Below, one piece after another: positions 1 through 64,000 of a stretch of 64,000 bases of DNA. The translations under genes were made by a program, and so were the position numbers. The notes under the pieces are model-generated. The model worked only from the letters and a program-made list of their open reading frames with translations. It did not search any database and had not been told where the DNA came from. This DNA is from Methanotrichaceae archaeon (GTDB lineage: Archaea > Halobacteriota > Methanosarcinia > Methanotrichales > Methanotrichaceae). Location of the stretch: contig CAWEXU010000004.1 in NCBI GenBank assembly GCA_963813075.1, forward strand, positions 64,001-128,000, in the 5' to 3' direction. Every line of letters starts with the position of its first letter. The first letter of the stretch is position 1.

Positions 1-441
1 AGGTACTTGCCATTCGAATATTTTCCCTTATTTAACTGATAATGGCAGCATATTGTTATCATTATTTCATATTAAAACTTACGAATTTTGTATACTGATG
101 TTTGGCTCTTAATGGTGCATCAATGGAATTGATAAAGCAATAAAGCTGCTATCCATCAAGAACGAGACACAATTCAAGCTAAGAAGATCTCGACAAGTGC
201 ATGTATGTAGATATATATTCCTGCTGTCAATGTGGATTGTCACTCCAACGCCATCAATTGCCATGTGATGCCAGATGGATTCTATAGGGGTATTTCCTGA
301 TTGGTTCTATATGTCCAAAACATCCTTACTAAACAAGCTGATCAATCATCAGTCGTTCAGGTTTCAGTATGCATGCCTGTTCTATCAGGTATGCACAATC
401 TATATGAAATAGTAGACCATCTAATTCAATAAGGTGCCCAA

Positions 442-1331
442 ATGAGGCAATGCTTGTTAGTAGGCTTTATTGTATTAATTCTGGCATGTGATGCTTGTGC
501 CAACACATGGTCGAGCAACATAGTTACCAATTCATCATCGTGGTCTATCTATCGCCACGGTAAAATATTAGCCTGAATATGACAAGTTTTGTGGAAGGCC
601 GCGTCTCTCCTTTGGAGCTTAATGGCCGATCTGTAAGTCCTCATCTCTCAACATTAGTGGAAATTGAAGAAAACGGTGTAATGCTCAAAGAAAGAACTAG
701 TGCACAGGAAGGCATTTACAGTTCAAGAGAGATGACAGATCTTTCGTCCATCGTAGATCGCGATGTTAACGCTTATATGGATAAACCGATAGGAACTACG
801 GTATATAATGTGAATTATTATGAGCAATGGCCTGTTTCGCTGACTTCAATCAAAGAAATAACATATTATGGAAAGGAAATAAATGACAGGGATTTTGAGG
901 GCAACAACCACGATTTTGTGGGCACTAACATTCTTTATAATAGAGTACTATCCAAAACACGCCGATCAGTCATGAAAATTGATCGAATGAATGCCACAGT
1001 ACATGCTACAGACGATGAAATACTCTCTGTTGAATTTCAACCTACTAAGTATTTGGGATATCTAACAGATATTCACAGCACAGGGATAGTGGATTTAAGC
1101 TATAAACAAACTGGATCATCATATGACACGAAAAGACAGACGTACTCTGTTATTAGCAATGGAAATGAACGGTATTATGGTACATTTAATATAACCAGGC
1201 TTCTGGAGATGAGATCGATTTTCAATAGCAGTATTGAGACGGAATTGGAGCCAGAGTATCTCAACCGTTCGCTGATACTAGATATCCTGATTAAAATTAT
1301 TAAATTTATATTAAATAATTCAATTAAATGA
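442..1331 (+). CDS. Secreted hypothetical protein, frameshifted near 560-570
   Basis: ATG at 442 gives signal-peptide-like MRQCLLVGFIVLILACDACA. One extra A in the run at ~562-565 would join it to ORF 579..1331. AT-rich relative to neighbours. Confidence 0.55.
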
Positions 1332-1438
1332 TTGCGCCATTCCTTCAAAACGCCTTTCTTCCAAGTGCTCAGCCAAATCAAGTGAGCGCATTTGGGCTCC
1401 GGCAACCTTTTTATCCCTCCCCCTCGCTAGCCCCTCCC

Positions 1439-2098
1439 ATGATACTTGTCTATTCCCTGGGAGGCTCCATCCTCGCCGGCCGCGATGCGAAAAGCCTGCA
1501 TGAGTACGCCGATGCCCTCCGCCAGCTGGCGGCAGAGCACCAGATCTATGTCGTCGTCGGTGGTGGCAGGATCGCCCGCGAGTACATCGAGAAGGCCCGC
1601 GCCCTGGGCGCTCCGGAGATGTTCTGCGACCTCATCGGCATCGGGGCGACAAAGCTCAACTCCGCTCTGCTCGTCGCCGCTCTTGGCTCCGCCGCCCCGC
1701 AGGAGATCCCGGAGACCTATGCCCAGGCTGCCCGCCTGGCCTGTCCAGGAAGGGTGGTGGTCATGGGCGGAGTGGCCCCCGGCCAGACCACAGACGCCGT
1801 CGCCGCCCTGCTGGCGGAGTATGTGCACGCAGACAAACTGATCGTCGCCACCTCCGTGGACGGGGTCTACACCGCCGATCCGGAAAAAGATCCCCAAGCG
1901 GAGAAGATCACCAGCATGACCCACAGCGAGCTATCAAGAATGGCTGCCCAGACGGAGATGAAAGCCGGCTCCCGCTCACCTGTCGATCCCCTGGCGGCCA
2001 AGATCATTGAGCGAAGCACAATTCCCACCTCGATCGTCCTGGGAAGCAATATTGAAAACCTGAAAAAAGGTGCCCTGGGAGGGCACAGCAGGAACTGA
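1439..2098 (+). CDS. pyrH: UMP kinase
   Basis: MILVYSLGGS, VVVGGG, GQTTDAVAA, TSVDGVYTADP motifs. The C-terminus probably has a 1-nt indel (other frame reads GTEIRQE*, stop at 2114). Confidence 0.93.
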   Translation: MILVYSLGGSILAGRDAKSLHEYADALRQLAAEHQIYVVVGGGRIAREYIEKARALGAPEMFCDLIGIGATKLNSALLVAALGSAAPQEIPETYAQAARLACPGRVVVMGGVAPGQTTDAVAALLAEYVHADKLIVATSVDGVYTADPEKDPQAEKITSMTHSELSRMAAQTEMKAGSRSPVDPLAAKIIERSTIPTSIVLGSNIENLKKGALGGHSRN

Positions 2099-2100
2099 GA

Positions 2101-2967
2101 TCAGACAGGAGTGAGGGTCTTTATCAGGTCTGCGGGGGAGACGAAGCCCCAGAGGGTGCCCTCCTCCGAGACCACCAGCTGGGCGGTGCCGGTCTTGCCC
2201 AGCATCTTGATCGCCTCGTATATGGTCTCCTCGGAGTCGATGGTTAAAAATCCCCGGCTCATGAACTCCCTCGCCTCCTGGTCACCCTTTCCTTCTGCTA
2301 TCGCCCGGACGATGTCCGTCTGGTTGACCATCCCCGGGGAGCTGTCCTCGACCAGCGCCTCCTGGACGCCGTTGTGCACCAGAATGCGTGCTGCCTCCTG
2401 CATGGAAGCGCCGGGGGGAATGCGCACTGCGCGACGGGCGATCTTCTTGATGGCCATCTTGGGCACGGATATCATCGCATCAACGTGGATGATCAGCCGG
2501 CTCATGGTGTCATCTCTGCCCCGAACGGTGCCCCGAAGGTAGAGCTTGTTCACGGGAGTGGGTCCCACCTCCACCTCATCGCCCACATTGAAGTCTCTGA
2601 TGTTGCCGATGATGCGGATGACGCCATCGCATAGCTGGGTGTGCATCACCTTGTTGAATATGAGCTCGCTGGCGGTGGTCCCCTCCATGAGCACCCCATT
2701 CCTGAGGACGGGTACAGTCACCACGTCCCCGGTGGCCTCGACATTGAGCGCCTCATAGGCAGATCCTGTGGCCCGGTAGCCTCCCTTGGGGCCCGGCACC
2801 CCCTCCACCAGATTGAGGGCTTTCAGGGATTGCATCTGATTTCGGATGGTTCCCGGATTGCGGTCAATCAGCTCGGCGATCTCCTCGCCCTTTACTGCTC
2901 TTCCTTCAACACGATAGATGTTGATCAGCGCGGTTAATATATCTCTTTGAACAGGTGTCAAATCCAT
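2101..2967 (-). CDS. wHTH (HrcA-like N-terminus) + CBS-pair transcriptional regulator
   Basis: N-terminal LTPVQRDIL...KGEEIAELIDRNPGTIRNQMQSLKALNLVEGVPGPKGGY; C-terminal CBS domains. Confidence 0.85.
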   Translation of the reverse strand: MDLTPVQRDILTALINIYRVEGRAVKGEEIAELIDRNPGTIRNQMQSLKALNLVEGVPGPKGGYRATGSAYEALNVEATGDVVTVPVLRNGVLMEGTTASELIFNKVMHTQLCDGVIRIIGNIRDFNVGDEVEVGPTPVNKLYLRGTVRGRDDTMSRLIIHVDAMISVPKMAIKKIARRAVRIPPGASMQEAARILVHNGVQEALVEDSSPGMVNQTDIVRAIAEGKGDQEAREFMSRGFLTIDSEETIYEAIKMLGKTGTAQLVVSEEGTLWGFVSPADLIKTLTPV

Positions 2968-3108
2968 GGTTAGATCAGATTGTTCATGATTAATGTCCTA
3001 TATAGATCTATTGATTGTAGGGGCCCTATAAAAATTCCTTTTAATTTAAATCCTGTTCATATCCCTCCTTGGGCGGATAAAATCTTTCTCGATGGCAGAA
3101 AAATTACC

Positions 3109-4272
3109 CTATTTTCTCATAGGGCATATTTTATCCCCTTTATGTGGAAATCGTCCCATTCGCTGCCAGATTTTCTTCACTGGCTCTTTCATAATGTTGC
3201 CCCAGGACTCCGGGTAGCAGGAGCAGGGATAGACCTCTCCAGAGGGGGTGACATGCATCCAGCTCCTGGCAGCAAAGCAGCCAAACCGACGGTAAGCGTC
3301 GGGAACAGAGAAGATCCTGGGCGCTCCCCTGGAGGAGACGAATTCCGCCAGATGGGCGTGCTCCGCAGCGGTCAGGGCCAGGCCCTCGCGACCGGACCAG
3401 CGGCCAGTGGATACCACCTCAAAGAAAGTCAGCTCGTGCGCCCCAAGGCTTCTAGCCAGCTGGTGAAATTTCTCCAGGTGGCAGAGGTTCTCCCGGCGAA
3501 TGACAACATAAAGATCGACCAACAGGCCCGCCTGAAGGGCATTTTTGACCGCCTGCGTCGCCTCGGAGAAGACGCCCTCCCTCCCTCGCATGGCATCGTG
3601 CTCCTCAGCCAGGGGGCTGTCCAGGCTGACGTTTACCGCGTACAGACCGGCCTCCTTGAGCTGCTCGGCCAGGGAGAGGGTGAATCCCGCTCCGGAGGTG
3701 AAGAGGGTGGATATAGCCCTGTCGTCCACATATCTCACCAGCTCCGGCAGCTCTCGATAGAGGGTCGGCTCTCCCCCATCGAATATCACCAGGGTGGTCC
3801 CCATATCCAGGACCTGGCCGATGAGGTCCTGGACCGTTTTCGGATCGAGGCGCAACCGGTTTCCGGAGTTGGGCAGGGCGCAGTGCGCGCAGCGGTTGGG
3901 GCACTCCTCAGTGATGGAGATCGTCACCTGGTCCGGGGTACGCAGACCCAAAAGAGAGCGGATGCGACTATTTGCCAGCCGGTCGAAGGCTTTGCCTGGC
4001 AGGGGAGGAATCCAGGTGGAGAGAGAGAGCTGCTCAGCTCCTGCCCTCACTGCCAGCTGGCCATCGAATAGCTCCAAGCTGGACCTGATCACGGGAAGAA
4101 AGGCAAGAGGTCCCTTAACCCTGATCTTCACCCGCTCGCCTTCCAGACTGGCCTCCGCCTGGACCAGAGGGCTGCGATAGAGGGGATAGGACCGTCCTAT
4201 GAAGGTATCAGAACTGGATTCTTTGTCAACCCGGTCGGGATTCATCCTTGCTTCCCTCACCTTTCCCCTCAA
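3109..4272 (-). CDS. Radical SAM protein with SPASM/Twitch extension
   Basis: [20 protein letters not shown]-terminal GCFAA...[11 protein letters not shown]. Confidence 0.88.
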
Positions 4273-4607
4273 TAGACATCCTGGGGGTCGAAGACCTTCT
4301 CCCCCACCACCCGGCCATCAATGGTCCGATAAAAGCAGGATCTATAACCGGTATGACAGGCACCGCCCTCCTGCTCGATCAGGAGCAGTATGGCGTCCTC
4401 ATCACAGTCCACCCTGATCTCCCGGACAAGCTGAAAGTGCCCGGAGGACTCCCCCTTCAGCCAGAGCTTATTTCGCGATCGGGACCAGTAATGAGCCCTG
4501 CCGGTCTCCCGGGTCTTGGCCAGGGCCTCGTCGTTCATATAGGCCAGCATCAGCACCTCTCCTGTCCTCCAGTCCTGGGCGATGGCCGGAATCAACCTCT
4601 CTTTCAT
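4269..4607 (-). CDS. hisI: Phosphoribosyl-AMP cyclohydrolase
   Basis: [30 protein letters not shown]. Confidence 0.96.
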
Positions 4608-4695
4608 CGAAAAAATGGTAGTGGATATATCCTATAAGGGCCTTGCCCAGATGGAAGGAAGAGGGCATCTTTCAGATTAGTGATAAAGGAGAACT

Positions 4696-5865
4696 ATGAG
4701 CTGCATCACCTGCAAGGGCCGGGGAGAGTGTGGCCAGCCAGTCTGTCCAATAGTCCGCCGACTGGAGGAGCTGGTATCCATCCCCAGGATCGGCAGTCAT
4801 ATGGAGGGATTCACCCCACCGGAGGTCTTCGTAGGCAGGTCCGGCTATCCCCTGGTCAGAGCGGGCCCCGTCATCCCCTCTACCCAGGCCGAAGAGCTGC
4901 CTCATCTGGGGATGAACATGGACCAGATCATCTCCGCCCGCCTGGGGATGGTCCGCTCCGAGACCAAAATTAGGGTATTGGAGGCAGGTGAGCCTGGAAG
5001 GCTTCTGGAGGCCTGCCAGCAGATCGCCATGTCCTCCGCCCCGGTGGGAACGGAGGTCTCCTTCATCAAACCGCCCCGGAGAAGGTTGCAATTCGATGGC
5101 GTCCTCTCCCCTACCGGTCCATCCGGGGAGCTGGATAAGATGGAGATCACCACCAATCCCCTCATCCCTCGCAAGGTGGACCAGATCGTCCTGGACCGGG
5201 GTGCGCCGACGGATGTGGCAATAGCCGAGCTTTACTCTGCAGGTATCGGTATTGATCACCTCTCCCGACTGCTCTCCATTGGCCTGTTGGGCAAGAAGAG
5301 GAGGCTTGTGCCAACCCGCTGGTCCATAACGGCATCCGACGACATGATCGGCAAGAGGCTGAAGGATGAAGTTCTTGATTTTCCTCTGGTCAAAGGCTAC
5401 TATTTATTCTCCGGGGAGGAGCTGGGAAACCACTTTGAGGTCCTCCTTTCTCCCCGGCCCTTCAGCTTCGAGCTGATTGAGATCTGGCGGCCTCATTCCC
5501 TCTGGGCGGAGGAGGGATTTATTGGTCGGGATGAGGAGGACGCCCGCCCCAAAAAGGGCTACAGCCCTCTGGCCGGCGGATACTATGCTGCCCGTCTCGC
5601 CGTGACTGAGCATCTCATGCGTTGGGGTCGGCAGGCCGGGGTCCTGGCGGTAAGAGAGATCTCTGAGGAGTACAGGATTCCTCTGGGGGTCTGGGTGGTG
5701 CGGGAGGTGGCGCGAAAGGCGATGTGCTCAGAGCCCATGCGCTTTGACTCCCTCTCCTCCGCCCGAGAGGTGATGGCCAGCCGGTTGCATACCCCGGCCG
5801 GCTTATGGCTCAAGAAGGCGGCCCTCTTTACCGGATCGACACAGAGGAGTCTGAACGAGTTCTAG
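4696..5865 (+). CDS. nreA: Nre family DNA repair protein (PCNA-interacting)
   Basis: N-terminal CxxCKG..CG...CP, VFVGR.GYP, LVPTRWSITA.D, GGYYAARL; C-terminal PIP box QRSLNEF. Confidence 0.9.
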   Translation: MSCITCKGRGECGQPVCPIVRRLEELVSIPRIGSHMEGFTPPEVFVGRSGYPLVRAGPVIPSTQAEELPHLGMNMDQIISARLGMVRSETKIRVLEAGEPGRLLEACQQIAMSSAPVGTEVSFIKPPRRRLQFDGVLSPTGPSGELDKMEITTNPLIPRKVDQIVLDRGAPTDVAIAELYSAGIGIDHLSRLLSIGLLGKKRRLVPTRWSITASDDMIGKRLKDEVLDFPLVKGYYLFSGEELGNHFEVLLSPRPFSFELIEIWRPHSLWAEEGFIGRDEEDARPKKGYSPLAGGYYAARLAVTEHLMRWGRQAGVLAVREISEEYRIPLGVWVVREVARKAMCSEPMRFDSLSSAREVMASRLHTPAGLWLKKAALFTGSTQRSLNEF

Positions 5866-6296
5866 CTCAGATGATGAAGAGGCTCTTCGCTGTATCGAGT
5901 GGCTAGCGGGATAATTAATCCTGGTGGTTTACGGAATACGGAATAAAACCTCAGAGTCACAGAGCGCACAAAGGATCATGAAAAAATGTCGAATTCCTGT
6001 GACGGGCGCACGAACCCACACCAAACAGCGAGGAGCCGATGAAGATATGGTGAAGAAGGGAAATTATATTTGAAGCGGTAAATAGGAGGGGGGCAAAAGT
6101 CAGCCGTTCAGGTGGGAAAGAAATGGAGATTCGACCTTTGCCATTAGTTACATACGGCAATTGCCGAGAATATAAGGATTTCGGTACAGGTTTTTTAGGA
6201 CGAACTCAGGGCTAATCCCCGCTTTTCAAAGGCGGGATACAGCCCGTGCCTATCGATAGGTATATATACATATGGTAACCATATGTGTAATTCAGA

Positions 6297-6707
6297 ATGA
6301 CTAAGCAAGAGCATTGGATAAGCGCAAGAGGATGCGTCTATAACGTGTATTACCACTTTGTATGGTCAACAAAGTATCGAAGGAAGGTTCTTATTGGTTC
6401 AATCGCCGAAGACCTTCATTGGTTGCATGAATTGATAGCAAAGCAGAAGGGAATTACATTGATCAATCAGGAGATCCTGCCGGATCATGTTCACCTCTTC
6501 ATGACAGCTCATCCTATATTTGCTCCTGCTAACATTGCCAAGATCTTCAAAGGCATTACGGCAAAGAAGCTCTTTGAAACGCATCCTGAACTAAGAGATC
6601 AGCTTTGGGATGGCCATCTTTGGAATCCATCTTACTATGTTGGCACTTGTGGAGATGCTACCAAGGATGTAATAGAACGATATGTAGAGATGCAAAAGGT
6701 GAAGTGA
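6297..6707 (+). CDS. tnpA: IS200-type Y1 (HUH) transposase
   Basis: YHFVWSTKYRR, DHVHLF (HUH), LWNPSYYVGT, IERYV catalytic Tyr region. Confidence 0.96.
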   Translation: MTKQEHWISARGCVYNVYYHFVWSTKYRRKVLIGSIAEDLHWLHELIAKQKGITLINQEILPDHVHLFMTAHPIFAPANIAKIFKGITAKKLFETHPELRDQLWDGHLWNPSYYVGTCGDATKDVIERYVEMQKVK

Positions 6708-6708
6708 T

Positions 6709-7809
6709 TTGCTGAAAGTGCTTCGCTATAGGATCTATCCTACAAAATCTCAGAGAACCAAGATGGCTGACACCTTGGAGCTTTGCAGATGGACCTATAA
6801 CGAAGTACTAGCCATCAGGAAGAACGCTTACGAACAAGAAGGCAAATCTCTCTCCTATTACGATACCAAGAAGCTTTTGCCAGGATGGAAAGAAGAAAAG
6901 CTCGAATTGAAAGAAGTCCATTCTCAGGTTCTACAGGAAGTCGTCAAAAGAGTTGATTTGGCCTATCAAGCCTTCTTCCGAAGAGTCGAGGCAGGAGAAA
7001 ACCCGGGATATCCCAGGTTCAAGGGCTATGGCAGGTACGATAGCTTCACCTATACTCAATCAGGCTTTTCCCTGAAACCTGGCAAACTATGGTTATCCAA
7101 GATCGGAGATATCAAGATCAAGCTTCATAGAGCTGTAGATGGAGAAATCCAGAGGCTTAATATCAGAATAATGCCTACCGGAAAATGGTTTATATCCTTC
7201 CTGGTTGAAGTTGAACCAGATGAACCTCTTCCGAATACCGGATTATCAATAGGCGTTGATGTGGGTTTGAAAAGCTTCATCACCCTATCAGATGGCGAGC
7301 AGGTAGATAATCCAAGATTTTTTGTTCATGAAGAAAATGCTCTGGCAAAGGCTCAAAGAAAGCTATCAAATGCAGAAAAAGGAACACCGGAAAGGGCTAG
7401 AGCCTTAAAAGTGGTTCATAGGGTTCATGAAAGAATTACCAACAAGAGGGATGATTTTGTTCAAAAACTCTCCATATCCCTGGTTAAATCCTATGACTTT
7501 ATAGCCTTCGAAGACTTGAATATCAATGGCATGGTCAAGAATCGTTGTCTTGCAAAGCATATATCGGATGCTGCTTGGAGCAAACTAATAACTACCACAT
7601 CTTACAAGGCAGAATGGGCCGGTAAACGTGTCGAACTAGTGAATCCCAAAAACACATCTCAAATATGCTCTGGTTGCGGTAAAGTGGTTCAAAAAGATCT
7701 ATCAGAAAGAGTCCATAGTTGTCCTTTCTGTGGTCTGACTCTGGATAGGGACCATAACGCCGCTATAAACATTCTCAGACTGGGGCTACAGTCTGTGGCG
7801 AAAGCCTAG
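6709..7809 (+). CDS. tnpB: TnpB RNA-guided endonuclease
   Basis: RIYPT N-terminus, RuvC residues GVDVG / FEDL / DRDHNAAINI, Zn finger CSGC..CPFC. Confidence 0.96.
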   Translation: MLKVLRYRIYPTKSQRTKMADTLELCRWTYNEVLAIRKNAYEQEGKSLSYYDTKKLLPGWKEEKLELKEVHSQVLQEVVKRVDLAYQAFFRRVEAGENPGYPRFKGYGRYDSFTYTQSGFSLKPGKLWLSKIGDIKIKLHRAVDGEIQRLNIRIMPTGKWFISFLVEVEPDEPLPNTGLSIGVDVGLKSFITLSDGEQVDNPRFFVHEENALAKAQRKLSNAEKGTPERARALKVVHRVHERITNKRDDFVQKLSISLVKSYDFIAFEDLNINGMVKNRCLAKHISDAAWSKLITTTSYKAEWAGKRVELVNPKNTSQICSGCGKVVQKDLSERVHSCPFCGLTLDRDHNAAINILRLGLQSVAKA

Positions 7810-7880
7810 ATGCCTGCCAATTTATTGGTGGGAGTGGTCACTTCAAGATGATTGAGAGAATGATGCCCCATCCCGGGCAT

Positions 7881-10544
7881 TCATCTCAATCCAGAGAGGA
7901 TCTTTTTCATCACCTCTGCCGCCACTATCACCAGCAATCCCGTTGTCAGGATGAGAATCCAGCTCTCAGATGTAAGCGGCCGGGTCTCGAATATGAACTG
8001 CATGAAAGGAATGTAGACCACCGCCAGTATGGACAGAATTGAGGCCGCGATTCCCATGAGCAGGGTCTTGTTCCCCAGAGGATTCATCCTGAAGACGGAC
8101 TCCTGCAAAGAGCGGCTGCTGTAGGCATTGTAAACCGTGAAAAAGCCCAGGCCCACGAAGGCCACCGTCCGGGCATAGCTCACATCGGGATTCGATTGCA
8201 GAGTTAGTATGTACATCCCCAGTGTCCCGGCCACAATGGCGGCGGCGATTCCCAGGGTATAGATCATCAGAGAGCGGGAGGGCATCGATTCCTTGGGATC
8301 ACGTGGCTTTCTTTTCATGATATCGGAGTGAGAGGGTTCTAATGCCAGGCCGATGGCGGGAAACTCCTCTGCCACCACATTGATCCACAGGATCTGGGCG
8401 GCGAGGAGAGGGAGAGGAAATCCCAGGGCAACGGCGAAGAAGATGGTGGCCAGCTCGGCAAAACTGACCGAGAGGAGATAGGAGGTGCCTTTTCGGATAT
8501 TGTCGAAGATCCGCCTCCCCTCCTCGATGGCGCTGACGATGGTGGCGAAGTTGTCGTCAGCGATCACCATATCGGAGGCCTCTTTGGTGACCTCGGTCCC
8601 CGTCCGGCCCATAGCCACGCCGATATCGGCAGCAGTCAGAGCAGGGGCGTCGTTTACCCCGTCCCCGGTCATGGCCACGATATGGCCTCTTGCTTTCAGG
8701 GCCTCCACTATGCGCACCTTGTGCTCTGCGGTGACCCGGGCGAATACGGATACCTCATCTATGTGCTCACGCAGATCCTCGGCGCTCATCCGGTCCAGCT
8801 GGACCCCCTCGATCACCTCTCCGTTGCCTATACCCAGCTCTTTGCCGATGGCCCTGGCGGTCAGGCGGTGGTCTCCGGTGATCATAACCGTCCTGATGCC
8901 CGCCATCTTGCTGATTCTTATCGCCTCAGGGACCTCCTTTCTCGGCGGGTCCATCATGCCGGTCAGGCCGGCGAAGATCAGCCCGGACTCTATTAAATCG
9001 ATGCTGTCAGCTTCTGCAGGATCGTTGATAGATATGGGCTTCCAGGCGAGAGCTAAAACCCGCAGAGCGTTCTCTGCCATATCGTCCGCCTCTGCCAGGA
9101 TCCTTCTTTTATCCTCGTCCGTCAGGGTCTTGGTCCCATTGGGGCTGATGGTTTCTGTGCAGTGGCTCAGCACCACCTCTGGAGCACCTTTCATGGAGAC
9201 GACATGGCCCTCTCGCTTCACCTCGTCGACGGTGGTCATCCTCATGCGCTCGGAGTCAAAGGGGTACTCAATGAACCTGATGCTGCCGTCTTTTATCTTA
9301 TCGAGAATCGCTGCCTTCCTGGCGGCCACGATCAGCGCTCCCTCTGTGGGATCGCCCACCACACGCCAGCCGCCATTGGCCTTCTCTATGGCAGAGTTGT
9401 TGGCATGCACTCCAATCTTGAGAATTCTCGCCAGGTCCTCTTCTGTGGGGTCAAGCTTTGCTCCATTGGAGGTGAACTGGCCGACTGGATCGTATCCAGC
9501 TCCTGTGACCTCGATCTTTCTGTAGGTGCGAATCTCCCGGAGGGTCATCTCTCCTGTGGTCAGGGTGCCGGTCTTATCGGTGCAGATCACCGTGGTCGAG
9601 CCCAGAGTCTCCACCTCAGGGAGCCTTCTGATGATGGCGTTCTTCTTTGCCATGGCCTGGGTTCCAAAGGCCAGGGCCAGTGTGACTATGAAAGGAAGGG
9701 CTTCAGGGATGCCGGCTACCGCCAGGGCGATGGAGGCGATGAGGGCATCTATGACCGGCAACCCCCGGCTTAACATGAGGATGAAGACGATCGCCGATAT
9801 CACCATCACTAAAAAGGCCTGCCTCTTCGCCAGCTGCTGGAGCTTGATCTTGAGAGGAGGCTCCGACTGCTCCTGCTTCATCAGGCCGGAGATCAATCCC
9901 AGCTCTGTGCTGCGACCGGTGGCGGTGACTATTGCCCGGCAGTTGCCCTGAGAAACTATGGTCCCCATGAAGACCATATTCTTCCGGTCTGCCAGCGCTA
10001 TATCCTCGGGCAGGGGCAGGGCCAATTTCTCCACCGGCATGGACTCTCCGGTTAAAGAGGACTCGATGACCTGAAGGGAGGTCACCTCCAGGATGCGGCC
10101 ATCGGCTGGTACCTTATCCCCTGCCTCCAGGAAGACCACGTCTCCTGGAACAAGGTCTGCAGCTGGGATGGCGCTCATCCTGCCGTCTCTGATCACATCC
10201 GCCTCCGGGGCCACCATCTCCCTCAGCGCCTCCATGGCCTTCTCCGCCTTGTACTCCTGGACGAAGCCGATGATGGCAACCAAAACGACGATCCCTAAAA
10301 TGACATAGGCATTGGTGGTCTCTCCGGCGATAAAAGATATGATAGCGGCAAATACCAGCACCAGGACCATATAATCTTTGAACTTGCCGATGAAGATTTT
10401 CAATGGGGAGGGTTTGGTGGGGCTCTCAAGCTGATTGGGGCCGTGCTGGGAGAGCCTCTCTTTTGCCTGCTCTGAGCTTATGCCTTTCAGGTCAGAATCC
10501 AGCTTGGATAAGACCTCTTCCGTTGTCATTGTGTGCCAGTTCAC
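7881..10544 (-). CDS. P-type cation-transporting ATPase (type II, Ca2+-ATPase-like)
   Basis: TGES, IPEAL, DKTGT, KGAPE, MITGD, GDGVND motifs. Confidence 0.95.
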   Translation of the reverse strand: MNWHTMTTEEVLSKLDSDLKGISSEQAKERLSQHGPNQLESPTKPSPLKIFIGKFKDYMVLVLVFAAIISFIAGETTNAYVILGIVVLVAIIGFVQEYKAEKAMEALREMVAPEADVIRDGRMSAIPAADLVPGDVVFLEAGDKVPADGRILEVTSLQVIESSLTGESMPVEKLALPLPEDIALADRKNMVFMGTIVSQGNCRAIVTATGRSTELGLISGLMKQEQSEPPLKIKLQQLAKRQAFLVMVISAIVFILMLSRGLPVIDALIASIALAVAGIPEALPFIVTLALAFGTQAMAKKNAIIRRLPEVETLGSTTVICTDKTGTLTTGEMTLREIRTYRKIEVTGAGYDPVGQFTSNGAKLDPTEEDLARILKIGVHANNSAIEKANGGWRVVGDPTEGALIVAARKAAILDKIKDGSIRFIEYPFDSERMRMTTVDEVKREGHVVSMKGAPEVVLSHCTETISPNGTKTLTDEDKRRILAEADDMAENALRVLALAWKPISINDPAEADSIDLIESGLIFAGLTGMMDPPRKEVPEAIRISKMAGIRTVMITGDHRLTARAIGKELGIGNGEVIEGVQLDRMSAEDLREHIDEVSVFARVTAEHKVRIVEALKARGHIVAMTGDGVNDAPALTAADIGVAMGRTGTEVTKEASDMVIADDNFATIVSAIEEGRRIFDNIRKGTSYLLSVSFAELATIFFAVALGFPLPLLAAQILWINVVAEEFPAIGLALEPSHSDIMKRKPRDPKESMPSRSLMIYTLGIAAAIVAGTLGMYILTLQSNPDVSYARTVAFVGLGFFTVYNAYSSRSLQESVFRMNPLGNKTLLMGIAASILSILAVVYIPFMQFIFETRPLTSESWILILTTGLLVIVAAEVMKKILSGLR

Positions 10545-10861
10545 AGTTTTTCAGACCCCTATCGCATTGGGATAAAGGAGAGTCCGTCAATTGTAGAAAT
10601 ACTTAACGCTGATTATTCTGGAATCCTGAGACTATTCAATTTTTCCTTTATCAGGGCGGCCCTTCGACAGGTTTATGTATCATCAGTCTAACCGAAAAAA
10701 ACGTGCCTCTGAATACATCAAAGATCCCAATTATCAATTACAGAACCATGCTCTCAAAGCAGCAGAGGCTGGCATTGGGAGTCTGGAGCCACACAGTCTT
10801 TTCTTTCTTTTGAGGGCAACTGGCAGTTGCCCGGAAAATCAATCAGAGCAGGGACGATACT

Positions 10862-12370
10862 ATGCCATCAGATTTATCGGATAACGAGTTTCTGGTGCTG
10901 AAAGCGATATCAGAAGGACTTTCAGATCCAGGGAGCATTGCCCAAAAGCGGCAGATGAAGATCGAGACGGCCCGAGCGGCAGCAGACCTGCTGGCAGAAC
11001 AGGGCCTGATCCAGGTGGATAAGTCGGTGAATGAGACCTTCTCCCTCACCGATGAGGGGACAGCTTATGCCCGGGAGGGGCTGCCGGAAAGAAGGCTCCT
11101 TCAGTCTTTGGGAGGAGGTATGTCCATGTCCGAGCTGAAGGACCCTGCCCTCAAGATCGGCCTGGGCTGGCTGCGCAAGAAAGGCTGGGCGGTGATCGAG
11201 GGGGGGATGATCAAACCCCTGAAAGATGCCGCCAGGGGCGAGGACGAAGAGATACTGGAGGCTCTAAGAGATGGGGCCGTCTCCAATCCCAATTGGGGCG
11301 AGAAGGTTTTGGCCGCATTGAAGAGCCGGGGGCTTGTCACCTCCAGCAAGAGCAAGGAGTGGCGCTATATCATCACCGATGCCGGCGACCTGGCGATAAA
11401 GGAGTTCGAGCCGAAATATTCCGGCATAAAGAAAGCGGTACTGGATATGCCGGCTCTCACCTCTGAAATGATAAAGTCAGGGGAGTGGCGGGATGACATG
11501 GACGGTTTATCCCTGTGCTACCAGGGCTCAGTTTATCGCCCTCGCCCCTATGACGTCACTCTCCCAGCCGACCGGATCTTTCCCGGAAAGAGGCATCCCT
11601 ACCAGCGGCTGATCGATAACATGCGGGAGATCATGCTGGAGATGGGATTTGTGGAGATCAAGGGGCCGATCGTCCAGACCAGCTTCTGGAACTTCGATGC
11701 GCTATTCCAACCGCAGGACCACCCGGCCAGGGAGATGCAGGACACCTTCTATCTGAATAGCCTTGGGGATATCCCCGATTATGCCCTCGTCAAAGAGATG
11801 CATGAATGCGGCGGCAGCGTCGGGTCGACCGGATGGGGAGGCTGCTGGAGCCCGGAGGTGGCCCGGCAGGAGGTATTGCGCACCCATACCACCGGGGTGA
11901 CGATCAAGTACCTGGCCGAGCATCCTCAGCCGCCGGTCAAGGCCTTCGGAATCGATCGGGTCTACCGGCGGGAGGCGATAGACTCCACCCATACCCCGGA
12001 GTTCGAGCAGCTGGAGGGAATAGTGATGGACGAGAGCGTGACCTTCTGCCACCTCCTGGGCATCTTGAAGGAGTTTTATGGAAAGATGGGATTTGAGGAG
12101 GTGCGCTTCCGTCCCGGCTACTTCCCCTACACCGAGCCCTCAGTCGAGCCCGAGGTCTATATCGACGGCCTGGGATGGGTGGAGCTGGGAGGAGCAGGGG
12201 TGTTCAGAAAGGAGGTTACCGCCCCATTCGGCATCGATCATCCCGTTTTGGCCTGGGGCCTGGGGGTCTCCAGGGTGGCCATGCTCAGGCTGGGGCTGAA
12301 GGACCTGAGGCTGCTCTATCAATCGGATATCGAATGGCTGCGCCAGACGCCTGTTTCCATCAAGCTGTGA
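10862..12370 (+). CDS. pheS: Phenylalanine-tRNA ligase alpha subunit (archaeal type)
   Basis: NFDALFQPQDHPAREMQDTF, LRTHTT, YFPYTEPS, ELGGAG. Confidence 0.97.
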   Translation: MPSDLSDNEFLVLKAISEGLSDPGSIAQKRQMKIETARAAADLLAEQGLIQVDKSVNETFSLTDEGTAYAREGLPERRLLQSLGGGMSMSELKDPALKIGLGWLRKKGWAVIEGGMIKPLKDAARGEDEEILEALRDGAVSNPNWGEKVLAALKSRGLVTSSKSKEWRYIITDAGDLAIKEFEPKYSGIKKAVLDMPALTSEMIKSGEWRDDMDGLSLCYQGSVYRPRPYDVTLPADRIFPGKRHPYQRLIDNMREIMLEMGFVEIKGPIVQTSFWNFDALFQPQDHPAREMQDTFYLNSLGDIPDYALVKEMHECGGSVGSTGWGGCWSPEVARQEVLRTHTTGVTIKYLAEHPQPPVKAFGIDRVYRREAIDSTHTPEFEQLEGIVMDESVTFCHLLGILKEFYGKMGFEEVRFRPGYFPYTEPSVEPEVYIDGLGWVELGGAGVFRKEVTAPFGIDHPVLAWGLGVSRVAMLRLGLKDLRLLYQSDIEWLRQTPVSIKL

Positions 12371-12380
12371 GGAGTATACC

Positions 12381-14030
12381 ATGCCCGTTGTCAGACTTTA
12401 TTATCAGGATATGGAGAGGCTGATTGGCGCCTCTCAAGAGACGATCATGAATAGGCTTGCCATGATGGGTGCAGACATAGGAAAAAGGGCGGAGGAGGAG
12501 CATGTGGATGTGGAGTTCTTCCCCGACCGGCCCGACCTCTACAGCTCGGAGGGGGTGGCCAGAGCGATGCAGGGTTTCCTGGGGATCAAGACCGGTCTGG
12601 TCGAGTATGCCGTTGAAAAGGGCCCGGTGGTCCTGCAGGTGGAGGAGTCGGTAAAATCGGTTCGCCCTCTGATCGGCTGCGCCGTTGTTCGTGGTCTGGA
12701 GTTTACCAGTGAGGCCATCGAGTCCCTGATGGGGCTGCAGGAGGACCTGCACTGGGGGCTGGGCCGGAACCGGCGGAAGGTGGCCATCGGCGTGCACGAC
12801 ATATCTAGGGTCAGGCCCCCATTCCGCTACTTCGGCGAGAGCCCTCTGCGCCGGTTCGTCCCCCTGGACTATAGCGAGGAGATGACCATGGAGGAGATCC
12901 TGCAGAATCACCCCAAAGGAAAGGATTACGGCCATATCCTGAAGGGCTGCCCGGTCTATCCCCTGATTGTGGATGCAGATGATCAGGTTCTGTCCTTCCC
13001 GCCGATCATCAATGGCGAATTGACCAGCGTCACCGAGGAGACAAGGGATCTCTTCATCGATGTCACCGGGACTGACCCTGTGGTCCACAAGGCCCTGAAC
13101 ATCGTGGTCACCTCTCTCGCCGAGAGGGGTGGAAAGATAGAGAGCGTTCTGGTGAAGAGGAGCGATGGCGACCTTATCAGCCCGGACCTCAGCCCCGCCA
13201 GCTGGAGGGTAAATGCTGCGGAGGCCAACCGGCTGATAGGATTCGATCTGACGGGAGCTGAGCTGGCCGAATGCCTGCAGAGGATGCGCTTTGGGGCAAA
13301 GGCCGCCGGCGAAGAGGGGATGGAGGATATGGTAGAGGTTCAGGTTCCGGCCTACCGGGCAGACATTATGCACTCCTGGGACATCTTCGAGGACGCGGCC
13401 AAGGCATACGGCTATGACCATCTGGAGGCCCGGCTTCCTCAGACGGTGACCGTGGGCCGGGCTCATCCTTCTGAAATGCGCAAAGGGGAGATCAGAGAGA
13501 TCATGGCGGGCCTCGGGTACCTGGAGACCATGCCCTTCACTCTGACCAATGAGTTGGTGCACTTCCAGTGGATGCGCCGATCCAACGCTCCGGAGGTGGC
13601 GGGCGCGACAAGAGTGCTTCACCCCATAAGCGAGCTGCATACCATCCTTCGCACCTCGCTTCTCAGCTCCCTTCTGGAGATCTTCGCCCTCAATCAGCAT
13701 CATCCTCTCCCGCAGAGGATATTCGCCGCCGGGGATGTGGTGAAAGACAAGAAGACCAGGATGAATCTGGCTGCGGCATCCATTCACAGCGGGGCGAATT
13801 ATTCGGAGATCAGGTCGGTGGTGGATGCAGTCTTGAGGGAGATGGACATCGAGGCGGATATCGCTCCCACCAAAGACGGGGCTTTTATGCCGGGAAGGGG
13901 GGCGGACCTCCTCGCCAAAGGCAAAAGGATCGGCTGCTTTGGTGAGCTGCACCCCATGCTTTTGCGCAGCTTCGGCCTGGAGCAGCCGGCAGTGGGCCTG
14001 GAGCTGGAGTGGGGAACGCTGGAGCGATAG
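12381..14030 (+). CDS. pheT: Phenylalanine-tRNA ligase beta subunit
   Basis: PDRPDL, RRKVAIGVHD, SFPPIING, PAYRADIMH.DI.ED; follows pheS. Confidence 0.96.
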   Translation: MPVVRLYYQDMERLIGASQETIMNRLAMMGADIGKRAEEEHVDVEFFPDRPDLYSSEGVARAMQGFLGIKTGLVEYAVEKGPVVLQVEESVKSVRPLIGCAVVRGLEFTSEAIESLMGLQEDLHWGLGRNRRKVAIGVHDISRVRPPFRYFGESPLRRFVPLDYSEEMTMEEILQNHPKGKDYGHILKGCPVYPLIVDADDQVLSFPPIINGELTSVTEETRDLFIDVTGTDPVVHKALNIVVTSLAERGGKIESVLVKRSDGDLISPDLSPASWRVNAAEANRLIGFDLTGAELAECLQRMRFGAKAAGEEGMEDMVEVQVPAYRADIMHSWDIFEDAAKAYGYDHLEARLPQTVTVGRAHPSEMRKGEIREIMAGLGYLETMPFTLTNELVHFQWMRRSNAPEVAGATRVLHPISELHTILRTSLLSSLLEIFALNQHHPLPQRIFAAGDVVKDKKTRMNLAAASIHSGANYSEIRSVVDAVLREMDIEADIAPTKDGAFMPGRGADLLAKGKRIGCFGELHPMLLRSFGLEQPAVGLELEWGTLER

Positions 14031-14204
14031 AAGGCTCCCTCTTTTTCCCCGTCGGGAGTCGCCGGCTCAGATATAACAGGTAAGATATCATTGAATTAAC
14101 ATATCCTGAGCGTCTGATTTATCTTGGTAGAGCGGCAATAGATGGATTGGAAATGCAAGACGGCGGCAATTATTCTATCTGTCCGCAAAAGGAATGGTTG
14201 TGTC

Positions 14205-14585
14205 ATGAAGGTCAGAGATTTGATGAGCTACCCCATAGTCACCGTGCGCCCGGAGGCCATGGTGCTGGATGCCATAAAGGTGATGGCCGCTCAGGAGAAA
14301 GGCAGCGTTCTGGTGGCGAAAGAGTGCCTCCTCAAGGAGTGTCTGGGCATCGTCACCACCAGCCAGGTCTTCTTGAAGGTGTTTGCCCGGGGGCTGGACC
14401 CGGCAAAGGTGAGGGTCTCGGATATCATGACTCCCGGGCCTCTGATCACCATTGATCTCGATGAATCCACCCAGAAGGCGGCGGAGCTGATGCAAAAGCA
14501 CAGGATCAGAAGGCTGCCGGTGATGAAGGAGGGGACGCTGGTGGGCATCATCACCAGCAAGGATCTTTTGGCCTGCGTGAGATGA
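14205..14585 (+). CDS. CBS-domain protein
   Basis: MKVRDLMS...; IRRLPV...LVGIITSKDLL CBS pair. Confidence 0.88.
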   Translation: MKVRDLMSYPIVTVRPEAMVLDAIKVMAAQEKGSVLVAKECLLKECLGIVTTSQVFLKVFARGLDPAKVRVSDIMTPGPLITIDLDESTQKAAELMQKHRIRRLPVMKEGTLVGIITSKDLLACVR

Positions 14586-14670
14586 GGGCAGGGCTTTTTG
14601 ATCTCTTATCGGTTTTGAGGGGCGAGAACGCAGATTTTAAATAGTCATAGGTTAAGTCCCCAGGGTCAGA

Positions 14671-14755
14671 GTCGAGGTCGCCTAGCCTGGTATGGCGCAG
14701 GTTTGCTAAACCTGTTCCGCTCCGCGGATCGTGGGTTCGAATCCCACCCTCGGCG
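14671..14755 (+). tRNA. tRNA-Ser(GCU)
   Basis: Acceptor gtcgagg/cctcggc, anticodon arm caggt-ttGCTaa-acctg, long variable arm, T-loop ggttcgaatcc. CCA not encoded. TATA-like ttttaaata at 14635-14643. Confidence 0.96.
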
Positions 14756-15068
14756 CTCAATTTCTAAAGGCCACAGATTTGCCCACTTTGCAGTAATTTA
14801 AATTATTATGAAAATTTTTGCATTAGAACAGTTTTTCTGAGCCCACCATTGGTCATCAGCGTGCAGCTCATTCTGCAGATCCATGGATTCATAAGGTTTG
14901 CTCGATCACCTGAATGGAACCATTTCTGCCCTCTTATGCCTGAACTGAACGGTCTTCAGGGAATTTCCAGCCTGAATGGCATAAGATGATGCCGTTCGTT
15001 CGCCTCAGTTTTTAAATATCGTTCGTTCTTCGGAGGCACAAGCGGATAATCAGCAGAAGAGCTGATCT

Positions 15069-15347
15069 ATGGGGAGTCTGATGTTGAGAGCGATCAGAGA
15101 ATACTTAAAGCATAAACCATGTCTGAGGGGCCAGATCCTCGATCGGGGCGAGCTGAAGCGCGTGGCCCAGGCCTGCGGATTGAGCCCCCAGGAGGCTAGA
15201 GGTGAGCTGAGACGGCTGGGGTTCATCCTGACAAGAAACAATCACGGCCTGCCCGTCTGGACGATGCCCAGGGCTGATCGGCCGGAGGGCGGGGCCAGCA
15301 CGGAAAAGCTCAACCGACCTCAGAGAAGAGGCAGCCTGACCGGTTAA
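15069..15347 (+). CDS. Small hypothetical protein, possible winged helix
   Basis: ORF after a TATA-like tttttaaata (~15009-15018); HTH-like KRVAQACGLSPQEARGELRRLGF. Confidence 0.55.
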   Translation: MGSLMLRAIREYLKHKPCLRGQILDRGELKRVAQACGLSPQEARGELRRLGFILTRNNHGLPVWTMPRADRPEGGASTEKLNRPQRRGSLTG

Positions 15348-15372
15348 AGAGAAATAGATGATTGATAGATGA

Positions 15373-16092
15373 TTGATAACTGAATATAAAAAAGATATAA
15401 GAGAGCTGAGTGCAATTACCGTACTGATAGAGCTGAAGGACATCAAGAAGACCTACCTCATCGGCAGGAGCGAGTATCCTGTTTTGAAGGGCATAGACCT
15501 GGAGATAGAGGAGGGGGAGTTTGTGGCCCTGATGGGGCCATCGGGCAGCGGCAAGTCCACCCTGCTGAACATCATCGGCTGCCTGGACCGGCCCACCAGC
15601 GGGCGCTTTCTCTTGCAGGGCACGGATATCAGCCGGACGGCGAACGAGGAGCTGGCCAGGATCCGGAGAGAGGAGATGGGATTCATCTTTCAGACCTTCA
15701 ACCTCATCGCCCGGATATCGGTCCTGCAGAATGTGGAGATCCCCATGATGCTGCGCGGCGTCCCCCGCGGGGTGAGACGGGAGAGGGCGATGAAGCTATT
15801 GGAGAGCATGGATATCGCCCACCGGGCGGACTTCGGCCCCCAGAACATCTCCGGCGGAGAGCGGCAGAGGGTGGCGATAGCCCGCGCCCTGGCCAACGAT
15901 CCTAAGATCATAATTGCCGATGAGCCCACCGGCAACCTGGACCTTAAAAACAGCAATGAGGTCATGAAGATCTTAAACCAGCTTCACCAGGAGGGCCGAA
16001 CCATCATCATGGTCACCCACAATCCGGAGATAACCGAGAACTGCAGCCGGGTCATCCGGCTCAGAGACGGACGAATCATGGAGAATTCTTAA
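15373..16092 (+). CDS. ABC transporter ATP-binding protein (LolD/MacB type)
   Basis: GPSGSGKST, ISGGERQRVAIARAL, ADEPTGNLD, VTHN. True start probably ~15415. Confidence 0.94.
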   Translation: MITEYKKDIRELSAITVLIELKDIKKTYLIGRSEYPVLKGIDLEIEEGEFVALMGPSGSGKSTLLNIIGCLDRPTSGRFLLQGTDISRTANEELARIRREEMGFIFQTFNLIARISVLQNVEIPMMLRGVPRGVRRERAMKLLESMDIAHRADFGPQNISGGERQRVAIARALANDPKIIIADEPTGNLDLKNSNEVMKILNQLHQEGRTIIMVTHNPEITENCSRVIRLRDGRIMENS

Positions 16093-16984
16093 ATGAAGAG
16101 AATTTTTATATTAATTTTAATGCTGCTATTTGCCGGCCTGGCAGGAGGATACGAGTATCGTATGCCCGTGAACATCCAGAGCAGCACCAATCCTGCGGTG
16201 CTCATGCCCGGAGACGAGGCGATCCTGACCATCCAGATGCAGAACGGGGCAGCAGCCTACGGCGTGGGAAAGGATGCAGGAGTCTCCTCTTCCTCAAATG
16301 CCATTTTGTCCACTCCCATAAACCACACCACTCTGCATGGTACAACTGAGCTGGAGGTCATCGATCCAGATAGCTATGATCTGGGGATGATCGGGCCCAA
16401 TGATTCATTTCCCATCTACTACAAGATCATGGCAGGGAATAATGTGAGCAGCGGCACCTATCTGCTCGACTTTGAGGTTCAGGGAGGCTATGATATGATC
16501 ACCATCAAAAGGGAGATTCCAATCAAGGTGGATTCCTCGACGGTGAGTATGGCGATCATAGATTCTACCTCCTCTACTACTCCCTCTGCCACCCCTGCCG
16601 CGGCAACCCTGAACCTGAATGTGGCCAACCCCCGTGAGAACACCCTGAATGCCGTGACCATAGTGCCCTCTGCCCAGGGGCTGAGGTTCTCTCCGGAGAG
16701 GTACTATATCGGCACTATGGATGCGGATGAGGTCTTCACCATCAGCTTTGGAGTGCAGTCCGTGGATCCCGTCCAGAAATCCGGCCAGGGAGGCGAGCAA
16801 TATCAGCTTTGTGGCTGAGTTCAAGAACGGTGACACCTGGCACAGGTCAGAGCCTTACATCACCACCTACAGTCCGCCTGTGCAGGATGCCCGGCCGAAT
16901 AACAATCTTCTGCCCCTGGCCATTGGCGCTCTGGCCCTGCTGGCTGTTGCCGCCTACCTCTACCGCAAAAAGAGGAAAGAATGA
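16093..16984 (+). CDS. Secreted/anchored S-layer-domain-like ABC accessory protein, frameshifted ~16780
   Basis: Signal peptide in 16093..16818; continuation frame 16721..16984 supplies a C-terminal TM helix plus basic tail (YLYRKKRKE). Confidence 0.7.
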
Positions 16985-18210
16985 AATTATCGGATATGCT
17001 GGAGTTCATCTCCCTGGGATTCAGAAGCGATCGCTTCAAGACGCTCATGTCCTCCCTGGGGATCATCATCGGCGTCCTGGCGATAGTGGTGATGCTCTCC
17101 GTGGGGGAAGGGCTGTACTCCGGCGTCTCCAGCCAGTTCTCCACCCTGGACCTGGATGTGATCCATGTGATTCCGGGCAGCGCTCGTTTTGGCGGGCCGG
17201 ACGGGGGGCCGGGAAGCAGAAATGCTGCCGAGCCCGCCAAGTTCACCGATAAGGACACCAAGGTGCTGGAGAATGTGGTGGGAGTAAAGAACGTCGCACC
17301 ACAGACCTCGACCGGTGTGGTGATCTCCTTTCGAAACACCAACAGCTCAGGCAGCCTAACCGGGGTGGACCCGGACAAGGAAGAGGACCTGAAGGATGAG
17401 GTGGCACAGGGTCGGTGGCTCACCGGCTCGGACTACAAGTCGATAGTGATCAGCAATGGCATATCCCAGGAGATGTTTCGCATGAAGGTCACCCCGGGGA
17501 ACAAGATCCGGCTGTACTATCGGGACCGGCCCATGGACTTCACCGTGGTGGGGGTGCTGGGAGAAGAGGAGGATACGGGCTTTGGCGGCGGAGCAGGGTG
17601 GGGGGCGGACAATGCCATGTACATCACCCATAAGGCAATGGACGAGCTCCTGGCGGAGGAGAACTACTACTATGACACCTTTCAGGTCACCGTCTATGAT
17701 CCCGATCAGGCGGACTTTATAATCGATCGAATCATGAACGACCTCAAGAGATATCATAAAGACGAGGCCTATGATGCCACCACCGCCCGGGATATGCTCA
17801 GCACCCTGATGACCACCCTCTCCATGATCAAGTACGCCCTGGCCGGAATTGGGGCCATATCCCTGCTGGTGGGAGGGATTGGCATCGCCAATGTGATGAT
17901 GCTCACCGTAAAGGAGAGGATCAGGGAGATCGGGACTCTGCTCGCCCTGGGGGCAACGGTAGAGGACATCCGCAGGCAGTATCTGCTGGAGGCCGGAGTC
18001 CTGGGGGTGGTCTCAAGCCTGATAGGGATAATCTTAGGGGTGGGAGCCTCCTATCTCATTGGCTCGCTGGCCGGTCTGCCCTCGTCCGTAACCCCGGAGT
18101 CGATAATACTGGGCATTCTGTTCGGGGTTCTCACCACCACCATCGCCGGCTTTTATCCGGCGAACAAAGCGGCAAAGCTCGATCCAATAGAGGCATTGCG
18201 GGCGGAATGA
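16981..18210 (+). CDS. ABC transporter permease (MacB/FtsX type)
   Basis: LGIIIGV, ISLLVGGIGIANVM...ERIREIG, PANKAAKLDPIEALRAE. Confidence 0.93.
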   Translation: MKLSDMLEFISLGFRSDRFKTLMSSLGIIIGVLAIVVMLSVGEGLYSGVSSQFSTLDLDVIHVIPGSARFGGPDGGPGSRNAAEPAKFTDKDTKVLENVVGVKNVAPQTSTGVVISFRNTNSSGSLTGVDPDKEEDLKDEVAQGRWLTGSDYKSIVISNGISQEMFRMKVTPGNKIRLYYRDRPMDFTVVGVLGEEEDTGFGGGAGWGADNAMYITHKAMDELLAEENYYYDTFQVTVYDPDQADFIIDRIMNDLKRYHKDEAYDATTARDMLSTLMTTLSMIKYALAGIGAISLLVGGIGIANVMMLTVKERIREIGTLLALGATVEDIRRQYLLEAGVLGVVSSLIGIILGVGASYLIGSLAGLPSSVTPESIILGILFGVLTTTIAGFYPANKAAKLDPIEALRAE

Positions 18211-18331
18211 TCTACCCTTCTGGAAAATCGGTTATCGGTATGAAAAATTCAGCTCATAGCAGGATCGACCGCAAGAGTCGCTATCAGAGTCTTAAATACT
18301 ATGAAGATATAGCACTTTCAAGGGGAAGTCC

Positions 18332-18652
18332 ATGGATTCCAGCAAGCAAAAAGCCATTGATGAGTTCATTAAGAGGGCGACTCAGTCTTACGGAGACCAA
18401 ATCCGGAGCATCACTCTCTTTGGCTCTGTTGCTAGGGGCACAGATCGGCCTGACTCGGATATCGATCTTTTGGTGGTGGTGGACAGAGAGGACTTCCGGC
18501 TGCGTCGAGAGCTGATCGGCCTGACATTCGATATTCTGCTGGAAACAGGAGAAGATATCTCGGTGAGGGTTCTCTCCCAGAATGACTTTGAAGCCAAAAG
18601 GTCTTTCTCCTTCTTGAGTAACGTCCTATCCGAGGGTATCAAGATTGCCTGA
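18332..18652 (+). CDS. Minimal nucleotidyltransferase (MNT antitoxin)
   Basis: LFGSVARG...DSDIDLLVV. Confidence 0.9.
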   Translation: MDSSKQKAIDEFIKRATQSYGDQIRSITLFGSVARGTDRPDSDIDLLVVVDREDFRLRRELIGLTFDILLETGEDISVRVLSQNDFEAKRSFSFLSNVLSEGIKIA

Positions 18653-18695
18653 AGATTGAAAAAAGCCACTTAGCAATCACGGAAGCGGAAGAGTC
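18645..18695 (+). pseudogene. Possible 5' stub of a HEPN partner gene
   Basis: Overlaps the MNT stop; reads KIEKSHLAITEAEES, resembling the first HEPN helix, then is cut at the IS-end junction at 18696. Confidence 0.4.
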
Positions 18696-19000
18696 GTCAA
18701 CTACCGCGTCCTGAAGGGCGCGGCTTGCGACTACGCAAAAAGTCGTGTCGCGTTTGGCCGGTTGACACAAGACTAGCGAAGTCCTGAGGGATCATAGATT
18801 TCTCTCTACCCTGGCGACCTGCTTTGCATGGAGATCTTAACGCCGTTGTTGCCGAATCTTTCCATTCGGCTCAGATCATCCCCTTACAGGAATCATGCCG
18901 CGCAAAGCGATTTGTCTTTCATTCACCGTCTTACTCCGGTAGATCCGGAGTGCCCTACCTCATAGAGGCGAAAGACTGTTGCCCGAGTGCATCGGGGAAC
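18696..19000 (-). ncRNA. Candidate large structured RNA ending in an IS200/IS605 right end (orphan omegaRNA-like)
   Basis: Minus strand ends CAAGCCGCGCCCTTCAGGACGCGGTAGTTGAC. Multiple nested hairpins with GNRA loops and G-U pairs on the minus strand. TTAAATA about 25-30 nt upstream. No ORF. Confidence 0.7.
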
Positions 19001-19127
19001 TAAGCTTATATAGTATGTGATACTATTTAAGACTTATGTTCACTAACATACAGTTGATGAGGCTGAGAACGGGTTCGTCTGCAGAATGGAAAAAGCTATG
19101 AGCAATCAAGGAATGGAAGAGTCATAA

Positions 19128-19436
19128 ATGAATACAATCAACGTTATTTGCTGCTTTGCTGCCATCCTTCTTCTGGCCGCCGGCACCCTGGCTGAGCCCT
19201 CGATGAAGCTCGACGGAAGCGCAGGCAAATTGATTCTCGCTCAGCTAGCGGATCAGGGCCAGAATCAGAGCGAAATGAGCAATCAAACGAATGAGACGGA
19301 AAACCAGAGCAAAAATCAGACATTAGAGGGACTCTGGAGCTGGGGCGGCGTGCCTTCCGGCTTTACTCTGAACCAATCATCGGGAAAGCTGGAGGCGGTT
19401 CCCACCGGCGAGGCGGATTGGCTGGCTAATATCTAA
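19128..19436 (+). CDS. Small secreted hypothetical protein
   Basis: Signal peptide, NQS/NQT/NET sequons, LWSWGGVP motif. Confidence 0.7.
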   Translation: MNTINVICCFAAILLLAAGTLAEPSMKLDGSAGKLILAQLADQGQNQSEMSNQTNETENQSKNQTLEGLWSWGGVPSGFTLNQSSGKLEAVPTGEADWLANI

Positions 19437-19536
19437 AGGACAGCAGGCATGGGATTCTGAGGGAATGAGCGGGAGAGCGGAAGTCTCCCCTGAAAATCCC
19501 CCAAGATGCATGATCTGTGGCCTGGGGCCTGAGACC

Positions 19537-20322
19537 TCAGTCCAGCCTCCTGCTCTTTTTCAGCCCGCCCTCCACTGCCTCTCTGATGATATAGCCGCCC
19601 ACATGCAGCACGGTGTCTCCTAGTTCATTGTCTCTTTCCATGGAGCCGGTGCAGGGATAGGAATGATGGGCCTCGGATATCCTCTCTCTGATGTCCGGCT
19701 GATCGGGCTCCAGGCCCAGCATCTTCTTGGCCACAAACCAGGTCGAGCCGCAGGGAGCGCTTCGCACGACATTGGCCCCCATGATCACATCCTTTCCCTC
19801 TCTGCTGCCCTGGACGGTGAACTCTATCAACGGATCGCCAATTCTTGCTTCCTTCAGGAACTGAGCGATGATGGGCTTGGAGGGATCCGGCCGCAGGGCG
19901 CAGAAGGGCTTGGCAAAGGCCGCCTCCATCCCCAGCTCTGCTGCCTTATCCTCCACCTGCTTTCTCTGCCCCAGCGGCATCTCCTTGGGCGACTCCGATC
20001 CGCCTATAATCGCTTTGACCCCCGCTTCTTTGAACTTGGGCAGCAGGCCGTAGAGAATATCGGGATGGACATTGATCACGATGATGATATCCGCCTTCGG
20101 TATATCCTGCGGAAGCAAGGGCTCCACATCATCTATGAAATCCCCGTACGTCGAAGGATCGGGCATCTCCACCAGGGCCACAATATCCTTGGCCAGGTCC
20201 GGGGCAACATTCCGGCATTCGGTGCAGGCATCTGCGCAGGAGATGCAGAACCCGGAGAAGTTTACCAGGTTGCCCACCACTCTAGCGCCGAATTCGCCGC
20301 TATAATATACCGCCAGCTTCAT
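19537..20322 (-). CDS. DUF166-like conserved archaeal protein
   Basis: PFC.L, VVRSAPCGSTWFVA, HHSYPCTGSM motifs; N-terminal Cys cluster. Confidence 0.75.
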   Translation of the reverse strand: MKLAVYYSGEFGARVVGNLVNFSGFCISCADACTECRNVAPDLAKDIVALVEMPDPSTYGDFIDDVEPLLPQDIPKADIIIVINVHPDILYGLLPKFKEAGVKAIIGGSESPKEMPLGQRKQVEDKAAELGMEAAFAKPFCALRPDPSKPIIAQFLKEARIGDPLIEFTVQGSREGKDVIMGANVVRSAPCGSTWFVAKKMLGLEPDQPDIRERISEAHHSYPCTGSMERDNELGDTVLHVGGYIIREAVEGGLKKSRRLD

Positions 20323-21101
20323 CTTCTCACCATTTCTTTATCCTTGACTACCTTCCCGTCGATCATGCATATGAACTGATCGAGGGGGATATTCTTTCCC
20401 GATCTTTTCAAAGCCTCTTCGACCAGATTCATAAGATGAGAGCAGCAGGGAACCTCCATCCTGAGGACGGTTATGTCCCGGATCTCATTTGACTTGAGAA
20501 TCTCCGCCAATTTAGAGACGAAGGACTCGCCTGGGTCAAGCTTGGGGCAGCCGATGAGAACCACCCTCTTCCGGATGAACTCGGAGATGACCGGGCAGGC
20601 AAATGCCGAGCAGTCGGCAGCTATCAGCAGACTGGCGTCCTTGAAGTATGGTGCATCGGTGTGGGCCAGCCGCATCTGCACCGGCCAGCTGGAGAGCTGG
20701 GAGGAGGGGCCGAGCTTCTTCAGGTGCTGTCCCGGTCCCTCGCCTCTTCCCATCTGCGAAGCCTGTGGTCGGTGAATTGGGAGGGTCGCAGGGGGCTACT
20801 GGCCCCGATTCGCTCCCTCCTCTTCCGCCTTCTTCCCGGCGGGGCTGCTTCTCTCTGCTTTTGATTGCTGCTGCTCGGCTGCTGCCTTCTCATCGAAGGC
20901 TTCCGCCTCTCTTCGCTCTATGGTCAAAGCCCCGGTGGGACACTCGCCAATGCAGGCCCCCAGGCCGTCGCAAAACGATTCCCTAACCACCCGCGCTTTG
21001 CCGTCCTTCATTTCTATCGCGCCCTCTGAGCAGGCGATAACGCAGCTGCCGCAGCCATTGCAGAGGGACTCATCGATCTTGATGATATTTCTCTTTACCA
21101 T
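20319..21101 (-). CDS. 4Fe-4S ferredoxin-domain protein of the hcp cluster, frameshifted ~20790
   Basis: CNGCGSC..C and CDGLGACIGECP in 20796..21101; SQLSSWPVQ, ADC, GCPKLD, MEVPCC in 20319..20753. Confidence 0.82.
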
Positions 21102-21129
21102 TCCAACTCCCGATCAACAAATCCGAGAT

Positions 21130-22443
21130 CTACTCAGCCATCATCCTCTTGATATCCTCATCCGGGGTGCTGATCAGCCGGATGTCGTACTGGTCCACCA
21201 GGATCTTGAGCATATCATCATTGATCCATCCGGGGACGATGGGGCCCAACCAGATCCCTTTGATTCCCAATGCCAATAAGGACCAGAGAATGGCCACTGC
21301 CTTCTGCTCCATCCAGCTTACCACCAGGGTCAGGGGCAGGTCATTAACTCCCACTCCGAACAGGTCAGCCAGAGCTCCGGCCACCTCCAGGGCGACGATG
21401 GCATCGTTGCACTGGCCCAGGTCGATCAGGCGGGGAATGCCCTCGATATCCCCCAGATCCAGGTCATTGAAGCGGAACTTGCCGCAGGCTAAGGTGAGGA
21501 CCACTACGTCTTTGGGCAGCTTTTGCACGAACTCCCGGTAGTAGTCGGACTTCTTCAGGGGGGCATCGCAGCCTCCTACCAGGAAGAACCTCTTGATCTT
21601 GCCCTTCTCCACCAGCTCCTTGATCTTGGCGGCGTGCGAGAGCAGGACGGAGGTGGAAAAGCCGGTGGTCAGCTCATACTCTCCCGGAGCGTCTGGGAGC
21701 TCGGGCAGCTCTCGCGCTTTGGCTATCACCTCGGAGTAGTCGTATCCATCGATGTGCTTTACCCCTGGCAGGTAGACCGGCCCGGTGGAGAACATGCGGT
21801 CGATGTACTCCTCACGCGGAGGAAGGAAGCAGTTGGAGGTGCCGAATAGGGCCATGGGATACTGGGCGAAGAGCTTCTTTTGGTCAAACCAGGCTTTGCC
21901 CAGGTTGCCGGCCAGGTTCTTGTATTTCCGCAAGCCCGGATAGCCGTGGGCGGGGAGCATCTCCGAATGGGTGTAGACGAAGACATTCGTTCCCTCCACC
22001 TGCTGCAAGAGCTTATCCAGGGCGTTCATATCGTGGCCGGTGACCAGGATGCCGTGGCCCTTGACCGTTCCCGTCCTCACCTTGGTGGGCGTGGGCTCGC
22101 CGAACTTCTCGATGTGCGCCTTCTTGAGAAGCTTCATGGTCCGGATATTCATCTCCCCTGCTTTCACCGCTAAATTGAGGAACTCCGCGGGGTCGAAGTT
22201 CACATTGGTCAGGGTGGAGAAGAAACCCTTCTCTATGAATGCGTCCACCTCTGGATCAGTATAGCCCAGCTCCCGGGCATGATAGAGATAGGCGCTGATG
22301 CCCTTGATGGCGAAGAGCAGGTTATCCTGCAGCCGGGCGACGATCGGTTCCTTTCCACATACTCCCTTCATTGTGCAGCCGGTGCCCCGAGCGGTCTGGG
22401 AGCACTGGTAGCAGAACATGTCCAGTTTCTCAGTAGCTGCCAT
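21130..22443 (-). CDS. hcp: Hybrid-cluster protein (hydroxylamine reductase), short form
   Basis: [11 protein letters not shown]...[37 protein letters not shown]. Confidence 0.95.
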
Positions 22444-22464
22444 TTTTTATTTCCTCACAACCAG

Positions 22465-22487
22465 TATACTAATGATACCAAAGTATA
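22465..22487. promoter_or_regulatory. Inverted repeat TATACT-N11-AGTATA, probable operator
   Basis: Lies in the 72-bp gap between divergent hcp and the HxlR-family regulator. Confidence 0.55.
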
Positions 22488-22515
22488 TAACCTCGAACGT
22501 TTCCCTGAGTATACC

Positions 22516-22875
22516 ATGCAGGAAGGATGCACAGTAAACCAGACTGTGAAGTATATTGCCAGGAAATGGACCATGCTCATACTGCTGGAGCTGTACAAGG
22601 GAGAGGGGCACACCAGGCGGTTCTCTGAATTGAAGGCCTGCCTGGCAGGGATCACCCAGAAGATCCTATCCGTTCGGCTCAAGGAGCTGGAGCGAGAGGG
22701 GCTGGTGGAGAAGAAGATGGACAGCGCGGCCTTTCCCCTGAAGAGCGAGTACACCCTCACCGAGAGCGGCCTGGAGATGATCGAGGTCATCAAGAGCATA
22801 AAGCTGTGGGCCCTGCGCTGGAAGATAAAGAACATCGAGTGCGGCAGCCAGGATTGCGGGCAGTGCGTTCTGTGA
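22516..22875 (+). CDS. HxlR-family winged-helix regulator
   Basis: CTV...IARKWTMLIL, RRFSELK..L.GITQKILSVRLKELEREGLV, EYTLTESG. Confidence 0.9.
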   Translation: MQEGCTVNQTVKYIARKWTMLILLELYKGEGHTRRFSELKACLAGITQKILSVRLKELEREGLVEKKMDSAAFPLKSEYTLTESGLEMIEVIKSIKLWALRWKIKNIECGSQDCGQCVL

Positions 22876-23137
22876 GCTGCTGGGCTGTCCTGGGCGGGCT
22901 CAGTCGATCTTGACGGCAGCGAGTCTCTCTGGGATGAGACCTGAACTGCTCAATTTTAGTGATTGGGCTGGCACTAATTGGCAGATCATATTCGTCCTAA
23001 TAAATTCTCAGTACGGTTATTCCTGGGCAAGGACAAGGCTTTCATATGGACTCTCGTGCCGCGGGTCAAGTTCCTGGCAGCAAAAAAAATCTATTACCCT
23101 ATTCTACAGATAGTGATATTGAGAATGACGACAAAGG

Positions 23138-23275
23138 ATTTCTTAAGGAAAAAGCAGCAAAGAAAGGAATGGAGACGGCATTGCTGAGCGAATCTGTTTT
23201 GGCACGGGAATGGCTAGCCCAGAGGAGGACGAAGCTTGGAAGGATTTGTGAGAGGAGATGTGGTTGTCCTGCCTA
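23138..23275 (+). pseudogene. Decayed antitoxin C-terminus plus first codons of a PemK/MazF toxin
   Basis: FLKEKAAKKGMETALLSESVLAREWL/EEDEAWKDL* overlapping (L)EGFVRGDVVVLP, then homology is lost. Confidence 0.6.
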
Positions 23276-23498
23276 CTGCTAATTTTGCCATAGAAAGCTG
23301 CATCCAGACCTGAGTCCATCAAAGGTCAGGATCCGAGCATTCTCCCCCTCGTCCGCGCATGCCTTCGTACTCTCGCCCGTCCCCCCCTTTGCATTCGCTC
23401 AGGCGCACTGCATGCAGAAAAGCAATCCTTGAGAGATCAGCCAGAATGCGGTCAGAAGGCTTATATTGCTGTCCCACAATAATTTTGCGAGGCTTTTG

Positions 23499-23911
23499 AT
23501 GGACCTATCAGTAATTGCAGCGATGGCTTCCTCAGTGGTGGCTCCATACCTGGCTAAAGGAGGCGAAGCTTTTGCCAGCGAATTTGGCAAGAGCGCAGGC
23601 CAAAAGATTGTCGAGCTTGCAGATCTTGTCAAGAGCAGATTTAAGGGGGATAAAGATGCGGAGGCCATTTTCAGTCTGGCGGAAAAGGATCCTCAATCCA
23701 GGGCACGCGTGGCCTCGCTGGAGGAGGAGATAGGCAAGAAGATGAAGGAGGATCCCGATTTCGCCCGGAAGCTCGGCGCATTGATGGAGGAGGTACAAGA
23801 GACGAATCGGGAAAGGTCGTCATAAATGCGTTTTATCGAAGTGTAGCAGCGCAAAATATCACCGGAAGCACAATTTCCACCGGAGACTCCAATCCCTCCA
23901 GAGAAGATTAG
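23499..23911 (+). CDS. Small helical Bell/HeLo-like effector with C-terminal amyloid-like motif (1-nt frameshift ~23810)
   Basis: MDLSVIAAMASSVVAPYLAKGGEAFASEFGK...; adding one G to the run at 23809-23811 extends it to ...KVVINAFYRSVAAQNITGSTISTGDSNPSRED*. Confidence 0.75.
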
Positions 23912-23928
23912 CTGGCCGAGAACAGACA

Positions 23929-26900
23929 GTGACCTTCAGCCAAATAGAGCCTAAACGGAGCAGTGTGAACGAAAAGATAGAGGCCTCAGATCGCAGCGTA
24001 GCCGCATCTGAGATCATCAAGAGCATTATTACCACAGGCAATAACAGCCCTGTCTTCCTGGGCTACGAGCGGCTGCGAGACGCAGTTATCCAGCCCAGAT
24101 GAGGTCTTCAGGCGGGTTCACATCGAGTCTTTTGTGGGCCGCAGGTGGCTGATAGATCAGGTCGATTCCATTCTAAATGATGAGAATAACAGTTGCGGCT
24201 ATCTGGTGCTGGAGGCCCATGCCGGTCTTGGCAAGACTGCTTTTTTGGCCTGGCTGGTAAAAGAGCGAAACTATATTCACCACTTCGTCGAGCTGGCCCC
24301 GGGACAGGAGGGAATTGAAAAGGGCCTGAAGAACCTGGCCGCCCAGATCATCCTGGCGTATAAGCTCAGTGCAGATGAGGCGATACCAGATGCTGCTGGC
24401 AGACCTGATTATCTATACCGGCTGCTCTCCCAGGCAGCTGAGAAGCGAGGTCCAGGCGAGAGGATAGTGGTTGTGGTGGATGCCCTGGACGAGGCTGGCA
24501 CCCCGCCCAACCAGAACGTTCTAGGCCTGCCAAAAGTCCTGCCGGAGGGCGTGTTCTTCATCGTCTCCATGCGGCCGGTGCAGGTCACACTGCAGTCTGA
24601 CAGATCCATAACTCCCCGCTGGCCTCTGAAGATCCTCGCTGAAAGCCGTGAGAACCTGGATGACATGAAGAGCTTTCTGCAGGCCTCCGCCGCCTGGCCA
24701 AAGGTGAAGCAGGCACTGGATGAGAGCAGATACACTGCAGATGATTTCATCGATGCTTTAATGAAGAAGTCTGGAGGACTGTGGATCTATCTGCATTTTG
24801 TGATTCCAGAGATAGAGCGGGGGGAGAGATCGCCACTGGATCTGGATAAGCTTCCAGAAGGGCTGCAGGAGTACTATGCAGGTTACTGGGATCGATGGCG
24901 CAAAGCCGATAAATGGTATGAACTTTACCTGCCGATTCTTACCACGCTGGCCGCAGCCCAGGAGCCCAGCACGCTGGAGCGCATTCTGGATTGGGCAGGG
25001 ATAGTGGCTCCATGATGATGAAAAACAAAAATTGAGGAGAATTCTGAAGGAAGAGTGGCGTCCATTCCTGGCCATCTCTGGTGAGGGGAAGGAAGAGAAG
25101 TATCGTTTCTATCATGCCACAGTCAGAGAGTTCTTCGAGGGAAAGGTAAAACAGAACAGTCCTATGGCGACGGAAAATGATTTGATTATATGAGCTTTCC
25201 CAAGCTACTAAAGAACGGCACAGGATGATAGCAGAGCGCTATCTTGCTCGCTGGGGTGGTCTGGAGAAGGGGCTGCCAGATCTGGTGAATAAAAGAGATG
25301 AAGACGACGGCTATGGCCTGCGCCACCTGGCCGCCCACCTGGAAGCCTCAGGGCAGGATGATGAGCTTCATCGACTGTTGAAGCTGGAAACCAGCCAAGG
25401 AAGAAACCTCTGGTATGAGGCTAAGGAGGCTGGAGGCGATACGACTGGCTACATCAACGACGTCATGAGAGCCTGGCGGTTGGCTCGGGTGGGATATGAT
25501 CGAAAAGATATAAAGAGAACTGGCAAGCTCATCGCTCTTCAAAACAGGTATGCATTGATCTTTACGTCCATCAACAGCCTCTCGGGCAACATCCCATCTG
25601 AGCTTCTGCTGGCCCTGGTGGAAAACGACATCTGGTCTAAAGAGGAAGGACTGGCTCATGCCAGACATGTTCCGGATCCGTCCAAACGGTCGCGAGTTCT
25701 TGCAGAGTTATCATCACTAATGAATGAGCCCAAATTTATGGATGAAGCCCTCTTGAGGCCCAAGAGATCCAGAATTTGGAGGATTCTGCGGAACTCTAGC
25801 CGAGATTGTTCCTAAAATTCAGGACATAAATGACGGGCTGGCGATGGCCCGAGAAATCGATGGATGATTATTGCCGGGCCATAGCTCTAGCAGAGATTTC
25901 CCTTAGACTTCCGGAAGATCAGAAGATAAAGATCCTGGATGAGGCGCTGTTGAATGCCCGAGAAAGCAAGGATTGTTTTGGGCGCGCAGAAGATTCTTAT
26001 TGGCGTGCCATAGCTCTGGCTGAGATTGCCCCCAGACTTCCGGACGCTCAAAAGACAAAGATCCTGGATGAGGCGTTGTCAGCGGCCCAAGAAATCGTGG
26101 ATGACTGGTCACGAGCCATAGCTCTGTTTGAGATTGCTCGCAAACTTCAGGGTATAGATAAAGCGTTGGAGATAGCCCTAGAAATCCAGGATGATTATCG
26201 GCGTGCCATAGCTCTAGCTAAGATTGCTCCCAGACTTCCGGACGCTCAAAAGACAGAGATACTGATGGAGGCGTTTTTGGCAGCACTAGAAATCAAAGCC
26301 GATCGTTCGCGAGCCATAGTCATGGCCGAGATCGTTCCCAAACTTCACGATATAAATGATGCGCTGTCGATAGCCCGAGAAATCCAAGATGGTTATGGGC
26401 GTGCTAAAGTTCTGGCCGAGATTGCTCCCAGACTTCCGGACGCACAAAAGACAGAAGTACTGATGGAGGCGTTATCAGCAACCCGAGAAATCCAGGATGA
26501 TCAATCTCAAGCTATAGCTCAGGGAATGATTGGTTCCAAACTTAAGAATGCTGATGAAGCGCTGGCAATAGCCCAAATAATCCCAGGAATGATTATCGAC
26601 GTGACATAGTTCTGGCTGAGATTGCTCCCAGACTTCAGGGTATAGATGAAGCGTTGGAGATAGCCCTAAAAATCCAGGATGATTATCGGCGTGCCATAGC
26701 TCTAGCTAAGATTGCTCCCAGACTTCCTGATGCTCAAAAGACAAAGATCCTGGATGAAGCGTTGTCAGCGGCCCGAAAAATCAAGGGTGATTATTGGCGT
26801 GCTGAAGCTTTGGTCGAGATCGCTTCCAGACTTCCGGACGCCCAAAAAATAAAGATCCGGGAGGAAGCTTTGTCAGCAACCAATAAGATTCGTGATCCAC

Positions 26901-27125
26901 CTCGGTCTGCCATTGTGATACTTCCAACTGAAGAAGAAGCTGAAGAAGAGTCTATTTATTTATCCCATGGGCGCTTACTATCTGCGATCTATCAACTATG
27001 AAGCAGATCAGATTTTCTATCTGACCTGTCGTCTTTAGCCACCTCTAGTGGCCAGGCTGGGCGGCGATGAGGCATTGCTGGAGACAATACAGGCTATAAA
27101 AGACGTGGGAAGATGGTGGCCTTAA
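23929..27125 (+). CDS. NLR-like STAND/NACHT-type ATPase with N-terminal amyloid-like motif and C-terminal helical repeats; multiply frameshifted (errors or pseudogene)
   Basis: FVGRRW, Walker A AHAGLGKT, Walker B VVVVDALDE, LPEGL..YY, YRFYHATVREF, RAIALAEIAPRLP repeats, terminal DVGRWWP*. Pieces: 23929-24102, 24098-25015, ~25011-25193, 25225-25815, 25830-26609, 26654-27001, ~26990-27125. Confidence 0.8.
25860..26880 (+). repeat. Coding tandem repeats of about 30 and 36 aa
   Basis: Recurrent gccatagctct(a/g)gc..agattgctcccagacttccggacgc; segments ~26144-26260 and ~26632-26748 are nearly identical. Confidence 0.9.
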
Positions 27126-27365
27126 TTCTTGCCCAATATCTTCCTGACGGGGCTTTCTCTCTGTAATGCCCCCTTCTCAGATCCTTCTATCCTTCGATCT
27201 ATTGGCTGCAAGCAATATCCTGCGCCCTTTTTTTTGGGTATTCCCGCGAGTCGGCCTGCGGCCTCCCGCGCTAGCAGTCTGGCCCACTCCAGGCCGTGGC
27301 GGCCCCCCTGACCCCGCGTCCGCGGGGGACAAACTAAGAGACTTTGCCTTTTATTCTTATACGTA

Positions 27366-27697
27366 TTATTGAGATCGCAAGGATGAAATATCCTGTGGGC
27401 CAAACATCTCCCTTAATCTTCTTTGAACTTCCTCTAAGAGGTCATGATCGATCTCGCCAAACTCCCCTTCTAAGAGAGACTTATCCAGAGTTGCCAGTTT
27501 GTTCAACTTTATTACCGAATCTCTCTTCAATCCCGATCTCCTGAAGGTGGGCATCTGTCTGGCCAGAGGGACATCCTCAAGGATGCACGTTGATCTTTGA
27601 AGAATGAACGAAATAACATCGTCATGCTCATAGATCAAGACAGGCCTCACGCCTGGATCGTGAATGGAAAAGGAACGGCAACGATCTTGCCTATCAT
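27366..27697 (-). pseudogene. PemK/MazF-family toxin with disrupted N-terminus
   Basis: MIGKIVAVPFPFT..* then RPVLI...SGLKRDSVIKLNKLATLDKSLLEGEFGEI. Confidence 0.75.
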
Positions 27698-27813
27698 TTG
27701 TATCTGACTTTCAGGTCCTTAAGCGAGTAGATATCTGGCTCGTCTTCCAAGAACTTCTTCAAAGAGATCTCTTCCAGCTTCATTATCGCTGCCATTTCTT
27801 CTTCATCCGTCAT
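27694..27813 (-). CDS. Short antitoxin (or remnant) upstream of PemK toxin
   Basis: MTDEEEMAAIMKLEEISLKKFLEDEPDIYSLKDLKVRYK*, ATGA overlap with the toxin start. Confidence 0.6.
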   Translation of the reverse strand: MTDEEEMAAIMKLEEISLKKFLEDEPDIYSLKDLKVRYK

Positions 27814-28043
27814 ATCGCCTTCAAAGATGGTTATCCGGATCGATCCTGGAAAGCGACTGCATGGGCCTGTGGGCAACTGACGATCTGTCGGCTCGGGCGA
27901 TCTCCTCTGCGCCTTCTGCTAAATGGTTTTTCGTTTTTGCTTTTGATGTCCTCTTCATCCTGGCAGCCATTGGCGTTTTCATCTTGCATCTGCTAAATAC
28001 CTTTGGCAAGATCCAGCACATCATCTTCTGGATCGCCCTCCCC

Positions 28044-29412
28044 TCACCCCCTCAGCTCTCCTCTGGCCAATGAGAATACGGTGCCCACCAGGCACAGCCC
28101 GGCAAAGACCGCGAAGGCCATCTGGATGCTGCTCATGAGCATATCGATATTCTCGGGCGCGATCTCTACGTGGCCCATGATAATAGAGAAGATGAGCATG
28201 GCAACTCCCAGGCTGAGCGACTGGCCGATCAGCCGCATGGTGCTCACCATCCCCGATGCCACCCCGTAGTCCGCCGGGTGAACAGCGCTCATGATGGCAT
28301 TGGTGTTGGGCGAGGCAAAGAGGGCAAACCCCACGCCCATCAGGACCAGCCCTGCCAGGATGATCTCCAGAGGGGTCTGGGGAAGAAGACGGGCGAAGAG
28401 AGCCAGGCCCAGGACGCACAGCCCCATGCCAAGAGAGGCCACGATCCTGGGCTCAATGCTGTCCGAGAGCCTTCCCGCCAGGGGGGAGAGGGCGGTCTGC
28501 ACCGCCGGCTGGGCGATCAATATCAGGCCGGCTGCCTCCGGGCCGAAGCCCTTCAGATACTGCAGGTAAAGGCTGAGGAGAAATGCCACTGCTGCTGTGG
28601 CGCTGTAGTTGATCAGAGCGGCCAGATTCGAGAAGAGGAAGACCACATTATTGCGAAATAGGTCTCACCTTCAGCACCGGATTGGCGTTGCCGCTCTCCC
28701 AGCGGAAAAAGAGGATCATAGTCGCCCCGGAAAATAGAAGCAGTACGGCTCCCATTCTATCGGGAATGAGGGTCAGGCCATAGATGAGGGAAGAGAGCAT
28801 GGCAGTATAGAGCAGCGTTCCCGCAATGTCGAAGCTTTTCCCATTCTCCCCCTTCCACTCCCCCTTGATCTTCCACCTGGCGATGACCAGGGCCAGCAGG
28901 GAATAGACGGCAACGGCAAGATAGATGAACCTCCAGCCGGCGTATGCCGTGATGACTCCGCCCAGCAATGGTCCAGTGGAGAGGCCCAGGTATGCTGCCG
29001 CCACGTTGATCCCCAGCACCCGTCCCCTTTCCCGCAGGGGGAAGACGGAGGCGAGGATGGCAATGGAGGTGCCGAAGATCATGGCGCTGCCCACTCCCTC
29101 CACCATTCGGGAGGCGATGAGCATGTGCACCCCGGTGGAGATGCTGCAGAGCAGGGAGGATACGATGACCACCACCAGGCCCGCCAGAAAGACCCTTCGC
29201 CTGCCGTAGATATCGGCTATTCTGCCGAAAGGGACAATGAAAATGGCTGCCGAGAGCAGAAATGCGGTGACGATCCAGCCCAGGAGAGACTGATCAGGAA
29301 TGGAAAATTCGCTGTTGATGGCGGGAAGGGCAACGGTCACGGATGAGGTGAGAAAGGGGGTGATGAAGGAGGACATGCAGGCAGCAACCAGCACAGCCAT
29401 CTTGTCGTTCAT
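28044..29412 (-). CDS. MFS transporter (DHA2/EmrB-like), frameshifted ~28665
   Basis: GRIADIYGRRRVF motif A, ERGRVLG, WRFIY; removing one base gives LKVDLFRNNVVFLFSNL. Confidence 0.9.
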
Positions 29413-29552
29413 GGTAGGGCTGAGGTGGGCGGCATATGTTCATAAAGCCATCCCGATCCCTTGAATCCGATGCTCCTAATCCAGCCGATGAAAAAGAAAG
29501 CTGATCTTGATCCGGGTCATCGATCAAGCCAAAAGCTATCCTTGAGCCTCTC

Positions 29553-29810
29553 TCAGCCTCTTCCTTCCAGGATCTCCAGCCTCCTCTCCAAAGATCTGGT
29601 CCTCTCCATCAATTCGTTCAGCAGACCCTCAAGACGGGCGATCCTCTCCTCGTCCTGAGCAATCATTATCGGCCTGTTCAAAAGCTCCTCTTTATAATCC
29701 TCTAAAATCGGATTGTCCGAGTCTCGCAGAATTCCTCTCTTCCCTTCCTTCTCAAGCATTGCAAATGCACCTCCGGAGGGCAAATCATCAACTTGCCTTG
29801 AAGTAATCAT
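29553..29810 (-). CDS. Small coiled-coil hypothetical protein
   Basis: Heptad-like RIARLEGLLNELMERTRSLERRLEILE; start may be downstream. Confidence 0.55.
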   Translation of the reverse strand: MITSRQVDDLPSGGAFAMLEKEGKRGILRDSDNPILEDYKEELLNRPIMIAQDEERIARLEGLLNELMERTRSLERRLEILEGRG

Positions 29811-29846
29811 ATAGACGTTCTGCGAATATGCATCTTGCCCTCCGAT

Positions 29847-30998
29847 CTATCCCTTCTCATAGATCTTCTCTGCCATGTCGCAGATCCTCTCCCAGTCGTA
29901 GCCCCGTGCCAAATGCCGGCAGGGCGCACGCATCCTGCTGCTCTCTTGAAGAGCCAAAAGGAGCCCTTCTGCCAGATCCTCGGGCGCAGGCGGGCAGATG
30001 ATCCCGGTATTCTCTGTGACCAGATCCATCACCGCATTCATCCGGTGCTCGACCGTCACCACCGGCAGGCCGCAGGCATTGGCATCCAGGGCGGCCATGC
30101 CGAATCCCTCTCTGGTGGAGGGGGAGGCGAAGGCGCGGGAGGACTTCATCAGGGCCAGAGCATCATCATAGTTCTCCAAAAATCCGGAGAACTCGATATT
30201 TTTCTCCAGCCCCAGTTTCCCGGTAAGGGCTCTCAGCCTCTCTTTCTCCGGCCCGTCGCCGATGATCACCGCCCGCACATCCGGCAGATCTGACCTCATT
30301 ATGCCCACCGCCTGGATGAGGAGGTCGATGTTCTTATGGGCGGCCAGCCTCCCGGCAAAAACGATATCATACTGCTTCGGGGAGGGCGCTATCCCCTCGA
30401 TCTTCTGCCAGTCGAGGCCGTTGGGCACCACCTGCACCCCACTTGCACCCAGGCTCTCCAGGTCCCTGGCCGTCCTCCTGGATACTGCCAGGTTGCGATC
30501 GGTCAGCCGGGCAGCGACAAGTTCAGTGATCCGGCCCATCTCTCCCTTCCTTCCCAGGTACTGGTGCCAGTAGTCACCCCAGACCTCATGCCAGGTGATA
30601 AAGAGCTTCTGAGGCTCATGGTTTCTCTGCTTATTCCATCTGCTCGATAGATGTGCGGAAAAGCAGGACAGATATGGAAAGTTCTGGCAGTCGACCACCG
30701 CCTCTCTGGAAGGATGAGCGAGCAGACCGGCGGCGAAATAGACCGCCTCTCTGATCGATCTCTTCCCATTGACATAAAGGGGCCTGGGCGGGCATATGCC
30801 ATGAAGGCGAACCCCCTCTCTTTCAATCTCGTCCTCTCCCGGCCACCATTTCATGCCGTAGCAGTGGACGGCGTGCCCCCGCCCCGCCAGCCTGCGGGAG
30901 AGCTCATAAATCCTCTTCTCCGCTCCCCCTTTGACCCAGGGATAGACCGCATCGTACACATAGGCGATCTCCACCTCATTCGCCGTCCTGGTGCCCAT
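29847..30998 (-). CDS. Glycosyltransferase family 4
   Basis: [40 protein letters not shown]. Confidence 0.92.
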
Positions 30999-32109
30999 GG
31001 TAAAGCAATAGCAGGCTGATGAACATCCCCGAGAATATGGTCTGAATTCCAAGAATGATGAGGATCATGGCCACCATGGCGTTCTGGGCGGCGTCTAATG
31101 CCCCAAATCCCGCTCCCTTCCACCTTATCAGAACCCCGAGACCGATGACGATTCCCGCTGCCAGCAGAGCCAGCCCGATTAAAAGCTCCTTTTCCAGGGA
31201 ATGGTAGCTGATCAGCTTTTTCATTCCGCTCGACCTGGACAGGCCCCAGGCAGCCCCAAAAGCTCTGAAATGCAGCCCGGCAAGAAGCATCTGATAGCCG
31301 ATGATCAGAAGCAATCCCCCCAGGATCAGGGAATGCATCCTCGAGCCCCCCTCCAGATAAACCGCCACTGCCAGGACCAGGCCGAAGAGGAGGGCCACAC
31401 CACCCGGGACGAGCAGAAAGGGCCCCGGCCGGTAGAGCATCATGAACCGCATATGCCTCCAGCCATCGGTGAACGAATTCAGCTTGGAGCTCCCCTGGCG
31501 GGGATAGTAGTTGATGGGGACCTCAGCAATCCTCAGACCGCGGGATGCAGCCTCGATCACCATCTCCGAGGCGAACTCCATCCCTCCTGACCTGAGGTTC
31601 AGCTTATTCAGAGCATCGCGGGTCATGCCGCGCAGACCGCAATGGGCATCGGAGATCCCGGCGGAGAAGAGCCGGTTTAAAATCCAGGTCAAAATGGGGT
31701 TTCCCACATAACGGTGAAGGGCGGGCATCGCCCCGGGGATTATCCTGCCCTTCAGCCTCGATCCCATGACCATGTCATACTCGCCCGTCTCCAGGCAGGG
31801 CAGCATATCCAAAATGGCCTCCGGGTCATAGGTGAGGTCCCCGTCCATGAGAAAGATATAGTCCCCCTGAGCCTCCTGGAAACCCAATAGATATGCATTG
31901 CCATACCCCAGCCTCTGGGGGAATACAACCCGAGCCCCGCAGGAGGCAGCTATATCCGCCGTCTGGTCGGTGGAGCTGTCAGCGACAATTATCTCTCCCT
32001 CCAGGCCCGCCTTCTTGAAGACCTCCTGAGCTTTATGGATGCACTGGCATATGGTTTCCGACTCGTTTCTGGTGGGGATGATCAGGCTTATCCGGGGCAC
32101 AATTTCCAT
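30976..32109 (-). CDS. Glycosyltransferase family 2 (DPM1-like) with C-terminal TM helices
   Basis: [36 protein letters not shown]. Confidence 0.92.
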
Positions 32110-32173
32110 TACTTTGGTTTAGCTGTTAAGCCTTTCCTTGCACAGACCAGCTACTGGAGCCGGGGGGGATTGC

Positions 32174-32410
32174 TCAGAGCGTCTCGGGCTCGACCTCGTG
32201 CTTGAAGGAGAGGGTCACCCTTGCCCTGTACTCCATTATCCCTCCCTCTCTGAGCCTCGTGTCCATTCTTGAAACCCTGGCCACCCTCATGTTTGAAAGA
32301 TTTCGGTTCGCAGTATTGATTGCAGATTGGACTGCGTCCTCCCAGCTTTCAGTTGAGGTTCCCACGAGATCGATATAATTGTACACGCTCTTGCCAATTG
32401 GCTCTTCCAT
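32174..32410 (-). CDS. Dodecin-family protein
   Basis: SVYNYIDLVGTSTESWEDAVQSAI...YRARVTLSF. Confidence 0.88.
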   Translation of the reverse strand: MEEPIGKSVYNYIDLVGTSTESWEDAVQSAINTANRNLSNMRVARVSRMDTRLREGGIMEYRARVTLSFKHEVEPETL

Positions 32411-32487
32411 AACAGATTATACGCTTTTATGATTGATATATCTTGTCAAAGAACAATCAAAGTCCAAGAGAAAAGAAATTCGCAGAT

Positions 32488-33147
32488 CTATTCTGCGCTC
32501 TTCTCTTCGCTCTTCTCAGCCTCTTTGTCCCCTGCCTCGGGGGCATCTGCAGAAGGCTGATCCGCAGGTGGCTGATCCGCGAGAGGCTGATCCGCGGGTG
32601 GCTTAACCTCGGGCTTCTTGGGTCCCTTGCCCATGGCCACCAAAGAGGCCTTGGCCTGGATCCTGGCCAGGGGATAGTCGTCCTTAGCCACCTTCTCCAG
32701 GGCAGTTATCGCCCGGTTCTCCTTCAATTCGCCGACCACCCAGGCCGCTCCCGCACGCACATCCTTGTCCTGGTCTTCCAGGGCCTCAATCATGCGATCG
32801 GACACCTGCTTTCCATAACCAGCAATGGCCACCATGGCATTGCTCTTGACCAGATACTCCTCGTCTTTGAGAGCCTCAATCAAAGCCTCAAGGGACTCAG
32901 TCATATCCCGTTTGGAGAGGAGCATGATGGCATTGGAGCGCACAAGCATGTGCTTATCCTTGGTGGCGGCGATCAGCTTCTCCGTAGACCAGCTCATGTC
33001 TGGCAGGACGGCAGGCATGGTGGGCTCTGCTGCCCCGCAGGTTGGGCAGGCCTCATCAATCATGGAACGGGTGATTATGGGCTCTGCCTTCTCCTCTGTT
33101 TTGTTCTCTTCTGGCGTATTCTCAACCATTTTGTTCTCTTCTTCCAT
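32488..33147 (-). CDS. HEAT (PBS lyase-like) repeat protein
   Basis: LIEALKDEEYLVK, ALEDQDKDVRAGAAWVVG repeats; C-terminal 15-bp PxADQ tandem repeat. Confidence 0.85.
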   Translation of the reverse strand: MEEENKMVENTPEENKTEEKAEPIITRSMIDEACPTCGAAEPTMPAVLPDMSWSTEKLIAATKDKHMLVRSNAIMLLSKRDMTESLEALIEALKDEEYLVKSNAMVAIAGYGKQVSDRMIEALEDQDKDVRAGAAWVVGELKENRAITALEKVAKDDYPLARIQAKASLVAMGKGPKKPEVKPPADQPLADQPPADQPSADAPEAGDKEAEKSEEKSAE

Positions 33148-33164
33148 GCACTAGACTTTTGCCC

Positions 33165-33752
33165 CTATTCTACTTCAGCTTTTCCCAAAAGGAATGCCCT
33201 CTTGTTGGCCTCCAAATGCCTGGCGGGCACAACCTCGACCAGTGCCTGGATGATATGCTCCTCGGAGAGGGGAATATATTGGGAAAGGGCACCGAGCATC
33301 ACCACGTTCATGGCCTGTCGGGTTCCCGCCTTCCCCGCCAGTGCGACGGCATCCAGGGCCAGCACCCTCTGGCATTGGCTGCGCAGGGGGCTGATCAGCT
33401 CATCTATAGAGGGATAGCGGGCCCTTCCGGTGGTGACTGTGACCGGCAGGACCGGCTGGGTGTTGACCAGAGCGATCCCCTCCGGGGAGAGGAAATGGCC
33501 AAACCGCAGGGCTTCAGCCGGCTCCAGAGCGATCAGGAGATCGGCGCTTCCCGGGGAGACCATGGGGCTAAAGCGGCATCCTATGCGGGTGTGATTGATC
33601 ACGCTCCCACCTCTCTGGGCCATGCCGTGGGTCTCTGCACCCCGGACCGGCTTTCCCGCCAGGACTCCTGCCCTGCCGATCACGTCCGATATCAATATCA
33701 CTCCCTGGCCGCCAACGCCGACGATCACCATATCGCATTCTGAGGTCCTCAT
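33165..33752 (-). CDS. iorB: Indolepyruvate:ferredoxin oxidoreductase beta subunit
   Basis: GVGGQG, ETHGMAQRGGSV, NVVMLGA. Confidence 0.93.
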   Translation of the reverse strand: MRTSECDMVIVGVGGQGVILISDVIGRAGVLAGKPVRGAETHGMAQRGGSVINHTRIGCRFSPMVSPGSADLLIALEPAEALRFGHFLSPEGIALVNTQPVLPVTVTTGRARYPSIDELISPLRSQCQRVLALDAVALAGKAGTRQAMNVVMLGALSQYIPLSEEHIIQALVEVVPARHLEANKRAFLLGKAEVE

Positions 33753-35534
33753 CTTCTCACCTCCAATATGGCAGAGCTGGGGCAGAGCTGGGCACAGATC
33801 CCGCAGCCGGTGCATAGATCGTTAATCCTCGCCACCTCGCCCTCAAACTCAATTGCCGGGCAGCCATACTCCACACAGATCCTGCATCCCTGACACTCTT
33901 CGCTCACCTGGAAGGCCCGTAGCCTGGCCCCGCTTCGGCGGGCCTTGATCACACAGGGCTGCCTGGCGATGACCACCGACAGGCCGGGATAATCCCGCGC
34001 CCTCTGGAATCCCTCTATCGTCCCCTCAAGGTCGTTGGGGTCCACAGTCTCGACCTGCCCTGCCCCCAGAGCCCTGGCCAGGGCCTCCAGCGAGACCTGG
34101 ACTGTGGGCTCGCCGGTGGCAGTTACCCCGGTTCCCGGATGGGGCTGATGGCCGGTCATGGCGGTGGTGGAGTTGTCAAGAATTGTCACTGTGATCCTGG
34201 CCTTATTGTAGGCGGCATTCAACAGGCCGGTCATGCCCCCGTGCAGGAAGGTGGAGTCTCCGAGGCTGGCGCAGATCCCCTCCGTCTCCCCGCCGAATCT
34301 TATGCCGCTGGCCAGAGTGATGCTCGCCCCCATGCATAGACAGGTGTCCACCGTCCCCATGCCCACCGCCATGGTATAGCAGCCTATGTCGCTGGGATAG
34401 ATCGCCTTCTTGCCATAGACCCGTCTCATGGCATAGTAGGTGGCACGGTGGCTGCAGCCCGGACATAAAGCAGGGGGCCGGGGCGGGACTATTTCTGCAG
34501 CAGTGAAGGTTTTTTTCTCCTTCACCTCCAGGCCGTTCATCCTGGCCAGGGCATCTCTCACCAAGAGGAAGTCCAGCTCACCCTCGCGAGGGATCCATTC
34601 TTCCTTGCCCAGAATCTCGACGGATGGATTTGCATCCTTTGCCAGCATCACCACCTGCTCTTCGGTCGACCGGCTCCAGCTCCTCGATCACCAGCACCCG
34701 CGAGACATGCTCGAGCATACGAGATATCAGCTTCTTTGGGGCAGGATAAGCGCCCACCCTGAGCAAAGAGTGGTCGAGGTCCAGATCCATGAGGGCCTCT
34801 TCGGCATACAGACCGGCAATCCCCGAGGCGATCACTCCCGTCTCCCCCCGGAGGGTGAGCCTGTTCCAGGGGCACCCCTCCAGCGCCTCTTCTATTGCCG
34901 GCTGCTTTGCCAATAGCTCGCTATGAAGCGGCCGGGCATGGCTGGGCAGGGCCACCCGTCGCGCAGGATTCTTGACGAAATGGCGCTCGCCGGAAGATGG
35001 CCGGTCCCCGCTCACCTCCACGTCCGCCCGGGCGTGAGAGACGCGGGTGGTGGGCCGGAGCATGACCGGGATGTTGAACCTCTCAGACAGCTCCAGGCCA
35101 TAGACTGCCATATCCCGCGCCTCCTGGGGGTCGGCGGGGTCCAGGCAGGGAATGGAGGCGAACTGGGAGTAGCGCCGGGAGTCCTGCTCATTCTGGGAGG
35201 AATGGCAGAAGGGGTCGTCGGCACAGATCAGCAGCAGTCCTGCTCCCACCCCCAGGTAGGCCAGGGTCATGAAGGGGTCGGCGGCCACGTTCAGGCCCAC
35301 ATGCTTCATGGTGGCCACTGAGCGGCAGCCGGTCCAGGAGGCACCTGCCGCCACCTCCAGTGCCACCTTCTCGTTCACAGACCATTCGATATGCAGGGGC
35401 AGATCGCCTTTCAGCTCCACCAGGGTCTCTATGATCTCTGAGGAGGGAGTTCCCGGGTAGCCGGCGGCAAGCCCCGTCCCCGCCTCCAGAAGGCCTTTGG
35501 CAATAGCTGCATTTCCGAGGAGATATTCTCTCAC
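33749..35534 (-). CDS. iorA: Indolepyruvate:ferredoxin oxidoreductase alpha subunit, frameshifted ~34665
   Basis: LLGNAAIA, GYPGTPSSEI, MKHVGLNVAAD, SSQNEQD; PPRPPALCPGCSH, GDSTF, C-terminal ferredoxin. Confidence 0.93.
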
Positions 35535-35684
35535 AAAGAACCATCCTTTTAATATATTTCAATTATATTCTGTCTCTGAGAGGGTCAATGCCCTTCTCTC
35601 TGATAACCGTTTTGATGCCGCTGACCGGCACACTGCCCTCCTATTCCACAAAATTGATAATCCCCCCCACCGTCCCTGCTAATT

Positions 35685-36734
35685 ATGCTCCCCTGGCAAT
35701 CCGATTCTGTGGGTTCGATCTACAACTATCTCTCTCCTGGCTGCCTGATCTGCCGGCAGGGGGCGGGCCTGGTCCTCTTCGTCACCGGCAGGTGCGAAAG
35801 GAATTGCTTTTACTGCCCCATCTCCGAGGAGCGGAGGGGTAAGGATGGAGTTTATGCCGATGAGCAGCCAGTACAAGAGCTGGCTGACATCCTGAATGAG
35901 GGCCGGGCCATCGGCGCTCTGGGCACGGGCATCACCGGTGGAGAGCCCCTCTTAAGGCTGGACTACGTCTTGAAGTGCATCCGGGCATTGAAAGAGGAGT
36001 TCGGAAGCGAGCACCACATCCACCTCTACACCGGCATTCTGCCCAATAGATCTGTCCTGGAGAGGCTGGCCGGGGCCGGCCTGGACGAGATCCGCTTCCA
36101 TCCCCCGGACGAGGAATGGTCCAATCCCACCGGTCTGAAAAAAGCATTGCAGGAGGCGAAATCATTGGGATTGGAAGCGGGAGTGGAGATCCCGGCGTAC
36201 AGGCCCGCGCCCCAGATCGTTCAGGCGGTCAGGGAGGCAGATGCCTTTCTGAATCTCAATGAGCTTGAGTTCTCGGAGACCAACTTCTCCCGCCTCAGGG
36301 ATGAGGGCTTTGCTCCCATCGACCTTGGCTGCGGTGCAGAGGGCAGCGAAGATCTGGCGCGGGATTGCTATCTGGTGGATGACATCAAGGTGCATTACTG
36401 TCCCTCTCGCTTCAAGGACGCGGTGCAACTGAGAGAGAGGCTGCGACGCCGGGCGGAGAGAACATCCAGGCCGCTGGATCAGGTCACCGATGAGGGGACC
36501 ATAATCCATGGCATAATCGAGGGGGAGAAAGATAGCCTCAAGTCCGCTCTTGGGATCATCAGAGAGCTACAGGTGCCTGATGATATGTACTCCTGCCTGA
36601 CAGGAAGGATAGATATCGCCGCCTGGATCCTGGAGGAGATATGTCCGGATCTCGAGGGCAGCAAATGCATTCTTTCTATAATTGAGAAATATCCTCTGAA
36701 GGACGGTCCGGTCGTGGAGAGAATACCTTTATAA
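35685..36734 (+). CDS. Archaeal radical SAM protein (PFL-activating-related)
   Basis: GCLIC..G..LVLFVTGRCERNCFYCP, TGGEP, LDEIRFHP. Confidence 0.85.
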   Translation: MLPWQSDSVGSIYNYLSPGCLICRQGAGLVLFVTGRCERNCFYCPISEERRGKDGVYADEQPVQELADILNEGRAIGALGTGITGGEPLLRLDYVLKCIRALKEEFGSEHHIHLYTGILPNRSVLERLAGAGLDEIRFHPPDEEWSNPTGLKKALQEAKSLGLEAGVEIPAYRPAPQIVQAVREADAFLNLNELEFSETNFSRLRDEGFAPIDLGCGAEGSEDLARDCYLVDDIKVHYCPSRFKDAVQLRERLRRRAERTSRPLDQVTDEGTIIHGIIEGEKDSLKSALGIIRELQVPDDMYSCLTGRIDIAAWILEEICPDLEGSKCILSIIEKYPLKDGPVVERIPL

Positions 36735-36772
36735 TCCTTAAATTCATTCTTTCGGGGCGGTGATTTTGCCGG

Positions 36773-37075
36773 ATGGAGAGCGCGGAAGAACGGATCCAGG
36801 AGAGACTGAGGAATTATCTTAAGCGGGATGGTGTGGGAATCCGGAAGGCAGTCTTAAAGCTTTTCCTGAGTGATGGTGCCTATACCACGGAGGACGTTTT
36901 TACCTATCTCGCGAAGGAGGGTTTCGACGTCAGCTACCGGGGGGTTTCGGCGATGGTCGGGCTCATGAACACTCGCCTGGGCATTTTGAGCATTGATGTC
37001 TCGGGGGATCACAACGTCTACTCCCTTAAGGGGGACCACAAAGGAGTGGTGAGGTCCGTTTTGGAGAATTATTGA
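36773..37075 (+). CDS. DUF2551-like methanogen wHTH protein
   Basis: RL..YL.RD..GIRK.VL, VSAMVGLMNTRLGIL. Confidence 0.7.
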   Translation: MESAEERIQERLRNYLKRDGVGIRKAVLKLFLSDGAYTTEDVFTYLAKEGFDVSYRGVSAMVGLMNTRLGILSIDVSGDHNVYSLKGDHKGVVRSVLENY

Positions 37076-37216
37076 TCTTAATGTACGCTCGGCAATTCTT
37101 ACATGTCAACGGCATTATATTTGTATTTGCATAAAATTGACGTTAATACTATAATGATAGTATGATGCTGGTGCCTGAACATCTCTTTCGCCCTTCTGTC
37201 CCTTTTAGCCATGAGC

Positions 37217-38720
37217 TTAGTTGGGCGGCTCTCCCCTTTTCATTCTTTTTAGATATTTATTAAGGGCTACATCTGCGATCAGATTCACTCCGGTCAGGGC
37301 AGCATGAACCAGCGGTCCTGCGGTCATCCTCTCCCGATAGAGGTGATGCAGTCTCTTCAAATGTTTGAGGTTGTACTCCAGGCATAACCCCACCAGATGC
37401 CAGTGCTCAGGCAATGCATCAGCCTTTGAAAATCCTCTGGTGCCGCCCAGCTTCGTCTCGGCGATGGTGGTGAAAAAGAGGGGCAGCATGAGGCCGGTGT
37501 AGTCCATAAGAGACTCCACCAACTCCGTGGTCCGGATGACATCCTCCGCCGTCTCCCCAGGCAGGCCCAAAACCAGGCTGGCCACAGGAAGCCAGGATTC
37601 CTGGTCAAAGAGTCGGTAGCAGTCCCTTACGATCTGGGGCCAGTTCTCGATCTCTCCCGGAAGCGCCTTTTGGGGCATATGCATCTTCAGGATGCGGCAG
37701 CTTCCCGTCTCTATCCCGATCCACGCGGACATATGGTTCTGATCCGAGCCTATGCCCACGATCTGGGAGATCTCTCTTAAGAGTTCCTGGTTCTGGTGGA
37801 CCGAGGCCAGGCTGAGGTGGGAGAAGTCCAGTGTCTTGGGCCCCAGCTTTTTGACCTTTGTCACGAGCTCAGTCATCTTCTCTTCATTCGGCCTCATCCC
37901 TTTGGAGCCGTAGGAGAAAACGTCCTCGCTGTGAAGGATGATATCCCTCTGGCCGCAGTCCAGGTTCACCTGCACGTCTTTCAGGATATTCTCCACCGGC
38001 CGGTGGCGCACAGAACGCATGGCGGGAGAGCAGAAGGCGCATCCTCTCCAGCAGCCCCTGCCGATCTCCACAATCCCGCCGATGCTCGCCCCTCTGTTTA
38101 CCGGTATCTTCTCCCCGGGCACCGCTGATCCCCGCAACACCTTAGGAACGGCCTCTCCTCTCAGTATCTGCCGGCAGATCTCAGGAAAATCGCTCTCGCC
38201 CTCTCCCAGGTAAACGTGGTCGACATCCACCTTCTCTCCCATGACCTCCCAGGAGCCGTTTCCACCCAGAACCACTCGTCGGACGGTGCTCTCTTATCAG
38301 GGGGTGGCTCAAAAGCTCGAGGAACCGGGAGCGATTGAATGGGGGGCCGCGGCGGATGATATCCTCTATCTGCCGGAAGGCGATCTTCCCCATGGGGTCG
38401 TCATGGGTTATCCCCACGATCCTGGTCTCCGGTCCTATGGCCCGGTCCAGGTGAAGGGGATGGGCCACCATCACCTCATCGCGAGAGAATCCTGACTCCA
38501 GGAGGGCTGCTTCCACCTTTCTCATGCCGCAGGGGGCAATTGCCGCCGATCCGTCCTCCAGCGACGGCACCGGCGGACAGAAGAAATTACCGAAGACCCG
38601 GTCGGGCAGGGTTGCCCGGGGCATGATGGCAGCAAAGCCGAGCATCACCCCACCGTGATAGCTGCTCATCATGGTGGTATCGCTGGTGAGGACAATTTTC
38701 TTGCCTGGAAATTGGGCCAT
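37217..38720 (-). CDS. B12-binding-type radical SAM protein, frameshifted ~38277
   Basis: APCGMRKVEAAL, HDDPMG in 38181..38720; GRGCWRGCAFC, GIETGS in 37217..38275. Confidence 0.8.
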
Positions 38721-38811
38721 CTATCGACCTCTGATTCTCTTTTGGCAGATAACGTTATTGGACAGTACTGGCCCCAATAAGTTTTTATCAGATCGTCGTC
38801 CCCTAATCGCT

Positions 38812-40314
38812 GTGCAAGAGAAGTCGTTATCGGAGATCAACGAACGCATTCGCAACGGCTCTGCCCGCGTGGTTACGGCAGAGGAGATGCCAGATCTCGT
38901 AGATGAGCTGGGCACGGCAGGAGCGGTGCGTGAGGTGGATGTAGTCACCACTGGTACCTTCGGCGCCATGTGCTCTTCTGGGGTTTTTCTCAATTTGGGC
39001 CATAGCGATCCGCCCATAAAGATCGCCCGCGCCTATCTGAACAAGGTGGAGGCCTATGGCGGAGTCGCCGCTGTCGACCTGTTCCTGGGGGCGACTCAGC
39101 CCTCCGAGGACCGGGGGATCGAGTATGGTGGGGCGCATGTTATGGAGGACCTGGTTACGGGAAAGCAGATTGAGGTTGAGGCTCAGGGCGCTCCCTCGGA
39201 CTGCTACCCCCAGATGGAGCTGGAGACCAGCCTCAGGCTGGAGGACTTCAACCAGGCCACCATGGTCAATCCCCGCAATGCCTATCAGCGTTACAATGCC
39301 GCTACCAACTCCTCGGACCGGACTATGCACACCTATATGGGAACGCTCCTCCCGGGCTTCGGCAATGTCCATTACAGCGGGGCCGGGGTGCTCTCTCCTC
39401 TCTCCAACGATCCGGGCTTCGAGTACATCGGGGTAGGGACGCGCATCTTCCTGGCGGGAGCTCAGGGCTATGTCATGGGTGCGGGAACCCAGCATAATCC
39501 GGAGAATGACTTCTCCACTCTGATGGTCACCGGCGACCTGAAGAGGATGAACAACAGTTTCCTGCGGGCGGCCACATTTCATCGATATGGGCCCAGCCTC
39601 TACCTGGGGATAGGAATCCCCATACCGATGCTCAATGAGAGGCTCGCCAGGAGCACTGCGGTGCGGGACAGCGATATAACTGTCCCGGTGCAGGACTATG
39701 GCATCCAGCGCCGGGATAAGCCCTCGGTGAGGATGGTCAGCTACGAGGAGCTGAAGTCTGGTTTTATCGACCTGGGGGGAAAGGAGGTCTCCTGCTCATC
39801 TCTCTCCAGCTTCCAGATGGCAAGAGAGGTTGCCCGAACACTAAAAGAGCAGGTGGAACGGGGCGAGTTTTTGCTCAGCCAGACGGCAGAACCCTTACCC
39901 CGGGTGGGAAGCTCCCGGCCCATGAAGCAGACCAAGGAGTCGCCCAATGTGGGTGATGTCATGAGCCGGGATGTGGTCACCGTCTTTGAGGACATACCGG
40001 TGGAGAAGGCGGCTAAATTGATTGTCAGCGGCAGCTTCGACCATCTGCCGGTGGTCTCCAGGGATGGGAGGCTGATCGGCATCATCACCGCCTGGGATAT
40101 ATCCAAAGCGGTGGCCAGCGGAAAGCCATCCCGGATAACGGAGATCATGACCCGCCGGGTCCATTCCGTCCGGCTGGACGAGCCCATTGAGCTTGCTGCC
40201 CGCACCCTGGATACGCATAGCATCTCTGCTCTGCCGGTGGTGGACAGAAAGGATAAGGTGATAGGAATGATTACCAGCAACCATATCTCTCGCCTCTTGG
40301 CCCGGAGGCGATAG
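38812..40314 (+). CDS. Homocysteine biosynthesis protein (MA1821-like, DUF39 + CBS)
   Basis: VDVVTTGTFGAMCSSG, NPRNAYQ, SPLSNDP; C-terminal CBS pair. GTG start at 38812. Confidence 0.9.
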   Translation: MQEKSLSEINERIRNGSARVVTAEEMPDLVDELGTAGAVREVDVVTTGTFGAMCSSGVFLNLGHSDPPIKIARAYLNKVEAYGGVAAVDLFLGATQPSEDRGIEYGGAHVMEDLVTGKQIEVEAQGAPSDCYPQMELETSLRLEDFNQATMVNPRNAYQRYNAATNSSDRTMHTYMGTLLPGFGNVHYSGAGVLSPLSNDPGFEYIGVGTRIFLAGAQGYVMGAGTQHNPENDFSTLMVTGDLKRMNNSFLRAATFHRYGPSLYLGIGIPIPMLNERLARSTAVRDSDITVPVQDYGIQRRDKPSVRMVSYEELKSGFIDLGGKEVSCSSLSSFQMAREVARTLKEQVERGEFLLSQTAEPLPRVGSSRPMKQTKESPNVGDVMSRDVVTVFEDIPVEKAAKLIVSGSFDHLPVVSRDGRLIGIITAWDISKAVASGKPSRITEIMTRRVHSVRLDEPIELAARTLDTHSISALPVVDRKDKVIGMITSNHISRLLARRR

Positions 40315-40316
40315 CC

Positions 40317-40703
40317 TTGAAGCTGATGCTTCATGTGGCTCCGGGCATTGTCCGCCATCCCATCGTCGCCTCGGTGATTCTGGAGACCAAAGCCCTGGTG
40401 AACATCGAGAGGGCGAGCATCAATGCGGTGAGCGGCGAGATCGTCCTGGAGGTCCCGCCTGAAAAGTGCCGGGAGGTAATGGAGGCCTTCGAGAGGCGAG
40501 GGGTGAGGGTCGTGCCCCTGGAGATACCGGTGATCAGGGATGAGGCCGAATGCGTGAACTGCGGGGCATGCGTCTCCATATGCCCCACCGGGACATTTCG
40601 CTTTGATGACTGGCGAGTGGTTGCCGACTCGGGAAAGTGCATTCAATGCGGAGCCTGCGTTGTGGGCTGTCCGCAGAGGGCCTTGAAGCTGGTCTTAAAG
40701 TAG
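40317..40703 (+). CDS. NIL-domain ferredoxin (MA1822-like)
   Basis: NIL domain plus CVNCGACVSICP and CIQCGACVVGCP. Confidence 0.9.
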   Translation: MKLMLHVAPGIVRHPIVASVILETKALVNIERASINAVSGEIVLEVPPEKCREVMEAFERRGVRVVPLEIPVIRDEAECVNCGACVSICPTGTFRFDDWRVVADSGKCIQCGACVVGCPQRALKLVLK

Positions 40704-41041
40704 CTCCCTTTGGAGGAAAGCTTCGGTCTTCTTTATTTTTTCACCTTAGATTGTATTTATTTATTCTGTTAATCTTCATATCAATATTAAGGCACGCATA
40801 TTATACCATTAACATTCTAAAGAAATAGAAGAATTTATATGGCCGGACAGTTTATAGTGATGTAGTATGTTGCAGCAGAACGAACGGTTGCAAGGATGAC
40901 ATGATATGTTGTTTGATGCCGATCTTATGGCAGGCGAGAATATAGCATTCCTCAAAGAGATGGCATTATTCAAACATGTCACCCATCTTGAGCCCGGCAT
41001 AAGATTCCTTGTTCGTTTGCATCCTGGGGGGGGAGGTCGAT

Positions 41042-44000
41042 ATGGATTCAAGCTCTGAGAGCGTCGTCTCCTCCCTTGGCTCTTTCGCTGAGATGCTCTC
41101 AGACCCGGAGGGGTACGATCCGGAGAGGCTGAAGAGCCTATCGTTTGCCGTTCCATCTCTCCTGTCCTCTTTCATCGAGGCCATGCTCTCCTCCGATGAG
41201 GATGTCATGAAAGAGCGGCTCGGAGACCTGGAGGATTATGCCACCCAGGTCAACAGCGTCCAGGCCTGGTTCAATCTGGGAAGGCTTGCTCATCGTCTAT
41301 TCTTTCATCAGGCGGCCATTGAATACTATCGCAATGCTTTCGATCTGGCCGAAATCCAGGGAGATGATTCCCTGGCCAGGATCCTATTATGTCAGGGGAA
41401 CCTGTACGGAGAGGAGGAGGACTGGCCACGGGCCTGCCAGTGCTATGAGTTGGCCCTGACGGCCATAGATGCGATCAAGAGGCCAGTTCTATTGCCAACA
41501 GTTCTGGATAGCCTGGGTCGAGCCTACCGGCAGCAGGGTGATTACCATCAAGCCCGGATGTGCTATGCCCGCATCCTGGAGATCCTGGACTCAAAGGACA
41601 GAGAGGGAAGGATAGAGGCCACAGGCAACCTGGCAGAGCTGTGTCAGATCCAGGGCGATATGGAACGGGCAGAGGAACTTTATCAGATATGCCTGAAGGA
41701 GAGGGAGCGGTCGCACGACCCGGCGGGAGCGGCATCCGCTCTTGCCTCCCTCGCCACCATCTACTGGCAGACCGGCAAGGGCAAGAGGGCCGAGATTTGC
41801 CTCCAATCCGCCAGCCATATGCTGATTGATCTGGGAGAGCACACCGGGGCAGCGGAGATGCAGAGCCGGCTTGCGGATATATATTTTCAGGAAGGCAGAT
41901 TCAAGGACGCTCTGGAGCTCTATTCTAAGAGCATCGCCGTTTTGCGGAAAGGCAATCCTCCTCTGGCCTCTCAGGTCCTCTGCCATATGAGTCAATGCTT
42001 CCTGGAAGAAGGGGATTGGATCCAGGCCGAAGACCATCTGCAAAGGGCAATAGCTCTCATGGAGGAGCATGGCGATTCCCCCTCTCGCGGCCGGGCTCTT
42101 ATCCTCCTGGCGGGCATTCACCATAAGCAGGGGCTGCTGGAAGAGGCCCTGCAGTGCTCCTGTGAGAGCCTGAAGATCAGGGAGAGAGCCAGGGATTGGA
42201 GCGGATCTGCCGAAGCCCTGAACCGCATGGCCAGGATCTGCAGCGACCGCTCAGACTGGCCGGAGGCGATCGAGTATTACCAGAGGGCAGCAGACCTTTT
42301 TATGGAAAACGGGGAGGACGCCTCCGCCGCCGAGGCCCTGTCCAATCTGGGGGGAGTGTATCAGCTGAAAGGAGATCTGGACGTGGCCCTGGAGCTGCAC
42401 TGCCAGGCCATTGAGATCTTCTGCCGGCTGGGAGAGAGACAGGGGGCCTCCGTGGCCCAGTCAAACATCGGCCTGGTCTATCAGAGCAAGGGAGATCTGT
42501 GCCTTGCCCAGGAGTTCTTCGAGAAGAGCATCGCCACCAAAGAGGAGCTGGGAGACGATCTGGGCATTGCTGGCACCAGGCTGAATCTAGGCCAGGTCCT
42601 TCAGCTCCGGGGAGATTGGGACCGGGCCCAATCCTGTTTTGAGGAATCGGCCAGGGCATTTGAGAATCATGGAGACCTGCAGGGTCTGGCGGCAGCAGAG
42701 AACAACCTGGGAAACCTCTGCCTGGACCGGTCCGATCCCATGCATGCCATCTTATGGTACCGTCTGAGCCTGGAGGCCAGGGTTGCCCTGGATGACAAGC
42801 ACGGCATGGCCACGACCCTGGGAAACCTGGCAGGGGTCTATCTCCAGACCAAAGACGGGGAGAGGGCGGCGGAGCTGTACCGGCAAAGCCTGGAGTCATT
42901 CAGAGAGGTGGGGGATGCTTATGGTGAGGCCAGATCGCTCTACGGCCTGGGAAGATGTCTGGCCGAAATAGGCGATCTGGAGGGGGCCGGAGAATGCTAC
43001 CGGGACTGTCTGGAGCAGCAGATCGAGAGGGAGGATTCCCGTTCTATGATCGAGGTGCTCGAGTCACTGGTGCAGCTGATACTGCGAAAAGGGGGATGGC
43101 AGGAGGCCCAGGCCAGGTACACTCAGGTGCTGGAGGCATTTCGCTCCAGGGATGACCCTCAGGCCGTGGCTGCGGTCCTGTGCTCTCTGGGAAATCTTCA
43201 TGCCGATCTCGGCCAGTGGGATGAGGCCACAAAGGACTACAATGAGAGCCTGGCGATCATGGAGGGGCTGGGGGACCAATACTCCGTTTCCGTAGCCAGG
43301 AACAACCTGGGCAATATCTGCTACCGTCGAGGTGACTGGGCTGCTGCCCTGGAGAATTATCGCCTGAGCCTGGAGGGCTTCGGCAGAGCAGGTGACCTGA
43401 TGAGCGAGGCCTCGGTTCTGAGCAATATGGCCAGCCTCTGCTATAAGAGAGGCCAGTGGCCCGAGGCTCGGGATAGCTATAACAAGAGCCTGAGCCTCTT
43501 TGAAAAACTGGAGGACTCAGCCGGCGTGGCCCGAGTGCTGGAAAATCTGGGAAACCTCTACCACCGCCAAGGAGAGCGCGATCTTGCGGCAGAGCACTTC
43601 CAAAGGGGCCTGAAGATCTGCAGACGCCTGGGTGACCAGGAGGGAGCAGCACAGATGCAGTCCAGCTTGGATATGATCCGGGAAAGCCTGGGCATATCTC
43701 CCGATATCGAGGATTACAGGAGCCAGCTGAAAGAGCTCGAGCAGGAAGGCGATATCTCCGGCCAGGGGGAGGTCCTCTCTGCTCTCGCCGGCTGTTATGC
43801 AGATCAGGGACTGTGGAACGAGGCCATCTCCTGCTACCAGAAGAGTCTGGAGCGGTTTGATGAGTGCGGAGAGATCTATAACTCCGGCCAGGTCCTCTTC
43901 AATACCGCCCTGGTCAATAAAGATATGGGTGACCTTGGCCGGGCCAAGTCCCTGCTTGAGGGGGCCTTAAACATTTTCCAGATGCTGGGTGCCCTGCCCT

Positions 44001-44897
44001 GCATCGCTTCCGCCAAATTGAATATGGGAATCGTCTCTGGCCAGATGGGAAGATCTCAGGATGCAATTGAGCTATTCTCCCAGTCGATAGGAATGCTGGA
44101 GGGCCTGGGTGCACTGCCCGACCTATGCGAGGGCTATATCGCCGTCGCTTTGTTCAATATCCGGGAGGGGCAGACTATGCAGTCCCGATTCTATCTCTCC
44201 CGGGCGGAGACTCTGATCTCACGCACCGACTATCAGCCCCTGAAGATTCAGCTATACAGTGCCCAGGGCGAGCGCTTTCAGAGGGATTCGCTCTATTCCG
44301 AGGCTAAAAGCTGCTATGAGTCGGCACTGGCTCTCTCCCGCAGGCTATCTATTGCCCTACGAGGAGGCAAAGGCCATATCCAATCTCGGCCGTCTGGCCC
44401 TGGACAGGGGGGATTATGAGGATGCTCTAACCAGGATGAAGCAGGCTCTGGCGATATTCCGCCGCCTGGGGGCGTTGCTGGACATCGTTGCCGTCTACCG
44501 GGATATGACCCTCCTCTTCCTGGCCCGGGGGGACTATTCCCGGGCAGAGGAGATGGCCCTATTGAGGCAGCGGCAGGCCAGGGTCCTGGGACATGCTGAT
44601 TTGAACCTCCTGGCCCTGGCTGACCTGGCAGAGTGCGAGGCCCGAACCGGCAGGAAGGAGGAGGCCAGGGCGGACTATGCCCATGCATTGCAGCAGGTCC
44701 AAAAGGAGGGAGATAGGATTCCGTCATCCACCCTCCGTCAAATCTCCGAAAAGGCTATTGTGTTCCTCCAGGCCGATGCCGGCCTGCCGGATGGCGTCGA
44801 TCAGCTCCGCCTCTTGCGGGAGAGGCTGAGCGAAGGGAATTATGAGATGCTGACTGAGGAGCTTTTCCGCCGGCTGGAATGCAAGAGGATGGGCTAG
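41042..44897 (+). CDS. Very large TPR-repeat protein, frameshifted ~44350
   Basis: Many ~40-aa repeats A..L.NLG.VY...G....A...Y..SL; frame 44259..44897 continues the repeats. Confidence 0.85.
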
Positions 44898-45544
44898 AGG
44901 CCTGAGCCCATCATGGAGGGTAGAAGGCTGAGCTGGAAGTCTACCTTGGCCAGATCCTGCCTTATATTGGGGTCCTTGAGGAGCAGGTCCAGCTCAGTCA
45001 GCCTGCCGATCACTTCTCCCAGCCGGACTCCCTTGTGCTCGCTCCGGGAGCGAACAGGTGCATAATATATCTCTGCTCCCGAGCTATTCACATCCACTCC
45101 AAAGAAATCCTTGTCATAGAAGCCCTTAAACTGCTGGATTACCGGTTTGTAGACATTCTTTATAGCCGGGGCGTAGAACTCCGCCAGCATCACCTGCTGC
45201 ATTCTGTTCTTGCTATCGGCGATCCGCAGGCGGACGTATCCCTGGCCATGAATATAATTCCCGTAATGGACTCCATACTTGATGCGGGAGGTCAGATCCG
45301 TCTTCAGGCCGAATACGAACTCGCAGGTATCATCCGTCTCCGCAGGGTCAAGGTTGAGAAAGTACTTGATTAGGAGATTATAGCCGTTTTCAAAGGCGAT
45401 CCGGATATTGGACTCATCATTCTTTGAGCCGCTGACCAGAAAGCCGGAAACATCCCAGCCAAACATATTTCTGGCCTCTTCCTTTGTAAAAGAGTGCGAT
45501 GCAAACTCTTGAACCTTTTCCAGGAGATCTTGCATGGTTTCCAT
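44894..45544 (-). CDS. Hypothetical protein
   Basis: 216-aa ORF with host-like codon use; no recognised motif. Confidence 0.65.
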   Translation of the reverse strand: METMQDLLEKVQEFASHSFTKEEARNMFGWDVSGFLVSGSKNDESNIRIAFENGYNLLIKYFLNLDPAETDDTCEFVFGLKTDLTSRIKYGVHYGNYIHGQGYVRLRIADSKNRMQQVMLAEFYAPAIKNVYKPVIQQFKGFYDKDFFGVDVNSSGAEIYYAPVRSRSEHKGVRLGEVIGRLTELDLLLKDPNIRQDLAKVDFQLSLLPSMMGSGL

Positions 45545-45577
45545 TTTTATTCACTCAGTCCTTGAATCGGATAAACA

Positions 45578-46507
45578 TTATGGTAAGAGACCTCTGAGAA
45601 CCAGAGGGATGATCGCCGCCAACACAGTCAGAGCGATGGCGGATTGCATGAGCCTCACCGCCCGGAAGATATCCTGGGTCTTGGGATCGGACTTCTCTTC
45701 CAGCAATATATACTGGCCGGGCTTCTCCAGGCGGATGGCCAGGCTCCCGGCGGCTGCGGCCATAGGCCAGCCGGAGTTGGGGCTGGGGGTGGCGCGGTGA
45801 TATTTTAGAGCTGCTCTTATGGCCGCGCGGGCCCCGCCCGGCCGGGCCAGGGCGATCAATATGATGCTCAGCCGGGCTGGAATCCAGTTCGTCAGGTCGT
45901 CCAGCCTCGCTCCTGCATATCCCAGTTCCCGCAATCCGGGTTTCTTGTAGCCGATCATCGAGTCCATGGTGCTGATGGCCTTGAAGGCCACGGCCGCCTC
46001 CAGGCCCAGGCCGACGGGTGTGAAGAGAATATAATAGAATATTGGAGATAAAATGGAATCCACATAGTTCTCAGAGAGCGATTCTATCACCGCTGAGCTG
46101 GCCTGGGCCGGGCTGAGGGAGGCAGTGTCCCTTCCTACCAGGGCGGGCAGCATCTTTTTTGCCTGGTCGATATCCTGCTCTATCATCCGGCCGATGCTGC
46201 TTGAGGTCTCCAATAGGCATCTGATGGCGAATGTGGACTTCAAGAGATATGCCCCCACCAGGAGGGGCAGCACGGGCAGAAGATGCGCCGCCCTGACCAG
46301 CAGATGAGCGCCCAGGACGGAGGCTGAAATCACGATCATGGCCAGCAGGATGCCCTGCAGCTTCGAGGGGCCAGCCCGGGAACGCAGAAAGGAGATCAGC
46401 CTGCCGATCCAGACCACAGGATGAATGCGAACCGGCGGCTCACCGAGCAGGATGTCATAGGCTATGGCTAATAGAAATACCGCCAGAGCCTCTTCGATAG
46501 CAGTCAT
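45578..46507 (-). CDS. cbiB: Adenosylcobinamide-phosphate synthase
   Basis: GEP...HPVVWIG, LVGRDT, ESLSENYVD, DSMIGYK, SPNSGWPMAA. Confidence 0.94.
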   Translation of the reverse strand: MTAIEEALAVFLLAIAYDILLGEPPVRIHPVVWIGRLISFLRSRAGPSKLQGILLAMIVISASVLGAHLLVRAAHLLPVLPLLVGAYLLKSTFAIRCLLETSSSIGRMIEQDIDQAKKMLPALVGRDTASLSPAQASSAVIESLSENYVDSILSPIFYYILFTPVGLGLEAAVAFKAISTMDSMIGYKKPGLRELGYAGARLDDLTNWIPARLSIILIALARPGGARAAIRAALKYHRATPSPNSGWPMAAAAGSLAIRLEKPGQYILLEEKSDPKTQDIFRAVRLMQSAIALTVLAAIIPLVLRGLLP

Positions 46508-46746
46508 AGCCGCTCCGCCAGGCTCTTCCAGACCTGGGTGATGGGCTGGCCCTGCATCAGCCCGTCGAGCACCATCTCCGCCACCTCATTTTGGTGGACG
46601 ATCTGGCAATTCTCACAGCACCAGGAGCCATCTTTATCTCTGCCTCCCGTTCTCACATCCCGGCAGGGGTAAAAGGGGCAGAAGCATAAGGAGCAGTCCT
46701 GCTCGGAGTAGTGGCAGGGAAACCTCTCGCAGCTCAGTCTTTGCAT
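46504..46746 (-). CDS. Cysteine-rich small domain protein (cobamide cluster)
   Basis: C..FPCH...QDCSLCFCPFYPC...WCCENC..VH. Confidence 0.85.
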   Translation of the reverse strand: MQRLSCERFPCHYSEQDCSLCFCPFYPCRDVRTGGRDKDGSWCCENCQIVHQNEVAEMVLDGLMQGQPITQVWKSLAERL

Positions 46747-47828
46747 TTCAATGCCTGCTCCAGAACACTGACCAGTCGCTCGTTCTCCTCGTGGCCTCTC
46801 ACCGCCACCCGGATGTAGCTCTTATTCAGGCCGAAGGACTGGCAGTCCCTTATCAGCACACCTTGGGCCATGGTGCGCTCCGCCAGGAGATCAGAATCAA
46901 TTCCCGAGGACTTGATGTTCACCAGGATGAAGTTCACCCGGCTGGGCAGTGGATCCAGGCCCAGCTCCTTCAGGGCGGGGATGAGATAATTCAGCTCCTC
47001 TGCGATCAACTCCCTTGATTGGTGCAGGTGGTCCTCACACCCCAGGAGATATTCTGCCGCAGCAGCAGCGATGGAGCCGATGGACCAGGGTATTCTCGCC
47101 CGGTTCATGATCTGGGCAAAGAGGGGGTTGGTCACCCCAAAGCCCAGCCGCAGCCCTGGCACTCCAAAGGACTTGGTCAGGGATCTCATCACAAAGAGGT
47201 ACTCCCTGCCAGGGGCATAGCGAGCCACGCTCTCCTCCGGGCAGGAGAGCTCTATGAAGGCCTCATCCACCAGCATGAAGACCTGGGCCTCTTCGCATCT
47301 GTCCGCCAGATCCAGAACCTGATTTTGGGAGAGCAGCCATCCGGTGGGGTTATTGGGATTGCAGAGAAACAGGGCCTTGGCCCGTTCCAGGTCGGAGTGG
47401 CTAAGGCGAGGAAGGCCGTCTCCGCCGATCGCCAGCCTTTCGGTCCTCCCTCCGGCGAGTTGTGACTGATTCTCATACTCTCCAAAGGTGGGTGCGGGAA
47501 TTAGAGCCCGGTCTCCATCCTCCAGCACTGCCTCCGCGAAGAGCCTGATCAGCTCGGACGAGCCGTTGCCGGGAACGATGCATTCCGGGTCGACCTGGAC
47601 AAAGCGGGCCGCTGCGCGACAGAATCCCCGGTAGCTGCTGTCCGGATAATTTCCGATCTGTTTGAGCTCTCCTGCCACCAGCTCCTCCAGGGGAGGCGAT
47701 CCCAGGGGATTGATATTGGCGGAGAAGTCCAGCGGCTCAGCTCCCAGTTTCAACCTCGCTTCCTGCACCTTGCCACCGTGCTTGCACTCCCCGGCAGTGG
47801 CAAAGCTCTTCCGCAATCGATTTTTCAT
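46734..47828 (-). CDS. cobD: L-threonine-O-3-phosphate decarboxylase
   Basis: HGG, DFSANINPLG, CNPNNPTG, VDEAFI, RSLTKSFGVPGLRLG; next to cbiB. Confidence 0.9.
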   Translation of the reverse strand: MKNRLRKSFATAGECKHGGKVQEARLKLGAEPLDFSANINPLGSPPLEELVAGELKQIGNYPDSSYRGFCRAAARFVQVDPECIVPGNGSSELIRLFAEAVLEDGDRALIPAPTFGEYENQSQLAGGRTERLAIGGDGLPRLSHSDLERAKALFLCNPNNPTGWLLSQNQVLDLADRCEEAQVFMLVDEAFIELSCPEESVARYAPGREYLFVMRSLTKSFGVPGLRLGFGVTNPLFAQIMNRARIPWSIGSIAAAAAEYLLGCEDHLHQSRELIAEELNYLIPALKELGLDPLPSRVNFILVNIKSSGIDSDLLAERTMAQGVLIRDCQSFGLNKSYIRVAVRGHEENERLVSVLEQALKCKD

Positions 47829-47919
47829 AAGTCGTTGTGGCCTTCAATGTACTGGCATTTCAAGCTTGTGGGCAGAGCACCCTCTATTAACAATAGTGAT
47901 TTGATAGGGCGCTGTTAGC

Positions 47920-48010
47920 CGATAATTTATATATAAAATTAATATTATGTTTAAGAATTAAAATTATTAAAATTCTATATTAATCTGTATCCGAAAGGGT
48001 TTTATCTACT
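47920..48010 (+). promoter_or_regulatory. AT-rich promoter region of the ACDS operon
   Basis: Very AT-rich tract; BRE/TATA-like cgaaagggt-tttatcta ~47991-48008; RBS gaggagg before cdhA. Confidence 0.5.
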
Positions 48011-48061
48011 CTATGCGAACTCAAGCGGCGTATATCAAAGGAAGAGGAGGCTAAGATTCCG

Positions 48062-50479
48062 ATGGCAACAAGAGAAGGCAGCTTTTCGGTTGAGGACATG
48101 AAGAACGTCCAGATCAACATAGGAGCTGTCGTTAAAGAGGCAGAGGAATGGGACCAGGAGATGGGTCCAGTTCCTAAGCCCGGTGTGGCGACGCTGCGCA
48201 GCTGGGATCACATACTTGCTAACCGATACAGGATCATGTATGCCCCGGCGGATGATACATGCACCCTTTGTACCTACGGCCCGTGCGACCTGACCGGAAA
48301 CAAGAAGGGCGCCTGCGGTATTGATCAGGCCGGCGCCTGCGGCAAGATCGTTTTAATTGCCTGTCTGATGGGCTGCTGTGCACATGCCGCTCATGGCAGG
48401 CATCTCTATCACTGGTGTGTGGACAAGTTCGGCGATATGAAGTTCGATATGGGCGACGAAATTTTGGTGGACTCTCCCATATATCAGACCATTGTGGGAA
48501 CCAAGCCAAAGAGCTTCAAGGACTTCGAGGAAGGGCTCTACTATCTTGAGGAGCAGGTCGTACAGCTTCTTGCGGCTACCCATACCGGCCAGGAGGGTGC
48601 TTACATAGACTTCGAGTCCAAGGCTCTTCATGCGGGCAGACTGGACCTCCTGGGCATGGAGATCTGCGATATGCTGCAGATCGTGGCCTATGACATGCCT
48701 CGCGGGAATGCAGATGCTCCAATCATCGAGATCGGCATGGGCACCATGGATCAGAATAAGGGCGTTCTCATCGCCTACGGCCACAACCTGGCAGCCGGTG
48801 CTGAGGCCATGATCTATGCTGAGAACAACAACCTCTGGGACAAAGTGGATATCGGCGGCGTCTGCTGCACAGCGCACGACCTGAACAGGATCGGCACTGG
48901 AACGGGCGAGTTGAGGGTGCCCAAGGATATAGGAAAGAAGCCCAAGGTAGCAGGAGCGATGGGCTGGTGGAGAAAGATGATCCGCTCCGGTGTCATGGAC
49001 TGCGTGATGGTGGACGAGCAGTGCGTCTTCTGCGATGTCCTCGGCGACGCCGAGAAGCGCAAGATCCCGGTCATTGCCACCACCGATAAGATCATGCTCG
49101 GCCTGCCGGACAGGACCAATGATTCCGTTGATGCCATAGTTGACGACCTGGTGAGCTTTAAGGTTCCAGGCGTTGCAGTCCTCGACCCGGTTAAGGCAGG
49201 AGAGATCGGCATCAGAGTAGCCATTGCGGTTAAACCCAAGAGGGCTGAGGCCAAGATCCAGAACCTGATCACAGAAGAGCAGTTCCAGGAAGGCCTCAAG
49301 AAATGCACCCAGTGCAATGAGTGCGCCTTCGTCTGTCCGCCACATATCAGAATCAGCAAGCTCATCGCTGAAGCGCTCAAGGGCAACAATCAGGAGTTCT
49401 CCAACTTCTATGAGATCTGCGTTGGCTGCGGAAGATGCGAACAGACTTGCCCCCAGGGCATAAACATCCTGGACCTTTTCGAGTATGCCAACCGCCAGGC
49501 AGTAAAGGATCAGAAGTTCAAGATGAGGTCCGGACGGGGACCTGCCCGCGACACTGAGATCAGGGCGGTGGGCGCTCCGCTCGTGCTGGGCACCATCCCT
49601 GGCGTTATCGCTCTGGTGGGATGCAGCAACTATCCCAACGGCACCAAGGAGTGCTACGACATTGCCAAGGAGTTCGTGGACCGGGGCTACATCGTCGTCA
49701 CCTCCGGCTGTATGGCCATGGATATGTCCCTTTACACCGATGAAGACGGCAAGACCATCTGGGAGCAGTTTGGCGGGGCCTTCGACGGCAGAAACATCTG
49801 CAACACCGGCTCATGCGTATCCAATGCCAACATCGGCGACGCAGCCATCAAGGTGGCCACCATATTCGCCCACAGAAACCACAGAGGCAACTTCGACGAT
49901 GTAGCTGACTACATCCTGAACAAGGTTGGTGCCTGCGGTGTGGCCTGGGGAGCATACTCTCAGAAGGCGGCATCAATCGCCACCGGTTGCAACGCACTGG
50001 GCATCCCGGTAGTCGTTCAGCCTCATTCGGTCATGTACCGCCGCTCATTCATGGGCAGGACGGACAATCCCGAGGACTGGATGGTAATCGATGCTCGTGA
50101 TGGCTCCATGCAGCAGATCGAGCCAGCACCCGAGGCCTTACTTTACGTTGCCGAGACCAAGGAAGAAGCAATGATGGAGATGGCCAAGCTCTGCTTCAGA
50201 CCATCGGACAACAGCATTGGCAGGGCAATCAAGCTGACCCACTACTGCGATATCTCCATGAAGTACTGCGGCAAGCTGCCCGATGACTGGCACATCTTCG
50301 TCCGCGACACCAAGGACCTTCCTCTGACCTACAAGGAACAGATGATGAAGGAGCTGGAGTCCAAGCACGGCTGGCAGGTTGACTGGAAGGCGAAGAAGTT
50401 CATCTCCGGGCCGATGAGACCTGCGGATGTTAGCTTTGATCCGACCAACCTGGCAAGGAAGATCAGGGCTAAAAAGTGA
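48062..50479 (+). CDS. cdhA: ACDS complex alpha subunit (CO dehydrogenase)
   Basis: CTLCTYGPCDL, AHAAHGRH, GHN, GVCCTA, two ferredoxin motifs, GSCVSN, AYSQKA. Confidence 0.97.
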   Translation: MATREGSFSVEDMKNVQINIGAVVKEAEEWDQEMGPVPKPGVATLRSWDHILANRYRIMYAPADDTCTLCTYGPCDLTGNKKGACGIDQAGACGKIVLIACLMGCCAHAAHGRHLYHWCVDKFGDMKFDMGDEILVDSPIYQTIVGTKPKSFKDFEEGLYYLEEQVVQLLAATHTGQEGAYIDFESKALHAGRLDLLGMEICDMLQIVAYDMPRGNADAPIIEIGMGTMDQNKGVLIAYGHNLAAGAEAMIYAENNNLWDKVDIGGVCCTAHDLNRIGTGTGELRVPKDIGKKPKVAGAMGWWRKMIRSGVMDCVMVDEQCVFCDVLGDAEKRKIPVIATTDKIMLGLPDRTNDSVDAIVDDLVSFKVPGVAVLDPVKAGEIGIRVAIAVKPKRAEAKIQNLITEEQFQEGLKKCTQCNECAFVCPPHIRISKLIAEALKGNNQEFSNFYEICVGCGRCEQTCPQGINILDLFEYANRQAVKDQKFKMRSGRGPARDTEIRAVGAPLVLGTIPGVIALVGCSNYPNGTKECYDIAKEFVDRGYIVVTSGCMAMDMSLYTDEDGKTIWEQFGGAFDGRNICNTGSCVSNANIGDAAIKVATIFAHRNHRGNFDDVADYILNKVGACGVAWGAYSQKAASIATGCNALGIPVVVQPHSVMYRRSFMGRTDNPEDWMVIDARDGSMQQIEPAPEALLYVAETKEEAMMEMAKLCFRPSDNSIGRAIKLTHYCDISMKYCGKLPDDWHIFVRDTKDLPLTYKEQMMKELESKHGWQVDWKAKKFISGPMRPADVSFDPTNLARKIRAKK

Positions 50480-50499
50480 GGGAGAAGGAGGATATAAAA

Positions 50500-51063
50500 A
50501 TGGCAGGAGAAGTTAAAAAGGGAATTGACACCACCAGAAACCCAATTCCCTTTGAGATGGCCCAGATACCAGGGCCAGAGATGGCCAAGACCTACATGCC
50601 CAAGGTCATAGGCGCTATAATCAAGAAGGCGAAGAGGCCACTCCTCGTAGTAGGAGCAGAGCTTTTCGATGACCCCATCATGTTCGATAAGATGATCGAG
50701 ATCGGCAAGATGGGCATACCGATTGCCGCCACAGCGCATTCCGTTAAGGGCTTTGTGGATAGAGGCTACCTGGATAACGTCTATCAGATCGGCCTGCACC
50801 CTCTGACCGCCAACCTGCGCTTCCCAGATTGGAAGGGCCTGGATGGACAGGGGCAGTACGATGTGGTCATATTCATGGGCATCTTCTACAAGTTCGCCAA
50901 TGCGATGTTCTCGACCCTGAAGAACTTCAACCGGGACATCAAGCGCGTCTCCATTGACCGCTACTATCATGTCAATGCCAATATGACCTTTGGCAACATG
51001 GCCTTCAATCCGGACGACTATCACGCCGCTGTGGACGAAATAATCGCAGCGATGAAGAAATAA
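50500..51063 (+). CDS. cdhB: ACDS complex epsilon subunit
   Basis: KAKRPLLVVG, WKGLDGQGQYD, IDRYYH.NA. Confidence 0.95.
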   Translation: MAGEVKKGIDTTRNPIPFEMAQIPGPEMAKTYMPKVIGAIIKKAKRPLLVVGAELFDDPIMFDKMIEIGKMGIPIAATAHSVKGFVDRGYLDNVYQIGLHPLTANLRFPDWKGLDGQGQYDVVIFMGIFYKFANAMFSTLKNFNRDIKRVSIDRYYHVNANMTFGNMAFNPDDYHAAVDEIIAAMKK

Positions 51064-51102
51064 AATTTATCTCATAACAATAGAAACAGAAGAGGTGTAT
51101 TA

Positions 51103-52509
51103 ATGGCAGATATAAAGTTGGACATATCCCCTATGTATGAGGGCGAGAGAATCAGAAAGGACGATCTATGGGTAGAGCTGGGCGGCCCCAAGGCAGACGG
51201 ATTCGAGCTGTCCCTGGCCACTCCCATGGACCAGATTGAGGATGGAAAGGTAACAGTTATCGGCCCCGACCTCGGAGAGACCCCTGAGGGCACCACCATG
51301 CCCTTTGGCATGATCTTCAGAGTTGCCGGCGAGAAGATCGAGAAGGACCTGGAGTCCATCATCGAGAGGCGCAACCATGCCCTTCTCTCCTACATAAGTG
51401 GCCTCATGCACCTCAACCAGAGATACGATATCTGGATGAGAATAGGCAAGAGCCTCAAGAAGAAGGGAGTCACCTCCTGGAAGGAGATCTACGGCCCGGT
51501 CATTGACCTGTACAAGGCCGAGATGCCATTCATTGAGAAGATGGACATCACCATCGTCACCGATCCAGCAAAGGTCAAAGAAGAGCTGGCCAAGGCCATG
51601 GCCGTATACAAGACCCGCGATGAGCGCGCCAAGGGACTGCACGATGAGGATGTCGATGTATTCTACGGCTGCACTCTCTGCCAGGCATTCGCACCCACCA
51701 GCGCCTGCGTGGTAACCCCGGACAGGCCATCACTGTGCGGAGCTATCACCTGGTTCGACGGCAGGGCTGCCGCCAAGGTGGACCCAGAGGGCCCCCAGTT
51801 CCCCATAGAGAAGGGAAACGCAGTTGACGCAGTTGCCGGCGAGTATGCTGCCATCAATGAGATGGCCGAGAAGAGGTCCGGCGGCGAGTACAGCAGCATG
51901 AAGCTGTACACATTCTTCGATGCTCCCCACACCTCCTGCGGCTGCTTCGAGACCATTGGCTTCTACATGCCTGAGGTTGACGGCATCGGCCTTGCCGACC
52001 GTGACTTCAAGGGCGCAACCCCCAACGGACTGCCCTTCTCCACCATGGCTGGACAGACCGGCGGCGGCAAGCAGGTCGTAGGCTTCCTGGGCATGGGCAT
52101 TCTCTACTACTTCTCCCCCAAGTTCCTCCAGGCCGATGGCGGCTGGAGAAGGATCGTCTGGATGTCCAAGGGCCTCAAGGAGAGGGTAAAGGAAGGCATC
52201 GATGCTGACATGATGGACAAGATCGCCACCGAGGACGATGCCAAGGACATCGCCGCCCTCAAGGCATTCCTGCTCAAGGTCAACCATCCGGTAGTCGATG
52301 GTGTCACCAGAAAGGTGGACGGCCAGAAGGTCACCGAGGGCTGGAAGCTTGAAGAGATTGATGATGACATCAAGGCGAAGGTCATGGCCTATATCGAGAA
52401 GACCGGCGGAGACATCAACATGGATACCGTCAAGTCCGAGCTTGCTCTGACCGAAGGCCAGTTCATGCAGGTCGTCGAGGCCTTGCAGGAAGACGGCGTG
52501 CTCGAGTGA
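51103..52509 (+). CDS. cdhC: ACDS complex beta subunit (acetyl-CoA synthase)
   Basis: YEGERIRK, FYGCTLCQ.FAP, SLCGAI, PHTSCGCFE, DGGWRRIVW. Confidence 0.97.
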   Translation: MADIKLDISPMYEGERIRKDDLWVELGGPKADGFELSLATPMDQIEDGKVTVIGPDLGETPEGTTMPFGMIFRVAGEKIEKDLESIIERRNHALLSYISGLMHLNQRYDIWMRIGKSLKKKGVTSWKEIYGPVIDLYKAEMPFIEKMDITIVTDPAKVKEELAKAMAVYKTRDERAKGLHDEDVDVFYGCTLCQAFAPTSACVVTPDRPSLCGAITWFDGRAAAKVDPEGPQFPIEKGNAVDAVAGEYAAINEMAEKRSGGEYSSMKLYTFFDAPHTSCGCFETIGFYMPEVDGIGLADRDFKGATPNGLPFSTMAGQTGGGKQVVGFLGMGILYYFSPKFLQADGGWRRIVWMSKGLKERVKEGIDADMMDKIATEDDAKDIAALKAFLLKVNHPVVDGVTRKVDGQKVTEGWKLEEIDDDIKAKVMAYIEKTGGDINMDTVKSELALTEGQFMQVVEALQEDGVLE

Positions 52510-52541
52510 GCAGATCCAAATCTATGAGAGGGTGTTAAACT

Positions 52542-52712
52542 ATGCAGCTAAAACTTAAACCAAAGGCACCTGCAGCCGCGGCTCCAGCAGCCGCACCTGC
52601 AGCAGCAGGCGCAGCAGCACCAGCCATAAGCATGTCCGGCAGCGCCGGCGGCATAAAGCTGATCCTGAAGGATGCCAAGATAAGCATAGATAAGGTAGTA
52701 CTCGCCAAGTAG
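52542..52712 (+). CDS. 56-aa microprotein resembling the CdhC C-terminal tail (paralog 1)
   Basis: RBS gagggtg; MQLKLKPKAPAAAAPAAAPAAAGAAAPAISMSGSAGGIKLILKDAKISIDKVVLAK*. Below the ORF-track cutoff. Confidence 0.85.
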   Translation: MQLKLKPKAPAAAAPAAAPAAAGAAAPAISMSGSAGGIKLILKDAKISIDKVVLAK

Positions 52713-52795
52713 AGTACCGCCTTTTTCTCCCTTTTTTGGGAGATGCGGTTTTCTGCGAGTACAGTTATCTGATCAAAAAGTGAGGGAGAGATATT

Positions 52796-52972
52796 ATGCA
52801 GCTTAAGCTTAAGAAAAAGGAAGCGGCTCCGGCCGCAGCAGCAGCAGCACCTGCAGCAGGCGCAGCAGCTCCGGCTTTCGCTATGCCAGCAGCAGCATCG
52901 GGTGGGATGACCATTGAACTGAGGGGCGCATCCATCCACGTAGCAGAAGTCGTAATAAGACCGAAAAAATAA
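52796..52972 (+). CDS. 58-aa microprotein (paralog 2)
   Basis: RBS gagggag; MQLKLKKKEAAPAAAAAAPAAGAAAPAFAMPAAASGGMTIELRGASIHVAEVVIRPKK*. Confidence 0.85.
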   Translation: MQLKLKKKEAAPAAAAAAPAAGAAAPAFAMPAAASGGMTIELRGASIHVAEVVIRPKK

Positions 52973-52985
52973 GGAAGGCTAGACT

Positions 52986-53747
52986 TTGGGGAAAGTAATA
53001 GCGATAACTGGCAAAGGCGGCACCGGCAAGACCGCAGTGACCGCGATGCTCATCAGACATATTGTGAAAAGCACCGGGAAAAAGTATCAGGTCCTTGTTA
53101 TCGACGCCGATTCGGACGCCAACCTGGCGGACGCACTGGGCGTAAAGGTGGGAAAGACCATCGGCGACATGAGGGAATTCATGCAGCAATCCCGGTTCAC
53201 AACCTCTCCAGACACAGATAAACAGGTTCTTTTCGAGTCAAAGCTCTTCGAGATCCTCCTTGAGGAGGAGGGCTACGATCTTCTTGTGATGGGCAAGCCG
53301 GAAGGATCCGGATGCTACTGTTTTGTCAACAATCTTCTCCGCGGCATCATGGATAAGACCACGGCAAACTACGATCTGATCATCATCGACACCCCTGCGG
53401 GTCTCGAACACTTCAGCCGGAAGACAATTCCTGATCTGAACGATCTGATTTTGGTGACAGACGAATCCCGTCGGGGTCTTACCACGGGCGAGCGGATAAG
53501 AGACACCGCCCGGGAGATAGATCTGAAGTACGAGCATCTCTATGTGATCGTGAACAAGGTCACCGCAGGAAGGAAAGAGAAGGTCCTGGAGAACGCTAAG
53601 AGTATAGGCCTGGATGTTATCGGCACTGTCCCCTATGATGAGAGCTTAGCCAAATTCGATTTAGTGGGAGATCCATTGATGGGCCTTCCCGATGATTCGC
53701 CTGCAGTGCAAGAGATGGCGAATGTCGTCGGGAAACTGGGCCTGTGA
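52986..53747 (+). CDS. cooC: CooC/AcsF-type nickel-insertion ATPase
   Basis: [33 protein letters not shown]. Confidence 0.92.
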
Positions 53748-53758
53748 GGGTGATTCGA

Positions 53759-55111
53759 ATGGCAGACAAGATCACTTTATCTGACCTGAATAAGACATTA
53801 ACAGAGATGAATGTTCAATCCCTCGAGGGACTGAAGATCGAGGGAGATGTTGAGATAGACCTGGACGTGGGTGCAGGTGGCGTAGGTCCGCTCTTTGCTT
53901 ACTACTTTGGAGAGCAGGCAGCCAAGATCGCCATGCAGCTCATGGAGTTCGCCAAGGCAGTGGGATATCCAGTACAGAACCTGATGCAGCCGGTGGCTGT
54001 CGCTCAGGCATTATCCCCGGCGCCCAAGGACATAGCAGCAGCCGCTGCCGGAGTCCCTGCCTTTAAGGTGGCAAGCGCCCTGGCCAGTGCCAAGTTTTCC
54101 GTCGGCGTTGACAAGACCTGGAAGCATCCCATCCAGGAGGTAACCCTGGGAGCTACCAAGGCAGACGGCGGAAGCCGCGGCCATGTGGTAAAGCTGGGTG
54201 GCGAGAAGGCCATGCCCTTCTTCCCGGATGCAGCAATGCCCCATGCCCCCAAGATCACCATGGATGTCTTCGACATGCCCATCGGCATGGCCAAGGCAGT
54301 CAAGATGCATTATGAGGATGTAATCAACTCCCCAGGCGAGTGGGCCAAGAAGGCAGTCAAGGAGTTCGGCGCCGATATGGTCACCGTTCACCTGATCAGC
54401 ACTGATCCCCTCCTGAAGGATACTTCCGCCCAGGATGCAGTCAAGACAGTAGAAGAGGTTCTGCAGGCTGTGGACGTGCCCATCTGCATCGGCGGATCAG
54501 GCAACCCGGACAAGGATCCAATAGTGCTCTCCAAGGCAGCTGAAGTAGCCCAGGGCGAGCGCGTTCTTATCGCTTCCGCCAACCTGAACATGGACTGGGA
54601 GAAGATCGGCAAGGCCTGTGTGGACAACGGACATGTATGCCTCGCCTGGACCCAGCTGGAGATCAACTCCCAGAAGGAGCTGAACAGAAAGCTGATGAAG
54701 GTCGCCGGCGTCCCGCGCGAGTCCATCGTCATGGACCCGACAACCGCAGCTCTCGCTTACGGCCTGGACTTCGCCTACTCCAACATGGAGAGAATCAGGC
54801 TCGGCGCTCTGAAGGGCGACGATGAGCTGACATTCCCCATGTCCTCCGGCACCACCAACGCCTGGGGTGTCAGAGAGTCCTGGATGGTTCGCTCACCAAA
54901 CAAGGACGACTCCGACTGGGGAGACAGAATGCTCAGAGGCCCGATCTGGGAGATTCTGACCGGCTACTCTCTGGCTATGGCCGGAGTGGACATCTTCATG
55001 ATGATGCATCCAACCGCGGTTGCATATCTGCATGAGATCACCCAGTCTCTGATGGGAAGAATAGACGCCAAGACGCCTGATGCCAATGCCTGGCTCAAGA
55101 TGGGGGTGTGA
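53759..55111 (+). CDS. cdhD: ACDS complex delta subunit (corrinoid Fe-S protein small)
   Basis: N-terminal [42 protein letters not shown]. Confidence 0.95.
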
Positions 55112-55116
55112 GGAAA

Positions 55117-56532
55117 ATGAAGGAAACAAGCCCGCTTAACCTTTACAAGCAGCTTCCACAGACTAACTGCAAGAAGTGCGGAGAGGAGACCTGTATGGCC
55201 TTTGCCGCCGGCCTGATCGCCAGAACCCGGAAGGTAGAGGAGTGCACTCCGTTAATTGAAGAGAAGAAGTACGCCAAGAAGCTTGCTACCCTCAGAAGCA
55301 CCGTCGCTCCCGAGCTGAAGATGGTCTATGTGGGTGTCGGAGACAAGCAGGCCAAGGTAGGTGGCGAGGACGTCATGTACCGCCATCAGATGACCTTCTT
55401 CAACAAGCCGCCATTTGCCTATGATGTTGCCGACAACATGGAAGAGGCAAAGCTCATCGAGCGCGTAAAGAAGATCACCACCTGGCGAAAGTTCTACATC
55501 GGCAAGTGGCAGGGCGTGGAGATGATTGCCGTCCGGTCTGTGACCGACGATCCGGCCAAGTTCGCCGCCTGCGTCAAGACCGTCATGGCCAATGGCAATG
55601 GCTTCCCCCTCATCCTCTGCTCCTTCAACCCGGCAGTTCTCAAGGCCGGCCTGGAGGTCGCAGCCAAGGAGAAGCCACTCATCTATGCCGCAACCAAGGA
55701 CAACTGGAAGGAGGTCGCTCAGCTGGCCAATGACTACAAGGTCCCAGTCACATTGAGCGTTCCCTTCGACCTGGATGGACTCAAGTCCATGGCCGTCACC
55801 TTCGCCGAAATGGGACTGACCGACCTGGTCCTTGACCCCGGAACGGCACCCAACGGCAAGATGCTGCAGCAGACCCTCACCAACTTCATCAACCTGAGGA
55901 GAGCAGCGGTAGAAGAGGCCCAGAGGGATATCGCTTACCCGGTCATGGTTCTGCCCATCAACGCCTGGCTGACCACCGAAGACCCGGTTCGTGCTTCTTA
56001 CTGGGAGTCTGTGCTCACCGCAGCCTTCGTCATTCGCGGCGGTGCAATCATGATCAAGCACTCCCTTGAGCCGCACAGCATGATGCCCGATATGCATCTG
56101 CGCTTCAACATCTACACCGATCCCAGGACGCCTGTGCAGGTCAAGCCCGGCATCTACAAGGTCGGCAATCCAGGACCGGAGTCGCCAGTCTTCCTGACCA
56201 CCAACTTCGCCCTGACCTACTACACCGTAGAGTCGGACGTAGCCTCAAACGGCATCGATGCTTACATCATCGCCATCAACACCGATGGTATCGGAGTGCA
56301 GGCATCTGTCGCTGGTGGACAGCTGAGCCCGGTCAAGATCCAGGACTCCTTCAACGAGGCAGCCTTCGACTGGGCCGGTCAAAAGTACCCGGCCATGGTC
56401 CTGCCCGGAATGGCAGCCAAGTTCTCAGGCGAGCTGGAGGACCTCTTTGCAGGCAAGGCCAAGATCATGGTCGGCCCAGAGGACTCCGGACGCATCATCG
56501 GCTGGATGAAGGACTACTGGCCACCCAAGTAA
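55117..56532 (+). CDS. cdhE: ACDS complex gamma subunit (corrinoid Fe-S protein large)
   Basis: LPQTNCKKCGEETCMAFA, IYTDPRTP, TTNFALTYYTVESD. Confidence 0.96.
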   Translation: MKETSPLNLYKQLPQTNCKKCGEETCMAFAAGLIARTRKVEECTPLIEEKKYAKKLATLRSTVAPELKMVYVGVGDKQAKVGGEDVMYRHQMTFFNKPPFAYDVADNMEEAKLIERVKKITTWRKFYIGKWQGVEMIAVRSVTDDPAKFAACVKTVMANGNGFPLILCSFNPAVLKAGLEVAAKEKPLIYAATKDNWKEVAQLANDYKVPVTLSVPFDLDGLKSMAVTFAEMGLTDLVLDPGTAPNGKMLQQTLTNFINLRRAAVEEAQRDIAYPVMVLPINAWLTTEDPVRASYWESVLTAAFVIRGGAIMIKHSLEPHSMMPDMHLRFNIYTDPRTPVQVKPGIYKVGNPGPESPVFLTTNFALTYYTVESDVASNGIDAYIIAINTDGIGVQASVAGGQLSPVKIQDSFNEAAFDWAGQKYPAMVLPGMAAKFSGELEDLFAGKAKIMVGPEDSGRIIGWMKDYWPPK

Positions 56533-56555
56533 GACGGACTGAAAAAGGGTATTGC

Positions 56556-56590
56556 ATGTGCCCCATAGCGGGCACATACTCTAATTTTAT
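56556..56590 (+). terminator. Hairpin after cdhE
   Basis: atgtgccc-catagc-gggcacat followed by a T-rich tract. Confidence 0.55.
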
Positions 56591-56635
56591 AGCTCCTTGA
56601 TCTTAGAATCGATTTCAGGAGGAAAACGATTATCT

Positions 56636-57061
56636 ATGTTATCCCTAAAATATTCCGCTTTGGGCCTGGCCCTGATCCTCTTCATTCTGGCAGGAAGCGC
56701 CCTGGCCCAGTCGTCAGTGGAACCGGTCTATTTGGGTGAATTTGATCTGCTGGCAAATAACAGCTCCGTGAATTCCAGCTCGATAAACAACAGCTCGATA
56801 AACAGCAGCATTAACAGCACCCTGATAAATAGCACAGCGGCCACCAATTCCACATCGATCGATACCGATCTTGTCAAGCCCCAAAATCTGGCTGCCTCTT
56901 CCGGCAAGGAGGTCCTTGACCTATCCGGCTATGCAAGAGACAGAGCAAACAAGAGCCTGGCCGGTTACACAAATGTCATGTATCCCATCACCGGCTCGCG
57001 GGGGACCACCACCTCTACCTCAGGAGGAGGCGGCGGTGGAGGCGGATGCGGCTGCGGATAA
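56636..57061 (+). CDS. Secreted protein with NSS repeats and C-terminal G8-CGCG
   Basis: Signal peptide ending ALA-Q; NNSSVNSSSINNSSINSSINST; ends SGGGGGGGGCGCG*. Confidence 0.75.
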   Translation: MLSLKYSALGLALILFILAGSALAQSSVEPVYLGEFDLLANNSSVNSSSINNSSINSSINSTLINSTAATNSTSIDTDLVKPQNLAASSGKEVLDLSGYARDRANKSLAGYTNVMYPITGSRGTTTSTSGGGGGGGGCGCG

Positions 57062-57138
57062 AAAAAGAAATAATAAAAATTTTTTTAAACAAGGAAAGAT
57101 CTATAAACGATTAACAGGATTGGTCTATTGACTGCAAC

Positions 57139-58005
57139 ATGATACTCCCCTGCAAACACGAAACCCAGGTGACCGACCAGGTACCTAGAGCGATAGATCT
57201 TTTAATAAATATGGATAAGTCTCATCCGAATCTGCTGCTTGAACATAATATCCAGCCGATCGACTACAGGCAGGGCCTTGTTTTCAGATCAGCTGTTGAA
57301 AGCATTCGCGGCACATTTATTGCCTCTTCCACTACGAGAAGAGAAGGATTAATCGGCGACGTTTTAGAGAACATGCTTCAAAAGGGCATAGTTGTAGATT
57401 ACGAACAAACGGGCAACAGTCGAAGATACGACTTTGTAGTTATCGTCGAAAATGATCCAGACTACATCGCAGCTATAGAGGTAAAAGGCGGGGAAGGAAA
57501 TAGCATAAACATCTCAGAGCGTCCTCTCTGGGCAAAAGAGTTTTGTGTTTGGTCCCATCTGGATGGAGCTATTGTGAATCAGCCCGGACATGGTGCACAC
57601 TCCATAATAAACCGTTTAACTAATGAGCTTGTTAGACGTCATAAATTAGTTGACGCCCTATTTTTCAAAGACATCTTATGTGGGACGAGGACGAGGCCAT
57701 GTCCTAAATATTCCGATAGAATGGAGACAATTGGGCTAAACGCAGCTCCTGATGTTTTTTTGTTTCCTCAGCGTGTACCAACTCTCGAAGATCCTATGCC
57801 ACCGATTCATTCTCTTGAGACGCTAAAGCTGCCTGGGAAGATTCTAGATTTATTTGATGTAAATCCGAGTGCGAGAGAAGAGCATCTTTGGGAGGTGCAT
57901 GTTGGAGTTGAAAGAGTCTCAAATGATCGAATTCAAAGAAGGGTGACAATTTTGCATAAAGGAGAAATAATCGATGAGAGTCGATCCCGAGCATGGCGGC
58001 CTTAG
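57139..58005 (+). CDS. Putative type II restriction endonuclease (PD-(D/E)xK)
   Basis: RRYDF...IAAIEVKGG motif; directly upstream of a DNA methyltransferase; low GC. Confidence 0.65.
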   Translation: MILPCKHETQVTDQVPRAIDLLINMDKSHPNLLLEHNIQPIDYRQGLVFRSAVESIRGTFIASSTTRREGLIGDVLENMLQKGIVVDYEQTGNSRRYDFVVIVENDPDYIAAIEVKGGEGNSINISERPLWAKEFCVWSHLDGAIVNQPGHGAHSIINRLTNELVRRHKLVDALFFKDILCGTRTRPCPKYSDRMETIGLNAAPDVFLFPQRVPTLEDPMPPIHSLETLKLPGKILDLFDVNPSAREEHLWEVHVGVERVSNDRIQRRVTILHKGEIIDESRSRAWRP

Positions 58006-58015
58006 GAGGTAAACA

Positions 58016-59191
58016 GTGGCAAATAGTGCCGGGGACACAAGGCAGATAACACTGTTCGACGATGTGGAATCTTTCACTTGCTTGAATTCTCAACTGTGGA
58101 GAGGATCTTATCAGTCGCGAGAGAGCACCTTTCAGCAACTATCTCCCTATGTTGGCAAAATGAAATCAGGTATGGCAAAGGTTCTCGTTAATCTCTATTC
58201 AAAACGTGGGGATACTGTGCTTGATCCATTTTCTGGTTCAGGTGTTGTCCCTTTTGAGGCGGTTATATCCGATCGAGTTGCTTGGGCAAATGATCTTAGT
58301 CCTTATGCATATGCCATCACTCGTGGGAAGCTTGATGCTCCTGCAAGCGAGAAAAAAGCCCTTGAGAGAGTGGCGATACTTACGAGTGCGATTGAAAGCC
58401 AAGCTCCTTCGGTAGACCTTTCTTTAACCCCTCAATGGGTTAGAGAATTCTTTCATCCTGAAACTTTAAAAGAAATTTTATTGGCCTTTCGAATTTTAAA
58501 AGAAGAAAATGACTTTTTCTTGACTGCTTGTTTGCTAGGCATTTTGCATCACGTTAGGCCAGGTTTTCTTTCGTATCCTGCTAGCCATCTCGTTCCGTAT
58601 CTTAGGAAGTCAATGTACCCTCCAGAAGATTTTCCTCATATGTATTCCTATAGAGACCTTGGTTCTCGCCTGGCTGCAAAGGTAAAACGTGCCTACAGTC
58701 GATCTTTTCTTCCACTTGATTGGGAGAATAGGAAATACAAAGTCTGGAGAGTTAACTCCATGAATCTGCCCATCGATGATGAAGTGGTCGATACAATCAT
58801 ATCAAGCCCTCCTTATTTCGGAGCTCTTGATTACGCTCGCGATAATCGTCTTAGATTATGGTTTTTGGGATGCGAAGACTGGAAGGAACTGGATGCCTCG
58901 ATGACAGCAAAAACCCGAGTCTATTTGCCGCAAATGTCAAAATGCATTTCTGAGATGCACCGTGTTCTTAAGCCCGAGGGATATTGCGTGCTAGTTCTCG
59001 GCGATGTGGAGCGCGACGGGCAAATCAGGCGTACAGCAGAGATTTTGGCAGATTTAGCGAGACAGATTTGCGATGATGGTTTTTTTGTTGAGACAATTTA
59101 CGATGATATAATTCCTGACGAAAGGAGATCACGAAGGAGAACGTGCACGACAAAGTTCGAGAGAATATTGGTGATGAAAAAAGTTGGATGA
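58016..59191 (+). CDS. DNA amino-methyltransferase (SPPY, probably m4C)
   Basis: YVGKM, VLDPFSGSG (motif I) before IISSPPY (motif IV), RVLKPEG. Confidence 0.9.
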   Translation: MANSAGDTRQITLFDDVESFTCLNSQLWRGSYQSRESTFQQLSPYVGKMKSGMAKVLVNLYSKRGDTVLDPFSGSGVVPFEAVISDRVAWANDLSPYAYAITRGKLDAPASEKKALERVAILTSAIESQAPSVDLSLTPQWVREFFHPETLKEILLAFRILKEENDFFLTACLLGILHHVRPGFLSYPASHLVPYLRKSMYPPEDFPHMYSYRDLGSRLAAKVKRAYSRSFLPLDWENRKYKVWRVNSMNLPIDDEVVDTIISSPPYFGALDYARDNRLRLWFLGCEDWKELDASMTAKTRVYLPQMSKCISEMHRVLKPEGYCVLVLGDVERDGQIRRTAEILADLARQICDDGFFVETIYDDIIPDERRSRRRTCTTKFERILVMKKVG

Positions 59192-59197
59192 TGGCAT

Positions 59198-59896
59198 TCA
59201 GATCTTTCTGCATAAATAAAGGCCCAGAAATTCCTCTTTATGCTCCTCCCTTTCGATCACAAAGCCCGCCCTCTCGATCAGGCCGCGCATGATCCAGTCC
59301 ATGGTGGAGAATTCCTTGTTGATGTGGCTGGTCATCCTCTGGACAAATCCGGGACCTGCCTTCTCCCCGGTGCTGGTGACGAACCTCTCTATCTGCCTCT
59401 CATAGTCGCGCGGATCAAAGGAGTAGACTATGTCTCTGATGCAGAGCTTTCCTCCCGGTCGCAGCATCTCGGCCATGTTCAACAGGGCGATCTGCTTCCA
59501 GAAGTCGGGCAGGTGGTGCAGGGCTATCTGGCTGACGATGGCGTCGGGCGGCTCATTCTGGTGGTGGTAGGAGAGAAAGCCGCCGGGAAGAAAGCGGATG
59601 TTTTCGATCCCTTGCTCATGCGCTTTATTTTGGGCATAATTGAGCATCCCTGGGGATATATCGATGGCAAAAACCCGCGCGCAGCGGCGGGCGGCGGCCA
59701 GGGCAAACTCGCCCGTGCCCGTGCCCATCTCCAGCAATGTCTGGTCAGGCTCAAGGCTCAGGAAGGATAAGATCTCCTCGATCTCCCCCTGAATGTCTCT
59801 GAATCTTTGCATATTGCGGTCGTAGGATGGTGCGACGGCATCGAAATCCATGCCGGGATGGTCAGGCTCGTGATACTGCCAGGCTGGTGTGAGCAT
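59198..59896 (-). CDS. Class I SAM-dependent methyltransferase
   Basis: LEMGTGTG, IDISPGML, ALHHLPDFWK, LRPGG. Confidence 0.9.
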   Translation of the reverse strand: MLTPAWQYHEPDHPGMDFDAVAPSYDRNMQRFRDIQGEIEEILSFLSLEPDQTLLEMGTGTGEFALAAARRCARVFAIDISPGMLNYAQNKAHEQGIENIRFLPGGFLSYHHQNEPPDAIVSQIALHHLPDFWKQIALLNMAEMLRPGGKLCIRDIVYSFDPRDYERQIERFVTSTGEKAGPGFVQRMTSHINKEFSTMDWIMRGLIERAGFVIEREEHKEEFLGLYLCRKI

Positions 59897-60049
59897 TCTC
59901 TATAATCTCCTTTAATTAATAGTGCTCAGGCAATTATATATTTTGCGATCTTGATTGATATAACCTCTTGATCTTCAGGCTGAATCTCTGCTAAAAAAGG
60001 AGGAAATCTGTTATCCACCTATCTAATATCTCCTGACTTATTTGGATAG

Positions 60050-61543
60050 CTAAGGCCAAGTGGGACTGCTGTTGCTTGCAGGCCATATATCATTGGGGCT
60101 GTTATTGTGCACCATTTCTGTATTGCCGTTTATTGTGCCTGTATTGTATATGCCGCCTCCATTCTCATAGGCAATGTTGTGGTCTATGGAGCCGCTGATC
60201 AAATTCACAACGCCGGGATAGTGATTGTAAATGCCGCCACCTTTGCCAGAATTATCATGGATCCATCCCACGGTATTTTCTGTTATTGTGCTGTCCACTA
60301 TGGTTACTGTCCCTTCATTGAATATCCCGCCCCCAAAAGTTGGGGTGTTGCCAGATTCGCCGCCAGTTATGACGCAATCATCTATCACTATTGTCCCCTG
60401 ATTGAAAATGCCGCCGCCAGATGGGTAGATGTATCTATCGCCAAATATTTCGTAATAATAGCCACTCCCACCTATTATGGTCATGCCCGAAATGCTGGCA
60501 TTGACATCCGGGCTTACGCGAAATGTACTTCCTTCCCAATAATCCGGATGCCAATCAATATAGCTTCCGTCAATGATAGTCGCATCTTTTCCCTCTCCTG
60601 CAAAGCTCAGATCTCTGTCCACATAGATCTGTTCATGGTATATTCCTTCACCGATGCTGATTGAATCTCCGGAATCAGCGAACTTCAGCATATCGTTGAT
60701 GATGGATCTGGTGTCTCGGGATACAACTTGCCCGATTAAGGGTCCGCTCCCGGCGAGGGTGACTTTCTGACTATCTCCTGGCTTATATCTAAGATCCTCG
60801 ATTTTGGTACTATCCCCCTGTGCATTATTTATATATTGCACAGTCTCGCCAAAATGACCTTCCGTTCTACCTGAGAATTGGGCGGGAGTGGATCCCTCCT
60901 GAGTCAATGTCGTGGTTAGCCGGTATAGCCTATCGTCATCACGTCCATAGCTGGAAACTACAATATTTTCACCCGTTGCCTGAAAGACCGGGTCTTCTCC
61001 TACAGGACCAAACTGGCTTGCCTGGACGGCATTTCCATCCGTATAGGCCAGACTATGATAGCCTGTCAGCGATCCGGATACGACCTCTGTGCTTCCCCCC
61101 GCAGATAGAGCGCCGAAAGAGGCCATCGCCGAGGCTTTGATATAATCTGCACTGCCGACATCCAGCCATTCCTCTGCCAGGACCCATTCAGAGAGTTTAT
61201 TTGATGTTCCCTCTTTGGGATAAACCTGCGACTTATAGCTGATGTCAGTGCCATTGACCACCCTGGCATAAACCTCGGCATGCTTGCCGCTGTTTGTCAC
61301 CTGATGGGTCTGCTCAAAGCTTTTCACAGAGCCCTTTGATTTTACATTGGGTTTTACCTTGGCACCATCTATCGCAACAGTTCCCTGCAGGGAGGTATCC
61401 TGCGCCACATTCATGTCGATATTTACAGTCTGTGCGCTGCTGCCGTCGTCGCCTGTCACGCTCACCTCAATAGAGGCAGCGGGAATGCAGGCAGCGATAA
61501 GTGCGATTATTCCCAGTATGATCACCATATCAGATGAATTCAT
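60050..61543 (-). CDS. Secreted protein with C-terminal right-handed beta-helix (GGGI-N repeats)
   Basis: Signal peptide; GD.I.IGEGIYHE, TIIDG, repeated GGGIFN/GGGIYN. Confidence 0.8.
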   Translation of the reverse strand: MNSSDMVIILGIIALIAACIPAASIEVSVTGDDGSSAQTVNIDMNVAQDTSLQGTVAIDGAKVKPNVKSKGSVKSFEQTHQVTNSGKHAEVYARVVNGTDISYKSQVYPKEGTSNKLSEWVLAEEWLDVGSADYIKASAMASFGALSAGGSTEVVSGSLTGYHSLAYTDGNAVQASQFGPVGEDPVFQATGENIVVSSYGRDDDRLYRLTTTLTQEGSTPAQFSGRTEGHFGETVQYINNAQGDSTKIEDLRYKPGDSQKVTLAGSGPLIGQVVSRDTRSIINDMLKFADSGDSISIGEGIYHEQIYVDRDLSFAGEGKDATIIDGSYIDWHPDYWEGSTFRVSPDVNASISGMTIIGGSGYYYEIFGDRYIYPSGGGIFNQGTIVIDDCVITGGESGNTPTFGGGIFNEGTVTIVDSTITENTVGWIHDNSGKGGGIYNHYPGVVNLISGSIDHNIAYENGGGIYNTGTINGNTEMVHNNSPNDIWPASNSSPTWP

Positions 61544-61811
61544 TAAGATCCCTCCAATATGCTTACTTCAATATGCTTAAAATATTATAAGATATAATCA
61601 TTATTGATATAAAAACCTTATGCTGTAAATGATTGACATCCAAAATATAGATCACAAACATCCCCTGGGAATGTATATCGCTTGTTACCGCAGTGTTACC
61701 GCAGGTTCTCTGGTTAATCCGCCAACCAGCAGATCTCAAAATGCATACAAAAATGCCGCTCAACAAAAATTAGTTATAAAATGCAGGATAGAATGTCTAA
61801 GGGGATCGAAA

Positions 61812-62246
61812 ATGCCGAAGATAGCAGTAATCTACGCCTCAGGCTTGGGAAGGACAAAGAAGATGGCAGAGGCCATTGCCAGTGGAGCCATGACCATCGA
61901 AGGAACTGATGTATTGCTGAAGGATGCCTATGATGCATCAACAGATGATATAGCTGACGCAGATGCAATCGTTCTTGGTGGCTCGACATACAACTATAAG
62001 CTGATCAAGGCGATGGATCCATTGTTAAAAGAGATGGCAAAGCTGGATTTGAAGGAGAAGGTGGGAGTGGCTTTTGGCTCGCATGGGTGGAGCGGAGAGG
62101 GAGTTGTGACCTTGATCGCGCGCATGAAATCCTTTGGGATGAAAGTCGTGGAACCAGGAACGACCGCCATACAGGTTCCCAGCAAGGAGGACATTGAGAA
62201 GTGCTTCCACCTGGGAAGGACGATCGCGACTGGACTGGCAAGCTAG
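61812..62246 (+). CDS. Flavodoxin-domain protein (FprA-like)
   Basis: IYASGLGRTKKMAEAI, LGGSTYN, AFGSHGWSGEG. Confidence 0.9.
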   Translation: MPKIAVIYASGLGRTKKMAEAIASGAMTIEGTDVLLKDAYDASTDDIADADAIVLGGSTYNYKLIKAMDPLLKEMAKLDLKEKVGVAFGSHGWSGEGVVTLIARMKSFGMKVVEPGTTAIQVPSKEDIEKCFHLGRTIATGLAS

Positions 62247-62332
62247 ACCATTAGTGGATGGGCCTTAAAAGAAAAATGAGGATTTACTGAGGCTTGGGAA
62301 AATAATCCAAAATTCCTATACTTTTTCTTCAA

Positions 62333-62587
62333 TCAGGCCTCAGGACATCCTCCTTCAATCCATTTTCCATAAAGGGGTTCGGGCACATTCTCTGCCGGGT
62401 CCTGGCAGCGATATACATAGCCGCACCATCGATGTACCTTCTTGTCAGACCCAGCCACGATCTGCTCCTGGCACCATAGCTTCAGGCCGCATCCTTCCGC
62501 CAGGCTGAGCTTCTTTATCATCTCTTCCTGGCTTGCTCCCTGGCCGAGCAGCTCTTTGAGCCTCTTCTCTGTCTCCTCCAGTGTCAT
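62333..62587 (-). CDS. Small hypothetical protein
   Basis: 84-aa ORF with several Cys/Trp; no recognised family. Confidence 0.6.
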   Translation of the reverse strand: MTLEETEKRLKELLGQGASQEEMIKKLSLAEGCGLKLWCQEQIVAGSDKKVHRWCGYVYRCQDPAENVPEPLYGKWIEGGCPEA

Positions 62588-62656
62588 GTCTAATAGGTAT
62601 AGGTATTATTAGATTTAAGCTTTGAGCTTCGTTGAGGATCATGGCTTTTTCAAGCA

Positions 62657-62838
62657 TCAGCATTCATCCTGGCGACATATCTCCATCATCCTCTCCAACT
62701 CCCGCGCCACCGTCGCCCCACCATCCTGCTCTGCACGGTCACCGCCAGCATCCGGCCCGCCCGCGCTCTGGAGTATTCGTCCACCTGCCAGTCCAGCCCC
62801 TGGTAGCCCACGTCCATGAGGATGAGGCCCTGGCAGGC
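62657..62838 (-). pseudogene. Diverged duplicate of the truA 3' end
   Basis: GLILMDVGYQGLDWQVDEYSRARAGRMLAVTVQSRM vs truA GLILMEVGYEGLDWQVDRYSCARAGRMIAGTVQSRM. Confidence 0.88.
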
Positions 62839-62940
62839 TACCGAAATCCTAGGTTCAGATGGCAAGGCTTCCGGTGCCCGCTCCACGTTGTGTGATACAA
62901 ATGGGAAATTATATCATCCATAAGCCTCAGAGATACATCT

Positions 62941-63147
62941 ATGGAGCAGATCCGCGAACTTATGGCCAAACTTTCCTCCCAACACCAGCAAGAGGTTCTG
63001 GATTTCGCCCAATACCTCGCTGAAAAAAAGAGCAGACCCAAGCGCAAAAAACTGCGGTTTGACTGGGCGGGCGGATTGGCCGAGTTCAAAGAAAATTATA
63101 CTTCTCTTGAATTGCAGAAGAAGTCCCTGGATTGGTGGGGCGATTGA
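62941..63147 (+). CDS. DUF2281-like antitoxin
   Basis: L...QQEVLDFAQYL.EK...FDWAGGL....YTSLELQKK..DWW. Confidence 0.8.
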   Translation: MEQIRELMAKLSSQHQQEVLDFAQYLAEKKSRPKRKKLRFDWAGGLAEFKENYTSLELQKKSLDWWGD

Positions 63148-63275
63148 GCTACCTCATCGACTCGAACGTCTGGCTGGAATTGCTTTTAAGGCAGCAGCAT
63201 GCCGATGAGGTCCACCAGTTTTGCAGATGGTTCAGTTGGACGAAATATATCTAACGGAATTCACGCTCTATTCAA
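63144..63275 (+). pseudogene. Truncated PIN/VapC toxin
   Basis: TTG start overlapping the antitoxin stop; SYLIDSNVWLELLL.Q...DEV..F / IYLTEFTLYS, then lost. Confidence 0.75.
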
Positions 63276-63353
63276 AGAAAAACGCCGGCAATGATCATGG
63301 CCGAAAAAGCAGATTATAATTGAACACGACACCCTGTTCTCCTAGCCTCGCTA

Positions 63354-64000
63354 TCACGGCGGCTTCATCGCCTTCTCCATCTCCCTGGCCACGCTCGCCC
63401 CCGCCATCCTGCTCTGCACCGTCCCTGCAATCATCCGCCCCGCCCGGGCGCAAGAATACCGGTCCACCTGCCAGTCCAAGCCCTCGTAGCCCACTTCCAT
63501 CAGGATCAGCCCCTCAGCCGGAGCAGTGGGAGCGCCGTGGTTCAATTCCGGCCGGAGCAGATCTCTAAACCAAAGCATATCCTTCTGGCCTGAGCCCACC
63601 TTTTCTGTGGCCCCCACGATCTTTCGCACCATATTCCACAGAAAGCCGTCTGCCCGGATGTCAAAGGTGAATAGGCCGTTCTTCTCAGCTATCTTTAGCT
63701 TTTGGACCGTCTTTACCGTCCCCACCTTGGCAGAGGAGAAGTTCCGAAAATCGTGCTCCCCTATGAGCATCTCCGCTGCTTCTTCCATCAGATCCATGTC
63801 CAGGTTCGGATGCCAGAGAAGATAGCGGTACTCCCGCCAGAGGGCATTCCAGCGGGCGGAAAAGCCTATGGGCGCAATGGACCAGGCCCAGGTCCAGATA
63901 TCGCGCGGCAGCCTGCCATTCACGCACCGCGGCCTGGTCAGATCGACTTTATCCTCATCTATCCAGAAGTCAATCACCTGGCCGAGAGCAGATACCCCCC
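63354..64000 (-). CDS. truA: tRNA pseudouridine(38-40) synthase, 5' part outside the window
   Basis: VSALGQV, LPRDI, FSARWNA..REYRY, GEHDFRNFS, ADGFLWNMVRKIVG, APAEGLIL. Confidence 0.95.
   Translation of the reverse strand, partial: GVSALGQVIDFWIDEDKVDLTRPRCVNGRLPRDIWTWAWSIAPIGFSARWNALWREYRYLLWHPNLDMDLMEEAAEMLIGEHDFRNFSSAKVGTVKTVQKLKIAEKNGLFTFDIRADGFLWNMVRKIVGATEKVGSGQKDMLWFRDLLRPELNHGAPTAPAEGLILMEVGYEGLDWQVDRYSCARAGRMIAGTVQSRMAGASVAREMEKAMKPP

Follow-up and report, generated by a model that had tools for sequence, protein, structure and literature searches.

A probable amyloid-signalling pair of Bell-domain effector and NLR, with BASS6-type motifs, in a Methanothrix-type methanogen

Introduction

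Do two adjacent genes of a methanogenic archaeon, neither of which reads through in one frame as assembled, form an amyloid-signalling pair, and are they still genes or the remains of genes? Templating of an amyloid fold from an NLR to a separate pore-former is a link among fungal, animal and bacterial cell-death immunity, and the archaeal examples so far have been catalogued, with one peptide tested in vitro. The locus considered here occupies 23499..27125 on the plus strand (~3.63 kb) of the window, by which we mean the whole 64,000-nucleotide stretch of a Methanotrichaceae genome that was analysed. It contains an effector gene, a 53-nt spacer and an NLR-like gene in collinear order, and we consider it likely that the two genes constitute a Bell-domain/BASS6/NLR amyloid-signalling pair in a Methanothrix-type methanogen.

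The pair is one more case of a kind of gene pair already described in bacteria and Methanothrix, and the window adds little to that record: one further pair from Methanothrix, of BASS6 type, whose copy here reads as broken. The Dyrka et al. 2020 preprint has already published Bell domains and motif pairs of Methanothrix, and the initial annotation of this DNA was right that such motifs had been noted in the genus. Its description of the system as 'hidden' does not stand, as the motif of an orthologue is already in the published BASS data set. Its further phrase, 'functionally uncharacterised', is half right: the literature searched yielded no in vivo test of such a pair in any archaeon, but a related peptide and an E. 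coli pair have been tested.

Results

Setting of the locus

The window's copies are the genome's sole effector and sole NTPase of their respective families. When the DNA of 23400-27200 was searched in 31 genomes (30 relatives and the genome itself), it matched only itself and a 110-nt segment in G005 (window 27017-27126, 83% identity), the only part that matches another genome of the genus; there is thus no orthologous DNA for a comparison at species level. A tRNA search of 20000-31000 found none, which makes an argument from an integration site impossible.

A candidate Bell-type effector

Tblastn of P0004, an intact orthologue of 137 aa, together with alignments A1 and A2, places the Bell-type effector gene at 23499..23911 (plus strand). 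The first 102 residues of P0004 align with 23499-23804, and residues 103-137 continue in a different frame over 23804-23908. The predicted product has ~137 aa, against 135-139 aa in its orthologues; across the wider family, intact members range from 135 to 149 aa and end in the motif. Its N-terminus, MDLSVIAAMASSVVAPYL (MDLSVIAAMA...), forms hydrophobic helix 1 and is acidic at position 2. The Dyrka 2020 preprint and Ibarlosa 2024 describe the Bell/Hell hallmark as just such an N-terminal hydrophobic helix, with an MD or MEP start ('MEPIS'-like) that puts an acidic residue second or third. The family comprises 28 proteins at E<=0.01 among 45 candidates, is present in 25 of the 58 other genomes of the genus and extends to 2462 cluster representatives at E<=1e-3; D or E stands at position 2-3 in 109 of the 149 representatives listed (of 2462).

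The helical Bell-like domain (23499..23803, plus strand) is supported by an AlphaFold2 model of P0004 built with alignment A2 and by a BLASTP match between P0004 and the L006 locus effector. In the model, five helices can be distinguished (3-29, 31-48, 52-63, 68-84 and 86-101; pLDDT 78.5, pTM 0.70). The L006 effector, which is 34% identical to P0004 (E 1e-25), adjoins an ORF whose N-terminus is, letter for letter, the published M. soehngenii NLR peptide; because this neighbour carries the exact AEB69175.1 peptide, the L006 effector is presumably the published AEB69174.1. The effector family combines small size and a helical fold, the acidic hydrophobic helix 1 and homology to a published Bell member. 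By analogy, the domain would act as a membrane-targeting executioner of cell death.

Fold searches with the model, in line with the comparison to HeLo, MLKL and Bell folds that the initial annotation had proposed, brought nothing above noise. Foldseek against the PDB gave 0 matches at E<=0.001, and the best VIA-align score against 48,161 chains was Z 5.3, to a dynein segment, which is in the noise range for helical bundles. The scores for the ZAR1 coiled-coil (4.2), the death-like domain 8ss1 (3.6) and NINJ2 (3.6) are likewise noise-level, so neither HeLo nor MLKL nor Bab is tied to the effector by its fold. When the effector profile was run against PDB sequences, the best match was a designed cage at E 0.019. 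PADLOC has no family for the effector, and the Pfam release searched, which holds no Bell model, gave nothing above cut-off for eight ORF pieces and six intact effectors. Precomputed PF20701 flags on some effector matches were not reproduced by the Pfam scan and were set aside.

Could the small protein instead be a death-like adaptor of the bDLD type, recruiting another effector? Such domains are helical adaptors in the STAND systems of multicellular prokaryotes (Kaur 2021), and the effector's best Pfam match is to bDLD2, at E 0.13, far below cut-off; the Z of 3.6 to bacterial 8ss1 points the same way. Yet both matches are noise-level, with the ZAR1 coiled-coil and unrelated helical proteins scoring higher, and bDLD2 matched in 0/6 intact orthologues scanned. 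Moreover, the MD/MEP hydrophobic helix is a Bell/Hell hallmark, and the published Bell alignment contains a M. soehngenii protein (Dyrka 2020). We therefore regard an adaptor as very improbable and keep to a putative Bell-type executioner.

An NLR-like STAND gene

Tblastn of P0031, P0033, P0034 and P0035 outlines an NLR-like STAND NTPase gene at 23965..27125 (plus strand) that probably begins with the GTG at 23965 and spans ~1,050 codons. On the same strand, the translated NTPase module (24131..25136) includes FVGRRWL (24131-24151), Walker A GLGKT (24224-24238), Walker B VVVVDALDEAG (24467-24499) and a winged-helix-like YRFYHATVREFF (25101-25136). Pfam matches to the module all fall below the curated cut-offs (AAA_16 E 7.9e-6, NACHT E 1.9e-4, NPHP3_N E 3.3e-4), and the NTPase thus appears weakly NACHT-like. 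In PADLOC, orthologue P0033 matches STAND_TPR (E 1.7e-11) and Avs2 (E 1.4e-4), and the NLR orthologues also give a match to Avs1b (E 8.7e-8); together with the two Walker motifs, these matches mark a P-loop NTPase of the STAND class.

The C-terminal part (25857..26968, plus strand) is a helical repeat region of 66-aa units such as RAIALAEIAPRLPDAQKTKILDEAL. Tandem Repeats Finder reports a period of 198 nt (66 aa) with 3.2 copies and 77% matches over 25997-26636, and more arrays to 26877; this periodicity is that of a C-terminal superstructure-forming repeat domain, whose Pfam match, TPR_30 (E 6.2e-4), is below cut-off. The gene closes with a conserved 26-aa tail and stop codon (27045..27125, plus strand); by tblastn the tail shares 96% of its residues with the C-terminus of P0034 and 63% with that of P0035. 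All the elements that the initial annotation had ascribed to this gene (Walker A and B, a YH winged-helix motif and helical repeats) were located. Among 8,000 candidates scored, 308 are NLR homologues at E<=1e-5. The N-termini of homologues P0031-P0079 carry mostly short motifs or effector-type domains (DUF4062, EAD1) at the same position, and the precomputed Pfam list of the homologues includes trypsin-like peptidase and caspase families.

Paired motifs of the BASS6 type

The frame opened at 23750 ends in ESGKVVINAFYRSVAAQNITGSTISTGDSNPSRED and a stop codon and forms the effector tail; the frame at 23929 ends in NEKIEASDRSVAASEIIKSIITTGNNSPVFLGYERLRDAVIQPR and a stop codon and forms the NLR head. 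Within them lie the effector-side motif RSVAAQNITGSTISTGD (23837..23887, in the wider stretch of 23822-23893 given by the initial annotation) and the NLR-side motif RSVAASEIIKSIITTGN (23992..24042), both on the plus strand, the latter also found at the N-termini of P0031 and P0032. As first annotated, the tail and the head align without gaps, with RSVAAxxIxxSxIxTG[DN] common to both and 10/19 identical residues from RSV to TG[DN]. A loose regular expression applied to six frames of the 2,710,643-base genome matched at these two places only. The same motif joins effector C-terminus and adjacent NLR N-terminus in L018, L021 and L022, and the proposed architecture, in which a small helical effector ends in the motif and the STAND/NLR protein encoded next begins with its match, is borne out by intact orthologues with both motifs (effectors P0004-P0027; NLRs P0031 and P0032; pairs L018 and L021).

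The motif appears to belong to BASS6, an assignment made for the effector side through a near-identical listed member and for the NLR side by eye. The listed member is ETESGKVVINASHRSVAAQNITGSTISTGHS (A0A0W8FAR7, C09_s028) in the PMC8086366 supplementary data, whose README equates C09 with BASS6; the window's 29-residue tail (ESGKVV...TGDS) is identical to it at 26/29 positions, and the exact ETESGKVVINASHRSVAAQNITGSTISTGHS string is encoded in L022. The motifs had been labelled BASS3-like on the strength of an RSVA...TGD consensus ascribed to BASS3, which is mistaken. BASS3, which is RHIM-like, is marked by a central G-phi-Q-phi-G common to RHIM and PP, as in the published VDLRDAKGVQVGDGNVQINRF, and this signature is absent from both RSVAAQNITGSTISTGD and RSVAASEIIKSIITTGN.

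Cognate motifs co-vary, as the initial annotation suggested checking. Over the best 15-residue ungapped window, the 15 parsed cognate pairs share 7-12 identities (mean 10.1), compared with a mean of 8.3 for 122 non-cognate pairs of the same class and a mean of 4.5 (maximum 6) for 88 cross-class pairs. Part of the similarity is nevertheless family scaffold, because SIITTGNNSPVF, which makes up the latter half of the match on the NLR side, is retained in NLRs carrying the other motif as well.

In another explanation, the shared stretch serves as a plain homotypic contact, or as a linker conserved at the N-termini of this NLR family, and the effector merely docks on it. SIITTGNNSPVF/SIINTGDHNQFF is conserved at the NLR N-terminus of many homologues, including those whose cognate motif is of the QTNIAG type; AlphaFold renders the effector tail of P0004 as a low-confidence helix; and the families put to experiment in the available text of the Dyrka studies are BASS1 and BASS3, not BASS6. 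Docking does not, however, account well for the better match of cognate than of same-class non-cognate pairs, or for the N-terminal half of the motif (RSVAA..I), which is swapped along with the effector tail (see below). In addition, the motif's length (~20 residues) and its abundance of G, N, S, T, V and I agree with published descriptions of BASS motifs, and related motif families yielded prions and fibrils (Dyrka). We judge docking without templating improbable. By analogy with the characterized systems, the window motifs would be expected to form amyloid and to template one another.

Relation to known systems and a proposed mechanism

The closest parallels are the Bell/BASS/NLR pairs of filamentous bacteria, among them BASS6 (Dyrka 2020; Dyrka 2021 data set). 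As described there, these also combine an effector of 120-140 aa, with a ~100-aa helical domain and a ~20-25-residue C-terminal motif, and an NLR that is encoded collinearly by the neighbouring gene and begins with that motif. The motif form [GDH]RS[VI]A..........[ST]GD is shared, and a metagenome orthologue is listed in BASS6. In contrast to the bacterial pairs, the window pair has an archaeal host, an NTPase with sub-cut-off Pfam matches that looks only weakly like NACHT, repeats of 66-aa helical units instead of classical TPR or WD, and a copy that reads as broken.

Within the genus, the M. soehngenii pair AEB69174.1/AEB69175.1 has the same effector family and adjacent effector and NLR genes with paired motifs. 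Its Bell domain is in Fig. 1C of Dyrka 2020, and its NLR-side peptide, of the other motif type, formed amyloid-like aggregates in vitro (Dyrka 2021). However, its motif is FDQRGQ..Q.N.AG, described as 'resembling BASS3', and its NLR, an NB-ARC/TPR protein (Pfam NB-ARC E 2.2e-10), falls outside the window's NTPase family.

More distant systems were compared partly by description. In HET-S/NWD2 of Podospora anserina, compared by description only, an NLR N-terminal motif likewise templates the C-terminal motif of a pore-forming helical effector encoded by the neighbouring gene, but the host is eukaryotic, the effector domain is HeLo, and HRAM and BASS6 are unrelated in sequence. Bab/Agp (BASS11) of E. 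coli, for which abortive-infection phage defence and cell death with membrane alteration have experimental proof (Ibarlosa et al. 2024 preprint), also pairs a small Bell-related helical effector bearing a C-terminal amyloid motif with an adjacent sensor bearing the same motif N-terminally; its effector domain, as described there, is shorter (~80 aa, 'Babybell') and its motif is of another family. The antiphage STAND NTPases (Avs, bNACHT) share the P-loop STAND core and C-terminal repeats. By contrast, they carry their own effector domain in the same polypeptide, where the window NLR has a ~25-residue motif and its effector is encoded separately.

On the model of HET-S/NWD2, Bab/Agp and those BASS1 and BASS3 pairs that have been put to the test, we propose the following sequence of events. 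First, the NLR repeats would sense a trigger, probably a virus. Next, the NTPase would oligomerize and bring the N-terminal motifs together into an amyloid fold, on which the effector tail could be templated in turn. Helix 1 might then be released from the Bell domain, leading to membrane damage and cell death (abortive infection). Such a mechanism would require the effector and NLR motifs to match, consistent with their being exchanged jointly as one cassette in natural populations.

Frame breaks: assembly error or decay

The locus contains 11 frame breaks in 3.63 kb, one in the effector and ten in the NLR. The effector break is at ~23803, where the window is one base short relative to its two nearest relatives, L021 and L022. 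The NLR, relative to intact relatives, changes frame at 24097, 25012, 25190, ~25753, ~25786, ~25856, 26586 (2 nt), 26967, 27001 and 27045, and as assembled has no uninterrupted frame. The initial count of one 1-nt indel in each gene therefore suffices for the effector but not for the NLR. Across the ~1,050 codons of the NLR segments there is no in-frame stop and no nonsense substitution.

Frameshifts are widespread in this assembly. They affect 19/119 conserved genes, which contain 23 frame switches in total (~1 per 6.4 kb), 21/23 of them a net gain of one base, and at this rate any 'pseudogene' call in this genome needs read-level support. Because so many conserved genes are also frameshifted and the locus lacks nonsense substitutions, we favor assembly indel errors as the somewhat likelier source of the 11 breaks over true decay.

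It is nonetheless quite conceivable, if less probable, that this is a real pseudogene pair in a lineage that lost the immune module, with the 11 indels as true mutations. The break density is 19x the assembly average (11 breaks versus 0.56 expected; Poisson P 2.7e-11 under a uniform rate), and the mix of six net +1 to five net -1/+2 changes departs from the assembly-wide +1 signature of 21:2 (Fisher P 0.024). Damage also recurs among relatives and neighbours. L022 has other lesions, namely effector frameshifts and a ~267-bp NLR deletion whose joint, 24394->24662, is also present in contigs of runs X1 and X2; the L021 NLR diverges after ~130 aa; the P0034 N-terminus is out of frame; the G046 effector, a possible further case, gave two matches on one contig (profile positions 24-138 and 1-37); and at the window locus the adjoining MFS gene is split and a MazF-like gene truncated. 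Against decay, the switches in the 19 frameshifted conserved genes are themselves clustered: a row of five neighbouring genes on C30 has six of them and a single gene on C12 has three. Clusters of indel errors thus do occur in this assembly. Moreover, general indel-to-substitution ratios suggest that neutral decay with ten indels should have left several nonsense substitutions in ~1,050 codons, where there are zero, and repeats and strain diversity at the locus are conditions that favour consensus errors.

Contigs from four other studies (runs X1-X4) bear on individual breaks, with thinly covered parts of the stretch left out of interpretation. The indels at 24097/99, 25012/13, 26967 and 27001 are missing from the contigs of 4/4 runs, and those at 23802, 26586 and 27045 from the contigs of 3/4, in favour of the error reading; the breaks at 25190, ~25753, ~25786 and ~25856 are not among the indels listed for these contigs. 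In run X4 the extra base at 23802 occurs in none of a depth of 14.2, which counts against the error reading. A search of sequencing runs for the source reads gave a best share of words of 0.43. Programmed frameshifting was dropped, given 11 breaks of mixed sign and intact alleles in other samples.

Joint exchange of the two motifs

Comparison with loci L015, L016, L017 and L024 and with the run contigs defines an exchangeable cassette of ~255 bp at 23766..24019 (plus strand), which runs from the effector 3' end, with its last helix and its motif, through the 53-nt spacer to the motif-bearing NLR 5' end. All four loci are 93-94% identical to the window up to 23765, where the DNA of L017 ends. 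The other three have nothing that matches the window between 23765 and 24020, and resume from 24020 at 85-93%. Runs X1, X2 and X4 also have contigs whose alignment to the window stops at 23765, and X2 and X4 have contigs that are unaligned ahead of 24019. In near-identical loci, both motifs are thus swapped jointly, as one cassette across the gene boundary, and the alternative cassettes are of the BASS6 type and the BASS3-like QTNIAG type. The literature searched yielded no description of such a joint exchange.

There are several possible implications. The locus could be a live archaeal antiviral abortive-infection module whose signalling specificity is reset by recombination of the ~255-bp two-motif cassette; the exchange itself is observed, and its adaptive meaning and the antiviral role are a tentative proposal of ours that we think rather doubtful at present. 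If it were true, co-existing Methanothrix strains would have one Bell/NLR locus in different 'wirings', with BASS6-type motifs in some and BASS3-like QTNIAG-type motifs in others, and cassette exchange could insulate parallel pathways or permit the host to escape viral decoy motifs. More generally, the joint travel of the two motifs is evidence from natural populations that they must match, and the cassette variants are natural allele pairs usable for cross-seeding tests.

A Bell-type effector and a modular NLR

The locus comprises an effector gene (23499..23911, +) followed by an NLR-like STAND NTPase gene (23965..27125, +). The initial annotation, which had proposed an effector paired with a motif-matched NLR, was right about this architecture: we observe two genes, matching and co-varying motifs, a helical domain of Bell type whose first helix is hydrophobic, and a STAND core with repeats. 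The pair belongs to an already known kind of gene pair.

In the window translation, a 119-aa ORF at 23466–23825 terminates ...EEVQETNRERSS*; alignment of 24 relatives (135–149 aa) places the true start of the effector at the ATG at 23499 (MDLSVIAAMASS...). An alternative frame, open over the same place, reads ...ESGKVVINAFYRSVAAQNITGSTISTGDSNPSRED* with a stop at 23911. Intact effector relatives carry this region in a single frame (...ETESGKVVINAFYRSVAAQNIT...), and the window is one base short at ~23803 compared with the related loci L021 and L022, its two nearest DNA relatives. After a spacer of 53 nt, a frame with GTG at 23965 encodes VNEKIEASDRSVAASEIIKSIITTGNNSPVFLGYERLRDAVIQPR*; the NLR orthologues P0031 and P0032 continue ...AVIQPDEVFRRVHIESFVGRRWL, which the window encodes in the next frame, from 24098.

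The effector family contains 2462 cluster representatives at E ≤ 1e-3 (516 at E ≤ 1e-10), is mainly 130–150 aa long and was found in 25 of 58 further genomes from the genus. Among the matches listed, 109 of 149 representatives have D or E at position 2–3, and the C-terminal tails of the listed members are highly varied. When P0004, an intact orthologue, is modeled with AlphaFold2, residues 3–101 form five helices and the tail is of low confidence (pLDDT 78.5, pTM 0.70). The same features have been published for the Bell domain (Dyrka et al. 2020 preprint), and a protein from Methanothrix soehngenii is among those aligned in Fig. 1C of that work. In L006, a Methanothrix pair from the same genus, the effector is 34% identical to P0004 (E 1e-25), and the N-terminus of the NLR ORF behind it contains, letter for letter, the published peptide AEB69175.1_5_29. 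Some far larger proteins also begin with the Bell-type domain (L008 1492–3399, L007 1492–2358, P0151 and P0241), with an open frame of at least 635 aa in L008 and lengths of 458 and 1108 aa in other long relatives; they probably represent ‘all-in-one’ NLRs that incorporate the effector.

The second gene contains Walker A, Walker B and a YRFYHATVREFF segment, as well as a 198-nt repeat array. It has no Pfam match above cut-off, with AAA_16, NACHT and NPHP3_N all falling below; on its intact orthologues, PADLOC reports hits to STAND_TPR (E 1.7e-11), Avs2 and Avs1b. Among 8,000 candidates scored, 308 longer NLR homologues were found at E ≤ 1e-5. The N-termini of P0031–P0079 are mostly short motifs or, in the equivalent place, effector-type domains (DUF4062, EAD1), and a precomputed Pfam list adds trypsin-like peptidase and caspase families among the homologues. 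These variable N-termini follow the modular NLR pattern. At the other end of the gene, the last ~110 nt (27017–27126; related locus L002) encode a conserved 26-aa tail and provide the locus's only DNA match (83% identity) to another genome of the genus. Since contigs from other samples come loose before 27051 and behind 27126, this tail region looks like a further recombination module.

The paired motifs are of BASS6 type

The effector-side and NLR-side motifs align without gaps, and a loose pattern derived from them matches these two places and no others when the entire genome (2.71 Mb) is translated in all six frames; the shared motif noticed initially is therefore real rather than a chance match. 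Its initial label, BASS3-like, does not hold. What defines BASS3, the RHIM-like family, is a central G-phi-Q-phi-G (2020 preprint), a signature missing from both window motifs, and the motif of an orthologue is filed elsewhere: ETESGKVVINASHRSVAAQNITGSTISTGHS is listed as A0A0W8FAR7, C09_s028, and the accompanying README maps C09 to BASS6 (Dyrka et al. 2021, PMC8086366). From ESGK onwards, the window effector tail is identical to this entry at 26 of 29 positions, and metagenome contig L022 encodes the exact published string. Compared by eye, the NLR-side motif RSVAASEIIKSIITTGN fits further BASS6 entries shown in that data set (...ASGERSIAA..IG.A.TGD...). At the level of sequence, the supplementary data of PMC8086366 settle the motif family as BASS6. 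Because a published data set already contained the orthologue's motif, the earlier claim of a ‘hidden’ system fails.

Motif pairing is retained among homologues. We parsed 15 of 17 effector/NLR pairs tried (L028 and L037 did not parse). Four of the 15 are of BASS6 type (the window, L018, L021 and L022), and 11 carry FDQRGQ..Q.N.AG-type motifs, a type published as ‘resembling BASS3’. Scored as identities in the best 15-residue ungapped window, cognate pairs share 7–12 identities (mean 10.1), compared with a mean of 8.3 for non-cognate pairs of the same class (n = 122) and 4.5 (maximum 6) across classes (n = 88), differences that do not amount to a probability because the compared pairs share kinship.

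Both motifs move as one cassette

A motif swap within the locus is more telling for pairing than this comparison of identities. L015, L016, L017 and L024, all related loci, match the window at 93–94% DNA identity up to 23765, and L015, L016 and L024 resume matching from 24020 (85–93%); the L017 sequence ends at 23765. Between 23765 and 24020, none of the four has a DNA match to the window. In L015 and L016, where the DNA continues, this gap encodes a QTNIAG-type effector tail and, on an NLR of the same family, a head of that type as well; L024 shows just the effector-side tail. Contigs from sequencing runs of other studies come loose at the same places, behind 23765 in X1, X2 and X4 and before 24019 in X2 and X4. 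Matching flanks around a replaced interval with QTNIAG-type motifs on both sides indicate that both motifs are exchanged together, as a single ~255-bp cassette spanning the gene boundary. Downstream of the imported motif, the NLR retains SIITTGNN.PVF, apparently left over from the BASS6 half-motif. No description of such an exchange was found in the literature listings searched or in the sections of the 2020 preprint consulted, and this exchange, together with the assembly-wide frameshifts described below, is a useful addition to the known picture.

By analogy with related systems, the repeats would sense a ligand and the NTPase would oligomerize, whereupon the clustered N-terminal motifs could adopt an amyloid fold. 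This NLR-side amyloid would template the effector tail, and release of helix 1 could then damage the membrane and cause cell death. Support comes from BASS1 and BASS3, for which prion behavior and fibrils are reported (2020 preprint); from the M. soehngenii NLR-side peptide, which showed cross-beta bands in FTIR as well as Congo red binding; and from Bab/Agp, a Bell-related pair with BASS11 that provides abortive-infection defense in E. coli and alters the membrane (2024 preprint). All of this support involves motifs other than BASS6, and none of it was obtained within an archaeon.

Frame breaks in the pair

The initial annotation had counted one 1-nt indel in each gene, which understates the damage to the NLR: compared with its relatives P0034, P0033 and P0031, it has ten frame changes, making 11 breaks in 3.63 kb with the effector. 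These could be assembly errors, or the pair could be a real pseudogene in which the indels are true decay. As a reference, we took another genome of the genus, G005, and collected the ORFs of 250 aa or more from 18 of its regions. Of these 186 ORFs, 119 (148 kb in total) had a match in the window's own genome, G000, with identity ≥60% and coverage ≥70%. Frame switches occur in 19 of these 119 conserved genes, 23 switches in all or about one per 6.4 kb, a rate too high to be credible in a living methanogen. Relative to the G005 orthologues, 21 of the 23 carry a net extra base, and they are clustered: five neighboring genes on C30 contain six of them, and a single gene on C12 has three (example sites, C30:466961-473500, C12:13112-14143 and C17:82899-83736). 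Coding sequence in this assembly appears to carry clustered indel errors at about one per 6.4 kb, a rate that fits the genome's 82.8% completeness despite long contigs.

Even so, break density at the locus is 19 times the assembly average (0.56 expected; P(≥11) = 2.7e-11 under a uniform rate), and its 6 net +1 and 5 net −1/+2 breaks differ from the 21:2 of the assembly (P = 0.024). True decay also draws support from the existence of alleles decayed by other lesions (L022, whose deletion joint recurs in X1 and X2), from the split in the adjacent MFS gene and from truncation of the MazF-like gene. Against it, the roughly 1,050 codons of the NLR contain zero nonsense substitutions, and the locus is repeat-rich and strain-diverse, in an assembly whose errors cluster. 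On balance, we lean toward assembly error for most of the breaks, with real decay a serious but somewhat less probable explanation.

Contigs from four runs of other studies, none containing more than 0.43 of the sequence words, were compared at the seven break sites among the indels listed (25190 and 25753–25856 lie outside these). The window's indel is missing from all four runs at 24097/99, 25012/13, 26967 and 27001, and from three of four at 23802 (X4: 0 of depth 14.2), 26586 and 27045. Intact alleles therefore exist in other samples; the source organism's own state is not read from these contigs. L022 (contig LNQE01001407.1, 4440–5760) encodes the exact BASS6 string yet is decayed, with its effector spread over three frames and an NLR deletion of ~267 bp (window 24394–24662) whose joint is identical in X1 and X2 contigs.

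Genomic surroundings

Behind the NLR, a PemK/MazF-like toxin fragment at 27369–27650 (−) covers only profile positions 51–109 of 109; the 60-aa ORF upstream of it (27694–27876, −) could be its antitoxin, and together with the NLR pair these look like a small variable island. The MFS transporter at 28044–29412 (−) consists of two adjoining ORFs (254 and 200 aa), one base apart in different frames, both matching Pfam MFS_1. Elsewhere in the window, an IS200/IS605 element at 6297–7809 (+) encodes a Y1 transposase (136 aa) and then a 366-aa protein of OrfB/TnpB type whose TNB domain is Cas12f1-like. At 41009–44897 (+), a protein of 1136 aa contains 14 TPR_12 stretches, and the ORF behind it, a TPR ORF of 212 aa, overlaps it in a different frame; a frameshift may have divided a single longer gene into these two. 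The CO dehydrogenase/acetyl-CoA synthase cluster at 48062–56532 (+), comprising Prismane/CODH, CdhC, two CdhD and a CooC-like ATPase, reads intact and fits an acetoclastic methanogen.
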